DNA from: Planctomycetales bacterium
Lineage (GTDB): Bacteria > 4484-113 > JAFGCY01
Length of the DNA stretch: 32,000 nucleotides
Assembly: GCA_022646745.1 (NCBI GenBank)
Contig: CP060262.1
Coordinates: 2,010,001-2,042,000 of the forward strand
Direction of reading: 5' to 3'
Below the pieces are notes generated by a model. It searched no databases and was not told the origin of the DNA. It saw only the letters and a program-made list of their open reading frames with translations. A program made the position numbers and the translations under genes. Positions 1 through 32,000 of this stretch are shown piece by piece (positions within the stretch are counted from its first letter, which is position 1; every line of letters starts with the position of its first letter).

Positions 1-3000
1 CTGGCTTCCAGCTTGACTGCAGTGCCGCCACTCCGGATGACATCTTCCTCGCGATCAGCTATGACGACGATGCGCTGCAGCTGGACAGTGCCCTGCTCAC
101 TGCTGAAGCCAGCGATGGCAACCTGATCCTTGCAGTGACCCGCCGCATCGAGGATGTGACCCTCGTCGGGATCACCCGCACGCGCGAGCACGGCACGCAG
201 CGTCAGGCGATGACACTGGCCGATGTGCGTTTCCGCGCCGGCAGCGAACGGATATGGCGCGACCTGAGCCTTGTCAATGAGGACCCAAAAAGTGCTGTGG
301 AGATGGCCGTTTCTTCAGTCGATGCCAACAGCCTGACACTCGAATGGGATGAGCGCAACATCGGTGACTATGACAACAACGGACTGGTCAGCATCTCCGA
401 CATCACGCCGATAGGCCTGCTGTTCCAGCAGACGCTCAGCAGCCATGATCCACCGGAAGAAGTGGTGCTCGTTGATGGTGATGGCAACGGTGAAGTGAAC
501 CTGGCGGACCTGACGCCGATCGCACGCAACTTCAACCGGGGCATCACCGGGTTCGTTGTGAACAGATTCGAGGGCCTGACGGATGACCCGCAGGATTTCG
601 AAGATGTGCCGCAGCTGCTGGAGCTGCGGGCGAATGTTTACGGCATCGCCAGTCCCGCCGAGAAGCGCCAGCGCCTGCACTATGTGGCGAGCATCAGCAA
701 GCCGCCGGTGCAGTCCCTCAGCCTGGCGGTCCGGGCATTTGACGATGACATGAACCTCGGTCCATTCAGCAATGTTGTCAGTCTGGAACTGCTGCCGGAT
801 AACCTCAAGCCTGTGTTCCAGGATAGTTTCTGGAGCCAGAACCAGGTCAATGGGGTGCTGCTGCACCTGCCGATTGCCGTTGATCCCGAAGGGGAAGAGG
901 TCAGCTACACATTGACCTACCGGCGGGAACTCGATCCTGCCGTGACCGAATTCGAAGACATCCCGCTCAGCGGCGAAACCAGCCATGAATATCCGCTTAC
1001 CGGCCTGGTGCGCGGCTCAGAGTATTCATTCACCCTCACAGCGTCTGATGAAAGCGGGCTGGAAAACTCCATTGGTGAAAGTACGCAGATTCCGACATTC
1101 GACCCTGACCTGCCTGACCGCTGGGACAACATCGGAGCTGACCAGGCCCGGACAGGGAGCCTGATTGCCTGCAAGCTGCATGAGCCGCTGTTCATGGATA
1201 TCGAACTGGAGCTTGAGCCCGGGGACACCATGCGCAGGAATGAAGTTGCATTTTCCTCGAATGACAATCTCTTGTATGCGAAGGGTGAGGAGAAGTGGCA
1301 TTTCATCTTCAAGGACGGGGAGAACTCTGAAGTCCAACGTGGTATCTACGGCAGCGGCCCCTTCCTGCCATCCCTGACACAGACGTTCAACAGCATCTAC
1401 ATGTTGGCAACAGACGGCCAGTCCGCCTGGCGCTCACGCCTCCCGGATCTGGTCTATGAGCTGGAAGTGGAGAACGCTGGCCAGCCCCTGATGATGGGTG
1501 AGCTGATGTTCATCGGCAGGCCGGATGGCAGCATCCACCTGCAGAACTACCATGGCAGTGAGATTGTGCTGTCAACGTCCACCGGGTCGCCTTCATTGTC
1601 AATCTCCAGCGATGGCGACGTCGTGTACCAGCTCTGCGAGGATGGCACGCTGCGGCGCTTTGCCCAGCCATTCTTCGAGGATGTGCAGGGCGCCAGCCTG
1701 CCGCTGCCGCAAGCCGGCAGCAGCCTGGTCCATTTAAGTTCAGTCGATGCACTGGCGGTGGCATTGCCTGATGGAAACTTCACGGTCCGCAGTGCGACTG
1801 ACCTCTCGGAAGTCCATACAAGTGATGCAGCCGATGGCAGTTCCGCCACCTGCCTGGCGGCTGTGCAGTGGACGGATCCACCGATGCTGCTGCTCGGTGA
1901 ATCGGACAGCGGCAACGGCAGGCTGCGTGCAGTGTCAATGGACGACTGGTCCGTTCTCTGGGATGAACCCGTGCAGGTGGAAACGATCTCAGCTTCCGCT
2001 GACAGGATCTTCATCCGCAATTCTGCTGAGCTGCAGGTGCGGGATTTCGAGGGGCGCCTGCGCCAGTCGATTCCACTTGCTGGCAATGTCAACAGCCAGC
2101 CGGTGCTGGATGCACAGGGCCTGGCTGCCGTGCATGGTTCGACCCTGAGTTTCCTCAGGGAATCCCCAGGCGACCTGCCCCCGGTCTGGCAGGGCACGGA
2201 AGGCCTGCGCGAACTGACGGTTGGCGACGGGCAGGTCACGCTCAGTTGGGACCATGCCGTGGATGAGCATGGCGAGCCTGTGCACTACGCTGTTTACTAC
2301 GGCACGGCCTTCCCGCCGGACCTGGACAGTCTGGCAACGAGCGTGGTGACTGACATCCCTGATGACGGCACTACAACTCATGAGTATGTGCTCGACGGGC
2401 TGGACAACGGCACGCGCTACTGGTTCATGGTGCGCGCCTATGACGGCTGGTGGGATGACAGCCCCAACATCGAGTTGAACCTGAATTGGCTGGCCGCCAC
2501 GCCACCCTGGCTCAGCGAGGAATTGATCCTCGGACAGGACCTGCCGGCAGGCGAAGTGTTCTACATGCGCGGCATTGCCGACCCATCAGGCAGCCTGCAT
2601 CTTGTCTACAACGACGAAGCAACAGTGAAGCTGACACACCTGTTCGGCAGTACCGGCAACTGGCAGCATGAGTCGGACGGCCTGGCCGGCTGGCCATCCA
2701 ATGCCTTTGACCTCAGCTGGGACACGGACCTGCTGATCGGACGGGCCAACAACTTCCCGCCCTCACTGAGCCTGCTCACTCGCACCGGCGCTGACATTTA
2801 CAGCGAAACCGTGGTCGGGGGCAGTGACCCGCTGGCCAACCCGCAGCTGGCAATCGCCGTCGGCACTGAGTATGGGATGGGCTTCACCGAATATATCAGC
2901 GGCACCTTGCCGCAGGTCAGCGGACACTACTACTACACGGTGACCAGCCTCGGCAGCTTCCTGCCTCCCATAGCCGTGGAGGAGCCGCTGTTCAACTACG

Positions 3001-3692
3001 GTCGCGACCTCGACCTGCTGTTCGACCCGGCTGACAACATATCACCCTGGCTGTGCTTCCAGCGCGGCACCGCCACCACGGACAACCGGCTGACCCCGAC
3101 GGCCGGCACACTGCAGTTCTGGCGCGACCTCGGTAGCGGACTCATGGTGGAGGAAGTTGACAGCGGTGTAAACGCGCCGGACAGTGATGCCGGAAAGCGG
3201 GTGCGGATGGTGCTGGACGGCTCCAGCCAGCCGCTCTTGGCCTACTACGACCTGGACAGTGACCCGCTGCAGCCGCGCGGGCAGTTCAAGACCGCGCACT
3301 GGGATGGCAGCCAGTGGATTGTCAGCGTACTGGAGAACCGCGACCTGTCCTTCCAGGACCAGTTCACTTACAGCAATACCGCGCCTGAGCTTGACATCGT
3401 CAAATCCAGTTCAGGCGAGATTGCGATCGGGGAACTGCTGCGCCAGAACATGCCGGCCAGCGGGGACCAGCCGCACAGCGTCGGAGTCAGGGCCTGGATT
3501 GACAGCGGCTCCGGCTTTGAACTGGAAGTGCTGACCGAGCCAATATGGATGCTGCCCTCGGATCGGGAACCATGCGTGGCGATGTACGACGCCTCCGGCA
3601 TCCTGCACATCTTCGTGGCCACGGCCCAGGAACCACTGGAAGGTGAAGACTACAAGGCAGATACGATCCTGCACCTGTGGCGCGGGGAATAG
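1..3692 (+). CDS. Giant secreted multidomain protein, 5'-partial: cohesin-like module, two dockerin-type Ca-binding repeats, two FN3 domains, beta-propeller-like regions
   Basis: The track ORF is 135-3692, but the same frame (codons from nt 3) has no stop back to the window edge, so the gene is probably truncated. Dockerin-like repeats DYDNNGLVSISDITPIGLLF and DGDGNGEVNLADLTPIARNF lie at about nt 364-540. FN3-like segments include SYTLTYRRE...GSEYSFTLTASDESG and VTLSWDHAVDEHGEPVHYAVYYG...GTRYWFMVRAYD. Codon bias is GC3-rich. Confidence 0.8.
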   Translation, partial: GFQLDCSAATPDDIFLAISYDDDALQLDSALLTAEASDGNLILAVTRRIEDVTLVGITRTREHGTQRQAMTLADVRFRAGSERIWRDLSLVNEDPKSAVEMAVSSVDANSLTLEWDERNIGDYDNNGLVSISDITPIGLLFQQTLSSHDPPEEVVLVDGDGNGEVNLADLTPIARNFNRGITGFVVNRFEGLTDDPQDFEDVPQLLELRANVYGIASPAEKRQRLHYVASISKPPVQSLSLAVRAFDDDMNLGPFSNVVSLELLPDNLKPVFQDSFWSQNQVNGVLLHLPIAVDPEGEEVSYTLTYRRELDPAVTEFEDIPLSGETSHEYPLTGLVRGSEYSFTLTASDESGLENSIGESTQIPTFDPDLPDRWDNIGADQARTGSLIACKLHEPLFMDIELELEPGDTMRRNEVAFSSNDNLLYAKGEEKWHFIFKDGENSEVQRGIYGSGPFLPSLTQTFNSIYMLATDGQSAWRSRLPDLVYELEVENAGQPLMMGELMFIGRPDGSIHLQNYHGSEIVLSTSTGSPSLSISSDGDVVYQLCEDGTLRRFAQPFFEDVQGASLPLPQAGSSLVHLSSVDALAVALPDGNFTVRSATDLSEVHTSDAADGSSATCLAAVQWTDPPMLLLGESDSGNGRLRAVSMDDWSVLWDEPVQVETISASADRIFIRNSAELQVRDFEGRLRQSIPLAGNVNSQPVLDAQGLAAVHGSTLSFLRESPGDLPPVWQGTEGLRELTVGDGQVTLSWDHAVDEHGEPVHYAVYYGTAFPPDLDSLATSVVTDIPDDGTTTHEYVLDGLDNGTRYWFMVRAYDGWWDDSPNIELNLNWLAATPPWLSEELILGQDLPAGEVFYMRGIADPSGSLHLVYNDEATVKLTHLFGSTGNWQHESDGLAGWPSNAFDLSWDTDLLIGRANNFPPSLSLLTRTGADIYSETVVGGSDPLANPQLAIAVGTEYGMGFTEYISGTLPQVSGHYYYTVTSLGSFLPPIAVEEPLFNYGRDLDLLFDPADNISPWLCFQRGTATTDNRLTPTAGTLQFWRDLGSGLMVEEVDSGVNAPDSDAGKRVRMVLDGSSQPLLAYYDLDSDPLQPRGQFKTAHWDGSQWIVSVLENRDLSFQDQFTYSNTAPELDIVKSSSGEIAIGELLRQNMPASGDQPHSVGVRAWIDSGSGFELEVLTEPIWMLPSDREPCVAMYDASGILHIFVATAQEPLEGEDYKADTILHLWRGE

Positions 3693-3701
3693 TGAAAGGA
3701 G

Positions 3702-3721
3702 GTCCGGCCGCCGAGCCGGAC
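3702..3721 (+). terminator. Stem-loop just after the stop of the giant protein gene (GTCCGGC-cgccga-GCCGGAC), no U-tract
   Basis: A perfect 7-bp stem starts 10 nt after the stop codon. With no T-run after it, intrinsic-terminator status is weak. Confidence 0.3.
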
Positions 3722-3728
3722 AATGGAA

Positions 3729-3749
3729 CAGTGGTCAGTAGTCAGTAAG
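3729..3749. repeat. Degenerate heptamer tract CAGTGGT CAGTAGT CAGTAAG (GTGGTCA/TGACCAC family)
   Basis: Period-7 repeat read directly from the sequence. It is inverted relative to the tract at 3864-3891. Confidence 0.8.
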
Positions 3750-3787
3750 AGAAGCAGAATGAGAATGAGAAACAGAATCAGAAGCAG
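3750..3787. repeat. Degenerate hexamer tract (AGAAnn)x6: AGAAGC AGAATG AGAATG AGAAAC AGAATC AGAAGC
   Basis: Period-6 repeat read directly. A near-identical tract at 14140-14175 encodes, on the minus strand, the hydrophobic core of a lipoprotein signal peptide. Confidence 0.8.
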
Positions 3788-3863
3788 GTTGTCAGAAACT
3801 GGTAAAGAAGACAACTGACCGCTATCTGCGGCTTCTGTTTCTGCCAACTAATTCTCCTTCTGA

Positions 3864-3891
3864 CGACTGCCCACTGACCACTGACAACTAA
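3864..3891. repeat. Degenerate heptamer tract CGACTGC CCACTGA CCACTGA CAACTAA
   Basis: Period-7 repeat read directly. It is the reverse-complement family of the tract at 3729-3749. Confidence 0.75.
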
Positions 3892-3912
3892 AAAGCCCCG
3901 CCGGAGCGGGGC
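3890..3912 (-). terminator. Rho-independent terminator for the minus-strand dockerin lipoprotein gene
   Basis: The minus strand reads GCCCCGC-tccg-GCGGGGC followed by TTTTT. It lies about 155 nt downstream of the stop at 4067. Confidence 0.6.
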
Positions 3913-4066
3913 ACAAGCAGACTTCAGGCTACAGACCGCAGACTTCAGAAAGTGACGCCAGACCTACCGCTCTCCTTGAGATAGATCTGGCGTCTGGTGT
4001 CTGAATTCTGTACTCTGTTTGTCAGCTTTTCAGCTGACATCCGCCAGGCTTACAGCCTGGCCACCA

Positions 4067-5776
4067 CTAGTTCACATTGATCTCGACGATGTTGCTCACG
4101 CGCTTGGCGAGGTCGAAGATCGTCACGCTCTCGCCGGGGCTGAACTCCGCCACCACGCTCACCTGGTCGCCACTGGACAGGTCGGTCGTTGCCAGCGTGG
4201 CACTGCCGCTGTCGAAGCTGGACGTGCCGGCGTTGGCACCATCCGGGATCACCGCCCAGGCAGCCCAGTCGGTCAGGTCGACATCACGGGTGATGGTCTC
4301 CTGCACCGTGCCGCCGCCGTCGAGGATCTCCAGCTGGAACGTGCCCATCGCGCTGAACACCACGTCGTCACCGGCGTTCACGCTGATCGGTCCGGTGCCG
4401 CCGCCGCTCAGTTCGATGTTGATGTCCTCGATGCTCAGCAGCAGGAAGCTCACCTCGTCGAATTGCAGGTTGTTGCCCGGCGCATGTGCACGCACGGTCA
4501 CGAGCCCGCGGTTGCGGAAGCTAAGCTGGCCCTTCGTGCCGGCGCTGTCGCTGACGGCGGCGCTGTTGCCGCCGGTCGGAACGGTCCAGATCAGCTGCTC
4601 AGTGGCATCAAACGGGTTGCCCGGGTCGGCATCGCTCTCGGCGGTGGCCGTCAGGCCGAGCATCTCGGGGGCGAAGTCCTCGGCGTTGCCAAGCACCTCG
4701 TCAACGCTGGCCTCGGTGATGTACACGATCGAGCGGCTGCCATCCACCTCAAGTGTCGGGGAGGCCGGCAGGCTGATGTTCACGTTGCTCAGCACGGGGG
4801 CTGCGGTCACGGCCTGCAGGAACAGCACGTTCGTGCTGCGGCTGCCCAGCGCGCCCGCGTTGTCAAAGTACTGCACTGCGAAGAAGGTGTCCTCCTCCAG
4901 CACATCGCCGACCCAGTTCCAGGTCAGCAGGCCGTCGGTGGTCTTCGGGCTCGGGAACTCATCGGCGCGGTTGACACGCACAAGCTCCGTCAGGCTGCCC
5001 TCACTGGCGCCGCTCAGGATCGCGTAGCCGGCCAGCCCGGTGCCGAGGTTGATGCCCAGCGGGGTCAGGTCGGAGATGGTCACGCTGCCATTGCGGTCGT
5101 AGTCGGCCTTGTCCGCCTGGCTGCCGGGGGTCACGCCCGTCGTGTTGAGCGAGATGCCCAGCGGGGTCAGGTCGGACAGGGTCACGAGCCCGTTGTTGTC
5201 ACCGTCGCCGGAGTTGATCTCTGGCCAGCTGATTTCCGGCTGGCCGGTGTTCTCACTCACGCTGCCCGCGATCTCGAATGCATTCGCGGCACCGGTCGGG
5301 GCCTTGGCGATGCTGCGTGCCAGCTGCTCGCTGCCCTCGCTGAAGCTCACCCGCGCGATCGCCTGGCGGCCGTCCAGGCCGGGGCGCACATCGAAATTCG
5401 CCAGCACCATGCCGAAGTTCAATCCATCCTCCAGCGGCTTGGCGAGGAACAGGGTGTCATCGCCGCTGGCCGTAAGCTGGGCCGACTCGAAGCTGTACTG
5501 CGAGCGGTCATAGCTCACCACGCCGTAAAGCGCCTTGGTGTCCTGCATCCCGCTGGCCACGATGTCGAAGCTGTACTGTCCGGCCGGTCCCGCTGCGGGC
5601 ACAAGCTCCAGGCTGACCGAACCGGCCGCGATGCTGTTATCGCGGTCCAGGCTGGCCGAGAAATCGCTCCCGCCGGCGTTGCTTCCCGCCGTGCCGCCGC
5701 CGCAGGACGCAGCGAGGCTGAGGGTCATCAGGGCCAGCAGGCTGGCCAGCAGCTTAATGCTCTTCATAAAAGGCAT
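4067..5776 (-). CDS. Secreted lipoprotein with a cohesin-like module and two dockerin-type repeats
   Basis: The N-terminus MPFMKSIKLLASLLALMTLSLAASCGGG contains a lipobox (LAAS-C). Dockerin-like repeats GDGDNNGLVTLSDLTPLGISL and DYDRNGSVTISDLTPLGINL lie at about nt 5043-5212. The start could instead be the MKSIKLL Met at 5767. The 605-aa plus-strand ORF opposite is Arg/Ala/His-rich antisense noise. Confidence 0.85.
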   Translation of the reverse strand: MPFMKSIKLLASLLALMTLSLAASCGGGTAGSNAGGSDFSASLDRDNSIAAGSVSLELVPAAGPAGQYSFDIVASGMQDTKALYGVVSYDRSQYSFESAQLTASGDDTLFLAKPLEDGLNFGMVLANFDVRPGLDGRQAIARVSFSEGSEQLARSIAKAPTGAANAFEIAGSVSENTGQPEISWPEINSGDGDNNGLVTLSDLTPLGISLNTTGVTPGSQADKADYDRNGSVTISDLTPLGINLGTGLAGYAILSGASEGSLTELVRVNRADEFPSPKTTDGLLTWNWVGDVLEEDTFFAVQYFDNAGALGSRSTNVLFLQAVTAAPVLSNVNISLPASPTLEVDGSRSIVYITEASVDEVLGNAEDFAPEMLGLTATAESDADPGNPFDATEQLIWTVPTGGNSAAVSDSAGTKGQLSFRNRGLVTVRAHAPGNNLQFDEVSFLLLSIEDINIELSGGGTGPISVNAGDDVVFSAMGTFQLEILDGGGTVQETITRDVDLTDWAAWAVIPDGANAGTSSFDSGSATLATTDLSSGDQVSVVAEFSPGESVTIFDLAKRVSNIVEINVN

Positions 5777-5865
5777 CCTCGGAAACTCAGATTTGCGCGC
5801 CGGAACGCATCCGGCAGTGTGTCCGCCACCATTTAATTATATACCCGCAGGGGGCACTGCCGCCC

Positions 5866-7266
5866 TTACTGACCCGTCCCGCCGCTGCGCTGTTCCCGCC
5901 ACTGTGTGCCCTTGCGGCCCTCCAGCGCTGCGTCACCCGTCAGCCTCCGGTAGCAGTCCAGCACCGCGTCCACCGCCCGCTGCGCAGCCCCGCGGTTGCG
6001 CAGGGTCAGCTCCCTGGCCCGCTGCCCGATGCGAATGCGCGCGTCCACGTCCTCCATCAGCGCTGCCAGCCGGCCCGGGGCCTGCCCGGCCTCCGCCTCC
6101 ACCACTGCATCGGAGCGCCTCAGCATCTCCATCTGCGAGGTGATGCCGAAGGTATGCGGCCCGACCAGCACCGGCTTGCCCAGCACCGTGGCCTCGAGGA
6201 TGTTGTGCCCGCCCACCTTCTTGTTGTACGTGCCGCCCATCACCACCACGTCGGCGAAGCGGTACATGTCCACCAGCACGCCGTAGCGGTCCACCAGCAG
6301 CACATCCCAGCCTGGCGCTGGCTTGCCACCACTGCCGGACTTCGCCTTCTTCGACTTGCCCTTGCCGGCCTTGCCCTTCGCAGGCGCAGGCGCCACATCC
6401 GCCAGCTTCACGCATTTCAGCTTGTTGCGCTCGCACAGCTTCTGCACTTCATCCACGCGCTCGATATGGCGCGGCGCGAGGATCAGCCGGGCCCCAGGGC
6501 TGTCCAGGCGCACCTGCGCCAGGCAGTCCAGCACCACTTCCTCCTCGCCGGGATGCGTGCTGCCGGCCGTGATCACCGGCTCGTCCCCCAGCCCGATCGC
6601 CGCGCGCTCGGTGGCCATCCGGCTTTCGCCCCAGTCCTCCAGCTCGAAGTCGAACTTGATGTTGCCGCTCGAAACCAGCTTCTCCGGCGGGATCGCGAAC
6701 TTGATGTAGTTCAGCCAGTGCGTCTTGTCCTGCGTCACGATCAGGTCGCACAGCTCAATCAGCTGCTGCAGGATCACCTTGCGCATGCCGGTCTTGTTGT
6801 GCAGGTACAGCCGCCCGTTCACGAGGCAGACCGGGATCCCGCGCTCGCGGCAGAGCGCTTGGATGTTCGGCCACAGCTCGGCTTCGGTGGTGATGTACAG
6901 GTCGGGGCGCAGCTTGTCGAGGTAGCGCGTCACGGCGCTTGGATGGTCCACCAGCGGGAACCAGGCGACGTATTCCACGAGGCCCGCGAGCTTGCCTTGC
7001 GCCATGGTGCGCCCGCTTTGCGTGGTGGTCAGGAGCACGATGTTGCATTCACCGATCGCCTGGCGCAGCTCACGGATGAAAGACGAGATCGCCACCACCT
7101 CGCCGGCGCTCACCGCATTGATCAGCACGTTCATACCGGGCAGGCTCGGGTCGTAGCCCTCCGGTTCGAAGTAGCCGCGCCGCGCCGCTATCGTGCCGCG
7201 AAAGGGCGGGTAGAGGTACAGGAGCGGCCAGAAGATGCGGACCAGCAGGTTGTAGATGGACAGCAC
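5866..7266 (-). CDS. waaA: 3-deoxy-D-manno-octulosonic acid (Kdo) transferase
   Basis: Blocks match my recollection of E. coli WaaA: LINAVSAGE (cf. HSVSVGE), TTEAELWPN (cf. METELWPN), GSTHPGEEE (cf. TSTHEGEE), LILAPRHIER, and GGHNILEATVLGKPVLVGPHTF (cf. GGHNPLEAAAHAIPVLMGPHTF). The start codon is GTG. Confidence 0.88.
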   Translation of the reverse strand: MLSIYNLLVRIFWPLLYLYPPFRGTIAARRGYFEPEGYDPSLPGMNVLINAVSAGEVVAISSFIRELRQAIGECNIVLLTTTQSGRTMAQGKLAGLVEYVAWFPLVDHPSAVTRYLDKLRPDLYITTEAELWPNIQALCRERGIPVCLVNGRLYLHNKTGMRKVILQQLIELCDLIVTQDKTHWLNYIKFAIPPEKLVSSGNIKFDFELEDWGESRMATERAAIGLGDEPVITAGSTHPGEEEVVLDCLAQVRLDSPGARLILAPRHIERVDEVQKLCERNKLKCVKLADVAPAPAKGKAGKGKSKKAKSGSGGKPAPGWDVLLVDRYGVLVDMYRFADVVVMGGTYNKKVGGHNILEATVLGKPVLVGPHTFGITSQMEMLRRSDAVVEAEAGQAPGRLAALMEDVDARIRIGQRARELTLRNRGAAQRAVDAVLDCYRRLTGDAALEGRKGTQWREQRSGGTGQ

Positions 7267-7272
7267 GGGCTG

Positions 7273-7278
7273 ATTATA
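7273..7278 (-). promoter_or_regulatory. -10-like TATAAT 6 nt upstream of the waaA GTG start (possible leaderless mRNA)
   Basis: The minus strand reads TATAAT-cagccc-GTG. No Shine-Dalgarno sequence is present. Confidence 0.4.
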
Positions 7279-7334
7279 GTGGTGAGTGGTCGGTGGTCAG
7301 TGGTCAGCGGGTTTCGGGTTGCGGGTTTCGGAAT
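7279..7334. repeat. Heptamer tracts: GTGGTGA GTGGTCG GTGGTCA GTGGTCA, then GCGGGTT TCGGGTT GCGGGTT TCGGAAT
   Basis: Strict period 7 read directly. The first half is inverted relative to 7994-8035, and the second half is the reverse complement of the family at 14509-14546. Confidence 0.85.
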
Positions 7335-7343
7335 CACATATTT

Positions 7344-7371
7344 GGGTAGCGGTGGCGCCCTGCGCCAATTG
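7344..7371 (+). repeat. REP element (GTAG + GGCGC-cct-GCGCC hairpin), plus orientation
   Basis: Read directly. GTAG is at 7346-7349. Confidence 0.75.
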
Positions 7372-7416
7372 ATAGTGCATGATGCGAAATTTACAAATAT
7401 GTGATATATTTGCAAT

Positions 7417-7905
7417 ATGTTGCCATTGCAGCCAAAGCTGATGCGTAAGTCCGATCACAACTACCGTACTCCGGGCTACTACTTCATCACGCTGAAGACC
7501 GCTGGCTCACGGAACCTGTTTGGCAGGTATGAAAGTGGCAATGATGTAATCCTGTCACGCTTCGGAAGGATTGCCCTTGAGTGCTGGCACCGTAATGATG
7601 AGGTGTACCAGACCGTAAGCAATGATCTGTATCGCTTCATGCCCAATCACATGCACGCCTTGCTTATGCTGGAATTTGGCGAGAGCACACGGGATGCGGG
7701 AGTACACCTGAGCAAGGTCGTGACATCCTACAAGGGTGTTGTCACAAAGGAAATCCGCAGGTTGACGGGGAATGCGGATATGCAGGTCTGGCAACGGAAC
7801 TACTACGAACGGATAGTCACATCGGAAAGGGCCCTGCAGAACATCCGCAGCTACATTCTCTACAATCCGCTGATGATTGAACTGGAAGGCAAGGGTCTGC
7901 GCTGA
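7417..7905 (+). CDS. rayT: REP-associated tyrosine transposase (RAYT, IS200/IS605 TnpA-like Y1 HUH enzyme)
   Basis: The protein is 162 aa with an HUH motif MPNHMHALL (nt 7648-7656 = H-M-H). It has a C-terminal catalytic-Tyr region WQRNYYERIV and ends in the YILYNPL motif typical of this family. MRKSDHNY at 7441 is an alternative start. Confidence 0.85.
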   Translation: MLPLQPKLMRKSDHNYRTPGYYFITLKTAGSRNLFGRYESGNDVILSRFGRIALECWHRNDEVYQTVSNDLYRFMPNHMHALLMLEFGESTRDAGVHLSKVVTSYKGVVTKEIRRLTGNADMQVWQRNYYERIVTSERALQNIRSYILYNPLMIELEGKGLR

Positions 7906-7947
7906 TTGCCTGAATCCTCAGTCGAGGTAGCCTGGTGCATCCACTCC

Positions 7948-7975
7948 CAGTTGGCGCAAGGCGCCACCGCTACCC
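7948..7975 (-). repeat. REP element, minus orientation (inverted partner of 7344-7371)
   Basis: The plus strand reads CAGTTGGCGCAAGGCGCCACCGCTACCC. CTAC is at 7970-7973. Confidence 0.75.
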
Positions 7976-7993
7976 TGACCCTTGCACCGTTTC

Positions 7994-8035
7994 CATCTGA
8001 CCACTGACCACAGACCACTGACTACTTCCCACTGA
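7994..8035. repeat. Heptamer tract CATCTGA CCACTGA CCACAGA CCACTGA CTACTTC CCACTGA
   Basis: Period 7 read directly. It supplies the last codons (..MVSGK) and the TAG stop (8022-8024) of the anti-sigma-like ORF. Confidence 0.85.
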
Positions 8036-8735
8036 CCATGCTCGCCTTCTTCATGTAGTCCTTCTCGCGGCCGATCAGCGTGATGTCGCTCGGGTTCACC
8101 GCGCCCTTGTCCAGCCACTGCGTCTCCTGCCAGGCGCGCACCACGTTGCGCTCGATCGCGCTCTTGTCCCCCATCCGGTAGGCGATCATGTCGCGCACCT
8201 TCACGCGGTAGGGGATCAGCGGCTGGTCGTAGCTGTAGTAGCAGTCCTGCATCCACTCCTCGCGCTCCATCACGCTGCGGAACCAGCTGTTGGCCTCGGA
8301 GTAGTCCACCCCGATGATGCCGAGCTGCATGGTGTAGCGGCCGTACTCGTTCTCGTAGTAGTCCACCACGAGGCTGTGCCCGCCGTGCTCCGCGAGCTCC
8401 GGGGTGTACTTCGAGATGATGCCCAGCACATGCGGGTAGTTCACCGGCTGGAAGTCCGCCGGCAGCTGGATGTTGATCTGCTGCGCGTCGTCGTAGGGGG
8501 CCAGCGTGAGCGTCGAGCTCCAGGCGCCGACCGCCGCCAGCGCCATCACCAGCACCGCCAGCCTGAAGCCGAGGCGCATGCTGCCCTGCGGACGGCGGCG
8601 CGGCTCCTGCTTCAGCATGTTCTCCAGGTGCAGACGGCTGATCTGCGGGTCGACTTCCTTCTCCAGGCGCTCGAACACGCCGAAGATCAGCTTCTCGGCC
8701 TCGCTCTGGGGGTTCTTATTGAACTCGTTATTCAT
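8022..8735 (-). CDS. Single-pass membrane protein co-transcribed with the ECF sigma factor (putative anti-sigma factor)
   Basis: Its start overlaps the sigma gene stop by 8 nt. It has a cytoplasmic N-terminus, one TM helix (LGFRLAVLVMALAAVGAW) and an extracytoplasmic domain of about 150 aa. No canonical HxxxCxxC zinc motif is present. Confidence 0.6.
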   Translation of the reverse strand: MNNEFNKNPQSEAEKLIFGVFERLEKEVDPQISRLHLENMLKQEPRRRPQGSMRLGFRLAVLVMALAAVGAWSSTLTLAPYDDAQQINIQLPADFQPVNYPHVLGIISKYTPELAEHGGHSLVVDYYENEYGRYTMQLGIIGVDYSEANSWFRSVMEREEWMQDCYYSYDQPLIPYRVKVRDMIAYRMGDKSAIERNVVRAWQETQWLDKGAVNPSDITLIGREKDYMKKASMVSGK

Positions 8736-9333
8736 TTGTCGTCTCCTGCACTACTGTCCCGTGAGAGAAAGGGAGGGCACCCTCCGGCACCATCGCGGCC
8801 AGCTTCTTCCTGGCCCGGTACGCACATTGGATCACTGCACGGGAGCTGATGCGGTGGATTGCCGCCACCTCGTCGGGCGAAAGGTCGCCCGGGCCGAGGA
8901 GCAGGAGCGTTTCGCGCTCGCGCGGGTTCAGCCGTCCCAGCAGTTCTCTGGTCAGGGTCAGCTGGTAGCCGAGCTCGGCGGGGTCATTGCTTACAAGTTT
9001 GGTGGCTTCCCAGAAACTATATGCACCCGCGGGCTCGGCTACCAGTGAGATTCGCCGCAATCTGTCACGATTGCGCTGGTTTCGGAATCCGTTCAGGAGG
9101 ATCGAGAAGAACCATTCCCTGAACTTGTCCCGGCTCCGAAGCTGGTGGAACCGGCTGTAAGCCTTGAGCACTGCATCGCTTGTCAGGTCCTCGCCGTCGA
9201 TCAGGCTGCCTGAAATGGCCTGGGCGTAGGCGAGGGCCTTGGGGTAGACGGGCGCGAGCAGCTCGAGGAACTCAGCCTGACGCGCAACCGTCGCCTGGTC
9301 CTCATTGCTACTGCTGTGATGCCCTTGACTCAC
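8728..9333 (-). CDS. ECF-family RNA polymerase sigma-70 factor
   Basis: The region 2-like segment is DLTSDAVLKAYSRFHQLRSRDKFREWFFSILLNGFRN. The region 4 HTH segment is LNPRERETLLLLGPGDLSPDEVAAIHRISSRAVIQCAYRARKKL. The start codon is GTG. Confidence 0.85.
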   Translation of the reverse strand: MSQGHHSSSNEDQATVARQAEFLELLAPVYPKALAYAQAISGSLIDGEDLTSDAVLKAYSRFHQLRSRDKFREWFFSILLNGFRNQRNRDRLRRISLVAEPAGAYSFWEATKLVSNDPAELGYQLTLTRELLGRLNPRERETLLLLGPGDLSPDEVAAIHRISSRAVIQCAYRARKKLAAMVPEGALPFSHGTVVQETTNE

Positions 9334-9367
9334 GATAAAGCTGACAGCCTTCCACTGTGCGGGTAAC

Positions 9368-9396
9368 GGAAATTTCCGGAGATTCCGGAAATTTCC
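9368..9396. promoter_or_regulatory. Two perfect 10-bp palindromes GGAAATTTCC spaced 19 bp apart, upstream of the ECF sigma gene (candidate operator/promoter element)
   Basis: The copies are at 9368-9377 and 9387-9396, which is 35-63 nt upstream of the sigma start at 9333. Confidence 0.35.
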
Positions 9397-9402
9397 AGGT
9401 TT

Positions 9403-9509
9403 CAGGGACCTGGGACCTGGGATCAGCAGGTAGCAGGTGCCTGGGTTCAGTAGGGATCAGGTCTCAGGGCGCTTGTATTCGATCCCTGGTCCCCGGTCCC
9501 CGGTACCTG
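9403..9509. repeat. Heptamer tracts of the GGGACCT/AGGTCCC family forming inverted arms
   Basis: The left arm is CAGGGAC CTGGGAC CTGGGAT CAGCAGG TAGCAGG and onward (9403-9470). The right arm is ATCCCTG GTCCCCG GTCCCCG GTACCTG (9482-9509). The arms are imperfect reverse complements. Confidence 0.8.
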
Positions 9510-9551
9510 ATTATAAGGTGCTGGGAGGGGGGAGGCAAGGGGGAAATAGAT

Positions 9552-9579
9552 TTGACAAATGATGTGCTACACTTAGCTT
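9552..9579 (+). promoter_or_regulatory. Candidate sigma70-type promoter for the island gene (TTGACA-N16-TAGCTT)
   Basis: TTGACA at 9552-9557 is a perfect -35 and TAGCTT at 9574-9579 is a weak -10. TATAAG at 9610-9615, 5 nt before the ATG, is an alternative -10. In AT-rich DNA such matches arise by chance. Confidence 0.3.
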
Positions 9580-9620
9580 TTCTCAGCTCGTTATGAATCC
9601 AAGATTACATATAAGATGCC

Positions 9621-12600
9621 ATGAAGTTAACTGATCTTTACACTTTCAATAAGTTTTCAATAAAAGAAGCTGGTCCAAAGTATAGTCCGGGTATAGCTGA
9701 AGGTGCGCCAAATATTGAGATAAACGAGCTTGTAGAATTCTTAGACGCACTCTGTCTAAATGAAAATTTTAAACTAGCATTTAAAACAATTAATAATGAA
9801 CTAACAAATATATCAATTTATCATAGTAGAATCGTAAATGGTCTGTTCTTAAATAACAAGCATACACCAGCAACACTATCTAAATCACTTAGTAAGGTAA
9901 TACAAAGCAGAACAACAGAAAATCTAGAAGCAGAATTATCTCACGCTAAGAGGGCATACACTTTCATATCTAGAAAAATTTCCAATAGACTAAAAGCGGT
10001 AAGGAAAATAGCAAGAGAAAGAGAGCCTAACAACACTAGAGACTCCGAGTATGAAAGATTACAATCGGAAATAAGTGCTTTGAGAGAATACTCCCTAGTT
10101 TCAAACAAACTCAAAGTGTTTTTCGCCGGTGACTATGAACAAGTCATTTTTGCTCAAAACCATATTCTCTTGACAGGAGAATGGGGAACTGGAAAAACTC
10201 ACTTCTTATGCGATATGGCCTTGCGGTATGAAAAGCTTGGGTTACCGGTGTTGCTAGTGTTAGCAAACAACCTAAAAACAGTTAATGATCCCTTTGCTGA
10301 AATTTCAAATCTAGTGAAGATAGAAAAAAATTCTTCAGCTTTCCTAAAGAATTTGAATAAGATTGCAAAGCAGAAGAAAGTTAGAGCCTTGATTTTGCTT
10401 GACGCAATAAATGAGAGCGATAGAAAATACTGGCATCGAAACATGAAATTTATCATCAATACTTTGAAGGCGTACAAAAATCTGCGCCTGGTAGTTTCTT
10501 GTAGAACTCCGTTTGAGGAGCAGATAATTAATCAAAGCACTCAAAGAAAGTTTACAAAGATTAATCATATGGGATTTCAAGATAATGAGTTCAACGCGCA
10601 GATTGAATTCTTCAAACACTATGAAATTCCTCTGTCCTTTGTGCCATTACTTGTTCCGGAGTTTACTAAACCACTTACATTGAAAATGTTGTGTGAAGAC
10701 CTGAAAGATTACTCTACACCTTGGCAAAAGAGAAAATTAAAAATTCTCATTTCAGGGCAGAGAGGAATGACTACAATTTTGGAGAATTATATTGTCAAGA
10801 AGGGTGGAGAAATAGAAAAGAAATTCAGTCTGCCTACAAAATCATGTTGGTTCTTTATTAAAGGAAAGGGCAGCAATTTGGATCTATGTATAGCTGCGAG
10901 GATGGCATCGCAGTCGAAGAGTTGGCTAAAAAGAGATGAAGTGCAACAAATTGCTCAGCAATTTTTTGCGTTCAATAACGATGAATCATCTGCATTTGTT
11001 GCATCACTAATTGAGGGGGGCATTCTAAAAGAAGAGCTCAAATGGGAACCGAATAAATTCGTTGAGGCAATAACGTTTCCATATCAAAGATTTGGTGATC
11101 ATATAATTGCTAGACATCTTATGAACAATTATTTGAATTTAGAATCAGATATTCATATCAGCAGAAGTTTTTATCGAAATCGAGTCTTAGGCAAATTGTT
11201 TTATAGTGAATTCAATAATTATAGTGTTTCAGAGCCAGGACTAATAACTGCAATAATGCTAGAATTACCTGAGAGATTAAAGAAAAGAAAAGGAAAGTCC
11301 GAGCTATTTGCGTTTTTGCCTAAGGACGTTTTGAGGAGAAAAAATGCATTACTAAATCAGTTATTTATAAGTGGTTTGTCTTGGAGAAGCACAGACGCGA
11401 TCACTGAAGAAACTGAAGATAAAATACATATTTTGTTGAAAACCGATGATACATACATAAAGAACTTATGCTTTACAACATTAGTTGGTTTGTGTTTAAG
11501 AGTTAATCACAAACTATCTTCTAAATGGTTGTGGGACTATCTTATTAATTTATCAATGCAAGATCGAGATCTACTATGGTCAGAATTCTTGAGAGATTAC
11601 CAGGGTGTTGAGTCTATAGAGCAGGTGTTTAGTTGGTGTGAAATTAAGAAACATGAATTTGACAAAGAAACTGTACTGCTATTAGTCAATGTCCTATCGC
11701 TGGTATTAACCAGCTCAAACCGACATTTAAGAGATGCTGCCACTAAACAAATCGTTTTGCTAGGCGATCATCAGCCTGAAGTGATTTTTGGTCATATTCT
11801 CAAGTGCATTGAAGTTGAGGATGTTTATATCAGCGAGCGCATGATTGCGGCTGGATATGGAATAGCCATGAGGTGGTGGGGAAAAGCTGATAACCAATCG
11901 CTACGCAAACAGATTTGCAATCTTGCAATCAGTATTGTAGATAGGGTTTTTAGTGACGATTGTGAAAAGAGTGTTTTGCATTCACTTGTATGTAGTTACT
12001 CACGTGGTTTGATAAACATTGCTGCTCAAATTGATCCTTCTTCATTAGAAATTCAAACTCGAGTAATTGATTCTCAAACAAATTCAACTCTATGCTCACC
12101 TTTCCCAAAGAGGAGTAGTATTAGAAATAATATCGAGGAAGTAGTAAGTGATGCAATTCGCATGGATTTTGCTAACTATACTCTTGGTAAACTTGTTCCA
12201 GATCGACGAAATTATGATTTTAGTGACAATAGGTATATTGGATTAAAAAAACAGATTGCCAAGAGGATGCGTGATTTAGGTTATGATCGAGAGATTTTTC
12301 AGTCAATAGATGATGAAATAGGGAGATTTCATACCGGGTACTATCAAGATGAAAAACCGTCTCGAATAGATCGATATGGAAAAAAGTATTCTTGGATTAC
12401 CTACTATGAAATGTTTGAAGTGCTTCATCGGCAGGATCGCTTAGGTTTAGATGAACTGCAATTAACAGATCTCGATATTGATCCGAGTTTTCCTGATGTG
12501 CCTATTTCTTGGATGCCTAAGTTGCAAGTGTATCGCGACGATGGTATTAAGAAAAAGAATGAATGGTTAGTGCGCGGCAAAAGTCCATTCCATACTAATT

Positions 12601-13334
12601 TGTTGTGCAAGCAAATTGTTGACAATTACAGGGGGCCTTGGATATTGTTAGATGCATTCATTGATTTGGATGGAGATGCTAAGCGAAATACAATTTCATT
12701 TATTAATACAATATTGGTTGGCAAGGAAAGTAGGGATACTGTAATTTGTGGATTGTTGAAGAGAGATTATTTGGGAAATGGTTCAATCACTGTAGATGAT
12801 GATGACCACTATGTTTTCGCAGGAGAGGTTCCTTGGTCCACCAAGTTTGCAAGTCATTTGCGTGATGCAAGTGGCGGTGCTATTAGAAAGACTAAAGAAT
12901 TACGTTTTGATCACAATGATCAAAACGTAATTCACGTTGATGTTCCAGTGCACTCGGTAAACTGGGAAGACTATCACAGTTCCGTTAGTACAGGTAGATC
13001 ATACACTACATTAGCCCCACATCTTTCTCAGCTTTTGGATCTCCATTCAGTCAAGGGATCTATAGATTTGTTTGATAGAAAAAATGATTTAGCAACAATC
13101 TATAGAGTGTTTAAATGTAGTGATGATGATTATTTTTATAATCATTTGCTATATGTCAGATCTGATTTGCTGTCGCGATATTTAAATGCAATCAACAGAA
13201 GTTTACTTTGGGTGGTTTGGGGTGAAAGAAGAGTACTTGATGATGATTCCAGATATAATCACTTGATTGCCGAAACATACAGAAGTAACTTGAACAATTT
13301 TTCCAGGTGCTATGAACTCTACTTTAGGTCATAA
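9621..13334 (+). CDS. Large STAND-class (NACHT-like) P-loop NTPase with uncharacterised N- and C-terminal regions
   Basis: This 1237-aa ORF is the only long ORF in the island. The Walker A is GEWGTGKT (nt 10176-10199) and the Walker B is RALILLDAINESD (10383-10421). A sensor-1-like motif LRLVVSCRTP (10482-10511) is followed by MGFQDNEFNAQIEFFKHY. A HEAT-like helical region includes NRHLRDAATKQIVLLGDHQPE. Codon usage is AT3-rich, unlike all neighbouring genes. Confidence 0.9.
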   Translation: MKLTDLYTFNKFSIKEAGPKYSPGIAEGAPNIEINELVEFLDALCLNENFKLAFKTINNELTNISIYHSRIVNGLFLNNKHTPATLSKSLSKVIQSRTTENLEAELSHAKRAYTFISRKISNRLKAVRKIAREREPNNTRDSEYERLQSEISALREYSLVSNKLKVFFAGDYEQVIFAQNHILLTGEWGTGKTHFLCDMALRYEKLGLPVLLVLANNLKTVNDPFAEISNLVKIEKNSSAFLKNLNKIAKQKKVRALILLDAINESDRKYWHRNMKFIINTLKAYKNLRLVVSCRTPFEEQIINQSTQRKFTKINHMGFQDNEFNAQIEFFKHYEIPLSFVPLLVPEFTKPLTLKMLCEDLKDYSTPWQKRKLKILISGQRGMTTILENYIVKKGGEIEKKFSLPTKSCWFFIKGKGSNLDLCIAARMASQSKSWLKRDEVQQIAQQFFAFNNDESSAFVASLIEGGILKEELKWEPNKFVEAITFPYQRFGDHIIARHLMNNYLNLESDIHISRSFYRNRVLGKLFYSEFNNYSVSEPGLITAIMLELPERLKKRKGKSELFAFLPKDVLRRKNALLNQLFISGLSWRSTDAITEETEDKIHILLKTDDTYIKNLCFTTLVGLCLRVNHKLSSKWLWDYLINLSMQDRDLLWSEFLRDYQGVESIEQVFSWCEIKKHEFDKETVLLLVNVLSLVLTSSNRHLRDAATKQIVLLGDHQPEVIFGHILKCIEVEDVYISERMIAAGYGIAMRWWGKADNQSLRKQICNLAISIVDRVFSDDCEKSVLHSLVCSYSRGLINIAAQIDPSSLEIQTRVIDSQTNSTLCSPFPKRSSIRNNIEEVVSDAIRMDFANYTLGKLVPDRRNYDFSDNRYIGLKKQIAKRMRDLGYDREIFQSIDDEIGRFHTGYYQDEKPSRIDRYGKKYSWITYYEMFEVLHRQDRLGLDELQLTDLDIDPSFPDVPISWMPKLQVYRDDGIKKKNEWLVRGKSPFHTNLLCKQIVDNYRGPWILLDAFIDLDGDAKRNTISFINTILVGKESRDTVICGLLKRDYLGNGSITVDDDDHYVFAGEVPWSTKFASHLRDASGGAIRKTKELRFDHNDQNVIHVDVPVHSVNWEDYHSSVSTGRSYTTLAPHLSQLLDLHSVKGSIDLFDRKNDLATIYRVFKCSDDDYFYNHLLYVRSDLLSRYLNAINRSLLWVVWGERRVLDDDSRYNHLIAETYRSNLNNFSRCYELYFRS

Positions 13335-13502
13335 GTGGTTTGGGTGGATTTGCAAATGTTTTATTTCTGTATAGGAAATAGTGTTTTACCTCAGCATGCA
13401 ATTCACAACTAGTCCTGTATATTTACAAGCAGCAATGACTTTTGTTCAAAATAGCACTGATAGTGAAAAATAGCATACTCAATCATTACTTTTATTAGCG
13501 TC

Positions 13503-14222
13503 TCACTCCCCACCGCCATTCGGCGGTTCAATCACCAGCACTGCGGCGCTTGTATTGAAGTCCTGGTAGCTGGCGCGGGCCACATACGTTCCCACCTCGT
13601 CGGGCAGCTGCCAGTTGATTTCAGTGCCGCTTTGCACCGTCAATGATATGACCGCATTGCCGCCACTGTCAAGCAGTGTGCCCGACTCAACCGTGACGCG
13701 GATATCCGGTGGCACAAGCGTGGTGGATGCCCCGCGCCAGGCCCCCGGCAGGGGAATCAGGTAGGGTGTGGCCGTGGCATGCGCTGTATCGGTCGGCGAC
13801 TGGACGTCGTTCGGCGACTGGACGTCGGTCGGCGGCAGGGGTGCCGCCGCTACACTGAGGTGTTCTCCACTGCACCCAGCAACCAGCAACCTGCAAGCAG
13901 TCGGCGACTGGAAGTCGCCGCTACAGTTCCCCGGTCCTAGATCCCTGCCTGCGGTCCCCGGTCCCTGGTCCCCGGTCCCTGCAACGCAGCTTGCAGCCGC
14001 CGATGTCGAGCTGGTCTGCGCGCGTGGGGTGATCGTCACGATGCTGCCGCGCACCGCCGTGGTTGGTGCTTCGAGGATGATGCCGGTCACCGTCACCGGG
14101 TTGGAGGATGCCCCGCCGCCACCGCATGAAGAAGCTGGCAGAAGCAGAAACAGAATGAGAAACAGAAGCAGCAGGGAGGTGAGACAGCGATGAGAGCCTT
14201 GTCTGTTGAGCTTGATGCGCAT
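13503..14222 (-). CDS. Small Ig-like (Big_2-like) lipoprotein interrupted in frame by a REP/short-repeat cluster
   Basis: The track ORF extends to 14282, but the likely start is MRIKLNRQGSHRCLTSLLLLFLILFLLLPASSCGGGG at 14222, with lipobox PASS-C. Beta-rich flanks are VTVTGIILEAPTTAVRGSIVTITPRA and IRVTVESG...GTYVARASYQDFNTSAAVLVIE. The middle ~65 codons (13793-13982) consist of repeat DNA. Confidence 0.6.
   Translation of the reverse strand: MRIKLNRQGSHRCLTSLLLLFLILFLLLPASSCGGGGASSNPVTVTGIILEAPTTAVRGSIVTITPRAQTSSTSAAASCVAGTGDQGPGTAGRDLGPGNCSGDFQSPTACRLLVAGCSGEHLSVAAAPLPPTDVQSPNDVQSPTDTAHATATPYLIPLPGAWRGASTTLVPPDIRVTVESGTLLDSGGNAVISLTVQSGTEINWQLPDEVGTYVARASYQDFNTSAAVLVIEPPNGGGE
13793..13982. 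repeat. Composite repeat cluster: 18-bp direct repeat x2, two GTAG-hairpin REPs (minus orientation) and a GGTCCCC-family heptamer tract
   Basis: TCGGCGACTGGACGTCG(T/G) occurs at 13793-13810 and 13811-13828. One REP, GGCGGCAGGGGTGCCGCCGCTAC, is at 13831-13853. A REP variant, GGCGACTGGAAGTCGCCGCTAC, is at 13903-13924. Heptamers occupy 13927-13982. Confidence 0.8.
14140..14175. repeat. Hexamer tract AGAAGC AGAAAC AGAATG AGAAAC AGAAGC AGCAGG, the second copy of the family seen at 3750-3787
   Basis: Read directly. Its reverse complement encodes LLLLFLILFLLL of the lipoprotein signal peptide. Confidence 0.8.
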
Positions 14223-14284
14223 GGAGGGATGATAACTCATCCAGGGTGCAGGTTGCTGGTTGCAGGGGGCAGGAAAAGTCACTT

Positions 14285-14476
14285 AGTCACTGAGTCAATT
14301 AGTCAATCACCTCCGTTGAGCTATGTTCGATGAGTTTGGTTGACTTATGGACTTATTGACTGAGAGTTCAAGAGTCAACAACTTACGTTTGCGATCAGCT
14401 AGAAGTGAGTGGTTGACTTCTTGACTTAGTGACTGATTGACTTAGTGACTGATTGACTTAGTGACTGCTTGACTGC
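14285..14476. repeat. Octamer/16-mer tracts of the AGTCA/TGACT family
   Basis: AGTCACTG AGTCAATT AGTCAATC lies at 14285-14308. TTGACTTAGTGACTGA occurs three times, plus TTGACTGC, at 14421-14476. Scattered TTGACT copies lie between these two tracts. Confidence 0.8.
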
Positions 14477-14480
14477 GCCC

Positions 14481-14571
14481 GGCGGCAAGGGTGCCGCCGC
14501 TACGCGCTCCGGATACCGAAACCGGAAACCCGAAACCGGAAACCGGTCGGCGGCAAGGGTGCCGCCGCTAC
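14481..14571 (-). repeat. BIME-like cluster: REP, then a CCGAAAC-family heptamer tract, then a second REP
   Basis: GGCGGCAAGGGTGCCGCCGCTAC occurs at 14481-14503 and again at 14549-14571. CCGGATA CCGAAAC CGGAAAC CCGAAAC CGGAAAC lies at 14509-14546. The second REP's CTAC provides the TAG stop of the radical SAM ORF. Confidence 0.8.
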
Positions 14572-16703
14572 GGAAGTTTGCTCGACGCGCCGCCGTCCAC
14601 TTCGCTTTCAGTTCCGCCCGTGCGCTGGATGTTGACAGCGGGCTTCACTCGCACGCCGCCGCTGCCAATCTCCAGTGGTGAGTCCGAGTGTTGTGCGACT
14701 TGCGCCGCACCTCCTTGTGCGACTTGCGCCGCACCTCCCCGATCAAGCTCCTCCGGGTAGACCGGTGAGAAGGGCCGCAGGCCGCGCTGTTCCGCGATGC
14801 CCTGGCGCGCCACCTCGGCGAAGTACTCCTTCAGTTCCTCCGGCACCACGCGGCTCTCCGGGTCGAACACCGGGGCCGCGCAGCCGATGCCGCAGCTGGT
14901 GCACTCCACATGGCAGGCCGGGTTGGCATCGCCGGAGTGGTAGTACTCCCACTCGCGCCACAGGTAGCGCTTGCCAACGCCGCGCGAGATGTGGTCCCAG
15001 GGGAGGGTGTCCGCATACTGCTTGTCCTCGTGCACCTCGCCCTCGAGGTCGAAGCCCCACTCGCTGCAGATGTCCTTCCAGACCGACAGCTCGAAGTTGT
15101 CAGACAAGAGCGTCTGCCCGCGCCGGAAGGCCTCCTCGATGATGCCGGCCACTTCGCGTCCGCCGCGTGACAGGAGCGTCTCCACCACGCCTTCCTCGGC
15201 GTCGTGGTACTTGAAGATGCACTGCCGGCCGTAGCGCTTCAGGAGGTCCAGCAGGCGCGCCTGCTTCTCGCGCGTGATCGCCGTGCGCTCCATGCCCTGC
15301 CACTGCAGCGGCGTATGCGGCTTCGGGATCAGCACCGAGCACGAGATTGTCAACCGTGGGCGGCGGTGCCCCTTCTCCTTCGCCATATCGAAGATCTTGC
15401 CAACCAGCTCGGCGATCTCATCCATCGCCTGCATCGGCTCGCCGGCGAAGCCCATCATGAAGTACAGCTTGAACTTGTGCCAGCCGGCCTGCATCAGCAG
15501 GTCGAATGTGTACAGCACATCCTCCTCGCTGACACCCTTGCGGATCGCACGCCGCGCGGCATCACTGCCGGCCTCGATGGCGATCGTGAGCGAGGTCTCG
15601 CGCGGGCGGCGCATCATCACGGACAGCTCCGCGCTCATGCGGTCAGCGCGCAGGCTGGGCAGGGCCACGCCGACGTCCTCGGGCAGCGCGGCCTTGACGC
15701 TCTCGACGAGCTGGTAGACCTGCGGGTGGTCCAGTGTTGACAGCGACATCAGCGCGACTTCATCCGCGCCGGTCTTGTTGATCAGCTCGACGGCGGCCTT
15801 CGTCAGGTCCTCCACGGTGCGTGCACGCGCCGGCCGCGTGATGTAGCCGGCCTGGCAGAAGCGGCAACCCTGCGGGCAGCCGCGCATCACCTCTAGGTAG
15901 ACCTTGTCGCTCGGGATCTCGATGAAGCTCTGCACCGGGTTGAGCGGCGGCATGCTCATCGCGAAGTCCTTCGCATAACCGCGCTTGACGCGCAGCGGCA
16001 TGCCATCGCGGCTGGGGCGGGTGCGCAGGTGTTTGCCCGCCTCGTCATATTCACATTCATAGAAGCGCGGCAGGTACACGCCCTCGATGTCGCGCAGGGC
16101 GTACAGGCGCTCCTCGCGCGGCAGGCCCTTCGTGGCCTTCAGGCTGTCGATGATCTCATCGAGGATGCTCTCGCCCTCGCCGTTGACAACCACGTCGAAG
16201 AAGGGCGCGATCGGCTCGGCGTTGCACATGCACTGCCCGCCGGCGATCACGATCGGGTCGTCGTCGCTGCGCTCGAGGCTGCGCAGCGGGATGCCGGCCA
16301 GGTCGAGCACCAGCAGGCCGGAGGGGTAGGCCATCTCGAAGGTGAAGGAGATGCCAATCGCGTCGAACTCACGCAGGCTGCGCTTGTTCTCAAGGCTCCA
16401 CAGGGCGACGCCCTTTTCTCGCATCATCTCCTGCATGTCGGGGCCGGGCACGAAGCTGCGCTCGCAGAGGCAGTCCTCGCGGCCGTTGATGTGCTGGTAG
16501 ATGATCTCCCGGCCGTGGTAGCTCATGCCGAGCTCGTAGAGGTCGGGAAAGACGTAGCAGAAGCGGAAGTCCACCGAGTCCCAGTCCTTGCGGATCTGGC
16601 CGAGCTCCTCGCCGATGTAGCGCGCGGGCTTCTGCACGAGGCGCAGGTCCGGGCGGATCAGGCGCTCGAAGTCGGACGGGGAGTGGTGTGTTGCATTCTG
16701 CAT
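14568..16703 (-). CDS. B12-binding-domain radical SAM protein of a widespread uncharacterised family (TIGR03960-like from memory)
   Basis: It carries a CPQGCRFCQAG (CxxxCxxC) cluster motif. The N-terminus reads VQKPARYIGEELGQIRKDW...FPDLYELGMSYHG...DDPIVIAGGQC..NGEGE, typical of that family. The last ~60 codons (14568 to about 14760) are encoded by repeat DNA and may not be ancestral. Confidence 0.88.
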   Translation of the reverse strand: MQNATHHSPSDFERLIRPDLRLVQKPARYIGEELGQIRKDWDSVDFRFCYVFPDLYELGMSYHGREIIYQHINGREDCLCERSFVPGPDMQEMMREKGVALWSLENKRSLREFDAIGISFTFEMAYPSGLLVLDLAGIPLRSLERSDDDPIVIAGGQCMCNAEPIAPFFDVVVNGEGESILDEIIDSLKATKGLPREERLYALRDIEGVYLPRFYECEYDEAGKHLRTRPSRDGMPLRVKRGYAKDFAMSMPPLNPVQSFIEIPSDKVYLEVMRGCPQGCRFCQAGYITRPARARTVEDLTKAAVELINKTGADEVALMSLSTLDHPQVYQLVESVKAALPEDVGVALPSLRADRMSAELSVMMRRPRETSLTIAIEAGSDAARRAIRKGVSEEDVLYTFDLLMQAGWHKFKLYFMMGFAGEPMQAMDEIAELVGKIFDMAKEKGHRRPRLTISCSVLIPKPHTPLQWQGMERTAITREKQARLLDLLKRYGRQCIFKYHDAEEGVVETLLSRGGREVAGIIEEAFRRGQTLLSDNFELSVWKDICSEWGFDLEGEVHEDKQYADTLPWDHISRGVGKRYLWREWEYYHSGDANPACHVECTSCGIGCAAPVFDPESRVVPEELKEYFAEVARQGIAEQRGLRPFSPVYPEELDRGGAAQVAQGGAAQVAQHSDSPLEIGSGGVRVKPAVNIQRTGGTESEVDGGASSKLP
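14691..14738. repeat. Perfect 24-bp tandem duplication TTGTGCGACTTGCGCCGCACCTCC x2 inside the 3' tail of the radical SAM ORF
   Basis: Read directly. It encodes GGAAQVAQ twice on the minus strand. Confidence 0.85.
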
Positions 16704-16712
16704 GGACTGGAC

Positions 16713-16718
16713 ATTCTA
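16713..16718 (-). promoter_or_regulatory. -10-like TAGAAT 9 nt upstream of the radical SAM ATG
   Basis: The minus strand reads TAGAAT-gtccagtcc-ATG. No SD is present, and the site lies just downstream of the terminator of the preceding gene. Confidence 0.4.
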
Positions 16719-16747
16719 ACGGATGCGCTGCCCATCGCAGAAAACGG

Positions 16748-16782
16748 AAACGGCGGGCAGCATCGCTGCGTACCCGCCGTTT
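16748..16782 (-). terminator. Rho-independent terminator after the small lipoprotein gene
   Basis: A 10-bp stem AAACGGCGGG/CCCGCCGTTT has a 15-nt loop. On the minus strand it is followed by the T-rich TTCCGTTTTCTG. Confidence 0.55.
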
Positions 16783-16803
16783 GGTGTGTCCATTGTCGTG
16801 TTG

Positions 16804-17172
16804 CTAGTCGCTCTCGGTCTGCATGTACGAACGCACGGCGTCGTTGGTGATCTTGATGCTCTGGTTCGTGTTGAAGGTATCCTCGCCGGCGATGCTCTTC
16901 TTGCACATCTCAAGCACTTCCTTGGCGCGGATGTAGGAACCCTTCTTGCCGAAGTCCTCCTCCCACTTGGTGAGCACGCCCTCCAGCTTGTCACAGTTGC
17001 GCTGCTCAATGGCGCCCTTGGTGTTGATGTCGTTCTCGATTGCGGCAAGCGATGACAGAAGCTCGGTCTTGTAGCGGCCGTGCCCGGAGGTGCCGGGGAT
17101 GGAGCAGCCGCTGATGTGGACGCCGAGCAGGAGCACCGCAAGCGCCAGAATGGACATTTTCATGATCTTCAT
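16804..17172 (-). CDS. Small helical lipoprotein, function unknown
   Basis: The likely start is MKIMKMSILALAVLLLGVHISGC (lipobox ISG-C), preceded by the SD AGGAGAGGAAGC. The longer track ORF (to 17253) adds an Arg-rich extension that overlaps the promoter region. Confidence 0.7.
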   Translation of the reverse strand: MKIMKMSILALAVLLLGVHISGCSIPGTSGHGRYKTELLSSLAAIENDINTKGAIEQRNCDKLEGVLTKWEEDFGKKGSYIRAKEVLEMCKKSIAGEDTFNTNQSIKITNDAVRSYMQTESD

Positions 17173-17203
17173 GCTTCCTCTCCTGGGTGGTAAAGACCGC
17201 AAG

Positions 17204-17232
17204 ATTGTAGCGGTTGAAATTGCCCTGCGCAA
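17204..17232 (-). promoter_or_regulatory. Candidate sigma70 promoter TTGCGC-N17-TACAAT for the small lipoprotein gene
   Basis: The hexamers and 17-nt spacer were read from the minus strand. The -10 lies about 32 nt upstream of the ATG. Confidence 0.4.
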
Positions 17233-17254
17233 ACCCCCCGCCGGACTTTGCACC

Positions 17255-17260
17255 TATAAT
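17255..17260 (+). promoter_or_regulatory. -10-like TATAAT 17 nt upstream of the thioesterase ATG
   Basis: TATAAT was read directly. I found no convincing -35 element. Confidence 0.35.
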
Positions 17261-17277
17261 CTGCGGCAGGCCAGGCT

Positions 17278-17769
17278 ATGGAAAGAACAAGGGAAATACG
17301 CAGGGCAGAGCCCCTGGAAACATTTGAAGTGGTCTTCCCGCAGGACCTCAACCCGATGAATACCATGTTCGGCGGTGCTGTCGTGGCACTGATGGACAAG
17401 GCGGCCGGGATCGTGGTCAGCCGCTGGGCGCGCCGCGTGGCGGTCACCGCCAGCATCGACGCGATCCAGTTCCTCACGCCACTGCGCCAGGGGCAGATGA
17501 TCGAGATCCACGCGCAGGTGGCCTACGTCGGCAAGTCGAGCTGCATGGCCCGGGTGCAGGTCTGGGGCAATGACATCGGCTCCGGCGACCGGCACTTCTG
17601 CTGCGAGGGCTTCTTCACGATGGTCAGCATGGACTCGAACTTCCGTCCGGTGGCGCTGCCGATGATCCCGGTGGAGACGGAGGAGGAGAAGCAGCTGTGG
17701 GACTACGCGCGGCATATCAAGCAGGCGATGCTGGAGCGCCGTGAGCAGGCCCGCCAGATGGCCGAGTAA
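17278..17769 (+). CDS. Acyl-CoA thioesterase, hotdog fold (YciA/BFIT-like)
   Basis: The sequence FPQDLNPMNTMFGGAVVALMDKAAGIVVSRWARRVAVTASIDAIQFLTPLRQGQMIEIHAQVAYVGKSS matches the hotdog thioesterase core pattern. Confidence 0.8.
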   Translation: MERTREIRRAEPLETFEVVFPQDLNPMNTMFGGAVVALMDKAAGIVVSRWARRVAVTASIDAIQFLTPLRQGQMIEIHAQVAYVGKSSCMARVQVWGNDIGSGDRHFCCEGFFTMVSMDSNFRPVALPMIPVETEEEKQLWDYARHIKQAMLERREQARQMAE

Positions 17770-17794
17770 CCCGGCCTGCATGGGGTCGTCCCTG

Positions 17795-17800
17795 TATAAT
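17795..17800 (+). promoter_or_regulatory. -10-like TATAAT 10 nt upstream of the operon's first ATG
   Basis: The sequence reads TATAAT-cggagcaggc-ATG. The spacer also contains GGAG, so a short SD-bearing leader is equally possible. Confidence 0.3.
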
Positions 17801-17810
17801 CGGAGCAGGC

Positions 17811-19202
17811 ATGAGCATTGAAGCCAGCAGCACGGGTGCAGCGCCGCAGCCGATGGGTGATACCGCCCCCGGCCGGGTGAGGCCGCGCAGCCGCGGCTAT
17901 GTGATTGGCTCCATCGTGGTGGTCAGCGTCTGCCTGCTGTGCATGCTGCTGTTCGCCTACCTGTTCAACCGCCCGCGGCCAGACAGCGGCACGCGCATCT
18001 GGCTCTTGAACCATACGCCGGACCAGGTGGTGATCTACAACCCGCATGACGGCGTGCCGGAGAAGAAGTTCCAGGTGGCGGATGGCCTGAGGGGCCTGAC
18101 ATTCTCGCGTGACGGCACCAGCGCCTACGTCTTCAACGTGGTGGACGTCGTCAACAAGTTCACGAAGATCGACACCGCGACCTACCTCAAGGAGGAGAGT
18201 GTCGAGGTGGACGGTGTGCCGCAGGGCATCGGCACCTTCCCGGACGACGCTGAAGTGGCGGTGATCACCGGCTCCAAGACCACCGGTGAGGCCGGCGGCT
18301 TCGACGTGCTGAGCATGACCGAGAAGAGTGCCGCCGACCCGGGCAAGCAGAAGCGCCTGTGGCGTGTGCGCGACCTGCAGATCACGCACAAGATCGCGGT
18401 CAGTGACGACGGCGGGCGGATCTACCTGCTGGATGCCAAGAGCGAGTACCTGACGATCTACGACTACCCGAACCAGAAGCAGCTCAGGCAGGTCAGCCTG
18501 CATGGTGCCGCCGAGCAGTTCCTCTACCCGAACACCGGTGACTACTACTACATCTCCGTGCTGCAGCACAATGCGATCTACCAGTTCCGCAAGTCTGACG
18601 ACGAGATCAACGCGGCCTACATCTACAGCTATGCCGACCCCGAGAAGAGCTACCACAACATCAAGCTGCGCTACATGGATGTTGACAGCGAGGGCAAGTA
18701 CCTGTTCGCCACCTGCTACGAGGCCAAGACGGTGGCGGTCTGGGAACTTGGCAACCCGGACTACATGCGCCAGTCCGATGAGGTGCGCCTGCCGGTCGGC
18801 CCGGACCAGAAGGGCTACCTGTGGGAGGGCCTGCCCTATTACATGCCGGCCTACCGCTTCGGCCTGAAGGGCGGCTATGAGGAACGCCTGAGCTACGTTC
18901 CGGGCGGCGAGCGCGTTGCAGTGGACCCGGCCGGCGCCTTCCTGACCATCAATGACGACGAAGGCGCGCTCTACATCTACTACCTGTATGACATCTACAA
19001 GGAAGTCAGCAAGCATGAGCCGATCCCGGACATTGCACCGCGCCTGCAGGACCTGCCGGTGATCGAGCCGCACAAGATCATCACGGACCTCGTGCGCAAG
19101 GGCGGCGGTGACGTGGAGATCCGCGACCTGAAGATCGCCATCCCGCGCGTGCGCAACCGCAGGGATGCCGCGGCCGCGGAGCAGGACGGTGTGATCGAGT
19201 AA
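17811..19202 (+). CDS. Membrane-anchored YVTN-type beta-propeller protein
   Basis: It has an N-terminal TM anchor (YVIGSIVVVSVCLLCMLLFAYLF). Repeated blade-like segments include DGTSAYVFN, DDGGRIYLLDAKSEYLTIYD, SEGKYLFATCYEAKTVAVWE and PAGAFLTINDDEGALYIY. Confidence 0.75.
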   Translation: MSIEASSTGAAPQPMGDTAPGRVRPRSRGYVIGSIVVVSVCLLCMLLFAYLFNRPRPDSGTRIWLLNHTPDQVVIYNPHDGVPEKKFQVADGLRGLTFSRDGTSAYVFNVVDVVNKFTKIDTATYLKEESVEVDGVPQGIGTFPDDAEVAVITGSKTTGEAGGFDVLSMTEKSAADPGKQKRLWRVRDLQITHKIAVSDDGGRIYLLDAKSEYLTIYDYPNQKQLRQVSLHGAAEQFLYPNTGDYYYISVLQHNAIYQFRKSDDEINAAYIYSYADPEKSYHNIKLRYMDVDSEGKYLFATCYEAKTVAVWELGNPDYMRQSDEVRLPVGPDQKGYLWEGLPYYMPAYRFGLKGGYEERLSYVPGGERVAVDPAGAFLTINDDEGALYIYYLYDIYKEVSKHEPIPDIAPRLQDLPVIEPHKIITDLVRKGGGDVEIRDLKIAIPRVRNRRDAAAAEQDGVIE

Positions 19203-19636
19203 TGGACTCGCTGCAGGTCACCGTGTATGAGGGGCGCATCCCGGCGATGATCCTGCTCGCGGTCTACCTGGCGGCGGTGGTTGTGCTGTTCCCGCGCGAG
19301 ATGAAGTTCCTGCGCGAGGTGCAGAATGCGACCACCCGGCGCATCTTCATCGTGCAGGACATCTTCATCCAGGTCTGCATCCTCGGCGTGCTCGTGCCCG
19401 CGATCCTGATGAAGGGCGTCAATGAGCAGAATGACAAGCTGCTCGGCCTGCTCCTGATCCTGTCGATGACCGGGCTGTGGCTGTGCGTGATCTGGGCCGG
19501 CTGGTCGCGCTACATCTATACCTGTCGTATACTCAGTGAAGGCAGCAAGCGCAGTGCTGAAGAGCTCAGGCGCATCCAGGAGCTGCTCCGACAGAAGGGA
19601 ATAGATACGGACGAGATAAAGGATGTGGATGCCTGA
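19202..19636 (+). CDS. Small integral membrane protein (about 3 TM helices), function unknown
   Basis: Its ATG overlaps the upstream TAA (TAATG). It has hydrophobic segments and a charged C-terminal tail. Confidence 0.7.
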   Translation: MDSLQVTVYEGRIPAMILLAVYLAAVVVLFPREMKFLREVQNATTRRIFIVQDIFIQVCILGVLVPAILMKGVNEQNDKLLGLLLILSMTGLWLCVIWAGWSRYIYTCRILSEGSKRSAEELRRIQELLRQKGIDTDEIKDVDA

Positions 19637-20159
19637 ACTTACGAATCTATGTCTGGGCCTGATGCAGGTGGAGCCCAGTGGCGCAACCGCCGGTGCCGTC
19701 AAGATGTTCGTCGTCGTGGGGATCTTCCTCGCGCTCGTGATCACGGCGCTGTACTTCACCATCAAGGCGATCCGCCCGAAGACCGACAACAGCACCACGA
19801 TGCAGGTGCGTGAGGAATTCAACAAGCAGAAGGATGCGCTGCTGATGGCCGCGCAGGCCAAGAAGGCCAGCCGCGAAGCCCAGGAGAGCGCGCGCCGCGA
19901 GGGCGACAAGGACGAGAAGGAAAAGGAACTGCTGCGTGAGCAGGTCGATCCGCAGGCGGCGGTCGGGCGCTCCTGCCCGCTGTGCGGCCTCGAGATCATG
20001 GGCGACAGCGAGATCATCATCGACCCCTACAGCGGCACGGCCTACCACTTCAGCGCCTTCCTGCATGACTGGCCGCCGGATACCGAGCGGCCGAAGTTCG
20101 TGCTGCGCTGGCCACAGGATAAAATGGTGCGCAGTGAGGACCTGCTGAAGGGTTTCTGA
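19623..20159 (+). CDS. Single-pass membrane protein with a charged coiled-coil linker and a CPLCG zinc-ribbon-like C-terminal domain
   Basis: It overlaps the upstream gene by 14 nt. The start could instead be 19629, where AAGGA lies 6 nt upstream, or 19704. The TM helix is MFVVVGIFLALVITALYF, followed by a KEKE-rich linker and then SCPLCGLEIMGDSEIIIDPYSG. Confidence 0.65.
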   Translation: MWMPELTNLCLGLMQVEPSGATAGAVKMFVVVGIFLALVITALYFTIKAIRPKTDNSTTMQVREEFNKQKDALLMAAQAKKASREAQESARREGDKDEKEKELLREQVDPQAAVGRSCPLCGLEIMGDSEIIIDPYSGTAYHFSAFLHDWPPDTERPKFVLRWPQDKMVRSEDLLKGF

Positions 20160-20201
20160 AACCACTGGACGGCAGGCTACGTCACAAGAGACGAGGAAGC
20201 A

Positions 20202-20600
20202 ATGGGAAGAACGGCGGCAATCATCATCGCTCTGGTCAGCAGCATCCTGCTGGCAGCTCCCGCGCTGGCCTGCAGTGACTGCAGCAGCCCGCAGGACACG
20301 GCCAGGTGCTGCTCGAAGCGCATCTTCGAGATCTCCAAGATCCTCAAGCACCACATGCAGTGCGAGTTCCCGGATCACCGCTGCGCCTTCCCGCTGGACT
20401 GGGACCGCACGATCTGCCTTGACCCGGTCTGCCACGAGAACCCGCAGTACTGCGACATCGACCGTGAGATCTGCCTGGAGCCCCCCTGCCACATGCCGGC
20501 ACTGGCCCTGCGTCCGGTGGAATGCTGCCTGTGCGGCATTGAGCTGACCGGCACGAAGGACCTGATCGTGATCTGCGACGCCTGCCGCAGCCACGACTGA
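20202..20600 (+). CDS. Cysteine-rich small lipoprotein/secreted protein
   Basis: The signal peptide with lipobox is IIIALVSSILLAAPALAC, and an SD-like GAGGAAGCA precedes the ATG. About 18 Cys occur in 132 aa. There is an internal repeat DRTICLDPVCH / DREICLEPPCH, and the C-terminus reads CCLCGIELTG...ICDAC. Confidence 0.7.
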   Translation: MGRTAAIIIALVSSILLAAPALACSDCSSPQDTARCCSKRIFEISKILKHHMQCEFPDHRCAFPLDWDRTICLDPVCHENPQYCDIDREICLEPPCHMPALALRPVECCLCGIELTGTKDLIVICDACRSHD

Positions 20601-20633
20601 ATCCGGTTCTCCGATACCCAGCCAGCGCGAGCG

Positions 20634-21536
20634 CTACGTCCCGAGGAATGACTTTGTGCGCCTTTCTCGCGCCGGGTCGCTCTGGCCCGACATGATCTGC
20701 TGGGACTTCTGCTCAAGCAGTTCCTCAAGTTCATTGTCAACGAGTCCCAGTTCGACGCATTTCGGCCAGAAGTTCCTGCGAAACTCAGAGAGCTGTGGCC
20801 TGATCTCAAGCAGGATGAGCGATTCGTATACATCGCGTCGTGTGGCCTTACCGGACAGCAGCTGGTACATCAGGTTGACCCGTTGCCATCTTGCCTGGCC
20901 AAGCAGGCTGGGAGGATTTATCAAGAAGACCTCGAATGCGCGCTCGAGAACCTCTAGTTCATTATTGCGGAATGCCCAGAGCGCAACCTCCTGCCAGGCC
21001 CTGATTGAAAGCTTGTCGGGCAGTGGTGCCAGCAACTCTTCAAGTTCCGCCTTGCTTGGCTGCTCATATGCCTTGTCGCTGCAGATGCAGCGGATTGCCA
21101 CGAGATGCAGGCGTCTGGCATATTCAGCGATGCTGCTTTGGCTCGGGATGCTTAACCGGTCAATCAGCTCCTCATATTGCCGCTGGGTGAATCCACCTCG
21201 CACGTCATGCCAATAGACCCGGCAATATGCCAGCTCAAGTGGATAAACCAGTGCTGCACGCAGGTTTGAAGACAGCCTGCCGCTGGCAATTTCAGTTCGG
21301 GCTGCGTCCAGCAGATGCTCAGCCTCCCCGAAGCTATGGTTGAAAACCGCCTTGGTGACTGGCCTGATCCATTTTTCCTGCCAGGCTTCATATACTGCGA
21401 AGTCCTGTTCGAACTGGCTGTCCAGCAACATTGCGTTCTGTGCCATGCCTACAAGATGAACCTGCACCCGCCTGAAGTTGCAACAGCAATTGAAGGTGCC
21501 TGAATTTAACTGATTGTCTGCAAATCTTTCAATCAT
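20634..21536 (-). CDS. Hypothetical all-helical cytoplasmic protein
   Basis: This 300-aa ORF is the only long one at this locus. It contains no motif I recognise. Sampled lines give about 50-55% G+C, lower than the core. Confidence 0.6.
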   Translation of the reverse strand: MIERFADNQLNSGTFNCCCNFRRVQVHLVGMAQNAMLLDSQFEQDFAVYEAWQEKWIRPVTKAVFNHSFGEAEHLLDAARTEIASGRLSSNLRAALVYPLELAYCRVYWHDVRGGFTQRQYEELIDRLSIPSQSSIAEYARRLHLVAIRCICSDKAYEQPSKAELEELLAPLPDKLSIRAWQEVALWAFRNNELEVLERAFEVFLINPPSLLGQARWQRVNLMYQLLSGKATRRDVYESLILLEIRPQLSEFRRNFWPKCVELGLVDNELEELLEQKSQQIMSGQSDPARERRTKSFLGT

Positions 21537-21668
21537 GCTGTCTTAAAGTGACTGGCCCGAAAGACTGCTGGTTGTCCCGCGGCATGTTTGCCCGCATATG
21601 CCGCCGAAACCTAATGTCATTGAAATCCGTAGTACCGCTGTTCCTCAAGCGCGGGAACAGGACAGCGC

Positions 21669-22451
21669 ATGAACCGCAATCTACTGCTGATCGCTAGCAT
21701 CACCTCGGTGTTCGTCATCGCCTTCGCCCTGACCACTTTCCTGCATGAGATCGCGCATGCCCTGGTCGCTGTCGCCTGCAATGTGGCCTGCACCCTCTAC
21801 CACACTTCAGTCAATTACAAGGATCCGGATGTGCCGGATGCGAGCCGGATAGCGATTGCCGCCGCCGGACCCTTGTTCTCCCTTCTGCAGGGCATGCTTG
21901 GCCTGCTGCTGGCAAGGCGTTTGTCCCCCGGAATGGCCCGGCTGTTCTGGCTGTACTGCGGCAGTATGGGCATGATGGTCTTCCTGGGCTACATCGCAAT
22001 CGGACCATTCGTGCCATACGGCGACTCTGGCCAGATCATCCGCATCCTCTCTCTCGGCCAGTCGCTGACAATCCCTCTCGCAGTGCTTGCCATGTTCGGA
22101 CTGGCATGGACCTTCCGCTCCATCACAAGGCCGCTGCGTGATGACCTGCTCCACATCCGGCAGGGAATGTCCGAACCGCGGCCATCGATTGCCATCCTGG
22201 CCCTGCTTCCGCTGCTGGTCGGGGGAGTCCTCAACGTGGCCCTCAGCCTGCCGGCTCCGACCTTCCTCAGCCTGGTGCTGCCAGTCAGTGTCTCGCTGGC
22301 AATGCTGCCGGCGGCAATCCGCATCGCGCTCAAGGCCAGGCCGGAGGATGCACCGGAAATGGGAATCGGAAGTGTCACCTGGATGCCAGTGATTGCCATG
22401 TTGCTGCTGCTGGCACTGTCACGTGTGTTGGCAATCGGAATCAGTCTGTAG
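21669..22451 (+). CDS. Polytopic membrane zinc metalloprotease-like protein (M50/site-2-protease-like, HExxH in TM1)
   Basis: TM1 reads FLHEIAHALVA, and IAIAAAGPLFSLLQG resembles the AGPxxN segment of M50-type proteases. It has at least 6 hydrophobic helices. I did not see the canonical NxxPxxxLDG motif. Confidence 0.65.
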   Translation: MNRNLLLIASITSVFVIAFALTTFLHEIAHALVAVACNVACTLYHTSVNYKDPDVPDASRIAIAAAGPLFSLLQGMLGLLLARRLSPGMARLFWLYCGSMGMMVFLGYIAIGPFVPYGDSGQIIRILSLGQSLTIPLAVLAMFGLAWTFRSITRPLRDDLLHIRQGMSEPRPSIAILALLPLLVGGVLNVALSLPAPTFLSLVLPVSVSLAMLPAAIRIALKARPEDAPEMGIGSVTWMPVIAMLLLLALSRVLAIGISL

Positions 22452-23328
22452 CGCCCATCACGGCATCTTCGATTGAAGGCGTGGTTGCTGAAGGCCTGCG
22501 AAACAGTAATCCGGCAAGCACTGCGAGCACTATCGTTGTCAGCAGGATTTCAATGGAATCGGCCATGAAGATCGGCATCTTTGCCCGCTGGTACGGGGAT
22601 GATGCCTCGCTGCTGCCATCGTTGAGCAACTTGGTGATCTTCCATGCCAGGGTTCCGAGCCTGGTGTACAGCCAGATTGCGAGCAGTCCGATGCCAATCC
22701 CCGGCAGGACAGGCCCGGGCTTTGTCCATGTGAAGAGTGCCAGGGGCAGCAGGCAGTAGAACAGGACGCGCAGTGCCTCGGTCAGGAGGATTGCCATCAA
22801 CAGCACAGTCGTTTCAAACGGGAGGCTCCAGGTCCTGAAGATCGCCAGCATGTCACCCTGGATCATTCCCACCATGCCGATCATCTGGTTCAGGGTAAAC
22901 AGGGCGAGCAATGGCACCAGTACTGGCCACAGGGTCCGCCACACGATTGCCAGTTGTGCTCGCCTGAACAAGTGCCAGTGAGGTGCATAGGTCACCAGGA
23001 ATTGCGGCGGCTGGCAATTGTTCAGCCGGTCAAGGGCAAGGTACTGGAATCCACCATACAGCGCATACATGAACAGTGCGGCGATCCACGATGACAGCCG
23101 GGCAACGGGATGATTGGCGACCAATTCAGGATTCAGGAACTTCATGGCCAGGGCAAATGCCAGCACACCGAAAACCACTATTCCCGCCTGGAACCACCGG
23201 GCTTTGCTGAACCAGTGATGGTTGGCAGCGAGCCATTCGCGGTCGCGCTTATCGAGCCATTCCTGCAGGTAATCACCGCCAGAGCCGGGCTGGTCCGTGT
23301 GGCCCGTGTCCCGCTCCTGTTCCCGCAT
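22441..23328 (-). CDS. Hypothetical polytopic membrane protein
   Basis: The protein is 295 aa with about 6-7 TM helices. Its 3' end overlaps the convergent gene by 11 nt. A sampled line gives about 50% G+C. Confidence 0.6.
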   Translation of the reverse strand: MREQERDTGHTDQPGSGGDYLQEWLDKRDREWLAANHHWFSKARWFQAGIVVFGVLAFALAMKFLNPELVANHPVARLSSWIAALFMYALYGGFQYLALDRLNNCQPPQFLVTYAPHWHLFRRAQLAIVWRTLWPVLVPLLALFTLNQMIGMVGMIQGDMLAIFRTWSLPFETTVLLMAILLTEALRVLFYCLLPLALFTWTKPGPVLPGIGIGLLAIWLYTRLGTLAWKITKLLNDGSSEASSPYQRAKMPIFMADSIEILLTTIVLAVLAGLLFRRPSATTPSIEDAVMGATD

Positions 23329-23398
23329 GGCCTTGTCCCCCGGATTGCAAGCTGACTGAGTTTATCAGACAGTGCTCAGGGCTGGCATTTATTCTGAA

Positions 23399-23577
23399 GA
23401 TCAGGTGGCATGCCGCCGCTGAGTCACTGTGTTCACTGTTGTCATCCTTTCGGATGGCCGCCCGGCGGCGTGGGCGCCGCCGCTACTGATTACTTTATCC
23501 AGACTCCCCACTCCAAACACCAAACTTCCCAGGATCAGGTGGCAGCATGCCGCCGCTAAGTCACTGTGTTCATTGGT
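23399..23577. repeat. Two ~42-bp direct repeats (GATCAGGTGGCA(GC)ATGCCGCCGCT(G/A)AGTCACTGTGTTCA) 134 bp apart, enclosing one GTAG-hairpin REP
   Basis: The copies start at 23399 and 23533. The REP GGCGGCGTGGGCGCCGCCGCTAC lies at 23464-23486 in minus orientation. Confidence 0.75.
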
Positions 23578-23629
23578 AACTGCTTGATGAAGACTGTTGC
23601 CAGACCCTCGTCATGCCCCGGTCGCTTTG

Positions 23630-23671
23630 CCATTCCATGGGAATGGCCTCCTGTCAGGCCATGGGCCTGAC
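23630..23671. repeat. Twin short hairpins, each with an ATG loop
   Basis: CCATTCC-atg-GGAATGG is at 23630-23646. GTCAGGCC-atg-GGCCTGAC is at 23653-23671. Confidence 0.7.
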
Positions 23672-23682
23672 CTCCCTAAACC

Positions 23683-23972
23683 GTAACTTCCGCGCGACCC
23701 CGCCTGCGGCGGGACTTCGCCTTCGACTCAGCCCGTAACTTCAACCCGACCCGGACACGCGAATGCGTTGCCGCAGGGTCAGACCCGCGAGTGCTTGCAC
23801 GAGCGGGTAGGAAATCATGTAACTTCAGCGCGATCCCGCCTGCGGCGGGACTTCGCCTTCGACTCAGCCCGTAACTTCAACCCGACCCGGACACGCGAAT
23901 GCGTGGCCGCAGGGTCAGACCCGCGAGTGCTTGCACGAGCGGGCACTAAACTTAAGTAACTTCCGCGCGACC
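23683..23972. repeat. 136-bp tandem repeat: two nearly identical copies plus the start of a third
   Basis: Copies start at 23683, 23819 and 23956. Copies 1 and 2 differ at 3 positions over about 124 bp and then diverge in the last ~12 nt. Each copy contains the hairpins CCCGCC-tgc-GGCGGG and CCCGC-ga-GTGC-tt-GCAC-ga-GCGGG. Confidence 0.85.
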
Positions 23973-24035
23973 GCCGGCGACTGGTTCGCCGGCCAGCGCC
24001 AGACCGACGAGCCCTTGGGCGATTCGGCAGCTCAA

Positions 24036-25004
24036 TCAGTCGTCATCATCCAGCAGGTCGGCGTGGTCCTCCATCTCCTGCGAGAGCCAGGGCTTCATCT
24101 CCTCGTCATCCAGCACCGGGCCCTGCTGCCAGTTGCCGATCACGTCAGTCACGATCTTCAGCACCTGCAGGCGGGCATGCAGCTTGTCGTTGCCAGCCAC
24201 CAGGAACCAGGGGGCGTAGGGCCAGTTGGTGCGCTTGAACATCAGGTTGGCATGCTGCATGTACTCTTCCCACAGCTCGTTATTTCGCCAGTCCTCCGGC
24301 GTCAGCTTCCAGGCCTTGTAGGGGTTATCCTTCCTGAGCTGGAAGCGCGCGAGCTGCTCCTCATGGCTGATCTGGATCCAGAACTTGAGGATCAGGTAGT
24401 CCTCCTCAACCAGCACCCGCTCGAGGTTCTCCACCTGGGAGAAGGCGCGTTCGTAGGCCGCGTCGTCACAGAGGCCCTCGATATGCTCCAGCATCAGCCG
24501 GCCATACCAGGAGTAGTCGTCCAGGATGCAGATCCGGCCGCGCTTGGGCAGGCGCATCCAGAAACGCCGCAGGTAGTGGTGGATCATGTCGGAGCTGGAC
24601 GGTGGGCCAAGCGAGTGCACGCGATACCCGCGCGGGTCGAGGTACTGGATCAGGCGCTTGATCGCACCACCCTTGCCGGCGGCGTCCATCCCTTCGAAGA
24701 TCAGGATCACGCGCATGCCGGTCTGGCCGATCTTGTGCTGCATGCGCACCATGCGCAGCTGCAGCTGGCGCACGGTCTCGTAGTAGTTCTCGCGGTCAAC
24801 CAGCGGACTCATGTCCAGCTTGGACAGCTTGGTCGGGGTCTCGATGCTGCTCAAGCGGCGCACATCGAGGTTGGAACGGTCCGTGGTGAATGTGGTCGGA
24901 GCGCCGCTCAGGGCCTGCTGGTAGATGGAGCCGGCCGGGACATCGGGCGGGACGTCTATCCCGTCGCCATCTGTGCCCAGACCCTTGCTGTCATCGGCTG
25001 CCAT
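24036..25004 (-). CDS. ppk2: Polyphosphate kinase 2 family enzyme (polyphosphate:nucleotide phosphotransferase)
   Basis: It has the PPK2 Walker A FEGMDAAGKGGAIKRL, followed by YLRRFWMRLPKRGRICILDDYSWYGR and KLTPEDWRNNELWEEY. The C-terminal tail is acidic. Confidence 0.88.
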   Translation of the reverse strand: MAADDSKGLGTDGDGIDVPPDVPAGSIYQQALSGAPTTFTTDRSNLDVRRLSSIETPTKLSKLDMSPLVDRENYYETVRQLQLRMVRMQHKIGQTGMRVILIFEGMDAAGKGGAIKRLIQYLDPRGYRVHSLGPPSSSDMIHHYLRRFWMRLPKRGRICILDDYSWYGRLMLEHIEGLCDDAAYERAFSQVENLERVLVEEDYLILKFWIQISHEEQLARFQLRKDNPYKAWKLTPEDWRNNELWEEYMQHANLMFKRTNWPYAPWFLVAGNDKLHARLQVLKIVTDVIGNWQQGPVLDDEEMKPWLSQEMEDHADLLDDDD

Positions 25005-25013
25005 GCAGGAGAG

Positions 25014-25019
25014 ATTATA
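25014..25019 (-). promoter_or_regulatory. -10-like TATAAT 9 nt upstream of the ppk2 ATG
   Basis: The minus strand reads TATAAT-ctctcctgc-ATG. The site sits in the 24-nt gap after the MFS gene. Confidence 0.35.
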
Positions 25020-25028
25020 GTGCGGGGA

Positions 25029-26612
25029 TCAGCCCGCCGCTTCCGCGGCCTTCTTCTCCCAGCCCTTCGCTTCCTTCACCCGCTGCAGCACGATGAAGCC
25101 GAACAGGAAGAACAGGATGATCAGGCCGAATACCCAGCGATGCGCTGCCGCTTCCGCAATCGGGCTGGCCAGTTCCTCCGACATGCCGGATGCCGTCAGC
25201 GTGGCGAGACCGCTGTTGTAGAAGGCGTCACGCACCAGACCGCTGGCAGCGGGAGAGATCATTGCCGGCACCAGGCTCGTGAGCATCCACAGCCCCATGA
25301 AGCTGCCGGCCTGGTCCTTGGGCATCAGCGAGCAGCCGAAGGCCCAGTCGCTGGCAACGAATGCCCCCCAGCCGATGCCGAGCACCGCGCCGGAGCTGAT
25401 TGCGGTCCAGACATCACCGGTGAGGATCAGCGGCAGCACCATCGAGCCCGAGAGCAGGATGCCGAAGCCGACCGTACGCTTCTTGCTCTGCCAGTTGGAG
25501 AGCGGTGCACTGATCAGGTTGCCAATCAGGCCGCCGATCAGGAAGAACACCATCATGCCCGCCAGCACGATCTCAAGGTAGCTTTCGATGCTATCGGGCC
25601 CGACCCCGAGTGAAATCAGCCAGCCTTCCCGGTCGAGGTTGATCTGCGTGTAGTAATTCACCCAGTCAGTGAAGACCGTGTAGCCGAAGTAGATGAAGGC
25701 CCGGCTGCCTGACAGCCAGATGAAGTTCGGATGCGCCCGCAGGTCCAGCCCGAAATAGCTCCTGGCAACAGTGCTGAAGATGTTGCTGCCGTTCTTGATG
25801 TAACGCACGGTCGTGCCGGGGAACAGCGTGAACTGGCGGATGCGCTCGCCGACATCCTCATGCCGCAGGTCCTTCTTTCCCTCAGGACGCCAGGCCCGGT
25901 CCAGCATGCGCTTGCGGAAGGCCTCCTCGATGTCATCACGTTTCTGCTGCATCCAGCGCACTTCGTCGATGCCGAAGTAGGTGAAGGCCAGTGTTGTCAG
26001 CAGCACGATGAAGTACAGAGCCAGCATCACCATGTTCGACTGCGGCCGGTCGAGGTCCGCCAGCGACATGCCGATGTAGGCCAGCAGGCCGACGAGCACG
26101 CCACCCATGTTGTTGAGTCCCATGATGCTGCCGGCCACGTTCTCCTGGCTCTTGGGCACGAGATCCGGCAGCAAGCTCTGGAAGGGCACGGCGGCGAGGT
26201 TCAGGCAGAAGCTCATGAAGGCGTAGGCGGCGAACAGCTGCCAGTAGCCCGGTGCCAGCATGAACAGGGTGATGCCGAACAGGCCGGACAGGATGCCTGT
26301 CAGGATGAACGGCCTTCTGCGGCCTCGCTTGCTCCAGGCGTGGTCAGACAGGAATCCGCTGACAAGCTGGGTAATGATCACCACGGCGCTGCCGGTGCTG
26401 TCCAGCATGCCACGATAGAAGCCGAGCTGAGCCAGTGTGCCCTGCTCCGAGAGGATGAACTCGCGGATGCGGTTGGGCATGATGAACAGCTGGTTGGAGG
26501 TCCAGAAGAACTGCAGGCCGAACCAGATGGCCGACATGTTCATGATGTGGATCAGCTGCAAGCGCCTTGGCGGTTCGTGATCCTCTACGGCTTGGATTGC
26601 AGCCTCGTCCAT
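25029..26612 (-). CDS. MFS-type transporter (GPH/SLC45-like)
   Basis: It has about 12 TM helices. The motif GFLSDHAWSKRGRRRPFILTG after TM2 is typical of the GPH/sucrose-transporter-like branch. Confidence 0.82.
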   Translation of the reverse strand: MDEAAIQAVEDHEPPRRLQLIHIMNMSAIWFGLQFFWTSNQLFIMPNRIREFILSEQGTLAQLGFYRGMLDSTGSAVVIITQLVSGFLSDHAWSKRGRRRPFILTGILSGLFGITLFMLAPGYWQLFAAYAFMSFCLNLAAVPFQSLLPDLVPKSQENVAGSIMGLNNMGGVLVGLLAYIGMSLADLDRPQSNMVMLALYFIVLLTTLAFTYFGIDEVRWMQQKRDDIEEAFRKRMLDRAWRPEGKKDLRHEDVGERIRQFTLFPGTTVRYIKNGSNIFSTVARSYFGLDLRAHPNFIWLSGSRAFIYFGYTVFTDWVNYYTQINLDREGWLISLGVGPDSIESYLEIVLAGMMVFFLIGGLIGNLISAPLSNWQSKKRTVGFGILLSGSMVLPLILTGDVWTAISSGAVLGIGWGAFVASDWAFGCSLMPKDQAGSFMGLWMLTSLVPAMISPAASGLVRDAFYNSGLATLTASGMSEELASPIAEAAAHRWVFGLIILFFLFGFIVLQRVKEAKGWEKKAAEAAG

Positions 26613-26618
26613 GGGCTC

Positions 26619-26624
26619 ATTCTA
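26619..26624 (-). promoter_or_regulatory. -10-like TAGAAT 6 nt upstream of the MFS ATG (possible leaderless mRNA)
   Basis: The minus strand reads TAGAAT-gagccc-ATG. No SD is present. Confidence 0.4.
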
Positions 26625-26650
26625 GCAGGACAGGTCGTGATTTTGATTAA

Positions 26651-26656
26651 TATAAT
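26651..26656 (+). promoter_or_regulatory. TATAAT -10 candidate for the tamB-like gene
   Basis: TATAAT lies in the divergent intergenic region, about 70 nt upstream of the GTG/TTG start candidates. The -35 (AGGACA-like) is weak. Confidence 0.3.
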
Positions 26657-26728
26657 GTGTGCCCCAAGCGATTATCTAACCGGCTGGCTGCATTGAGTGC
26701 AGGATTCCAGCCGTCTCATTGATTGGGC

Positions 26729-29700
26729 GTGGATAACTCCAGACAACAGATCCGGGGCAGCAAGGTCACCAGGCATCCCAGGTTCAGGCGCGTGCTGCGC
26801 GGCTGCATCTGGACACTGGTGGCTGCGTTCGTGCTGATGGCGGCCGGCTCCCTCATCCTCTCCCGCAACGCTGACCGCCTGCTGAAGGACCGCATCATCC
26901 GCATGGCGGATGAATCCCTCAACGGCGAACTGGTGTTCAGCAATATCAAGGTCGACCTGTTCGGCCGCGCGGTGTTCAAGGACATCACACTCACGCTCAA
27001 TGGTGAGAGCGACCCGGTGATCACGGCCCGCAGTGCGGTGGTCAGCCTGGACCTGTTGAACCTGATCGGCCCCAACCGTGGCCAGGTGGCAATCGTTGCC
27101 GAACTGGTCGAGCCGCATGTGAAGCTGATCCGCCTGCGTGACGGCACGACGAACCTCGAGAAGCTGATCAAGGAGCCGCCGCAGGAGAAGAAGCAGGAGA
27201 ACTTCGGCCTCAGCCTGCGCATCAGCAACGGCACGCTGGACTTCGAGGACCGCTGCCTGCTGTCCAGCGACTACCCGCGGATTGAGGCGACGGAAGGCCC
27301 GCTGGCGGACCTGCTTAAGGAACTCAACTACGACATCCTCGCCCCGGCGGAGACCAGGCCCCACAAGGAAGAGATCAAGCTGCACGGCAGCGTCAATGTC
27401 AACAGCGGCCGCGGCGAGCTGAGCTTCGCGATCAACGCCGTGCGGCCCGATGACGGCGGACGGCTGACCGTCAGCGGGGATGCCGGCACGGAGAGTGGCA
27501 GGCTGGACATGCGCATCCAGGGCCGCGACATCTCGGCCAGCAGCCTGCAGGAATATGGCAACGCAATCTTCCCCGCGCTGACGATCCTGCCCGAGTGGGA
27601 GGAACAGCCCGGCATTGCGAAGCCCACGGTGGCGGCGGTGGTGCGCACTGTCGATTTCAGGTTGCAGCGCAAGGACCTCGAATCGCCCTTCAGCCAGGTT
27701 GTCAGTGCGGACATCGAGGACACGAGCTTCAACAGTGATACTTTCCCGTTCCTCGCGCTGGAAAATGCGGAGATCCGCTATGACCAGGCGAAGGATGAGC
27801 TTGAACTGAACAAGCTGTCGCTGAGTGGCGCGGGCACCGAAATCACTGGCTCCGCGCAGTTTGGCCCTGATTCCGGCGAGCTGGGCGGCCGTGTCACGAT
27901 CAAGGCGACCGACATCGCGCAGCTGCTTGCGCAGCTTCCCTACGAGGGGCCGGAGGTCAGTGGCAGCATTGAACTGGACCTGCGACCCGGCGGGACCCTG
28001 GACGATCCGCAGGTGGCGGCAGGCTTCACCGGGGGCAAGCTCAGCTACGACGGCCATCTGCTGGGACGGCCCGGTGGACGGATCGAGCTCAATGGGAACA
28101 TGCTGCAGCTGGACAGCCTGCGCTTCAGCGGCGGCGAGCTACCGGTCAGCGCCAGTGGCAGCCTCGACATCGAGAAGCTGACCGGCGAGCTGAGCTACGA
28201 AGTGACGAAGGCTGACATCGCTACCCTGCTCGGGATGGCGAAGGAGCAGATGCCGGAGGATGCGCGGAAGCTAAGCGCGGCTGGCAAGCTCAGTGCGAAG
28301 GGCAGCCTCAGCCTCAAGGACAAGCAGCTGACTGCGCTCGATGCGCAGCTAAACGCCAGCGGTGTCGAGTTTGAGGGTGTGAGACTTGGCAACATCCGCG
28401 GCGGGGCCTCGATGAAAGGTGAACGGATCGCCTTCAATGAGCTGCAACTCAGCGGCGGGCAGGTCCCGCTGACCCTCAATGGCAGCCTTGACCCCGAAAA
28501 GGGCGATGCGGAGCTCAGGTTCAAGCTGGGCAGGACCGGCCTCGCGGAACTGCTGGCACTGGCCGATGAGCAGCTGCCGGCGGACGTGAAGGACCTCAAG
28601 CCCTCGGGCACCGTCAGTGCGGATGGCAGCCTGAACATGCAGGCCAGGAAGCTGAGCAGCGCTTCCGGCACCCTGAATGGCAACACGCTGGTGGTGGCGG
28701 GCGTCAAGCTCGGCACGGTGGCGGCGAAGGTCTCGACCGCGGACGGGAAGCTGAAGGTGGAGAACGCCAGCTTCAGCGGCGGGGAGGTCCCGCTCAAGCT
28801 CAGCGGCAGCTCGGACCTGGCCTTCCAGAATGGCAGTTTCAGCATCGAGGCCGGGCCGCTCGGAGTTGACAAGGCCGCCACCCTGGCCGGCCGCTTCAGT
28901 GACAAGCCGCTGGACACGATGGGCCTGACTGGCAACCTGAAGGCCAGCGGCAAGCTGGGCTTTGAGAAGGGCAAGCCCTCCAGCACGCTCAGCCTGACTA
29001 GCGACCTTCTTGAGAAGGATGGCAACCGGCTGGAGAAGCTGAGCGTGAAGGGCAGCCTGAAGGGTTCCAGCTTTGAGCTGGATGCAGCGACGGCGACCTT
29101 CGTGACGGCCGAGGCTCTGGACCTCGGCGGATTCAGCAGCCCGGCCCCGCTCCGGGTGCCGCTACGCGTGGGCGGCAGTGTCAGCTCAACCGGCAAGGAC
29201 AGCGCCGTCTCGCTGGTGGGCAGCGCGAGCACGGAGAACCTGCAGCCCAGCCAGGCGGAGCTGAGCTTCAAGCTGGTCGGGCCGGCTGACAGTCCGCAGC
29301 TGCGCGCGCAGCTGAAGACAAACCATGACAGCGAGCCGCTGGTTGTCAATGTCGAGGCCTATGTGTCCGGCGGAATGAAGCCGGCCACGGCCAAGCTGAC
29401 CTGGTACGATTCACAGCTGTTCTATGACGGCAAGGCGGACCTGGCAAAGCAGGCCTTCGACGGCCACCTGACCGCTTCCCAGATCAGCCTTGACAAGTTC
29501 ATTGACGACGAACACATCAGCGGCGAGTTCTCGCTGGACGGCCAGCTCAGCGGCACGGCCACGCAGCCCACCCTGACCGGCCGGATGGCCAGCCCGCGCA
29601 TCAGCTATGTCAACGGCAAGAGCCGCCATGACATCACCGACCTGGCAATCGGCTTCAAGCTGAAGGATGGCAATGCCGTCAGCGTCAGCAACGGCAAGTT

Positions 29701-32000
29701 CCTGCTGGACCGCCAGCCCTTCAGCGTGGATGGCGTGCTTGGTACGGGCGGAGCTGACCTGACCATCGAATGCCGCGACTTCAACCTGCTCAGTGCACTG
29801 GCACTGGTACCGACCACGGCGGACAGTGGCCCGAACCGCACCGCCAGCCAGGTGATGAAGGTTGACAGCCATGGCCCGCTGACGGTCAAGCTCAGCGGCA
29901 CGGTGGAAAAGCCGAATGCCGCCGTCAGCTACTCCAGCGGGGCGGGCCAGGTGAACGGCACGCGCTTCGACTCAGCCAAGCTCAAGGCCACGGTCACGAA
30001 GGACCAGGCCGTACTGGACAGCTTCGAGATCATCTCCGCCAGCGGCAGCGCAAGCGCACAGGGCGGGGCGACCTTCGACCCGGTGCGCTTCAATGCCGAC
30101 GTTGACATCCGCAGCTTCGATGTGCAGATCCTGACGGCGCTGGCCGGTGGCACGGCGCTCGGTGAACTGCGCGGCCAGCTCAACGGCAGCATCCGCGCCA
30201 GCGGCGGCACGGAAAGCTACAGCGCCGATGGCGACATCACGCTCAACAAGGGCCGCTTCGGCGACGTTGACATCTCCGAGCTGAAGGCCAGCCTGCGCAC
30301 CCATCCGGACGGGATCGAGATCACCGGCGCACGGCTCACGGCCAGCGGCACGACACTGACGGCCAGCGGCATCATCGCCAGTGACCTGAACCACAGCCGG
30401 GTCAGCGCCAAGGCCGAGCAGATCGACCTGTCGCTGTTCAACCCGCTGATGCCCAAGGGTGGGGCGCAGCTGGACGGCATCGTCAGCCTCGATGCCAAGC
30501 TCAGCCCGTCCAAGGGCAACTACCCGGACGTGGATGTCACGATCGCTGACAAGGGCAGCGGGATCACGGTGGACGGCAGCCGGATTGACAAGCTGACGGC
30601 CAAGCTGACACTGCGTGGCGACCAGGCCACGCTCAACCCACTGCGCATCGAGAAGGGCGGCAGCAGCCTGAATGTGGGCGGCAAGCTGGACTTAAGCCAG
30701 CTCAAGCCCGGCAGCCGGCGCATCCCGCTGGACCTGAGCGTCACCGCCGACAGCTTCCAGCTTGACGACATCGCCGGCTTCCTGCCGGATGAAGCGGCCA
30801 GCCAGATGCCTGGTGGCAACATCACCTGCAACATGTCGGTGAAGGGCAACTCGCTCAGCCCGGTGATGAATGGTGAGCTGGCGCTGAACATCCTGCGCAT
30901 GCCGCCTGCCCTGCCGCTGGACCTCGCTGAGCTGCGCGCGCAGTTCAGCATGAAGAACAACGAGTTCAGCATCCGCAGCATGGACCTCGTGCCGAATGAC
31001 AGCAGCTACTACGCCACACGCGTGACCGGCTCAGCCCGGCTGGCATTCAATCCGCCGCGGGTTGCGGACGGTTCCGTCTCGATCGTGTTCTCCGAAGGTG
31101 GCAACCATTCGCGCATCTCGCTGCGCACGCCGAACGCACGCGGTGACCAGGTGAAGGCCTTCGAGGGCACGCTCGGCGGCACGATCCAGCTGCGCACCAG
31201 CCAGGACCTCGTGCACCCGGATGACGCCGGCACGCAGATCTGGGTGATCAGCGGCAACCCGGTGATCAACGGTGGTAGCGGCGAGAGCAACTTCCGCTAC
31301 GCGCCGGGCCCGAAGCGCGAGCCAAGCTCCGCCAAGGTGCCGCTCCGCTTTGACAACCTGACCGTGATGGTGATGCCGGGATCCAAGTTCACCACCGGCG
31401 ACGGCCTGCTGGAGATGGACTCCGCGATCCACACCGAGCCGCCGGGACTCGTGATCAACGGCATCCCGAATGCGCTGCTGGCCTCTGACCAGCTCAGCAT
31501 CCGCGGCAACGTGATCCTCGACCGCGGCACGCTGCGCGCATTCACCAACACCATGCGGCTGGATGAGTCCAGGCAGAACCGCCTGCACTTCACCGGCATG
31601 ACCACGAACACCGGCCTGTTCCCCTACCTGACGGCGCGCGCCAGCACCACGCTGAAGGGTGCGCTGCGCAATGAGCAGCAGAATGCGCTCGGGCCGACCA
31701 ACAACGACCTGAAGGTCAACTTCGACTTTGACAACGTCCAGCTGGACCCGGAAAGCGACATCATGAGCAAGGTGCGCCTGACCAGTGAACCGCCACGCTC
31801 GCCGAACCAGATCAAGGTCTACCTGCTGGGCGGTGTCGGCACGCTGCTGTCCGGTGAAGGTGAGCTGTCCGACGTCGCCCGTGAGGAGCTGCTCGGGCTC
31901 GGTGGCAACTTCCTCAGCGGCCAGCTGGAGAAGGGACTGGGGCTGGACAGCGTGACGATCGCCGGCAGTGGTGACATCAACAACCCCTTCCATGTCGGCG
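26729..32000 (+). CDS. tamB: TamB/AsmA-like translocation-and-assembly-module protein, 3'-partial (more than 1750 aa)
   Basis: This gene is not in the ORF track. The frame with codons at positions 2 mod 3 runs from the TGA at 26720-26722 to the window end, and it stayed open with sensible translation at the stretches I translated (about 26702-27240, 28202-28261 and 31922-31999). Candidate starts are TTG 26723, GTG 26729 and GTG 26792. The N-terminal signal anchor is RVLRGCIWTLVAAFVLMAAGSLIL. Long beta-rich repeats follow (e.g. SGG(E/Q)(V/L)P(L/V)x(L/A)xGS(L/S)D). The C-terminal DUF490-like part reads VRLTSEPPRSPNQIKVYLLGG. All long minus-strand ORFs here are shadows. Confidence 0.8.
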   Translation, partial: MDNSRQQIRGSKVTRHPRFRRVLRGCIWTLVAAFVLMAAGSLILSRNADRLLKDRIIRMADESLNGELVFSNIKVDLFGRAVFKDITLTLNGESDPVITARSAVVSLDLLNLIGPNRGQVAIVAELVEPHVKLIRLRDGTTNLEKLIKEPPQEKKQENFGLSLRISNGTLDFEDRCLLSSDYPRIEATEGPLADLLKELNYDILAPAETRPHKEEIKLHGSVNVNSGRGELSFAINAVRPDDGGRLTVSGDAGTESGRLDMRIQGRDISASSLQEYGNAIFPALTILPEWEEQPGIAKPTVAAVVRTVDFRLQRKDLESPFSQVVSADIEDTSFNSDTFPFLALENAEIRYDQAKDELELNKLSLSGAGTEITGSAQFGPDSGELGGRVTIKATDIAQLLAQLPYEGPEVSGSIELDLRPGGTLDDPQVAAGFTGGKLSYDGHLLGRPGGRIELNGNMLQLDSLRFSGGELPVSASGSLDIEKLTGELSYEVTKADIATLLGMAKEQMPEDARKLSAAGKLSAKGSLSLKDKQLTALDAQLNASGVEFEGVRLGNIRGGASMKGERIAFNELQLSGGQVPLTLNGSLDPEKGDAELRFKLGRTGLAELLALADEQLPADVKDLKPSGTVSADGSLNMQARKLSSASGTLNGNTLVVAGVKLGTVAAKVSTADGKLKVENASFSGGEVPLKLSGSSDLAFQNGSFSIEAGPLGVDKAATLAGRFSDKPLDTMGLTGNLKASGKLGFEKGKPSSTLSLTSDLLEKDGNRLEKLSVKGSLKGSSFELDAATATFVTAEALDLGGFSSPAPLRVPLRVGGSVSSTGKDSAVSLVGSASTENLQPSQAELSFKLVGPADSPQLRAQLKTNHDSEPLVVNVEAYVSGGMKPATAKLTWYDSQLFYDGKADLAKQAFDGHLTASQISLDKFIDDEHISGEFSLDGQLSGTATQPTLTGRMASPRISYVNGKSRHDITDLAIGFKLKDGNAVSVSNGKFLLDRQPFSVDGVLGTGGADLTIECRDFNLLSALALVPTTADSGPNRTASQVMKVDSHGPLTVKLSGTVEKPNAAVSYSSGAGQVNGTRFDSAKLKATVTKDQAVLDSFEIISASGSASAQGGATFDPVRFNADVDIRSFDVQILTALAGGTALGELRGQLNGSIRASGGTESYSADGDITLNKGRFGDVDISELKASLRTHPDGIEITGARLTASGTTLTASGIIASDLNHSRVSAKAEQIDLSLFNPLMPKGGAQLDGIVSLDAKLSPSKGNYPDVDVTIADKGSGITVDGSRIDKLTAKLTLRGDQATLNPLRIEKGGSSLNVGGKLDLSQLKPGSRRIPLDLSVTADSFQLDDIAGFLPDEAASQMPGGNITCNMSVKGNSLSPVMNGELALNILRMPPALPLDLAELRAQFSMKNNEFSIRSMDLVPNDSSYYATRVTGSARLAFNPPRVADGSVSIVFSEGGNHSRISLRTPNARGDQVKAFEGTLGGTIQLRTSQDLVHPDDAGTQIWVISGNPVINGGSGESNFRYAPGPKREPSSAKVPLRFDNLTVMVMPGSKFTTGDGLLEMDSAIHTEPPGLVINGIPNALLASDQLSIRGNVILDRGTLRAFTNTMRLDESRQNRLHFTGMTTNTGLFPYLTARASTTLKGALRNEQQNALGPTNNDLKVNFDFDNVQLDPESDIMSKVRLTSEPPRSPNQIKVYLLGGVGTLLSGEGELSDVAREELLGLGGNFLSGQLEKGLGLDSVTIAGSGDINNPFHVG

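Follow-up and report, generated by a model that had tools for sequence, protein, structure and literature searches.

Tandem heptamer tracts form the arms of long imperfect palindromes in intergenic spacers of an uncultured Planctomycetales bacterium

Introduction

Several spacers in a 32,000-nt stretch of an uncultured Planctomycetales bacterium (contig CP060262.1, positions 2,010,001 to 2,042,000; hereafter the window, numbered from its first letter) contain degenerate units repeated every 6, 7 or 8 nt. What are these tracts, how are they organised, and how might they have arisen? The repeat class has been known since 1990; the STRR units of cyanobacteria are TTGGTCA and CCCCAGT, and Xanthomonas, another carrier, is GC-rich. 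The window is a well-documented further example in an uncultured bacterium.

Results

Tandem Repeats Finder (TRF; score at least 30, periods 6-8, overlapping calls merged) called 19 merged arrays, 566 nt in all, in the 32-kb window, against a mean of 1.8 arrays and 31 nt (maxima 6 arrays and 106 nt) in 100 dinucleotide-preserving shuffles. Thus, the recurrent periodic tracts reported in a preliminary description of this DNA are real. Sixteen of the 19 arrays fall within 3729-14546, and tracts occupy five of about 12 spacers of at least 80 nt, all five in the left half of the window. Such tracts are not confined to the window: an unrelated locus of a relative (L007; comparison stretches are referred to by number) has tracts of its own, and the exact (CTGACCA)3 pattern recurs in at least 120 genome stretches. 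The preliminary description called the tracts intergenic; their non-coding bias is indeed strong, but they are not strictly intergenic, because at least five lie in frame inside a lipoprotein gene. Those at 13789-13982 and 14138-14175, described as intergenic, are inside ORF 13503-14222.

Two-unit probes, with up to two mismatches allowed, recovered the named families where they had been claimed to recur, far above chance. CTGACCA (family 1) gave 12 matches against 0.24 expected (3732, 3860-3887, 7280-7307, 7997-8038), GGTCCCC (family 2) 7 against 0.25 (9404, 9481-9508, 13953-13980) and CCGAAAC (family 3) 6 against 0.14 (7311-7331, 14516-14543); elsewhere there was one stray match each for family 1 (31478) and family 3 (16738). 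The AGAAnn hexamers (family 4) at 3750-3784 and those at 14140-14174 share 89 % identity across 35 nt, and TRF with repeat comparison confirmed the octamers (family 5) at 14277-14305, 14342-14361 and 14413-14474. Within the GGGACCT/GGTCCCC tract described at 9403-9470, 9405-9422 is heptameric, but 9423-9470 is weakly so, with a TRF period of 24 nt. Absent from the earlier list were the CAGACTT family (3918-3949), the GCAACCA/CAGGTTG family (13872-13900 and 14242-14266), an 18-nt repeat (13789-13834) and a 10-nt palindromic repeat (9367-9396). This single genome has at least 10 unit sequences unrelated to one another.

The window tracts are long simple-sequence repeats whose unit is usually 7 nt and much less often 8 or 6. 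Across 99 kb from five genomes of this lineage, TRF gives 38 rows at period 7, 6 at period 6 and 7 at period 8, and tracts are enriched about 38-fold outside ORFs. A wider survey covered at least 120 genome stretches, selected for carrying exact (CTGACCA)3 and drawn from many phyla, among them the cyanobacteria. At 120 loci so selected, period 7 has 428 TRF rows against 56 (period 6) and 71 (period 8); ORFs make up 86 % of the DNA and hold 28 % of the tract bases, the tracts being about 15-fold denser outside them; and related heptamer arrays less than 300 nt apart are inverted in 62 cases and direct in 10. The inverted array pairs have a median loop of 34 nt, a median arm-length ratio of 1.28 and a modal copy number of 4. 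In the window and the wider sets taken together, higher-order periods of 14, 16 and 21 nt occur. In IMG/VR, (CTGACCA)3 occurs in 68 stretches, against 16 and 1 for two composition-matched permutations.

Inverted pairing, already noted in the preliminary description, was confirmed by inverted-repeat comparison and turns out to be what chiefly organises the tracts. Most tracts serve as one arm or the other of a long imperfect palindrome. The palindromes are interleaved with a RAYT transposase gene and with REP hairpins of two families; palindromes and REPs together make up most of several intergenic spacers. All folded tract-bearing spacers, with the RAYT-split pair excluded, beat all of their own shuffles (z -3.2 to -8.1). 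No preference for the strand of the sense transcript was found in hairpin folding, so the folds lend no support to an RNA-level role.

The stretch 3693-3949, between ORF 135-3692 and the lipoprotein gene 4067-5776, illustrates this organisation. Six nucleotides past the stop codon of ORF 135-3692 lies a REP-II type hairpin (GGAGG-TCCGGCC...GGCCGGA-CAAT; 3698..3724), whose stem pairs 3702-3708 with 3715-3721 in RNA folds; the GGAGG-stem-CAA(T) design is also present in L007, L339, L340 and L343. Then follows a composite 160-nt palindrome (3729..3889; TRF and RNA folds), with heptamers (3729-3749) and hexamers (3750-3787) in the left arm, a small hairpin (3788-3815) in the centre, and inverse hexamers (about 3832-3862) and inverse heptamers (3860-3889) in the right arm. 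RNA folds of 3693-3920 reach -91.2 kcal/mol (z -6.6) on the plus strand and -103.5 kcal/mol (z -8.1) on the minus strand. At the orthologous place in L339 the architecture and the unit families are both retained, and in L343/L344, from the same species, the palindrome core is replaced. The intrinsic terminator of the lipoprotein gene (GCCCCGCtccgGCGGGGC then TTTTT; 3895..3912, minus strand) is conserved in L339, L340 and L343. A CAGACTT tract of 4.6 copies (3918..3949; TRF) lies in the 3' untranslated stretch of the same gene and is kept in L343 with point changes.

Upstream of kdtA, 4.3 copies of CTGACCA (7278..7307, minus strand) run in register into CTATAAT and the GTG start. This tract supplies the -35-like hexamer of a promoter-like CTGACC-16-TATAAT (10/12 matches) and is also one palindrome arm, the partner being six copies of CTGACCA (7997..8038, plus strand; TRF and probe) that overlap the last codons and stop of ORF 8022-8735; the inverted region spans 57 nt at 74 % complementarity. 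Between the arms, a CGGGTTT tract of 3.4 copies (7308..7331; TRF and probe), 88 % complementary to 14512-14537, adjoins the left REP of the RAYT cassette (7344..7975, plus strand), which consists of REP-I (7344-7381), a Y1 transposase gene (7417-7905) and an inverted REP-I (7938-7975). The gene matches Pfam Y1_Tnp (E 2.5e-5) and NCBIfam REP_Tyr_transpos (E 1.5e-15; 57 bits, under the cut-off of 80), and the flanking REP-I inverted repeat is 38 nt long and 87 % complementary.

All four genomes compared at kdtA have about four upstream heptamers in register with CTATAAT, the unit being CTGACCA in the window and L341, CTGCAAC in L343 and CCTAGAA in L340. The opposite arm matches in all three genomes with upstream sequence, the L343 contig ending before the partner position. 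The -10 heptamer of L340, CCTATAA, is one base off the array consensus, which is what a local seed would show. In L340 and L341 the two arms are adjacent, without cargo, and RAYT is elsewhere; in L340 the cassette is located in another spacer and its REP differs. The tracts had been described as bracketing the RAYT gene; judged from these sequences, the comparison suggests instead that the cassette inserted between the arms of a pre-existing palindrome, rather than that tracts were placed around the cassette. Palindrome loops also seem to be where the RAYT cassette lands.

A perfect palindrome, GGAAATTTCCGGAatcTCCGGAAATTTCC (9367..9396), lies in the predicted leader of the ECF sigma gene, and L340 and L341 have a structurally equivalent palindrome of different sequence. 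A GGGACCT tract (9405-9422, degenerate to 9470) and inverse GGTCCCC (9483-9504) form one hairpin (9405..9504; TRF, probe and fold; -73.6 kcal/mol, z -4.9). Because this hairpin is downstream of a promoter-like site at 9538-9510 (minus strand), it would form part of the leader of sigma gene 8728-9333. In L340 the corresponding arms are CTAGGAG and CCCTACT/CCTAAAT; between L340 and the window, the two-hairpin layout is kept and the sequences are changed.

Alignment of the lipoprotein ORF 13503-14222 with its 131-aa orthologue in L007 places an in-frame insertion of 89 codons at 13731..13997 (minus strand). The insertion, comprising the 18-nt repeat (13789-13834), REP-I (13831-13853), 4.1 copies of GCAACCA (13872-13900), a REP variant (13900-13924) and GGTCCCC tracts (13927-13982), translates in frame to a Gly/Pro/Thr/Asp-rich linker. 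A hexamer tract, YTTCTG on the coding strand (14138..14175, minus strand), encodes the hydrophobic core LLLLFLILFLLL of the signal peptide and is 89 % identical to the non-coding tract 3750-3784. The inverted partner of 13872-13900, 3.6 copies of CAGGTTG (14242..14266), lies 351 nt away (26 nt, 92 % complementary), and the two tracts flank the 5' end of the lipoprotein gene. Next come an octamer-armed palindrome (14277..14474), made of AGTCAnnn (14277-14305), GACTTATG (14342-14361) and 7.8 copies of TTGACTnn (14413-14474) with a 16-nt higher-order period, and a block of two REP-I in direct orientation with 5.6 copies of CCGGAAA (14509-14546) between them (14481..14571); the fold of 14223-14580 has a z of -6.65. 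At the place matching this block, L007 has REP, 3.1 copies of GGGACCG and REP. Two identical 24-nt REP-II copies (14691..14738, minus strand; TRF 100 % match) lie in frame at the 3' end of the radical SAM gene and add GGAAQVAQ twice, as C-terminal alignment with L007 and L008 indicates.

Across four related genomes, inverted pairs occupy the same intergenic positions, and the unit often differs, both arms changing together. Between strains, we found one clean unit-number polymorphism: contig L004, of the same species, has exactly one 16-nt double unit fewer in the octamer palindrome. In L343, spacer cores are replaced; they cannot be aligned with those of the window, while the flanking genes are 97.3 % and 95.2 % identical.

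Discussion

The likeliest origin of the tracts, and in our judgement a probable one, is replication slippage combined with template switching across the palindrome, two steps that we infer from these comparisons. Slipped-strand mispairing in replication would expand a short local seed, often beside an existing hairpin foot or promoter element, by one or several units; the periods of 14, 16 and 21 nt and the 16-nt step in L004 are as multi-unit slippage predicts. An earlier proposal ties slippage to the polymerase footprint; it is relayed in PMC4679880 and PMC4692102, both citing Mrazek 2007. Template switching (quasipalindrome correction) would copy changes into the other arm, and the arms would thus evolve together. 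We further propose that long palindromes are unstable, so that spacer cores would be quickly replaced while their place between conserved genes is kept, and that arrays would be purged from coding DNA unless the encoded peptide can be tolerated, a signal-peptide core and a Gly/Pro-rich linker being examples. On single-stranded DNA or RNA the pairs would fold into very stable hairpins with many pairing registers, and we infer that these could act like REP/BIME, as transcript-end or leader structures or as insulators. Slippage alone leaves unexplained the recurrence of the same units at separate loci and the excess of (CTGACCA)3 over its permutations in IMG/VR. The balanced arms and modal four units could reflect selection on the hairpin, against purely neutral dynamics, and the replacement of whole cores between strains 95-97 % identical resembles recombination or insertion more than it does stepwise slippage. 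Only a single clean change in unit number was found.

Balanced arms with a modal four units, together with positions conserved across four lineages while both arms change, would also fit regulatory arrays kept by selection, either as protein sites or as RNA or DNA structures setting transcription, termination or translation. One tract gives the -35-like box of the kdtA promoter-like site and the predicted ECF sigma leader contains another pair; Nostoc reporter data suggest that heptamers modulate recO promoter responses (bioRxiv 10.1101/2022.06.06.494920), and TAACTGA repeats have been suggested to act in translation (PMC4679880). We nevertheless regard this explanation as unlikely: contexts differ widely (leader, upstream of a -10 box, downstream of a terminator, inside an ORF), the many unrelated units speak against one binding protein, same-species strains are without tracts or have replacements, folding is no better on the sense strand, and the Xanthomonas repeats showed no regulatory role in the study of Rehm et al. 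2015 (PMC4692102).

A reading of the tract pairs as small non-autonomous mobile elements, or as REP hitchhikers, spread by RAYT or another transposase with the tandem units as repeated binding sites at two ends, is decidedly unlikely. A single recognition site is hard to reconcile with at least 10 unrelated units in one genome; the pairs share only periodic arms, with no conserved internal sequence and no target-site duplication; and the kdtA arms in L340/L341 are adjacent without cargo, RAYT lying in another spacer with a different REP. Moreover, when 120 metagenome loci were chosen by the REP-I pattern, only about 17 of their 125 REPs had a tract of period 6-8 no more than 100 nt away, and the link is thus not obligatory. 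Mobility would, however, account for the same families at separate loci, for the many tracts abutting REP hairpins (REP-tract-REP at the same place in the window and L007), for the composite of CGGKTTY tract, GGWATC and GTAGCGG-REP found twice (7308-7381 and 14481-14571), for the RAYT gene between two arms, for wholesale core swaps between close strains and for one heptamer across many phyla. Action through a G-quadruplex or i-motif, the mechanism suggested for the Xanthomonas GGGAATC and Nostoc GGGGAYT repeats, is very improbable. The family 2 tracts do have three to four G runs of 3-4 bases, the G-rich strand being GGGGACCGGGGACCAGGGACCGGGGACC at 13953-13981 and GGGGACCGGGGACCAGGGA at 9483-9504, but they have complementary partners and fold as ordinary hairpins. 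All the other families (CTGACCA, CCGGAAA, AGAAnn, AGTCAnnn, CAGACTT and GCAACCA) are without G runs, and these sequences exclude a quadruplex as the general explanation.

Among known systems, the likeness to STRRs that had been pointed out holds, the window being heptamer-dominated, non-coding-biased and often arranged in inverted pairs; both have several tandem-heptamer families per genome, non-coding bias and frequent inversion. GTGGTCA and CCCCGGT of the window are each one base off TTGGTCA and CCCCAGT, and cyanobacterial contigs with exact (CTGACCA)3 come from Coleofasciculus, Microcoleus, Calothrix and Argonema. Unlike STRRs, the window belongs to an uncultured non-cyanobacterium with a GC content of about 62 %, deposited as a Planctomycetales bacterium MAG, its units are not canonical, and hexamer and octamer families occur as well. 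The spacers also resemble REP/BIME mosaics and REPINs in being mosaics of palindromic units that include canonical, GTAG-footed REPs and a RAYT gene with inverted REPs on either side; a typical tract hairpin, with arms of about 28 nt and a 34-nt loop, is the size of a REPIN. The tract arms, unlike REPs, are tandem repeats without an internal palindrome or GTAG foot.

The preliminary description knew of no such repeats in a GC-rich genome, which is incorrect because the class includes, besides STRRs, GGGAATC of Xanthomonas and TAACTGA of Beggiatoaceae. The GGGAATC heptamers number 186 per genome, some in inverted pairs (PMC4692102), and Burkholderia and Actinobacteria are among the richest in 5-11-nt repeats (PMC4679880). 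Both papers, citing Mrazek 2007, give heptamers as the most abundant class of long simple-sequence repeats, and neither establishes a function for heptamer repeats. Like the window tracts, Xanthomonas GGGAATC and Nostoc GGGGA(C/T)T repeats have a strong non-coding bias, typically four units, and the same gene neighbours in related species with varying length and sequence (PMC4692102). They are, however, a single G-rich family read as quadruplex-forming, whereas the families of the window number at least 10 and most have no G runs; inverted pairs are the norm in the window but occasional in those arrays. TAACTGA repeats (Beggiatoaceae, cyanobacteria, Bacteroidetes; MacGregor 2015, PMC4679880) are likewise intergenic heptamers across distant phyla; they are direct, short and just upstream of start codons, whereas the window tracts are mainly inverted pairs in varied contexts. 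Arrays of the rotated unit AACTGAT occur in IMG/VR contigs that carry (CTGACCA)n.

Short-period arrays and their genomic setting

Merging the overlapping rows of Tandem Repeats Finder (TRF; score 30, periods 6-8) gave 19 arrays covering 566 nt of the window, against means of 1.8 arrays and 31 nt and maxima of 6 arrays and 106 nt in 100 dinucleotide-preserving shuffles; 16 of the 19 arrays fall within 3729-14546. The presence of degenerate 6-, 7- and 8-nt tandem tracts, noted in a preliminary description of this DNA, is confirmed as an observation, and the interpretation placed on it is supported in part. TRF recovers essentially all of the arrays at their original coordinates; the tract at 9403-9470 stands in its first portion, and its remainder (9423-9470) is weakly periodic. 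The families were also said to recur at separate loci, and indeed, probes two units long with at most two mismatches far exceed expectation in the window: 12 matches for CTGACCA (0.24 expected), 7 for GGTCCCC (0.25) and 6 for CCGAAAC (0.14). The two AGAAnn tracts are 89 % identical across 35 nt. Families beyond those first listed comprise CAGACTT (3918-3949), a GCAACCA/CAGGTTG pair, an 18-nt repeat and a 10-nt palindromic repeat, and neither Rfam (gathering thresholds) nor ARAGORN gave a match in the window.

According to Pfam, NCBIfam and PADLOC scans, the surrounding genes encode an fn3-containing surface protein (135-3692, plus strand), a lipoprotein (4067-5776, minus), KdtA (5866-7266, minus), a REP-associated tyrosine transposase (RAYT; 7417-7905, plus), a product of unknown nature (8022-8735, minus), an ECF sigma factor (8728-9333, minus), an Avs2-like STAND ATPase (9621-13334, plus), a small lipoprotein (13503-14222, minus) and a TIGR03960 radical SAM protein (14568-16703, minus). 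The tracts had been described as intergenic, which holds as a strong non-coding bias, with 13789-13982 and 14138-14175 lying inside an ORF. The window has a G+C content of about 60-66 %, except for a 36 % island at roughly 9.5-13.4 kb that carries the Avs2-like gene. This island (9510-13450, in a genome of about 62 %) encodes a 1237-aa Avs2-like STAND/NACHT ATPase (PADLOC Avs2, E 4.8e-158), whose match begins at about profile position 180, so that the usual N-terminal part may be missing. The related contig L007 has a different AT-rich gene at the same position, which suggests a hotspot for defence-gene acquisition.

Tracts as arms of long palindromes

The tracts had been noted to occur as inverted pairs, and in several spacers they form the arms of long palindromes. 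The spacer 3693-4066 holds a 160-nt composite hairpin of heptamers, hexamers, a small central hairpin, inverse hexamers and inverse heptamers. Its predicted energy is -91 kcal/mol for the plus strand (z -6.6 against shuffled sequence) and -103 kcal/mol for the minus strand (z -8.1). The GGGACCT tract pairs with the GGTCCCC tract across a distance of about 60 nt (z -4.9), and the octamer arrays pair mutually (z -6.65). The two CTGACCA arms (7278-7307 and 7997-8038) show 74 % complementarity over 57 nt and are separated by the RAYT cassette, that is, the RAYT gene between inverted REPs; the GCAACCA/CAGGTTG pair, 92 % complementary, lies around the 5' end of the small lipoprotein gene. No consistent bias was found when the hairpins were compared for a sense-strand folding advantage, which would be a G-U signature of RNA-level selection.

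Two other readings of these repeats were rejected. CRISPR-like arrays, with 28-nt units and 34-nt gaps, do not apply because the tract partners are inverted, not direct. The hexamer tract 3750-3787 is not a relic of signal-peptide coding (ORF 3650-3847, minus strand), since both palindrome arms carry the tract in the window and in the related contig L339, and there is no lipobox. At the GCAACCA/CAGGTTG pair, a 26-nt inverted repeat (13870-13895 / 14247-14272, 92 % complementary) encloses 351 nt with the start codon, signal peptide and N-terminal part of the small lipoprotein gene. This geometry is like that of a segment capable of inversion; the one other contig spanning both arms, L001, does not show the inverted form.

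REP elements and the RAYT cassette

Two families of REP hairpins accompany the tracts. REP-I has the form GTAGCGG-stem-loop-stem and occurs in four copies, and a related inverted pair flanks the RAYT gene; REP-II has the form GGAGG-stem-loop-stem-CAA(T). REP-I is a short palindromic unit with a GTAG foot, present as GTAGCGGCGGCACCCTTGCCGCC at 13831, 14481, 14549 and 23464. The tract units themselves lack both an internal palindrome and a GTAG foot, and are not REP units. The REPs flanking the RAYT gene, 7344-7381 and 7938-7975, are inverted and 87 % complementary, and the gene matches Y1_Tnp as well as REP_Tyr_transpos; the second of these matches scores 57 bits, under the cut-off of 80. The cassette occupies different spacers in related genomes (7344-7975 in the window; 5220-6090 in L340), with different flanking REPs (the GTAG-foot type in the window, GGAGCTCCGGATTTATCCGGGGTC in L340), and in both it sits where relatives carry a tandem-repeat palindrome. 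A scan of metagenomes for the REP-I pattern returned mixed organisms and a weak link between REPs and tracts, and the idea that the tracts are obligatory BIME-type linkers was therefore dropped.

The 600-nt spacer 23329-23955 is free of short-period tracts and has one copy of REP-I, a direct repeat 31 nt long (23408, 23545) and 2.1 copies of a 136-nt tandem repeat (23683-23972, 92-95 % identical); it has no Rfam match.

Comparison with related genomes

Related contigs were retrieved by exact-protein look-ups. They comprise contigs of the same species (L001-L006), a second strain (L343 and L344; 97.3 % nucleotide identity over kdtA and the lipoprotein gene, 95.2 % over the fn3 gene) and three more distant lineages at about 70-83 % amino-acid identity (L339; L340 with L007; L341). 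The tracts are absent from the still more distant relatives L008-L010, at about 66 % identity.

All four genomes (the window, L341, L343 and L340) have about four heptamers upstream of kdtA, whose register leads into CTATAAT and on to the start codon. The units before the -10 box are CTGACCA CTGACCA CCGACCA CTCACCA in the window, where the other arm lies about 690 nt off with the RAYT cassette between. They are CTGACAA CTGGCCA CTGATAA CTGACCA in L341, with an other arm of about 22 GTAGTCA/GTGATCA units 10 nt off; CCTAGAA CCTAAAA CCTAGCA CCTAGAA in L340, with TTCTAGG units 56 nt off; and CTGCCCC CTGCACC CTGTAAC CTGCAAC in L343, whose contig ends upstream before the other arm could be seen. The folds of these regions reach z -6.9 in L340 and z -7.5 in L341, and the L340 -10 heptamer, CCTATAA, is itself one base from the array consensus. 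Since the arms are adjacent without a cassette in relatives, the arrangement in the window looks like a later landing of the RAYT cassette between the arms of a pre-existing palindrome. In a phase-variable contingency locus, the repeat would sit in an ORF or separate the -35 and -10 boxes, its copy number would be polymorphic, and a unit gained or lost would switch expression; the kdtA tract extends upstream from the -35-like box, which it contains, and does not separate the two boxes. The kdtA start is apparently 6-8 nt downstream of the conserved CTATAAT (window 7266-7275; L340 1942-1954; L341 2228-2247; L343 225-240), being GTG in three genomes and ATG in L341; this distance suggests a leaderless or near-leaderless mRNA.

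A promoter-like site, TTGCCT-17-TATAAT (9538-9510), is kept in L340 as TTGCCT-17-TAGAAT; in both genomes a tract hairpin comes next and, after it, a perfect palindrome, with all stems differing in sequence. This palindrome (window 9367-9396; L340 441-470; L341 612-636) lies just upstream of a conserved GTTACC...GGAAGGCTGTCAGC in the sigma-gene leader; it occurs in three lineages with fully changed stem sequences and may serve as an operator or as a hairpin of the leader. After the lipoprotein terminator, the window and L339 share a heptamer-plus-hexamer hairpin with identical unit families; the same spacer holds a RAYT cassette with a different REP in L340, an NNTCAGA/TCTGANN pair in L341 and an unalignable core in the same-species L343. 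Behind the radical SAM gene, REP-heptamers-REP is found both in the window (CGGTTTC units) and in L007 (GGGACCG units). Copy-number variation between strains, proposed earlier as a sign of slippage, was found in L004, whose octamer array is shorter by exactly one 16-nt double unit; in L343, the core of the spacer after the lipoprotein gene is replaced rather than stepped. On these alignments, it is the predicted hairpin that persists and not the unit sequence.

Tracts and REPs inside genes

The small lipoprotein (13503-14222) has 239 aa in the window and 131 aa in its L007 orthologue. Fifteen of the extra residues belong to the signal peptide, the hexamer tract coding for its hydrophobic core LLLLFLILFLLL, and 89 form a Gly/Pro/Thr/Asp-rich insertion encoded jointly by the 18-nt repeat, two REPs and a pair of heptamer tracts, in frame and with no stop codon. 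The coding tracts are thus in frame, in an insertion of multiple-of-3 length; the one 16-nt indel seen between contigs is that of the octamer array. At the 3' end of the radical SAM gene, two identical 24-nt REP-II units are inserted in frame (14691-14738), adding GGAAQVAQ twice; this tail has one partial REP-II copy in L007 and none in L008. Farther along, 324-nt periodic repeats at 28100-29350 and 29411-30981, inside long minus-strand ORFs without a Pfam match, are probably tandem domains of a surface protein.

Occurrence in other genomes

Exact (CTGACCA)3 was found in 68 stretches of IMG/VR, whose G+C runs from 0.32 to 0.69 and mostly from 0.55 to 0.69. It is also present in at least 120 genome stretches, which belong to Acidobacteriota, Planctomycetota, Verrucomicrobiota, Chloroflexota, Cyanobacteria, Bacteroidales and others. 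Composition-matched permutations of (CTGACCA)3 occurred in 16 stretches and in 1, and (GGTCCCC)3 in 3; with only two such controls, the apparent preference for CTGACCA is a lead and not a result. The 120 genome matches listed were chosen for one (CTGACCA)3 tract, and orientation, ORF position and other families were not selected. Among them, period 7 accounts for 428 TRF rows (146 of the query family), versus 56 and 71 rows of periods 6 and 8, respectively. Where two related arrays are found within 300 nt, they are inverted in 62 cases and direct in 10, with a median loop of 34 nt, a median arm ratio of 1.28 and a modal copy number of 4. ORFs make up 86 % of the DNA of these listed matches and hold 28 % of the tract bases, so that the tracts are about 15-fold denser outside ORFs.

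Discussion

Records of heptamer repeats in bacteria go back to 1990, and we know of no established function or mechanism of origin for them. The strict units of STRR, the heptamer repeats of heterocystous cyanobacteria to which the tracts had been likened, are CCCCAGT, TTGGTCA and CAACAGT. As had been pointed out, GTGGTCA and CCCCGGT are each one base from such a unit, but the window also has unrelated units, and the host is not a heterocystous cyanobacterium: its KdtA shows 100 % identity to a protein encoded on a 4.11-Mb contig of a metagenome-assembled genome deposited as 'Planctomycetales bacterium'. Because units and host both differ, the tracts are not STRR in the strict sense; they make an unusually rich case of heptamer repeats. 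The belief that such tracts were undescribed in GC-rich genomes is contradicted by the literature (PMC4692102, PMC4679880). In Xanthomonas, each genome has about 186 GGGAATC arrays, most of them four units long and some in inverted pairs, which sit between the same genes in related species, are variable and have had no function found (PMC4692102). TAACTGA arrays are common to Beggiatoaceae, cyanobacteria and Bacteroidetes (PMC4679880), and the Nostoc heptamers have been given speculative regulatory roles only (bioRxiv 10.1101/2022.06.06.494920).

Long simple-sequence repeats (SSRs) are tandem arrays of 5-11-nt units (Mrazek et al. 2007, as cited in PMC4679880), and according to PMC4679880 and PMC4692102 heptamers are the most abundant class, reported in 2007 with a hypothesis of polymerase-footprint slippage. 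The tracts have the properties of this class: they are longer and more numerous than composition predicts (19 arrays versus 1.8), heptamers predominate (38 TRF rows of period 7 versus 6 of period 6 and 7 of period 8 in 99 kb of this lineage), and units that are not multiples of 3 are concentrated in non-coding DNA, about 38-fold outside ORFs in the lineage, with the exceptions in frame. Slippage would generate unit-step and multi-unit periods, from an array seeded locally and in register with its seed, with exclusion from coding DNA except where translation is harmless. The data fit slippage-generated long SSRs because they include such periods, one unit-step polymorphism, an in-register seed and coding exclusion.

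A functional role of the hairpins, like that of REP/BIME, is a less likely account, which the conserved positions and the balanced arms would favour. Against such a function speak the mixed contexts of the tracts, the differences between strains of one species and the lack of a sense-strand folding advantage. Template switching in quasipalindromes is known from E. coli mutagenesis; it would copy changes from one arm to the other without selection, and it could explain the co-variation of the arms. Long palindromes are unstable, which fits the rapid replacement of the core. Mobility of the tracts is not supported: a MITE-like element would end in terminal inverted repeats, be flanked by a target-site duplication and share its interior among several copies, but here only the periodic arms recur, the interiors of 3729-3889 and 7278-8038 differ, no duplicated flanks were seen, and the REP link is weak outside this lineage. 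Quadruplex formation could concern family 2 (GGTCCCC/GGGACCT) only, since the other families have no G runs, and the at least four runs of at least three bases per array used by Rehm et al. 2015 are reached only by the array 13953-13981.

A bolder joint reading, which we regard as unlikely, is that tandem-heptamer hairpins, with arms of about four units and a loop of about 34 nt, form a distinct cross-phylum class of intergenic elements in which pairing is conserved, arms turn over in concert and register shifts are tolerated. Tandem arms would pair across register shifts, and therefore the hairpin would survive indels; a dedicated process linked to Y1 (RAYT) transposases or other hairpin-handling enzymes might make or keep the elements, which would then not be slippage debris.

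This locus and its four related genomes give an unusually clear comparative picture of heptamer repeats, with shared spacer positions, complementary arms of changing unit, core replacement within a species and tolerated in-frame copies. The value of the finding lies in the evidence that the hairpin rather than the unit sequence persists, and the old question of slippage debris versus selected hairpin becomes testable. In practice, the tracts disrupt short-read assemblies (two contigs, L002 and L003, break off within the octamer array, and L342 stops at the heptamers upstream of kdtA) and inflate ORF calls. In IMG/VR, many GC-rich contigs with a high density of heptamer arrays carry a viral label (L011-L078), which may reflect repeat-driven misclassification.

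Follow-up and report, generated by a model that had tools for sequence, protein, structure and literature searches.

REPtrons have been characterised in E. coli, Stenotrophomonas and Marinomonas (PMC3479197, PMC8266576), and these systems serve as the model for the mechanism proposed below. Signatures found only in RAYT proteins are an N-terminal threonine and an NP(L/V)(R/K)xG motif following the catalytic tyrosine (Nunvar 2010, PMC2817692), and genome-wide over-representation of the 16-mer that flanks the RAYT gene is used as a criterion for recognizing a REPtron (Bertels 2017, PMC5581495).

Tandem heptamers have been described in other contexts. According to Mrazek 2007, as cited in PMC4679880, heptamers are the commonest long simple repeats in bacteria. 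The TAACTGA repeats of Beggiatoaceae, Cyanobacteria and Bacteroidetes are intergenic and often lie just upstream of start codons (MacGregor 2015, PMC4679880); in the BOGUAY genome 169 direct sets were counted and one indirect repeat (PMC4679880).

The locus that we describe here lies in a stretch of 32,000 nucleotides, referred to below as the window, and consists of a REP/RAYT-like cassette enclosed by inverted heptamer tracts. The original prediction proposed a physical link between these tracts and the REP machinery. We present the cassette and the tracts separately, and then ask what connects them.

A RAYT-like gene between inverted GTAG-hairpin repeats

All elements described in the original prediction are present, with small corrections of their coordinates. 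The region 7230-8060 lies between two minus-strand genes (Table 1), one of which, the 237-aa ORF, gave zero matches in a Pfam search; its product is identical to the NCBI protein H7A35_07960. The plus-strand cassette consists of a REP, the RAYT gene and an inverted REP, in this order, and the GC content falls from about 0.66 in the adjoining genes to about 0.50 within it. The AT-rich segment between the left REP and the gene is presumed to act as promoter/operator of the RAYT gene. ATATGT-rich sequence resembling this segment is also found 5' of the RAYT gene in two of the related loci, L011 and L013. An Rfam search of the window returned zero matches, and terminator-like sites, sought around the cassette, were not found.

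Table 1. Positions of the features discussed in the text, counted from the first letter of the window or, where a related locus is named, within that locus
Feature	Position	Strand	Description
waaA-like glycosyltransferase gene	5866-7266	-	PF04413
Left heptamer tract, AGTGGTC x4.3	7278-7307	+	left palindrome arm, outside the conserved cassette
Second heptamer tract, CGGGTTT x3.4	7308-7331	+	unit family recurs in the other orientation at 14509-14546
Left REP block	7344-7381	+	GTAG 7346-7349, spacer CGG, stem TGGCGC 7353-7358 / GCGCCA 7362-7367, loop CCT
RAYT upstream region	7382-7416	+	AT-rich, partly conserved (TATCACATATTTGTAAAT ... GCAATATGTTGCC), 79% identity to L135
RAYT-like Y1 (HUH + Tyr) transposase gene, 162 aa	7417-7905	+	assigned by PF01797, profile and fold
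Right REP block	7938-7975	-	GTAG 7973-7970, stem 7966-7961 / 7957-7952, loop CTT
Right heptamer tract, CTGACCA x6	7997-8038	+	right arm
237-aa ORF	8022-8735	-	follows an ECF-type sigma factor gene
Dispersed REP	13830-13853	-	GTAG + CGGCGGCA-cccc-TGCCGCCG; ssDNA hairpin -11.5 kcal/mol, z -4.4
Dispersed REP variant	13902-13924	-	GTAG + CGGCGACT-tcc-AGTCGCCG; -10.7 kcal/mol, z -4.7
Dispersed REP	14480-14503	-	GTAG + CGGCGGCA-ccct-TGCCGCCG; -15 kcal/mol, z -3.3
Dispersed REP	14548-14571	-	stem as in 14480-14503; direct orientation, 68 nt away, CCGGAAA tract between
Dispersed REP variant	23463-23486	-	GTAG + CGGCGGCG-ccca-CGCCGCCG
Inverted tract pairs, window	3729-3787 / 3833-3889; 9405-9422 / 9483-9504; 13872-13900 / 14242-14266		
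Inverted tract pairs, relatives	L011 3148 / 3210; L103 66 / 227; L132 5366 / 5527		
Inverted tract pairs, L131	11395 / 11535; 11450 / 11504		

The 162-aa protein had been predicted from an HUH motif (NHMHALL) and a tyrosine region (RNYYERIV), and the ORF carries both: HUH corresponds to H78-M-H80 in PNHMHALL, and the tyrosine pair to Y129/Y130 in WQRNYYERIV. Judging from shorter orthologues, M9 (7441) is a possible alternative start. The proposed Y1 transposase identity, which was to be checked with the PF01797 profile, held, as the protein scores 24.8 bits with a cutoff of 23. By far its best NCBIfam match is NF047646, REP_Tyr_transpos (E 1.5e-15), with a score of 57.4 bits that lies under the curated cutoff of 80; NF033573, transpos_IS200, gave an E value of 0.044. 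When the single sequence was compared with the PDB by phmmer, zero matches were obtained. A family profile built on 30 homologues found E. coli TnpA_REP (4ER8) as its best PDB match (E 4e-7), with ISDra2 TnpA ranking behind it. The AlphaFold model (pLDDT 86), when submitted to Foldseek, matched IS608 TnpA, 4ER8 and ISDra2 with E values of about 1e-6.

In the alignment of the 30 homologues, R10, Y16, Y22, T25, P76-N77-H78, H80, K106, W125-Q126, N128-Y129-Y130 and Y146 are invariant. The HUH/Tyr active site is intact, and the fold is predicted to be TnpA_REP-like. T25, in GYYFITLKT, is the N-terminal threonine of RAYT proteins, and the NP(L/V)(R/K)xG motif has kept no more than its NPL (NPLMIE), where the wider subfamily shows NPxxW. 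It needs to be mentioned that this shortened motif, together with the NF047646 score of 57 versus 80 bits, speaks against a REPtron. There are few close homologues (86%, 81%, 65% and 53% identity), and the next ones reach at most 38% across most of the query.

The gene is bracketed by inverted 27-mers that differ at 2 positions, GGTAGCGGTGGCGCCCTGCGCCAATTG at 7345-7371 (+) and GGTAGCGGTGGCGCCTTGCGCCAACTG at 7948-7974 (-), so the flanks that had been predicted as inverted 28-nt sequences with 2 mismatches do form such a pair, one nucleotide shorter. Not one of 100 shuffles contained a comparable inverted pair. Extended to 38 nt (7344-7381 / 7938-7975), the two repeats are still 87% complementary, and the right block carries the conserved extension CAACTGGGAGTGGATG. 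Both parts of the predicted arrangement, a GTAG and a short GC hairpin, are there: GTAG is followed by a 3-nt spacer (CGG), a 6-bp stem, TGGCGC/GCGCCA, and a 3-nt loop. In isolation this hairpin is weak (about -7 kcal/mol as ssDNA, z about -1.4) and not better than its shuffles.

Residence of the cassette and its relation to dispersed REPs

We fetched syntenic loci via homologues of the 237-aa neighbour protein. An identical RAYT protein is encoded on 17 metagenome contigs, among which its context does not vary, and the window contains one copy of the gene, in agreement with the predicted single-copy transposase flanked by inverted REPs. In L134/L135, where the neighbour ORF is 82% identical, the cassette occupies the same locus in the same orientation. 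The RAYT protein shares 79.8% identity with the L135 orthologue (76% at the DNA level), with dS of 1.2-1.5 (about 1.4 versus L135) and dN/dS of 0.07-0.09 (0.09 versus L135). Synteny in a second species at such a dS indicates long vertical residence, and this residence combined with purifying selection suggests that the gene has been domesticated and is not a proliferating insertion sequence.

The repeats are better preserved than the gene. Identity to L135 amounts to 93% for the left REP core and 97% for the right REP (37/38 nt), in comparison to 52% for the spacer between the REP and the stop codon and 54-61%, with many gaps, for the tracts. As the REPs of the orthologous cassettes in three relatives are 93-97% identical, with the coding sequence at 76% and its synonymous sites saturated, the gene-proximal REPs are under stronger constraint than those sites, and their higher conservation across species argues that they are functional sites. 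On either side, the outer GGTAGC marks the exact point at which conservation versus L135 is lost, and the same is seen versus L147, which carries an 82% orthologue in an unrelated gene context and shares the right REP block. The conserved entity is the unit REP-gene-REP, stably inherited at this locus. The whole cassette may nevertheless move occasionally, in view of its low GC (0.52 in the RAYT gene versus about 0.65 in the adjoining genes) and by the other contexts in which the cassettes of the more distant relatives L147, L011 and L013 sit.

Five further REPs of the GTAGCGG+hairpin type occur elsewhere in the window, all on the minus strand, with GTAG at 13853, 13924, 14503, 14571 and 23486. 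In these, GTAG directly abuts a perfect 8-bp stem with a loop of 3-4 nt, and the hairpins are significantly stable (z -2.3 to -4.7). A REP of the dispersed type is also present in L103, a locus of a related MAG (UBP7 HKST-UBA03). L103 and L084, from the same MAG, came from a genome-contig scan with a degenerate REP pattern, in which the matches listed were otherwise mostly single hits in GC-rich genomes, attributable to chance. The flank variant differs from this 8-bp-stem variant and occurs in the window at the two flanks only, which is a point against a REPtron. GTAGC+hairpin repeats with differing stems flank each of the RAYT orthologues (80%, 82%, 65% and 53% identity), and an inverted REP pair surrounds the gene also in L135, L147 and L013 (in the last, GGCGCAAT / ATTGCGCC). 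It is the structure and the GTAGCGG tag that are conserved, not the stem sequence.

Taken together, the profile match, predicted fold, catalytic residues, inverted GTAG flanks, further REPs, fixed locus and strong purifying selection, acting on the gene and its flanking REPs alike, all favour the REP/RAYT reading put forward originally. We consider it highly probable that 7344-7975 is a REPtron, that is, a single-copy RAYT/TnpA_REP-like HUH Y1 gene with two inverted GTAG hairpin repeats, from which the outer tracts are separate. By analogy with the characterised REPtrons, the protein would bind the folded REP hairpin with its 5' GTAG on single-stranded DNA, the tyrosine would cleave at a nearby CT/CA dinucleotide with rejoining of the strands, and this strand transfer would spread or maintain the population of GTAGCGG+hairpin REPs.

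One could argue instead that the cassette is not a domesticated RAYT, but an IS200/IS605-like element that is autonomous or has moved recently and has the inverted repeats as its ends. The low GC of the genes (0.46-0.52 in hosts of 0.59-0.65), the unrelated neighbourhoods of the related cassettes with 82%, 65% and 53% identity, and the end of conservation at the outer GTAG of each repeat, which is the trace expected of whole-unit movement, would all fit such an element. Against it stand the single locus in 17 contigs, the synteny in a second species at dS of about 1.4 and the NF033573 score of only 14 bits versus a cutoff of 55. Moreover, IS200/IS605 elements have asymmetric LE/RE hairpins on one and the same strand, and the flanks here are inverted GTAG-REPs, a search adjoining the RAYT gene found no tnpB, and close homologues of the protein were absent from the plasmids searched. 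We thus find a mobile element of this kind quite improbable. A less remote, though still doubtful, explanation is that the flanks are private terminal inverted repeats of the "TIRYT" kind, and that the dispersed REPs with GGCGGCA stems are served by another RAYT or by none. RAYT genes flanked by long terminal inverted repeats are known (Di Nocera et al., PMC3733652), the conserved inverted repeat of 38-43 nt exceeds the length of a REP, and the flank and dispersed variants are unlike each other in the stem, in its length and in its distance from GTAG. In addition, the exact flank variant occurs twice in the 32-kb window, both times beside the RAYT gene, it is likewise confined to the RAYT flanks in L135 and L147, and a metagenome search with its core returned 12 loci, of which only L147 has a RAYT cassette. 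On the other hand, the first 16 nt (GTAGCGGYGGCRCCCT) are common to the flank and dispersed variants. L084, from a related MAG (UBP7 HKST-UBA03), contains two copies of the exact flank variant, inverted relative to each other and separated by 150 bp without a RAYT between them, which is the one occurrence away from a RAYT among the matches listed. Furthermore, the L011 gene lies amid 7 REPs within 600 bp, of two stem types (GGTCCGGC and GGTGCCGC), so this clade tolerates variation of the stem.

Heptamer tracts around the cassette

The tracts that had been placed around the cassette at 7279-7306 and 7994-8035 are indeed present and inverted, with boundaries corrected to 7278-7307 and 7997-8038. 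The waaA-like start lies 12 nt downstream of the left tract, and the right tract overlaps the 237-aa ORF, in whose last five codons it begins. Their consensus units are mutually inverted with 0 mismatches, and the arms measure 57 nt at 74% complementarity. Between the 237-aa ORF and the waaA-like gene, the cassette thus lies inside one intergenic tract pair, with one arm on either side of it. Upon deletion of 7344-7975 in silico the arms form one long hairpin (MFE -60 kcal/mol, z -6.1), and the regions of the other inverted tract pairs also fold into long hairpins (z -5.5 to -7.7), these z-scores coming from mononucleotide shuffles and hence being somewhat optimistic for low-complexity sequence.

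Such tracts are a genome-wide class of fast-evolving intergenic short-period arrays with units of 6-8 nt. In the window, which is about 15% intergenic, 17 of the 18 arrays with periods of 6-8 are intergenic (P about 1e-13). Same-family arrays at most 900 nt apart, counted in the window and eight related loci, are inverted in 13 cases and direct in 3. An ORF at 13503-14282 (-) was considered and dropped, as it has no Pfam match and runs through repeat tracts.

The proposal that the tracts are linked to the REP machinery is not supported: inverted pairs are common in intergenic DNA without a RAYT, and four related loci speak decisively against it. In L132, where the neighbour is 64% identical, the syntenic intergenic region is without a RAYT and contains the tract palindrome alone, made of about 24 AGTCAGT/GATCAGT units followed by four inverted ACTGAYM units and TATAAT; L132 and L011 are parts of the same MAG, which keeps its RAYT at L011. 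A tract pair thus exists at the syntenic site without the cassette. At the same site in L131 (neighbour 83% identical), inverted GAAGTGG / CCACTTC arms enclose a gene for a 120-aa protein of the 23S_rRNA_IVP family (E 1.8e-33). The L135 cassette has GGAGTGA units on one side, without a matched inverted arm, and next to the L147 cassette GGTTCTA lies to one side, with an entire AGCAATG / CATTGCT palindrome opposite. As neither of these two has matched enclosing tracts, matched enclosure is peculiar to this genome among the loci compared. We conclude that the nesting is real but incidental.

As to the origin of the tracts, the 3' end of the 237-aa ORF (…ATG GTC AGT GGG AAG TAG) holds two heptamers, GGTCAGT and GGGAAGT, and the tract units of each species look like expansions of one such ORF-end heptamer. 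This resemblance suggests local replication slippage and not a transposase. The idea that the RAYT also mobilises or seeds the tracts, so that their nesting would be functional, appears in this light very improbable to us. It could draw on the REP-tract-REP modules at 13830-13924 and 14480-14571, on the tract-REP-tract arrangement in L103, and on the richness of CTGACCA units in CT/CA, which are known TnpA_REP cleavage sites (PMC8266576). However, tracts make up about 30% of four tract-rich intergenic regions, as estimated from tract coordinates, and their adjacency to REPs is thus expected by chance. Tract pairs without REPs or RAYT exist at 3729-3889, at 9405-9504 and at the empty site of L132, the units differ between species at an orthologous site where the REPs are nearly invariant, and heptamer arrays are known from lineages and contexts unrelated to REPs (PMC4679880). 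Another explanation, which we regard as unlikely, is that tract pairs are maintained hairpin or cruciform elements with co-evolving arms, whose apices small cassettes, either single-strand-targeting or accessory, would prefer as landing sites. If this were true, the nesting would reflect target choice by the cassette and not chance. The units do differ between species at one locus with the arms of tract pairs staying complementary, and the cassettes that could serve as examples are the RAYT here and in L135, and the 23S_rRNA_IVP gene at the same spot in L131. A weaker variant of the landing-site idea would have RAYT nicking at CT/CA beside hairpins promote tract expansion. The reading that we prefer remains that of a REPtron located between the arms of an independent tract pair.

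Comparison with known systems

Cyanobacterial STRR sequences are intergenic heptamer arrays, and the tracts 7278-7331 and 7997-8038 fit the definition of such arrays, the cassette not being included. They share with the TAACTGA arrays a tandem intergenic organisation and a similar NNACTGA core (CCACTGA here). In contrast to STRR, TAACTGA and LSSR arrays, many unit families are present per genome, typically as inverted, hairpin-forming pairs, and at a given locus the units are exchanged from one species to the next. Compared with the cassette, the tract palindromes are more curious, being abundant, hairpin-forming, quick to turn over and located where genes start or end. We regard them as a phenomenon of its own, which may deserve a study for possible effects on promoters, terminators or mRNA stability. 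The main practical value of our analysis is negative: heptamer tracts should stay out of REPtron annotation.

The cassette itself is distinguished from IS200/IS605 elements by its low transpos_IS200 score, single locus, inverted flanks and the absence of tnpB nearby. It resembles the "TIRYT" elements (Di Nocera et al. 2013, PMC3733652) in that its conserved inverted flanks exceed a REP and may be low-copy, and differs from them in that these flanks hold a bona fide GTAG-hairpin related to the dispersed REPs. In their geometry, GTAG with an 8-bp palindrome and a short loop, the latter agree with the REPs of the "group 3" REPtrons of Stenotrophomonas maltophilia and Marinomonas (PMC8266576), from which the RAYT-flanking copies depart by their 6-bp stem placed 3 nt from GTAG.

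With the E. coli REPtron (TnpA_REP/RayT with REP/BIME, 4ER8, "group 2") the locus shares a small HUH/Tyr protein, for which 4ER8 is the best PDB profile match, a single-copy gene and inverted REPs with a 5' GTAG tag; recognition of ssDNA hairpins is presumed here. The differences are a structural alignment with about 15% identity, perfect stems where E. coli TnpA_REP requires a bulge (PMC8266576), and a C-terminal NP(L/V)(R/K)xG motif of which only NPL is left. The host, too, is different, being an uncultured and little-studied lineage with MAGs labelled Planctomycetales / UBP7 / 4484-113, to which the well-documented REP/RAYT biology is now extended. The cassette is thus an ordinary REP/RAYT case, distinguished from canonical members of the family by its C-terminal motif and its short-stem flanks.

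Tract units at the site of the RAYT cassette

Comparison of the window with the homologous loci L131, L132 and L135, the last of which carries an orthologous RAYT cassette, revealed that the tract unit at this site varies by species, being GGTCAGT, GAAGTGG, GGAGTGA or AGTCAGT/GATCAGT. The 237-aa ORF flanking the cassette ends in conserved codons made up of two heptamers, GGTCAGT and GGGAAGT, and every tract unit at the orthologous site is similar to one or the other. This resemblance suggests that the tracts there were seeded locally, by slippage. The distal tract arm matches the proximal one in both L131 and the window, although the two arms are 500-700 bp apart.

The other neighbour of the cassette is the waaA-like gene. 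In each of the four orthologous loci, TATAAT is present 6-7 nt upstream of its start codon, and this spacing suggests that the transcript is leaderless. The sole promoter-like match at the waaA-like start in the window takes its -35 hexamer, CTGACC, from the heptamer tract.

Inverted tract pairs and neighbouring genes

In this lineage, tandem tracts with a short period (6-8 nt) were observed as inverted pairs in intergenic regions, and they fall into many unit families, GTGGTCA, GCAGAA, GGGACCT and GCAACCA among them in the window and related loci. Folding predicted long hairpins from such pairs (z from -5.5 to -7.7). The inverted pairs look like a genome-wide architectural feature in which no RAYT is involved.

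In the relative GCA_041395205.1 (L131), small accessory genes lie between tract arrays, as the RAYT cassette does in the window: a gene of the 23S_rRNA_IVP family and, separately, an 88-aa ORF with a HicA toxin gene.

The window also contains a low-GC island (GC 0.30-0.40, GC3 0.31). The 1237-aa ORF inside it gave weak matches to AAA_22/NACHT/nSTAND3 P-loop domains; it probably encodes a STAND-type NTPase and was acquired horizontally, possibly with a role in defence.

Positions of the features in the window and in related loci or contigs
Feature	Sequence	Positions
Tract regions, orthologous site	window	8022-8040
	L131	6700-6840
	L135	1255-1300
	L132	1955-2200
TATAAT/waaA-like start	window	7273-7300 (-)
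	L132	2200-2245
	L131	7420-7440
	L135	1960-1980
Inverted tract pairs	window	3729-3889; 9405-9504; 13872-14266
	L011 (same MAG as L132)	3142-3228
	L103 (UBP7 MAG)	66-264
	L131	11395-11578
	L132	2030-2231; 5366-5557
Accessory-gene sites between tract arrays	L131	6921-7283; 10607-11578
Low-GC island	window	9550-13334
1237-aa ORF	window	9621-13334
12-nt inverted repeat	window	7333-7344; 7394-7405
REP-tract-REP modules	window	13830-13924; 14480-14571
REP between two tracts	L103	6340-6440
136-bp tandem unit	window	23683-23972
Related motif	L084 (UBP7 MAG)	2830-3060
REP-like small repeat	window	23404-23422; 23536-23559 (-)
GTAGCGGYGGCRCC…GCSSCM contigs	JAZSAA01	at least L020, L076, L079, L096, L106, L122
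	RUG14340	at least L032, L040, L109, L117
	RUG340	at least L035, L054

Variation and repeats around REPs

The contigs L001 and L002 are about 99.9% identical to the window outside 7890-7936, while these 47 nt hold 10 substitutions. The patch runs from the last RAYT codons (two synonymous changes) to just short of the right REP, and it may have arisen by conversion or recombination, or else be the product of a strain-chimeric assembly. The left REP is bracketed by a perfect 12-nt inverted repeat, ATCACATATTTG / CAAATATGTGAT; its inner arm falls in the conserved RAYT upstream region, and its outer arm is missing from the L135 orthologue.

In each of two REP-tract-REP modules in the window, a heptamer tract (GCAACCA or CCGGAAA) separates a pair of directly oriented REPs, which are spaced 68-71 nt apart. 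In L103 a REP is flanked by two tracts, one of CTGACCA and the other of CTGCTT units. Further REPs adjoin a 136-bp unit (2.1 tandem copies, 92% matches), for which no Rfam match was found; a related motif, aacttcagcccgacccg, lies beside a REP doublet in L084. Another small repeat, cacagtgacT(C/T)AGCGGCGGCATGC(TG)CCACCTGATC, occurs in two copies, and its core is REP-like, with the tag TCAG/TTAG in place of GTAG.

Among the matches listed, the pattern GTAGCGGYGGCRCC…GCSSCM was found on multiple contigs each in several MAGs from gut or rumen that carry the label Clostridia/Clostridiales. These MAGs, JAZSAA01, RUG14340 and RUG340, may possess their own GTAG-REP family resembling the one described here.

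Follow-up and report, generated by a model that had tools for sequence, protein, structure and literature searches.

The window, the whole 32,000-nt stretch of Planctomycetales DNA that was analysed, contains a low-G+C island with one large gene, whose features are collected in Table 1. The island has a G+C content of 35.7% as compared with 62.3% over the remaining window, and in 300-nt windows the G+C fraction lies at 0.31-0.41 from about 9545 to 13500, as against 0.59-0.68 outside this stretch. This agrees with the abrupt composition switch described in an earlier note on this DNA, and both edge strings quoted there are present. The GC3 of the island ORF is 0.31, against 0.89 in the adjoining radical SAM gene. 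The ORF is intact and, as that note had stated, it is the only one, no second gene being found inside the island. It is the sole ORF of at least 80 aa spanning the island, starts with ATG, has an in-frame stop 9 nt upstream and is overlapped only by two short antisense ORFs (91-92 aa); the DNA upstream showed no promoter of consensus type. The AT-rich non-coding tail measures 168 bp instead of the 165 bp given earlier, and it showed neither an Rfam family match nor an unusual fold (fold z-score +1.24). A tRNA search of the whole window found none, and the note had likewise reported no tRNA. Of the REP DNA to the left, the note had described the repeats; a REP-associated Y1 transposase gene (7417-7905), 1.6 kb from the island, had been overlooked.

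Table 1 Features of the low-G+C island and of the encoded protein (positions in the window).
Feature	Position	Strand	Basis
Weak 23-nt direct repeat around cargo, left copy	9468-9490	+	Partner 13545-13567, 83% identity (repeat search)
Distal boundary motif TTGCCTCCCCCCTCCCAGCACCT	9516-9539	-	20/23 positions match in L001 17788-17810 (local alignment)
Low-GC cargo between two boundaries kept in the sister genome	9546-13502		Composition profile, L001 alignment, L015
Gene for a 1237-aa STAND NTPase of the Avs2 family, in an effector-less clade (by sequence)	9621-13334	+	ORF, profile and structure matches
N-terminal all-helical extension, aa 1-176	9621-10148	+	AF2 helices 3-176; PADLOC Avs2 profile 182-331 = aa 12-165
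Conserved loop motif SIKEAGPKYSPG...APNIEI, aa 13-34, start of Avs2 core	9657-9722	+	Clade conservation
Nucleotide-binding domain, aa 177-320	10149-10580	+	Translation, conservation, weak Pfam matches
Walker A GEWGTGKT, aa 186-193 (K192)	10176-10199	+	Translation
Walker B LILLDAINESD, aa 257-267	10389-10421	+	Translation
Sensor-1 LVVSCRTP, aa 290-297 (SCRTP 293-297)	10488-10511	+	Translation
Helical and winged-helix modules of STAND core, aa ~321-535, approximate limits	10581-11225	+	AF2 model; EcAvs2 alignment
TPR-like alpha-helical sensor region, aa ~536-940	11226-12440	+	All-helical in AF2 model
Beta-rich C-terminal sensor domain, aa 941-1237	12441-13331	+	PADLOC Avs2 profile 1118-1471, E=5.4e-26; AF2 model
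AT-rich non-coding tail of cargo, 168 bp	13335-13502		No ORF of note
Proximal boundary, 3' end of flanking gene (ORF 13503-14282)	13503-13700	-	L001 alignment

Comparison with a sister genome (L001) placed the left boundary of the island at about 9540-9546 and the right one at 13502/13503, where the flanking gene has its stop codon. The 3' end of this gene aligns to L001 at 88.6% identity, and the C-terminal 65 aa are 83% identical; conservation reaches the last sense codon, the alignment stops at the stop codon, and from there on the cargoes differ. The L001 counterpart of TTGCCTCCCCCCTCCCAGCACCT forms the distal edge of a Gabija cargo, and this motif occurs once in the window (0.03 copies expected) and once in L001; related strings adjoin the stop of a NAGPA gene in L001 and in a third genome (L004). 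The window and L001 share the proximal boundary down to the exact codon, and the distal one is kept at 20 of 23 positions, with synteny past the motif broken in the window genome. The 23-nt direct repeat is of marginal significance, its score being reached in 4 of 500 shuffles. Between the same two boundaries, L001 carries a complete low-GC Gabija system (GajA, E=1e-205; GajB, E=4e-214); in L004, the corresponding place is taken by a 365-aa ORFan. This comparison covers three genomes, the relatives being metagenome-assembled, and all three cargoes have a GC3 of 0.30-0.36. Furthermore, a separate assembly (L015; Logan SRR17907852) covers window positions 9443-13895, both junctions included, at 99.93% identity. 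It differs at three sites, each a 1-nt deletion adjoining a homopolymer, which leaves the gene frameshifted in L015; such deletions are typical of read errors.

The predicted protein begins with an all-helical extension, the counterpart of the one between effector and ATPase in EcAvs2, with no effector domain ahead of it. In its loop motif, P30 and N31 are invariant across the effector-less clade and A17, G18, Y21 and P23 are nearly so; at the aligned place, residue 175, a Rhodothermus Avs2 has AINSAGPRYTPK. The Walker A, Walker B and sensor-1 motifs, all of which the earlier note had located correctly, occupy invariant or nearly invariant columns among 105 homologues (invariant: G186, G189, G191, K192, T193, D261, N264, E265, C294, R295 and P297). 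The AF2 model shows an alpha/beta NTPase followed by helical modules, and the whole chain matched Cdc6/Orc1, NLRC4, Avs4 and NRC2 in Foldseek. The TPR-like region could be aligned up to residue 958 of EcAvs2 and 942 of the Rhodothermus protein. The C-terminal domain was modelled with a pLDDT of 89 and a pTM of 0.89; its only significant PDB match in Foldseek, a search that the note had proposed, was 8DGC, the SeAvs3-terminase complex (E=4e-8, TM 0.51, 294 columns; next match E=0.2). The model therefore predicts for this domain the fold of the Avs2/Avs3 terminase-ATPase-binding sensor. Accordingly, the roughly 900 residues previously said to contain no nameable domain correspond to an Avs2 helical/TPR sensor and a beta-rich C-terminal terminase sensor.

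All six Avs2 models of PADLOC, another of the checks suggested, match the protein (best PDLC02164, E=4.8e-158, aa 13-859), and the C-terminal part of the Avs2 profile matches at aa ~877-1215 (E=5.4e-26). The match to the NCBIfam Avs2 model NF041813 (E=5.6e-139) covers aa 14-840 of the protein and positions 1-797 of the 1317 in the model. Its score of 465 bits misses the equivalog cutoff of 1000 bits, so PGAP would not name the protein Avs2, in line with the 'hypothetical protein' labels across the clade; all close homologues in public records bear this label, and the nearest is 36-37% identical. The EcAvs2 structure 9o4e matched over residues 135-832 (E=1.2e-58) and in C-terminal segments, at low identity. 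In BLASTP, the PGAP-named Rhodothermus Avs2 is colinear (13-804 to 175-942; 875-1206 to 1147-1492). By homology, then, the protein belongs to Avs2 (AVAST type 2), a family that has been described before. The NACHT-like STAND designation made earlier holds insofar as this is an antiviral STAND NTPase of the Avs kind. Pfam gave weak matches to AAA_22, NACHT and nSTAND3 over aa 177-322, and the NACHT-clade label was not supported, its sole basis being a NACHT (PF05729) match of 19.6 bits, E=8.9e-4, below the gathering cutoff of 26.7.

Homology to canonical Avs2 begins at residue 13, and the N-terminal effector of about 160-175 aa is absent; PGAP-named Avs2 proteins have 159-174 additional N-terminal residues. 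The segment after Walker A is also shorter than in canonical Avs2 proteins, which indicates that no domain is inserted elsewhere. Among the 120 closest homologues, 112 have Walker A at residue 160-220; 105 clade members have 0-47 residues ahead of the core, and the start of the window protein coincides with the clade start. The top 150 representatives include 99 full-length proteins, of which 80 are short-N and rank first, and an NJ tree groups 20 of 21 long-N proteins in a clade that contains just one short-N protein. Judged from these sequences, the absence of the effector, which the earlier note had missed both in the protein and across its relatives, is a trait of a large, previously unannotated Avs2 subclade that consists of the core only. 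The order of this core is helical extension, NTPase, TPR and C-terminal sensor. The window protein is its most divergent member, matching about 88% of the highly conserved columns (others: mean 97%, minimum 90%); it keeps all invariant clade residues, and a partial loss of function is possible. Avs2 proteins without N-terminal domains may already be on record in Gao et al. 2022.

Defence or mobile genes were found in six of the seven homologue neighbourhoods inspected, a small sample used for counts only. They include type I or MmeI restriction-modification, AbiE, McrBC, Gabija-like, HepT/MNT, integrase/recombinase and TrwC genes; in the exception (L013), the homologue lies among metabolic genes. 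No partner gene recurs in the seven neighbourhoods. Stand-alone Trypsin_2 genes occur in the neighbourhoods of the clade members L005 and L020; these two genes show no detectable relation to each other, and the window has no trypsin gene. Together with the GC3 mismatch and the cargo polymorphism, which answers the proposal to compare the locus among relatives, these neighbourhoods bear out the earlier view of a foreign mobile immunity gene: the gene is of foreign origin and its composition unadapted, and its reading as a mobile cassette is supported. Defence hotspots with interchangeable cargo are familiar, for example those of P2/P4 satellites and of core genomes. The locus resembles them in having fixed flanks around different cargoes (Avs2, Gabija and ORFan) that are all low-GC relative to the host; unlike at P2/P4-type hotspots, neither an integrase nor a satellite backbone adjoins the cargo.

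Among the closest known systems is EcAvs2 (9o4e; Evans et al. 2026, PMC13601566), which has the same order of helical extension, STAND NTPase, TPR and beta-rich C-terminal sensor, and whose K348 corresponds to the Walker A K192. In contrast, EcAvs2 (1484 aa) starts with a non-enzymatic effector of about 160 aa that is missing from the window protein, and conservation of its bridging-ATP contacts is not evident here: that of T1128, R1130 and R1132 is not visible, the aligned loop being variable and of low model confidence. KpAvs2 and most Avs2 homologues (PMC11564622) share the NTPase and C-terminal sensor family and are likewise single large defence-island proteins; KpAvs2, however, kills through an essential N-terminal Mrr nuclease, and the window protein has no nuclease. 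The KpAvs2 operon also contains radical SAM (Avap1) and DUF6375 (Avap2) genes. The radical SAM gene of the window (14568-16703) is a conserved core gene, present also in relatives without Avs2, and thus its proximity to the Avs2 gene is coincidental. The Vibrio cholerae Avs2-trypsin-MBL system (bioRxiv 10.64898/2026.08.25.746987) has the terminase-sensing, tetramerising Avs2 core in common, but acts by a two-step effector, a fused N-terminal trypsin and a separate MBL nuclease gene, neither of which is found in the window. SeAvs3 (8DGC, with the PhiV-1 terminase) matches the predicted C-terminal sensor fold and differs in its TPR architecture, Cap4-like N-terminal nuclease and size of about 2000 aa; no significant sequence match to it was obtained.

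Based on these findings, the island is probably a horizontally acquired single-gene defence cassette in a cargo-swapping hotspot, which would lie between a short conserved motif and a surface-protein gene, at the 3' end of the latter. By analogy with EcAvs2, KpAvs2 and SeAvs3, the TPR and C-terminal domains would bind the ATPase domain of the phage large terminase, and this binding would drive ATP-dependent tetramerisation. Avs2 and Avs3 have the terminase-binding domain in common (Evans et al. 2026, PMC13601566). We consider it probable, though by no means certain, that Avs2 identity, terminase sensing and defence-cassette status hold jointly. The output step is less certain: speculatively, the ATP-locked tetramer could itself be the effector, working without a killing domain by trapping the terminase in a form unable to package DNA, in which case immunity would be stoichiometric and non-abortive. 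EcAvs2 buries 2833 A^2 of the terminase, places a bridging ATP in the active site of that enzyme and causes partial unfolding of its nuclease domain (PMC13601566), which counts in favour of trapping. On the other hand, the characterised Avs2 proteins need their effector domain to act, as KpAvs2 with the nuclease mutation K71A no longer defends (Bechon et al. 2024, PMC11564622), and effector removal in 13 Avs families abolished cell death. Binding alone is therefore insufficient in characterised Avs proteins, which weighs against simple sequestration, and we hold the trapping step only tentatively, at somewhat below an even chance.

The same requirement for an effector would fit a different output, in which the protein is a sensor-only receptor that detects a phage protein, oligomerises and signals through an effector encoded elsewhere, either a co-assembling helper STAND or a conserved host factor that the N-terminal helices would recruit once tetramerised. 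Sensor NLRs without a signalling domain of their own are known from eukaryotes, with known helpers, in NAIP-NLRC4 and in plant sensor/helper NLR pairs; by analogy, the window protein would likewise be a STAND receptor with a ligand sensor and no executioner domain. The clade is large and conserved even though effector domain and conserved neighbour are both absent, Avs7 and bNACHT25 employ host EF-Tu or DnaJ, and trypsin, encoded near the L005 and L020 members, is a known fused Avs2 effector. However, the island holds no candidate partner and none recurs in the seven neighbourhoods, no relation is detectable between the two trypsin genes, the window has no equivalent of them, and a single-gene cassette crossing phyla would leave a specific trans partner behind. 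We regard this reading as unlikely, although it deserves more weight than the following ones.

It is a good deal less probable that the gene is an inert or decaying passenger, an acquired Avs2 remnant silenced or non-functional in this host. The extreme GC3 mismatch, the lack of a consensus promoter upstream of the ORF, the lowest conserved-column match in the clade and the frameshift in the near-identical L015 would fit such decay, but the ORF runs uninterrupted through 3.7 kb of AT-rich DNA, in which stops arise easily, begins at the clade start and retains every invariant motif residue; its substitutions are of the AT-bias type and mostly conservative, and the L015 differences are all homopolymer-adjacent deletions of the read-error kind. 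A misjoined or contaminating low-GC segment in a GC-rich metagenome contig, to which the abrupt switch and the metagenomic origin of the relatives might point, is very improbable, given that a separate assembly crosses both junctions and that the sister genome has a different low-GC cargo with the same stop-codon start and the same motif end. Equally improbable is the earlier proposal that the protein founds an undescribed NACHT-like STAND defence family: Pfam yields only sub-threshold P-loop and NACHT matches, and the close homologues are all unnamed and distant, yet Avs2 models and a solved Avs2 structure match the protein strongly over its full length, and this homology, the colinear Rhodothermus Avs2 and the predicted Avs2/Avs3-specific C-terminal fold counter the proposal.

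Overall, terminase sensing by an Avs2 protein carried in a defence cassette is our preferred reading of the island. If its effector-less form reflects how the clade works, this would be a widespread bacterial clade of NLR-like receptors operating without an executioner domain, either through non-abortive terminase neutralisation by an ATP-locked tetramer or as sensor-only receptors with a trans helper, a prospect that we consider doubtful at present. In the latter case, the clade would represent a bacterial counterpart of sensor/helper NLR networks.

The low-GC island has a G+C content of 35.7%, against about 62% for the window, and the composition changes abruptly at both of its edges, within a few bases. 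It contains one long ORF, whose GC3 is 0.31, compared with 0.89 for a radical SAM gene 1 kb away. The abrupt single-ORF island described in the earlier note was thus borne out, as was the lack of mobility landmarks: no tRNA was found in the window and no integrase at the locus. The AT-rich non-coding tail 3′ of the ORF also exists, but measures 168 bp instead of 165 bp; it matched no Rfam family and showed no unusual folding in a fold test. A promoter/terminator scan gave counts no better than those of shuffles. A DNA search of plasmids returned no match; at the protein level, plasmids and phages yielded nothing closer than remote Avs2 proteins (24-27% identity). Given that a near-identical contig from another read set (Logan SRR17907852) spans window positions 9443-13895 at 99.93% identity, both island junctions are real. 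This contig differs from the window at 3 places, each a 1-nt deletion beside a homopolymer, which makes a read error the probable cause of its frameshift.

The earlier note had described heptamer/REP repeat DNA beside the island. The heptamer AGTGGTC (9 occurrences in the window where 0 are expected) forms inverted arrays around a gene for a REP-associated Y1 tyrosine transposase (RAYT)-like protein, as well as a second inverted pair. The many short tandem heptamer/octamer arrays of the GC-rich intergenic DNA differ in sequence (units include GGGACCT, TCCCCGG, CGGTCCC, CCGGAAA and TTGACTTA) and resemble short tandemly repeated repetitive sequences. The features of the window and of the compared loci are listed in the table.

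Features of the window and of related loci
Feature	Location	Strand	Details
Second AGTGGTC inverted pair	window 3730-3743 / 3869-3889	+ / -	
GC-rich intergenic DNA	window 3730-3889; 9367-9504; 13872-13979; 14242-14546		tandem heptamer/octamer arrays
Patch around RAYT-like gene	window 7251-8053		~52% G+C
AGTGGTC inverted arrays	window 7278-7307 / 7997-8038		
38-nt inverted repeat	window 7344-7381 / 7938-7975		87% complementary; brackets RAYT-like gene
RAYT-like gene	window 7417-7905	+	NF047646 E=1.5e-15 (below cutoff); Pfam Y1_Tnp
Distal motif	window 9516-9539	-	left edge
Low-GC island	window 9546-13502		
Avs2 ORF	window 9621-13334	+	1237 aa
Flanking gene	window 13503-14282	-	signal-peptide or lipoprotein-like; middle repeat-rich, variable
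Complete Gabija system	L001 (UBP7 MAG JAGRNT010000001) 14158-17746		overlapping genes; GajA 601 aa, E=1.2e-205; GajB 606 aa, E=4e-214; G+C 0.38
GC-rich 249-aa ORF	L004 13825-14574	-	beside ORFan; PD-(D/E)xK-like signature (…VDIIASDARGRSVVIENQFGDSDHKHLGQ…)
365-aa ORFan (third cargo)	L004 (JAWLAZ010000006) 14639-15736	-	G+C 0.40; GC3 0.36
Intermediate-GC stretch	L003 (more distant relative, Planctomycetales-labelled MAG) ~500-3000		0.44-0.48 G+C; ~7 kb upstream of radical SAM gene
Trypsin_2 peptidase gene	L005 13146-13853	-	stand-alone
Trypsin_2 peptidase gene	L020 10594-11421	+	stand-alone

The earlier note had read the protein as a NACHT-like STAND NTPase, possibly of an undescribed family, with about 900 residues in which it could name no domain. 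The three motifs behind this reading are present (residues 186-193, 257-267 and 290-297), but Pfam gave only P-loop matches below threshold (AAA_22; NACHT, 19.6 bits against a cutoff of 26.7; nSTAND3), and scanning the N-terminal, middle and C-terminal segments separately yielded nothing usable. PADLOC, which the note had proposed to run together with a structural comparison, found a known family: all six of its Avs2 models match the window protein (best E=4.8e-158). The NCBIfam model NF041813 ("AVAST type 2 anti-phage system protein Avs2") matches at E=5.6e-139, with 465 bits lying below its 1000-bit equivalog cutoff, and the sole significant PDB sequence match is EcAvs2 (9o4e, E=1.2e-58). 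BLASTP aligned the protein colinearly, end to end, with a Rhodothermus marinus plasmid protein named Avs2 by PGAP (13-804 to 175-942; 875-1206 to 1147-1492), and the C-terminal 387 residues scanned alone hit the C-terminal part of the Avs2 profile (E=5.4e-26).

In a confident AlphaFold2 model of residues 1-1200, built from 105 homologues (pLDDT 88.5, pTM 0.88), the N-terminus is helical throughout (aa 3-176) and is followed by an alpha/beta NTPase, by helical and winged-helix modules and by a long stretch of helical repeats, with a beta-rich domain at the C-terminus; the order in EcAvs2 is effector, helical extension, ATPase, TPR and C-terminal sensor (Evans et al. 2026, PMC13601566). A whole-chain Foldseek search (library to April 2026, without 9o4e) returned generic AAA+/STAND matches only. 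The C-terminal domain modelled alone (pLDDT 89, pTM 0.89) matched a single PDB entry, SeAvs3 with the PhiV-1 terminase (8DGC; E=4e-8, probability 1.00, TM 0.51 over 294 columns; next match E=0.2). The C-terminal sensor is common to Avs2 and Avs3 and binds the terminase ATPase domain (Evans et al. 2026, PMC13601566); together with the 8DGC match, this identifies the approximately 900 unnamed residues as the Avs2 sensor. Overall, the window protein is unambiguously a member of the Avs2 family, and the suggestion of an undescribed family falls.

What the protein lacks is the N-terminal effector. Its similarity to canonical Avs2 starts only at residue 13 (SIKEAGPKYSPG), corresponding to residue 175 (AINSAGPRYTPK) of the Rhodothermus protein; two PGAP-named Avs2 proteins, 1532 and 1497 aa long, have 174 and 159 extra N-terminal residues, and the Walker A lysine is K348 in EcAvs2 but K192 here. 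On the C-terminal side of Walker A the window protein is the shorter of the two, not the longer, and therefore no domain has been inserted elsewhere. The missing N-terminus is not a truncation of this copy alone, because an in-frame stop lies 9 nt 5′ of the ATG and the architecture is common to a whole clade. As a positive control, Pfam was run on Avs2 relatives with the extra N-terminal residues (long-N) and did not detect their N-terminal domains, so the Pfam negatives are uninformative; a PDB sequence search with one such N-terminus also gave no match. We thus call the protein effector-less on length and colinearity only. The sequences of the long-N N-termini resemble PD-(D/E)xK nucleases (…DGVEF…WQAKFY…), which fits the Mrr-like nucleases that are the effector of most Avs2 proteins (PMC11564622). 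In the literature covered, Gao et al. 2022 aside, Avs2 is described only with N-terminal effectors, which were shown to be required.

Among the 120 closest homologues, 112 have Walker A at residue 160-220, and in 105 aligned members 0-47 residues, mostly 12-25, stand before the AGPRY core start. When 1.84 billion representatives were searched exhaustively, 2945 hits were obtained (1284 at E<=1e-30). The best 150 of these 2945 hits contain 99 full-length proteins in which a Walker A motif is present: 80 lack the extra N-terminal residues (short-N; Walker A at 150-239) and rank highest, while the 19 long-N proteins (Walker A at 278-371), with the exception of P0181, all score below ~340 bits. 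In a neighbour-joining tree of the shared core, 20 of 21 long-N proteins form one clade, which contains just one short-N protein. The clade of the window protein, which is found in several phyla and occasionally on mobile elements, numbers at least 80 clusters at 50% identity; its mean column identity is 46%, and its 75 invariant positions include all the NTPase motifs. In public sources its members, if named, are called "hypothetical protein". By these sequence comparisons the window protein belongs to a sizeable, unannotated and effector-less Avs2 branch, which the NCBI Avs2 model leaves unnamed, so that surveys based on that model undercount Avs2. P0181 (1355 aa), a top-ranking clade member, has a ~105-residue extension before the AGPRY core start, with Walker A at 291; no Pfam domain was found in this extension, which could be a rare re-acquired effector or an adaptor.

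The earlier note's view of a mobile immunity gene is supported by the same locus in sister genomes, which is polymorphic. Relatives found via the radical SAM neighbour (L001 and L004, 90% and 88% amino acid identity; MAGs labelled UBP7 or unclassified) carry other low-GC cargo there. Window 13508-27337 is syntenic with L001 1-14004; homology reaches the last sense codon of the flanking gene, and from the stop codon on a different low-GC stretch begins (34-40% G+C, ~3.8 kb), in which a complete Gabija system occupies the position of the Avs2 gene. At the distal end of both cargoes lies one motif (TTGCCTCCCCCCTCCCAGCACCT in the window, TTGTCTCCCCCCTACCGGCACCT in L001), with 20 of 23 positions identical and a single copy per sequence. 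In L004 the cargo is an ORFan, adjoining the NAGPA-domain gene that also lies downstream in L001. Searches of Pfam, PADLOC, PHROG, NCBIfam and PDB gave no match for this ORFan, and among 5.8 billion proteins its only homologue is itself; its location marks it as a candidate for a new defence gene. The GC3 of all three cargoes is 0.30-0.36. Past the distal motif synteny is lost in the window genome: the place of the relatives' NAGPA gene is taken by an ECF sigma operon. As possible att sites, one flanking direct repeat was found, a marginal 23-nt pair of 83% identity lying off the exact edges, whose score 4 of 500 shuffles reach; a metagenome scan for further alleles revealed no close relatives. 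The locus, from an uncultured candidate phylum, is a clean example of a defence hotspot whose cassettes (Avs2, Gabija, ORFan) are exchanged, and delivery of the Avs2 gene as a single-gene cassette is supported. The flanking gene, of which only the C-terminal 65 residues are conserved with L001 (83%) and which is absent from L004, encodes a fast-evolving surface protein beside the hotspot. The 249-aa ORF of L004 is absent from the window and L001 and has no Pfam match.

Around homologues elsewhere, where the earlier note had suggested looking for defence genes, lie RM, AbiE, McrBC, Gabija-like, HepT/MNT, relaxase and integrase genes, and one homologue sits on an IMG/VR element that also carries genes for a serine recombinase, ParB/RepB and type I RM. 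Two unrelated loci (L005 and L020) have a Trypsin_2 peptidase gene ~1-3.5 kb from an effector-less Avs2, and trypsin is a known fused Avs2 effector (bioRxiv 10.64898/2026.08.25.746987). These two genes have no detectable mutual homology, and none is present in the window. The radical SAM neighbour was rejected as an Avap1-like accessory, being syntenic core in relatives without Avs2.

With Avs2 membership, intact ATP-binding motifs and the terminase-sensor fold established, a mechanism can be proposed from EcAvs2, KpAvs2 and SeAvs3: the TPR region and C-terminal pocket would bind the ATPase domain of the phage large terminase, with ATP-dependent tetramerisation. Our preferred reading of the output, tentative and somewhat short of an even chance, is that the tetramer itself would neutralise the terminase. 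In EcAvs2 with terminase, ~2800 Å2 is buried, a bridging ATP plugs the active site and the nuclease domain is partly unfolded (Evans et al. 2026, PMC13601566). The main evidence against such trapping is that nuclease-dead KpAvs2 binds but gives no protection (PMC11564622). The leading rival, a sensor-only receptor working through an effector or host factor in trans, strikes us as rather unlikely; no recurrent gene was found beside clade members in seven neighbourhoods, and the neighbours in the sampled loci have no homology among themselves or to the window.

Less likely than either trapping or an effector in trans is that the gene is a decaying passenger, a reading we consider improbable. The window protein keeps every invariant clade residue and matches only ~88% of the highly conserved columns, whereas the other members average 97% and none falls below 90%; its deviations are of the AT-bias type (R to K, A to T/S/I, G to N/E, P to T/L/V). 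Apart from the one near-identical contig, its nearest relatives among 5.8 billion proteins are 36-37% identical. Sampled clade members come from host genomes of 53-68% G+C and have roughly host-like composition, so the AT-rich donor lineage is unsampled. An assembly artefact is very improbable, since the independent contig crosses both junctions.

Every characterised Avs protein works by one scheme, in which the sensor leads to STAND oligomerisation and this activates a fused toxic domain; once that domain is removed, function is lost. The scheme does not accommodate a large, conserved and horizontally mobile clade that has neither a toxic domain nor a linked partner. Should the clade be active, either target capture alone would protect, giving immunity without suicide, or STAND sensors would signal in trans.

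Follow-up and report, generated by a model that had tools for sequence, protein, structure and literature searches.

The locus raises the question of what a STAND NTPase could do without an effector domain. In all bacterial Avs and NLR-like proteins whose mechanism has been studied, sensing leads to oligomerization, to the action of a fused effector, and then to cell death. The gene analyzed here (Table 1) lies in a 32-kb stretch of Planctomycetales DNA, which is hereafter called the window. It belongs to a clade in which the sensor and the oligomerization motor are retained but the effector is absent. The best explanation of the findings as a whole, with a probability of roughly 0.55, is an effector-less Avs2 sensor which is carried as a hotspot cassette and whose output would be the capture of terminase. 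The reading frame is real and agrees with the original prediction in position and length; it begins with ATG on the forward strand. At the base composition of the island, a stop-free run of 1237 codons would have a probability of ~9e-44. The product is labeled "hypothetical protein" by NCBI (MCB1221794.1/UNM09990.1).

Based on profile comparisons, the protein very probably belongs to the lineage of Avs2, the terminase-sensing STAND NTPase, and it aligns with Avs2 in collinear order over its whole length. The PADLOC Avs2 profile matches residues 13–859 at its positions 183–1000 of 1504 (E = 4.8e-158). The NCBIfam equivalog for Avs2, NF041813, gives 465 bits against a cutoff of 1000 bits. EcAvs2 of E. 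coli AVAST type 2 (PDB 9o4e; Evans et al. 2026, Nat Commun, PMC13601566) is matched with E = 1.2e-58 by the single sequence and with E = 5e-118 by the family profile. Residues 8–860 of the family profile align with 9o4e 170–989 (E = 6e-102) and residues 871–1209 with 1094–1447 (E = 2.5e-11), while a profile of the C-terminus only aligns with 1095–1449 (E = 6.6e-14). In the pairwise comparison with a Rhodothermus Avs2 annotated by NCBI, residue 13 corresponds to 175, and residues 875–1206 to 1147–1492 (E = 1e-7). The C-terminal ~400 aa, regarded as enigmatic in the original prediction, is the Avs2 sensor.

Over the collinear region (170–1447 of EcAvs2), where the identity is about 25%, both proteins contain the linker helix with the GGRYTP motif, the helical extension, the STAND NTPase, the TPR solenoid, and the beta-rich C-terminal sensor. 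They also have in common the motifs DFxxYxxG (D981), (D/E)R(Y/I)GKKYxWI, WE (E1362), and GE (E1444). The only parts of canonical Avs2 that are absent are the N-terminal effector of roughly 170 aa (in EcAvs2, about 169 aa whose N-terminus is amyloid-like) and a helical insert of 105–130 aa in the sensor, between the DFxxYxIG motif and HFDL (~105 aa at 990–1093 in EcAvs2). VcAvs2-trypsin/MBL and KpAvs2-Avap1/Avap2 share this core, in which a helical insertion in the NTPase is essential, and their TPR and CTD sense the ATPase domain of terminase. Their effectors are trypsin or an Mrr-like nuclease, and they have conserved operon partners, whereas the clade has neither. SeAvs3 (PDB 8dgc), which also senses terminase, is structurally similar to residues 561–1237 with a sequence identity of 13%; Avs3 has a much longer TPR and a Cap4-type nuclease effector, and lacks the helical insertion.

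Table 1. Positions of the gene, its island and its protein domains in the window.
Feature	Position	Strand	Basis or remark
Avs2-like gene, intact ORF, 1237 aa	9621..13334	+	ATG start; STAND NTPase without effector domain
Low-GC cassette with the Avs2-like gene as sole content	9545..13504		GC profile and sister-strain homology breaks
Motif A17-G18-x-(R/K)20-Y21-x-P23...A29-P30-N31	9669..9713	+	At least 90% conserved in 120 homologues
Helical bundle, residues 48–177	9762..10151	+	AF2; equivalent of the Avs2-specific helical extension/insertion between effector and NTPase
STAND NTPase module NBD-HD1-WHD, residues 178–560	10152..11300	+	Invariant residues, Foldseek, weak Pfam NACHT/AAA
Alpha-solenoid (ARM/TPR-like) arm, residues 561–937	11301..12431	+	AF2 pLDDT 89; Foldseek
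Linker and beta-rich C-terminal sensor, residues 938–1237	12432..13331	+	Avs2 C-terminal sensor homology, AF2
Putative PD-(D/E)xK segment, a beta-hairpin (strands about 1003–1017 and 1022–1034)	12639..12719	+	AF2, conservation, EcAvs2 alignment

The order of the domains is that of normal Avs2 (helical extension, NTPase, TPR, C-terminal sensor) minus the N-terminal effector. The N-terminal motif comes right after helix 3–17. It aligns with LGGRYTPELN just behind the effector of EcAvs2 (from residue 170), and its counterpart in the Rhodothermus Avs2 is AGPRYTP at 175. The Avs2-specific helical extension on the N-terminal side of the P-loop is present and is represented by residues 1–177, as seen in the alignment of profile residues 8–860 with EcAvs2 170–989 and in the AF2 bundle at 35–177. 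The AF2 model of residues 1–177 (pLDDT 91.5) places helices at 48–67, 69–75, 83–95, 99–133, 142–168, and 170–177. Residues 1–175 had been predicted to be helical, and the long helices 99–133 and 142–168 bear this out; the peptides quoted for this part, ENLEAELSHAKRAY (100–113) and SEYERLQSEISALRE (142–156), are located correctly. Within the clade, conservation is lowest in this bundle, with a mean identity to the query of 14% over residues 51–150.

In the NTPase module, Walker A (G186–T193) is at nt 10176–10199, and D261 of Walker B is within nt 10386–10415. GEWGTGKTH at 186–194, D261, and the sensor arginine R295 are invariant among 91–120 homologues. Foldseek matches the module to Cdc6/Orc1, NLRC4, and Avs4 with E of 6e-7 to 5e-5. 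The solenoid consists of about 19 helices over residues 568–937 in the AF2 model. The only significant Foldseek match of residues 561–1237 is the Avs3-terminase structure 8dgc (E = 3e-8, prob 1.0), and it is followed by designed ARM repeats, beta-catenin, and importin-alpha (E of 0.01–0.05, prob up to 0.96). The armadillo-repeat matches (E about 0.01) agree with the prediction of HEAT/ARM-like repeats in the middle of the protein, which had been based on NRHLRDAATKQIVLLGDHQPEVIFGHILKCIE at 700–731. Two conserved motifs, M848-D849-F-x-N-Y-T-x-G856 (nt 12162–12188) and D917-R-Y-G-K-K-Y-S-W-I-T927 (nt 12369–12401), are in the solenoid. In the model of the C-terminal part, helices continue to about residue 937, and the stretch from about 992 to 1232 is rich in beta-strands; to this extent the description of the C-terminal part as mixed alpha/beta was correct.

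No effector domain was detected by Pfam, PADLOC, or NCBIfam, and at the locus in the window, no upstream coding capacity for an N-terminal effector was found. The lack of a recognizable effector, which had been proposed for this gene alone, is true of the whole clade. Of 120 close homologues, 118 have an N-terminal extension shorter than 20 aa, and at 66 genomic loci the maximal extension that the upstream sequence allows has a median of ~7 aa. The N-terminal offsets of 111 long representatives (50%-identity search) are bimodal, at either about 0–10 aa or 157–184 aa, and the short form accounts for 84 of them. One NJ bipartition unites 77 of the 84 short forms with one long form. As the homologues share the start point and form one clade, the gene is not a truncation.

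The clade is coherent, consists of single genes, and is spread over bacteria and archaea; 289 relatives are seen among GTDB species genomes, archaea and CPR bacteria included. The core identity of the clade to canonical Avs2 is 20–33%. The gene is a complete member of this distinct and widespread Avs2 clade, in which the effector domain was either lost or never present. The protein looks functional, as there is no variation in Walker A, Walker B, R295, or the sensor motifs. Effector-less Avs2 forms may have been described already by Gao et al. 2022. PADLOC-type tools likely count the clade as ordinary Avs2, while NCBI lists the present protein as hypothetical, so that systems of two kinds with different functions may be pooled in censuses.

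The sensor is strongly diverged from that of EcAvs2 (about 24% identity), and the sequence alignment suggests that the pocket contacting terminase is partly retained. D849 aligns with D981 of EcAvs2, and R918, K921, and K922 align with R1139, K1142, and K1143. E1116 (nt 12966–12968) aligns with E1362, and E1202 (nt 13224–13226) with E1444; they are conserved in 91% and 98% of 120 homologues, respectively. D981, E1362, and E1444 are the published terminase contacts of EcAvs2 (Evans et al. 2026, PMC13601566), and the published residue numbers agree with the indexing of the 9o4e sequence used here. R1130, R1132, and E1364, which bind the bridging ATP in EcAvs2, and the contact residue W1266 are not conserved, so that the trigger may be something else. 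On balance, a terminase-like phage protein is somewhat favored as the trigger.

The gene is a self-contained one-gene cassette that was acquired horizontally. The island is 3,960 bp in length with 35.7% GC and sharp edges, and the surrounding Planctomycetales DNA has 62.3% GC. In a sister strain, the homology ends at position 9544 of the window and restarts at 13505. Between the same junctions, the sister strain carries an unrelated 4,278-bp low-GC cassette of SIR2 (E = 1.7e-104) and HerA (E = 3.9e-140). Since SIR2-HerA occupies exactly the same site, the site behaves as a defence hotspot with variable cargo, here the island. Across more than 80 loci, the family has no conserved neighboring gene, and no Pfam family appears more than three times among 132 nearest-neighbor ORFs. 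Many RM, TIR, Mokosh, Dsr2, Gabija, and integrase genes are among the neighbors. A role in antiviral defence is likely, as judged from this context.

It can be speculated that the target of the solenoid and the C-terminal sensor pocket is the ATPase domain of a phage large terminase, or else a phage ASCE ATPase that resembles it. The binding would lift autoinhibition, and the ATP-bound NTPase would form a tetramer as in EcAvs2 and VcAvs2. The terminase might then be locked in inert 4:4 complexes with its ATPase site occluded, so that genome packaging would be blocked and the cell would not be killed. Direct neutralization is favored as the output because neither an effector domain nor a conserved partner gene is present. 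EcAvs2 buries the ATPase site of terminase beneath the bridging ATP and partly unfolds its nuclease domain (Evans et al. 2026, PMC13601566), which makes sequestration plausible. In every characterized Avs, however, inactivation of the effector abolishes defence, so an effector-free output is without precedent, and stoichiometric capture would need a sufficient protein level. Sequestration of terminase as the output is therefore proposed only tentatively. That the clade confers immunity by itself, with the sensor as the weapon that locks terminase into ATP-bridged tetramers in a non-abortive and stoichiometric manner, is possible but doubtful. If it does, protection by a STAND sensor need not involve programmed cell death. 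Such an output would resemble, in function only, the non-killing defences that directly disable a component of phage assembly or packaging, which are neither STAND NTPases nor homologous.

The alternative that survives best is a sensor whose effector acts in trans, which is possible although rather unlikely. Here, abortive infection would be carried out by an unlinked effector of the host or a mobile element, for example a nuclease, a protease-activated toxin, or a housekeeping factor, once the tetramer has recruited and activated it. The recruiting surface would be either the N-terminal helices, clustered in the tetramer, or the helical bundle 48–177, which is variable. The bundle of KpAvs2 is bound by the accessory protein Avap2, which is required for defence (Bechon et al. 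2024, PMC11564622), and VcAvs2-trypsin works via a separate MBL nuclease (Guo et al. 2026, bioRxiv 10.64898/2026.08.25.746987). Thus, the output of Avs2 can use separate proteins and its helical bundle can dock a partner, and a partner in trans fits because this bundle is the docking site of Avap2. The low conservation of the bundle is expected of a lineage-specific interface, and the need for an effector in all characterized Avs also favors this possibility. However, the absence of a conserved neighbor over the loci compared, the single gene in the island, and the lack of a detectable adaptor or EAD-like domain stand against it. Moreover, a need for one particular unlinked partner is difficult to square with a cassette that travels by itself from phylum to phylum and between domains. 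If a partner is needed after all, the clade provides a handle for discovering unlinked effectors.

It is improbable that the protein is a sensor-only or regulatory paralogue which assembles with a second Avs2 of its cell, one that carries an effector. Such a paralogue would broaden the range of triggers, like plant sensor/helper NLR pairs, or damp the response in a dominant-negative manner. The oligomerization module of the NTPase is homologous to that of canonical Avs2, and Avs2 tetramers assemble via their NTPase domains (Evans et al. 2026, PMC13601566; Guo et al. 2026). However, the low core identity makes mixed tetramers unlikely, no second Avs2 was found in the window or beside the relatives, and the hotspot slot is interchangeable with a complete SIR2-HerA system.

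A decaying remnant, that is, a 5'-truncated Avs2 pseudogene without function, is still less probable. The domain required by all studied Avs is missing, and in a near-identical metagenomic contig (L001), the frame is shifted by a 1-bp deletion at position 13037 of the window. Nevertheless, the ORF is intact with the same start and end points as in more than 100 homologues, the catalytic and sensor residues are invariant in bacteria and archaea, and the clade is coherent. The differences of L001 are three 1-bp deletions adjoining homopolymer runs, and they look like assembly errors.

The original prediction had considered a cryptic PD-(D/E)xK-like nuclease effector in the C-terminal ~400 aa, with the repeats as the sensor and the domain order inverted, and this is the least probable possibility. 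The region is Asp/Tyr-rich and D1011 shows moderate conservation (Asp in 85 of 120 homologues), but only 10 of the 120 have Asp at D1019 and only 8 have Lys at K1021, and such a lack of conservation had been named in the original prediction as grounds for refuting the idea. In addition, the region is homologous to the non-catalytic C-terminal sensor of EcAvs2 (E = 6.6e-14), and its conserved residues are common to canonical Avs2 sensors. With residues 561–1237 as one query, Foldseek gives Avs3 and ARM repeats only and no nuclease among PDB matches. Asp (11.6% versus 4.2%) and Tyr (6.3% versus 2.9%) are enriched in the C-terminal part as had been noted, and Trp only slightly (2.0% versus 1.5%). 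The proposed segment WILLDAFIDLDGDAKRNTISFINTILV is indeed at residues 1007–1033, with D1011, D1019, and K1021 as numbered. A restriction-endonuclease-like alpha/beta fold was rejected for the C-terminus, because the segment is a hairpin inside the beta-rich sensor domain. D1019 and K1021 sit in the variable loop of this hairpin, the counterpart of the EcAvs2 loop that contains the terminase contact W1266.

The island is 3,960 bp long (window 9545–13504) with sharp edges, and has a GC content of 35.7% versus 62.3% in its surroundings. At this base composition, the chance of 1237 codons without a stop is ~9e-44. The product, encoded in a Planctomycetales MAG, is named hypothetical at NCBI. Each peptide quoted in the original prediction is found in the ORF at the position given for it. 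The last 398 aa contain 11.6% Asp and 6.3% Tyr, in agreement with the described Asp/Tyr-richness of the C-terminal region. The observation is confirmed, and the interpretation placed on it is supported in part.

Based on sequence comparison, the protein (the query) is a descendant of the Avs2 lineage and would work like it. PADLOC Avs2 models recognize it with E=4.8e-158, and the alignment begins at profile position 183 of 1504. The NCBIfam Avs2 model matches residues 14–840 with 465 bits, below its 1000-bit cutoff; the query thus passes the PADLOC models and fails both the NCBI equivalog threshold and the tripartite architecture, which includes an effector. A profile of 91 homologues aligns with EcAvs2 (PDB 9o4e, 1484 aa) in two pieces of the same order: residues 8–860 with 170–989 (E 6e-102) and residues 871–1209 with 1094–1447 (E 2.5e-11). 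The profile from the C-terminal 403 aa only also finds EcAvs2 1095–1449 (E=6.6e-14). Such a family profile is required, as single-sequence phmmer with residues 840–1237 finds no match in PDB. In the pairwise alignment with a Rhodothermus plasmid protein that NCBI annotates as Avs2, query residue 13 corresponds to 175, and 875–1206 to 1147–1492. The identification of 9o4e as EcAvs2 is secure because its residue indexing recovers the published K348, D981, T1128, R1130, R1132, W1266, E1362, E1364, and E1444.

In the cryo-EM structures of Avs2, the order is effector, helical extension, NBD-HD1-WHD, TPR, and beta-rich C-terminal sensor. The helical extension is inserted into the NTPase as an essential alpha-helical segment, and it clamps the terminase ATPase domain jointly with the TPR and the C-terminal sensor (PMC13601566; 10.64898/2026.08.25.746987). 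Given this architecture and the collinearity with Avs2, the three regions that seemed puzzling map onto parts of Avs2. The C-terminus, once called enigmatic, is a homologue of the Avs2 C-terminal sensor. The suggested inversion of the domain order is rejected, as only the effector is missing from the collinear arrangement.

Features of the Avs2-like gene, its product and a nearby gene
Feature	Location	Strand	Remarks
Avs2-like ORF	9621–13334	+	Single long ORF of the island; ATG start; 1237 aa
Helical extension and linker motif	residues 1–177		
TPR/ARM-like solenoid	residues ~600–800		
Distal solenoid and C-terminal sensor	residues ~840–1237		
B12-binding radical SAM gene	14568–16703	-	TIGR03960; two genes from the Avs2-like gene

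The predicted structures agree with this assignment. The model of residues 561–1237, built with a 91-sequence alignment (pLDDT 89, pTM 0.91), has ~19 helices ahead of a beta-rich domain; the helices run to residue 937, and the domain spans ~992–1232. The middle region, predicted to be HEAT/ARM-like, is indeed modelled as a helical solenoid, and armadillo-repeat proteins are among its Foldseek matches (E about 0.01). The two significant Foldseek matches of this model in PDB are both terminase-bound SeAvs3 (E 3e-8); the PDB set ends at 2026-04-08 and does not include 9o4e, and Avs3 (8dgc) is the best proxy for EcAvs2. The model of residues 1–620 (pLDDT 91.5) starts with a helix at 3–17 and a loop with the conserved motif AGx(R/K)YxP...APN. 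Next comes a helical bundle, in which helices 99–133 and 142–168 are long, and then an NTPase similar to those of Cdc6, NLRC4, and Avs4 by Foldseek.

The absence of an effector domain, as originally described, is seen throughout the clade of the query. Pfam finds only sub-threshold P-loop/NACHT matches in the whole protein. The best 120 homologues (32–37% identity, 97–100% coverage) are 1230–1260 aa long; none is extended at the C-terminus, and in 118 the N-terminus is extended by <20 aa. At 66 genomic loci, the reading frame could be prolonged upstream by ~7 aa at most (median). When 1.84 billion cluster representatives were scanned exhaustively by HMMER, 2,945 relatives were detected at E <= 0.001, and 1,284 at E <= 1e-30. 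Among 111 long relatives within the top 150, N-terminal offsets have two modes: ~0–10 aa for the majority of 84 short forms (defined by an offset below 60 aa), and 157–184 aa in 24. In a rough unrooted NJ distance tree, read by bipartition as midpoint rooting gives a misleading MRCA, the query falls within a single bipartition that unites 77 of the 84 short forms with only one long form. These facts indicate that the lack of an effector characterizes the clade and is no accident. Pfam names no N-terminal domain in six effector-bearing relatives or in the N-terminal 204 aa of two proteins annotated as Avs2.

Relatives are present in 289 GTDB species genomes, including those of Halorubrum, Natrialba, Saccharibacteria, Actinomycetota, Acidobacteriota, Pseudomonadota, Bacteroidia, Spirochaetia, Nitrospira, and Methylacidiphilum. 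What deserves attention is different from the original proposal: an Avs2 clade that is conserved and mobile, with no effector to account for its presumed protection. The Avs article texts do not describe Avs2 forms without an effector. The survey by Gao et al. 2022, reportedly of Avs N-terminal domains, is outside this literature, and therefore an earlier mention of the clade is possible.

A few clade members (P0207 of 1355 aa, P0172, and L022) have N-terminal extensions of 55–105 aa without a Pfam match, which could reflect wrongly called starts or the acquisition of small N-terminal modules. An unannotated Avs2-like frame on the Halobacterium sp. DL1 plasmid (CP007061.1, locus 3001–5784; 27% identity to query 14–957) lies between IS4 and ISH8 transposase genes without the C-terminal sensor, and looks like an IS-disrupted relative. 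The phage collection contains no clade member. Its sole match, a hypothetical protein of Staphylococcus phage UPMK_1 (MG543995.1, 103345–104853), resembles query 488–997 (WHD and solenoid; 24% identity, E=9e-14) and may be a piece of an Avs2-like sensor carried by the phage.

The EcAvs2 interface is partly conserved in the query. D981, E1362, and E1444 of EcAvs2 correspond to D849 (99% conserved), E1116 (91%), and E1202 (98%), and R1139/K1142/K1143 correspond to the invariant R918/K921/K922. In contrast, conservation does not extend to the bridging-ATP residues R1130, R1132, and E1364, and the clade lacks the 105–130-aa insert that follows the DFxxYxIG motif in canonical Avs2. These two differences are caveats on a terminase trigger. 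Binding of the phage terminase ATPase domain, or of a look-alike ASCE ATPase, would probably be the trigger, and ATP-dependent tetramerization would be next. The favored output would be direct neutralization of the terminase, with a probability of roughly 0.3–0.35. In EcAvs2, the bridging ATP already occludes the terminase active site upon binding, and the nuclease domain is partly unfolded (PMC13601566).

The main rival, nearly as likely, is that an unlinked effector or host factor is recruited, possibly through the helical bundle, which docks the accessory protein Avap2 in KpAvs2 (PMC11564622). A conserved neighbor or partner gene was sought across >80 loci, and none was found. Among 132 nearest-neighbor ORFs, each Pfam family occurs at most three times. 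Genes for restriction-modification, TIR, helicase, and integrase proteins are the most frequent of these nearest neighbors, and there are Mokosh, Dsr2, Gabija, pAgo-TIR, and SAVED systems as well.

Less likely are co-assembly with an effector-bearing Avs2 and a cryptic C-terminal nuclease. The putative PD-(D/E)xK site of the original prediction does not stand: among 120 homologues, Asp is present at D1011 in 85, at D1019 in only 10, and Lys at K1021 in 8. Segment 1007–1033 is modelled as a beta-hairpin with D1019 and K1021 in its variable loop, and the Foldseek matches of residues 561–1237 in PDB include no nuclease. This loop aligns to the EcAvs2 loop bearing W1266, a terminase contact (PMC13601566). 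A variable target-contact loop fits the conservation pattern of D1019 and K1021 better than a catalytic site. Among what is conserved in the region are DRYGKKYSWI, DIDPSFP, GE(I/V)PWS, W1115-E1116, and G1201-E1202-R1203, and most core residues of these motifs are also seen in canonical Avs2 sensors. Pseudogene decay is likewise less likely: no variation is seen among homologues in Walker A, Walker B, R295, and many residues of the sensor, and the protein is therefore under selection and not a remnant.

The neighbors of the query are housekeeping genes (Kdo transferase, ECF sigma factor, and TIGR03960 radical SAM protein). In a sister strain (ENA ERZ28655706 scaffold_13), the flanks are 93–96% identical to the window; homology stops at 9544 and restarts at 13505, placing the junctions at 9544/9545 and 13504/13505. 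Between them is an unrelated low-GC cassette of 4,278 bp (~13617–17894 of the scaffold), encoding SIR2 (PADLOC E 1.7e-104) and HerA (E 3.9e-140). Since SIR2-HerA occupies identical junctions, the site between the ECF sigma-factor gene and ORF 13503–14282 looks like a defense hotspot, where the one-gene Avs2-like cassette appears interchangeable with a complete two-gene system. A third relative (L100) is too diverged for this comparison.

The radical SAM gene would score as 'Avap1' by the loose KpAvs2 criterion, radical SAM within two genes (PMC11564622). It was rejected as an Avap1-like partner: it is a housekeeping gene and does not recur beside the clade. Its proximity looks coincidental, because it lies in host-GC DNA and is kept in the SIR2-HerA strain.

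Repeats are seen in and around the island. A 23-nt sequence (GGCGCTTGTATT...) is directly repeated ~40–55 nt outside each edge (9468–9490 and 13545–13567). This repeat is imperfect, with 12 nt exact and 83% agreement overall, and could be an insertion-site signature or chance. The host-GC flanks are dense in short G+C-rich repeats (9480–9509, 13792–13981, and 14316–14571): CCCCGGTCCC(T/C)GG runs, palindromic units of GGCGGCA(A/G)GGGTGCCGCCGCTAC, and TTGACTTAGTGACTGA tandems. An ORF 1.6 kb upstream (7417–7905), annotated 'transposase' and found on 14 contigs, encodes an IS200-like Y1 transposase (Pfam Y1_Tnp), and together with the flank repeats may constitute a REP/RAYT-type system. The C-terminal sensor CDS contains a 17-bp inverted repeat (GAATTACGTTTTGATCA/TGATCAAAACGTAATTC; 12897–12933) that is perfect and has a loop of 3 nt; a T-rich tail follows it on the minus strand.

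A metagenomic contig (L001, Logan SRR17907852) is 99.93% identical, with three 1-base deletions at 9527, 9582, and 13037, all adjoining short homopolymer runs. The last one frameshifts the Avs2-like gene, leaving an 1147-aa product (P0001); it is probably an assembly error, and could be a real inactivated allele. At about 23683–23957, sister-strain segments of ~80–104 bp match at least three staggered positions (23683–23785, 23735–23814, 23818–23921, and 23871–23957), which suggests that a unit of ~136 bp is repeated in tandem, perhaps at a higher copy number in the query's strain.
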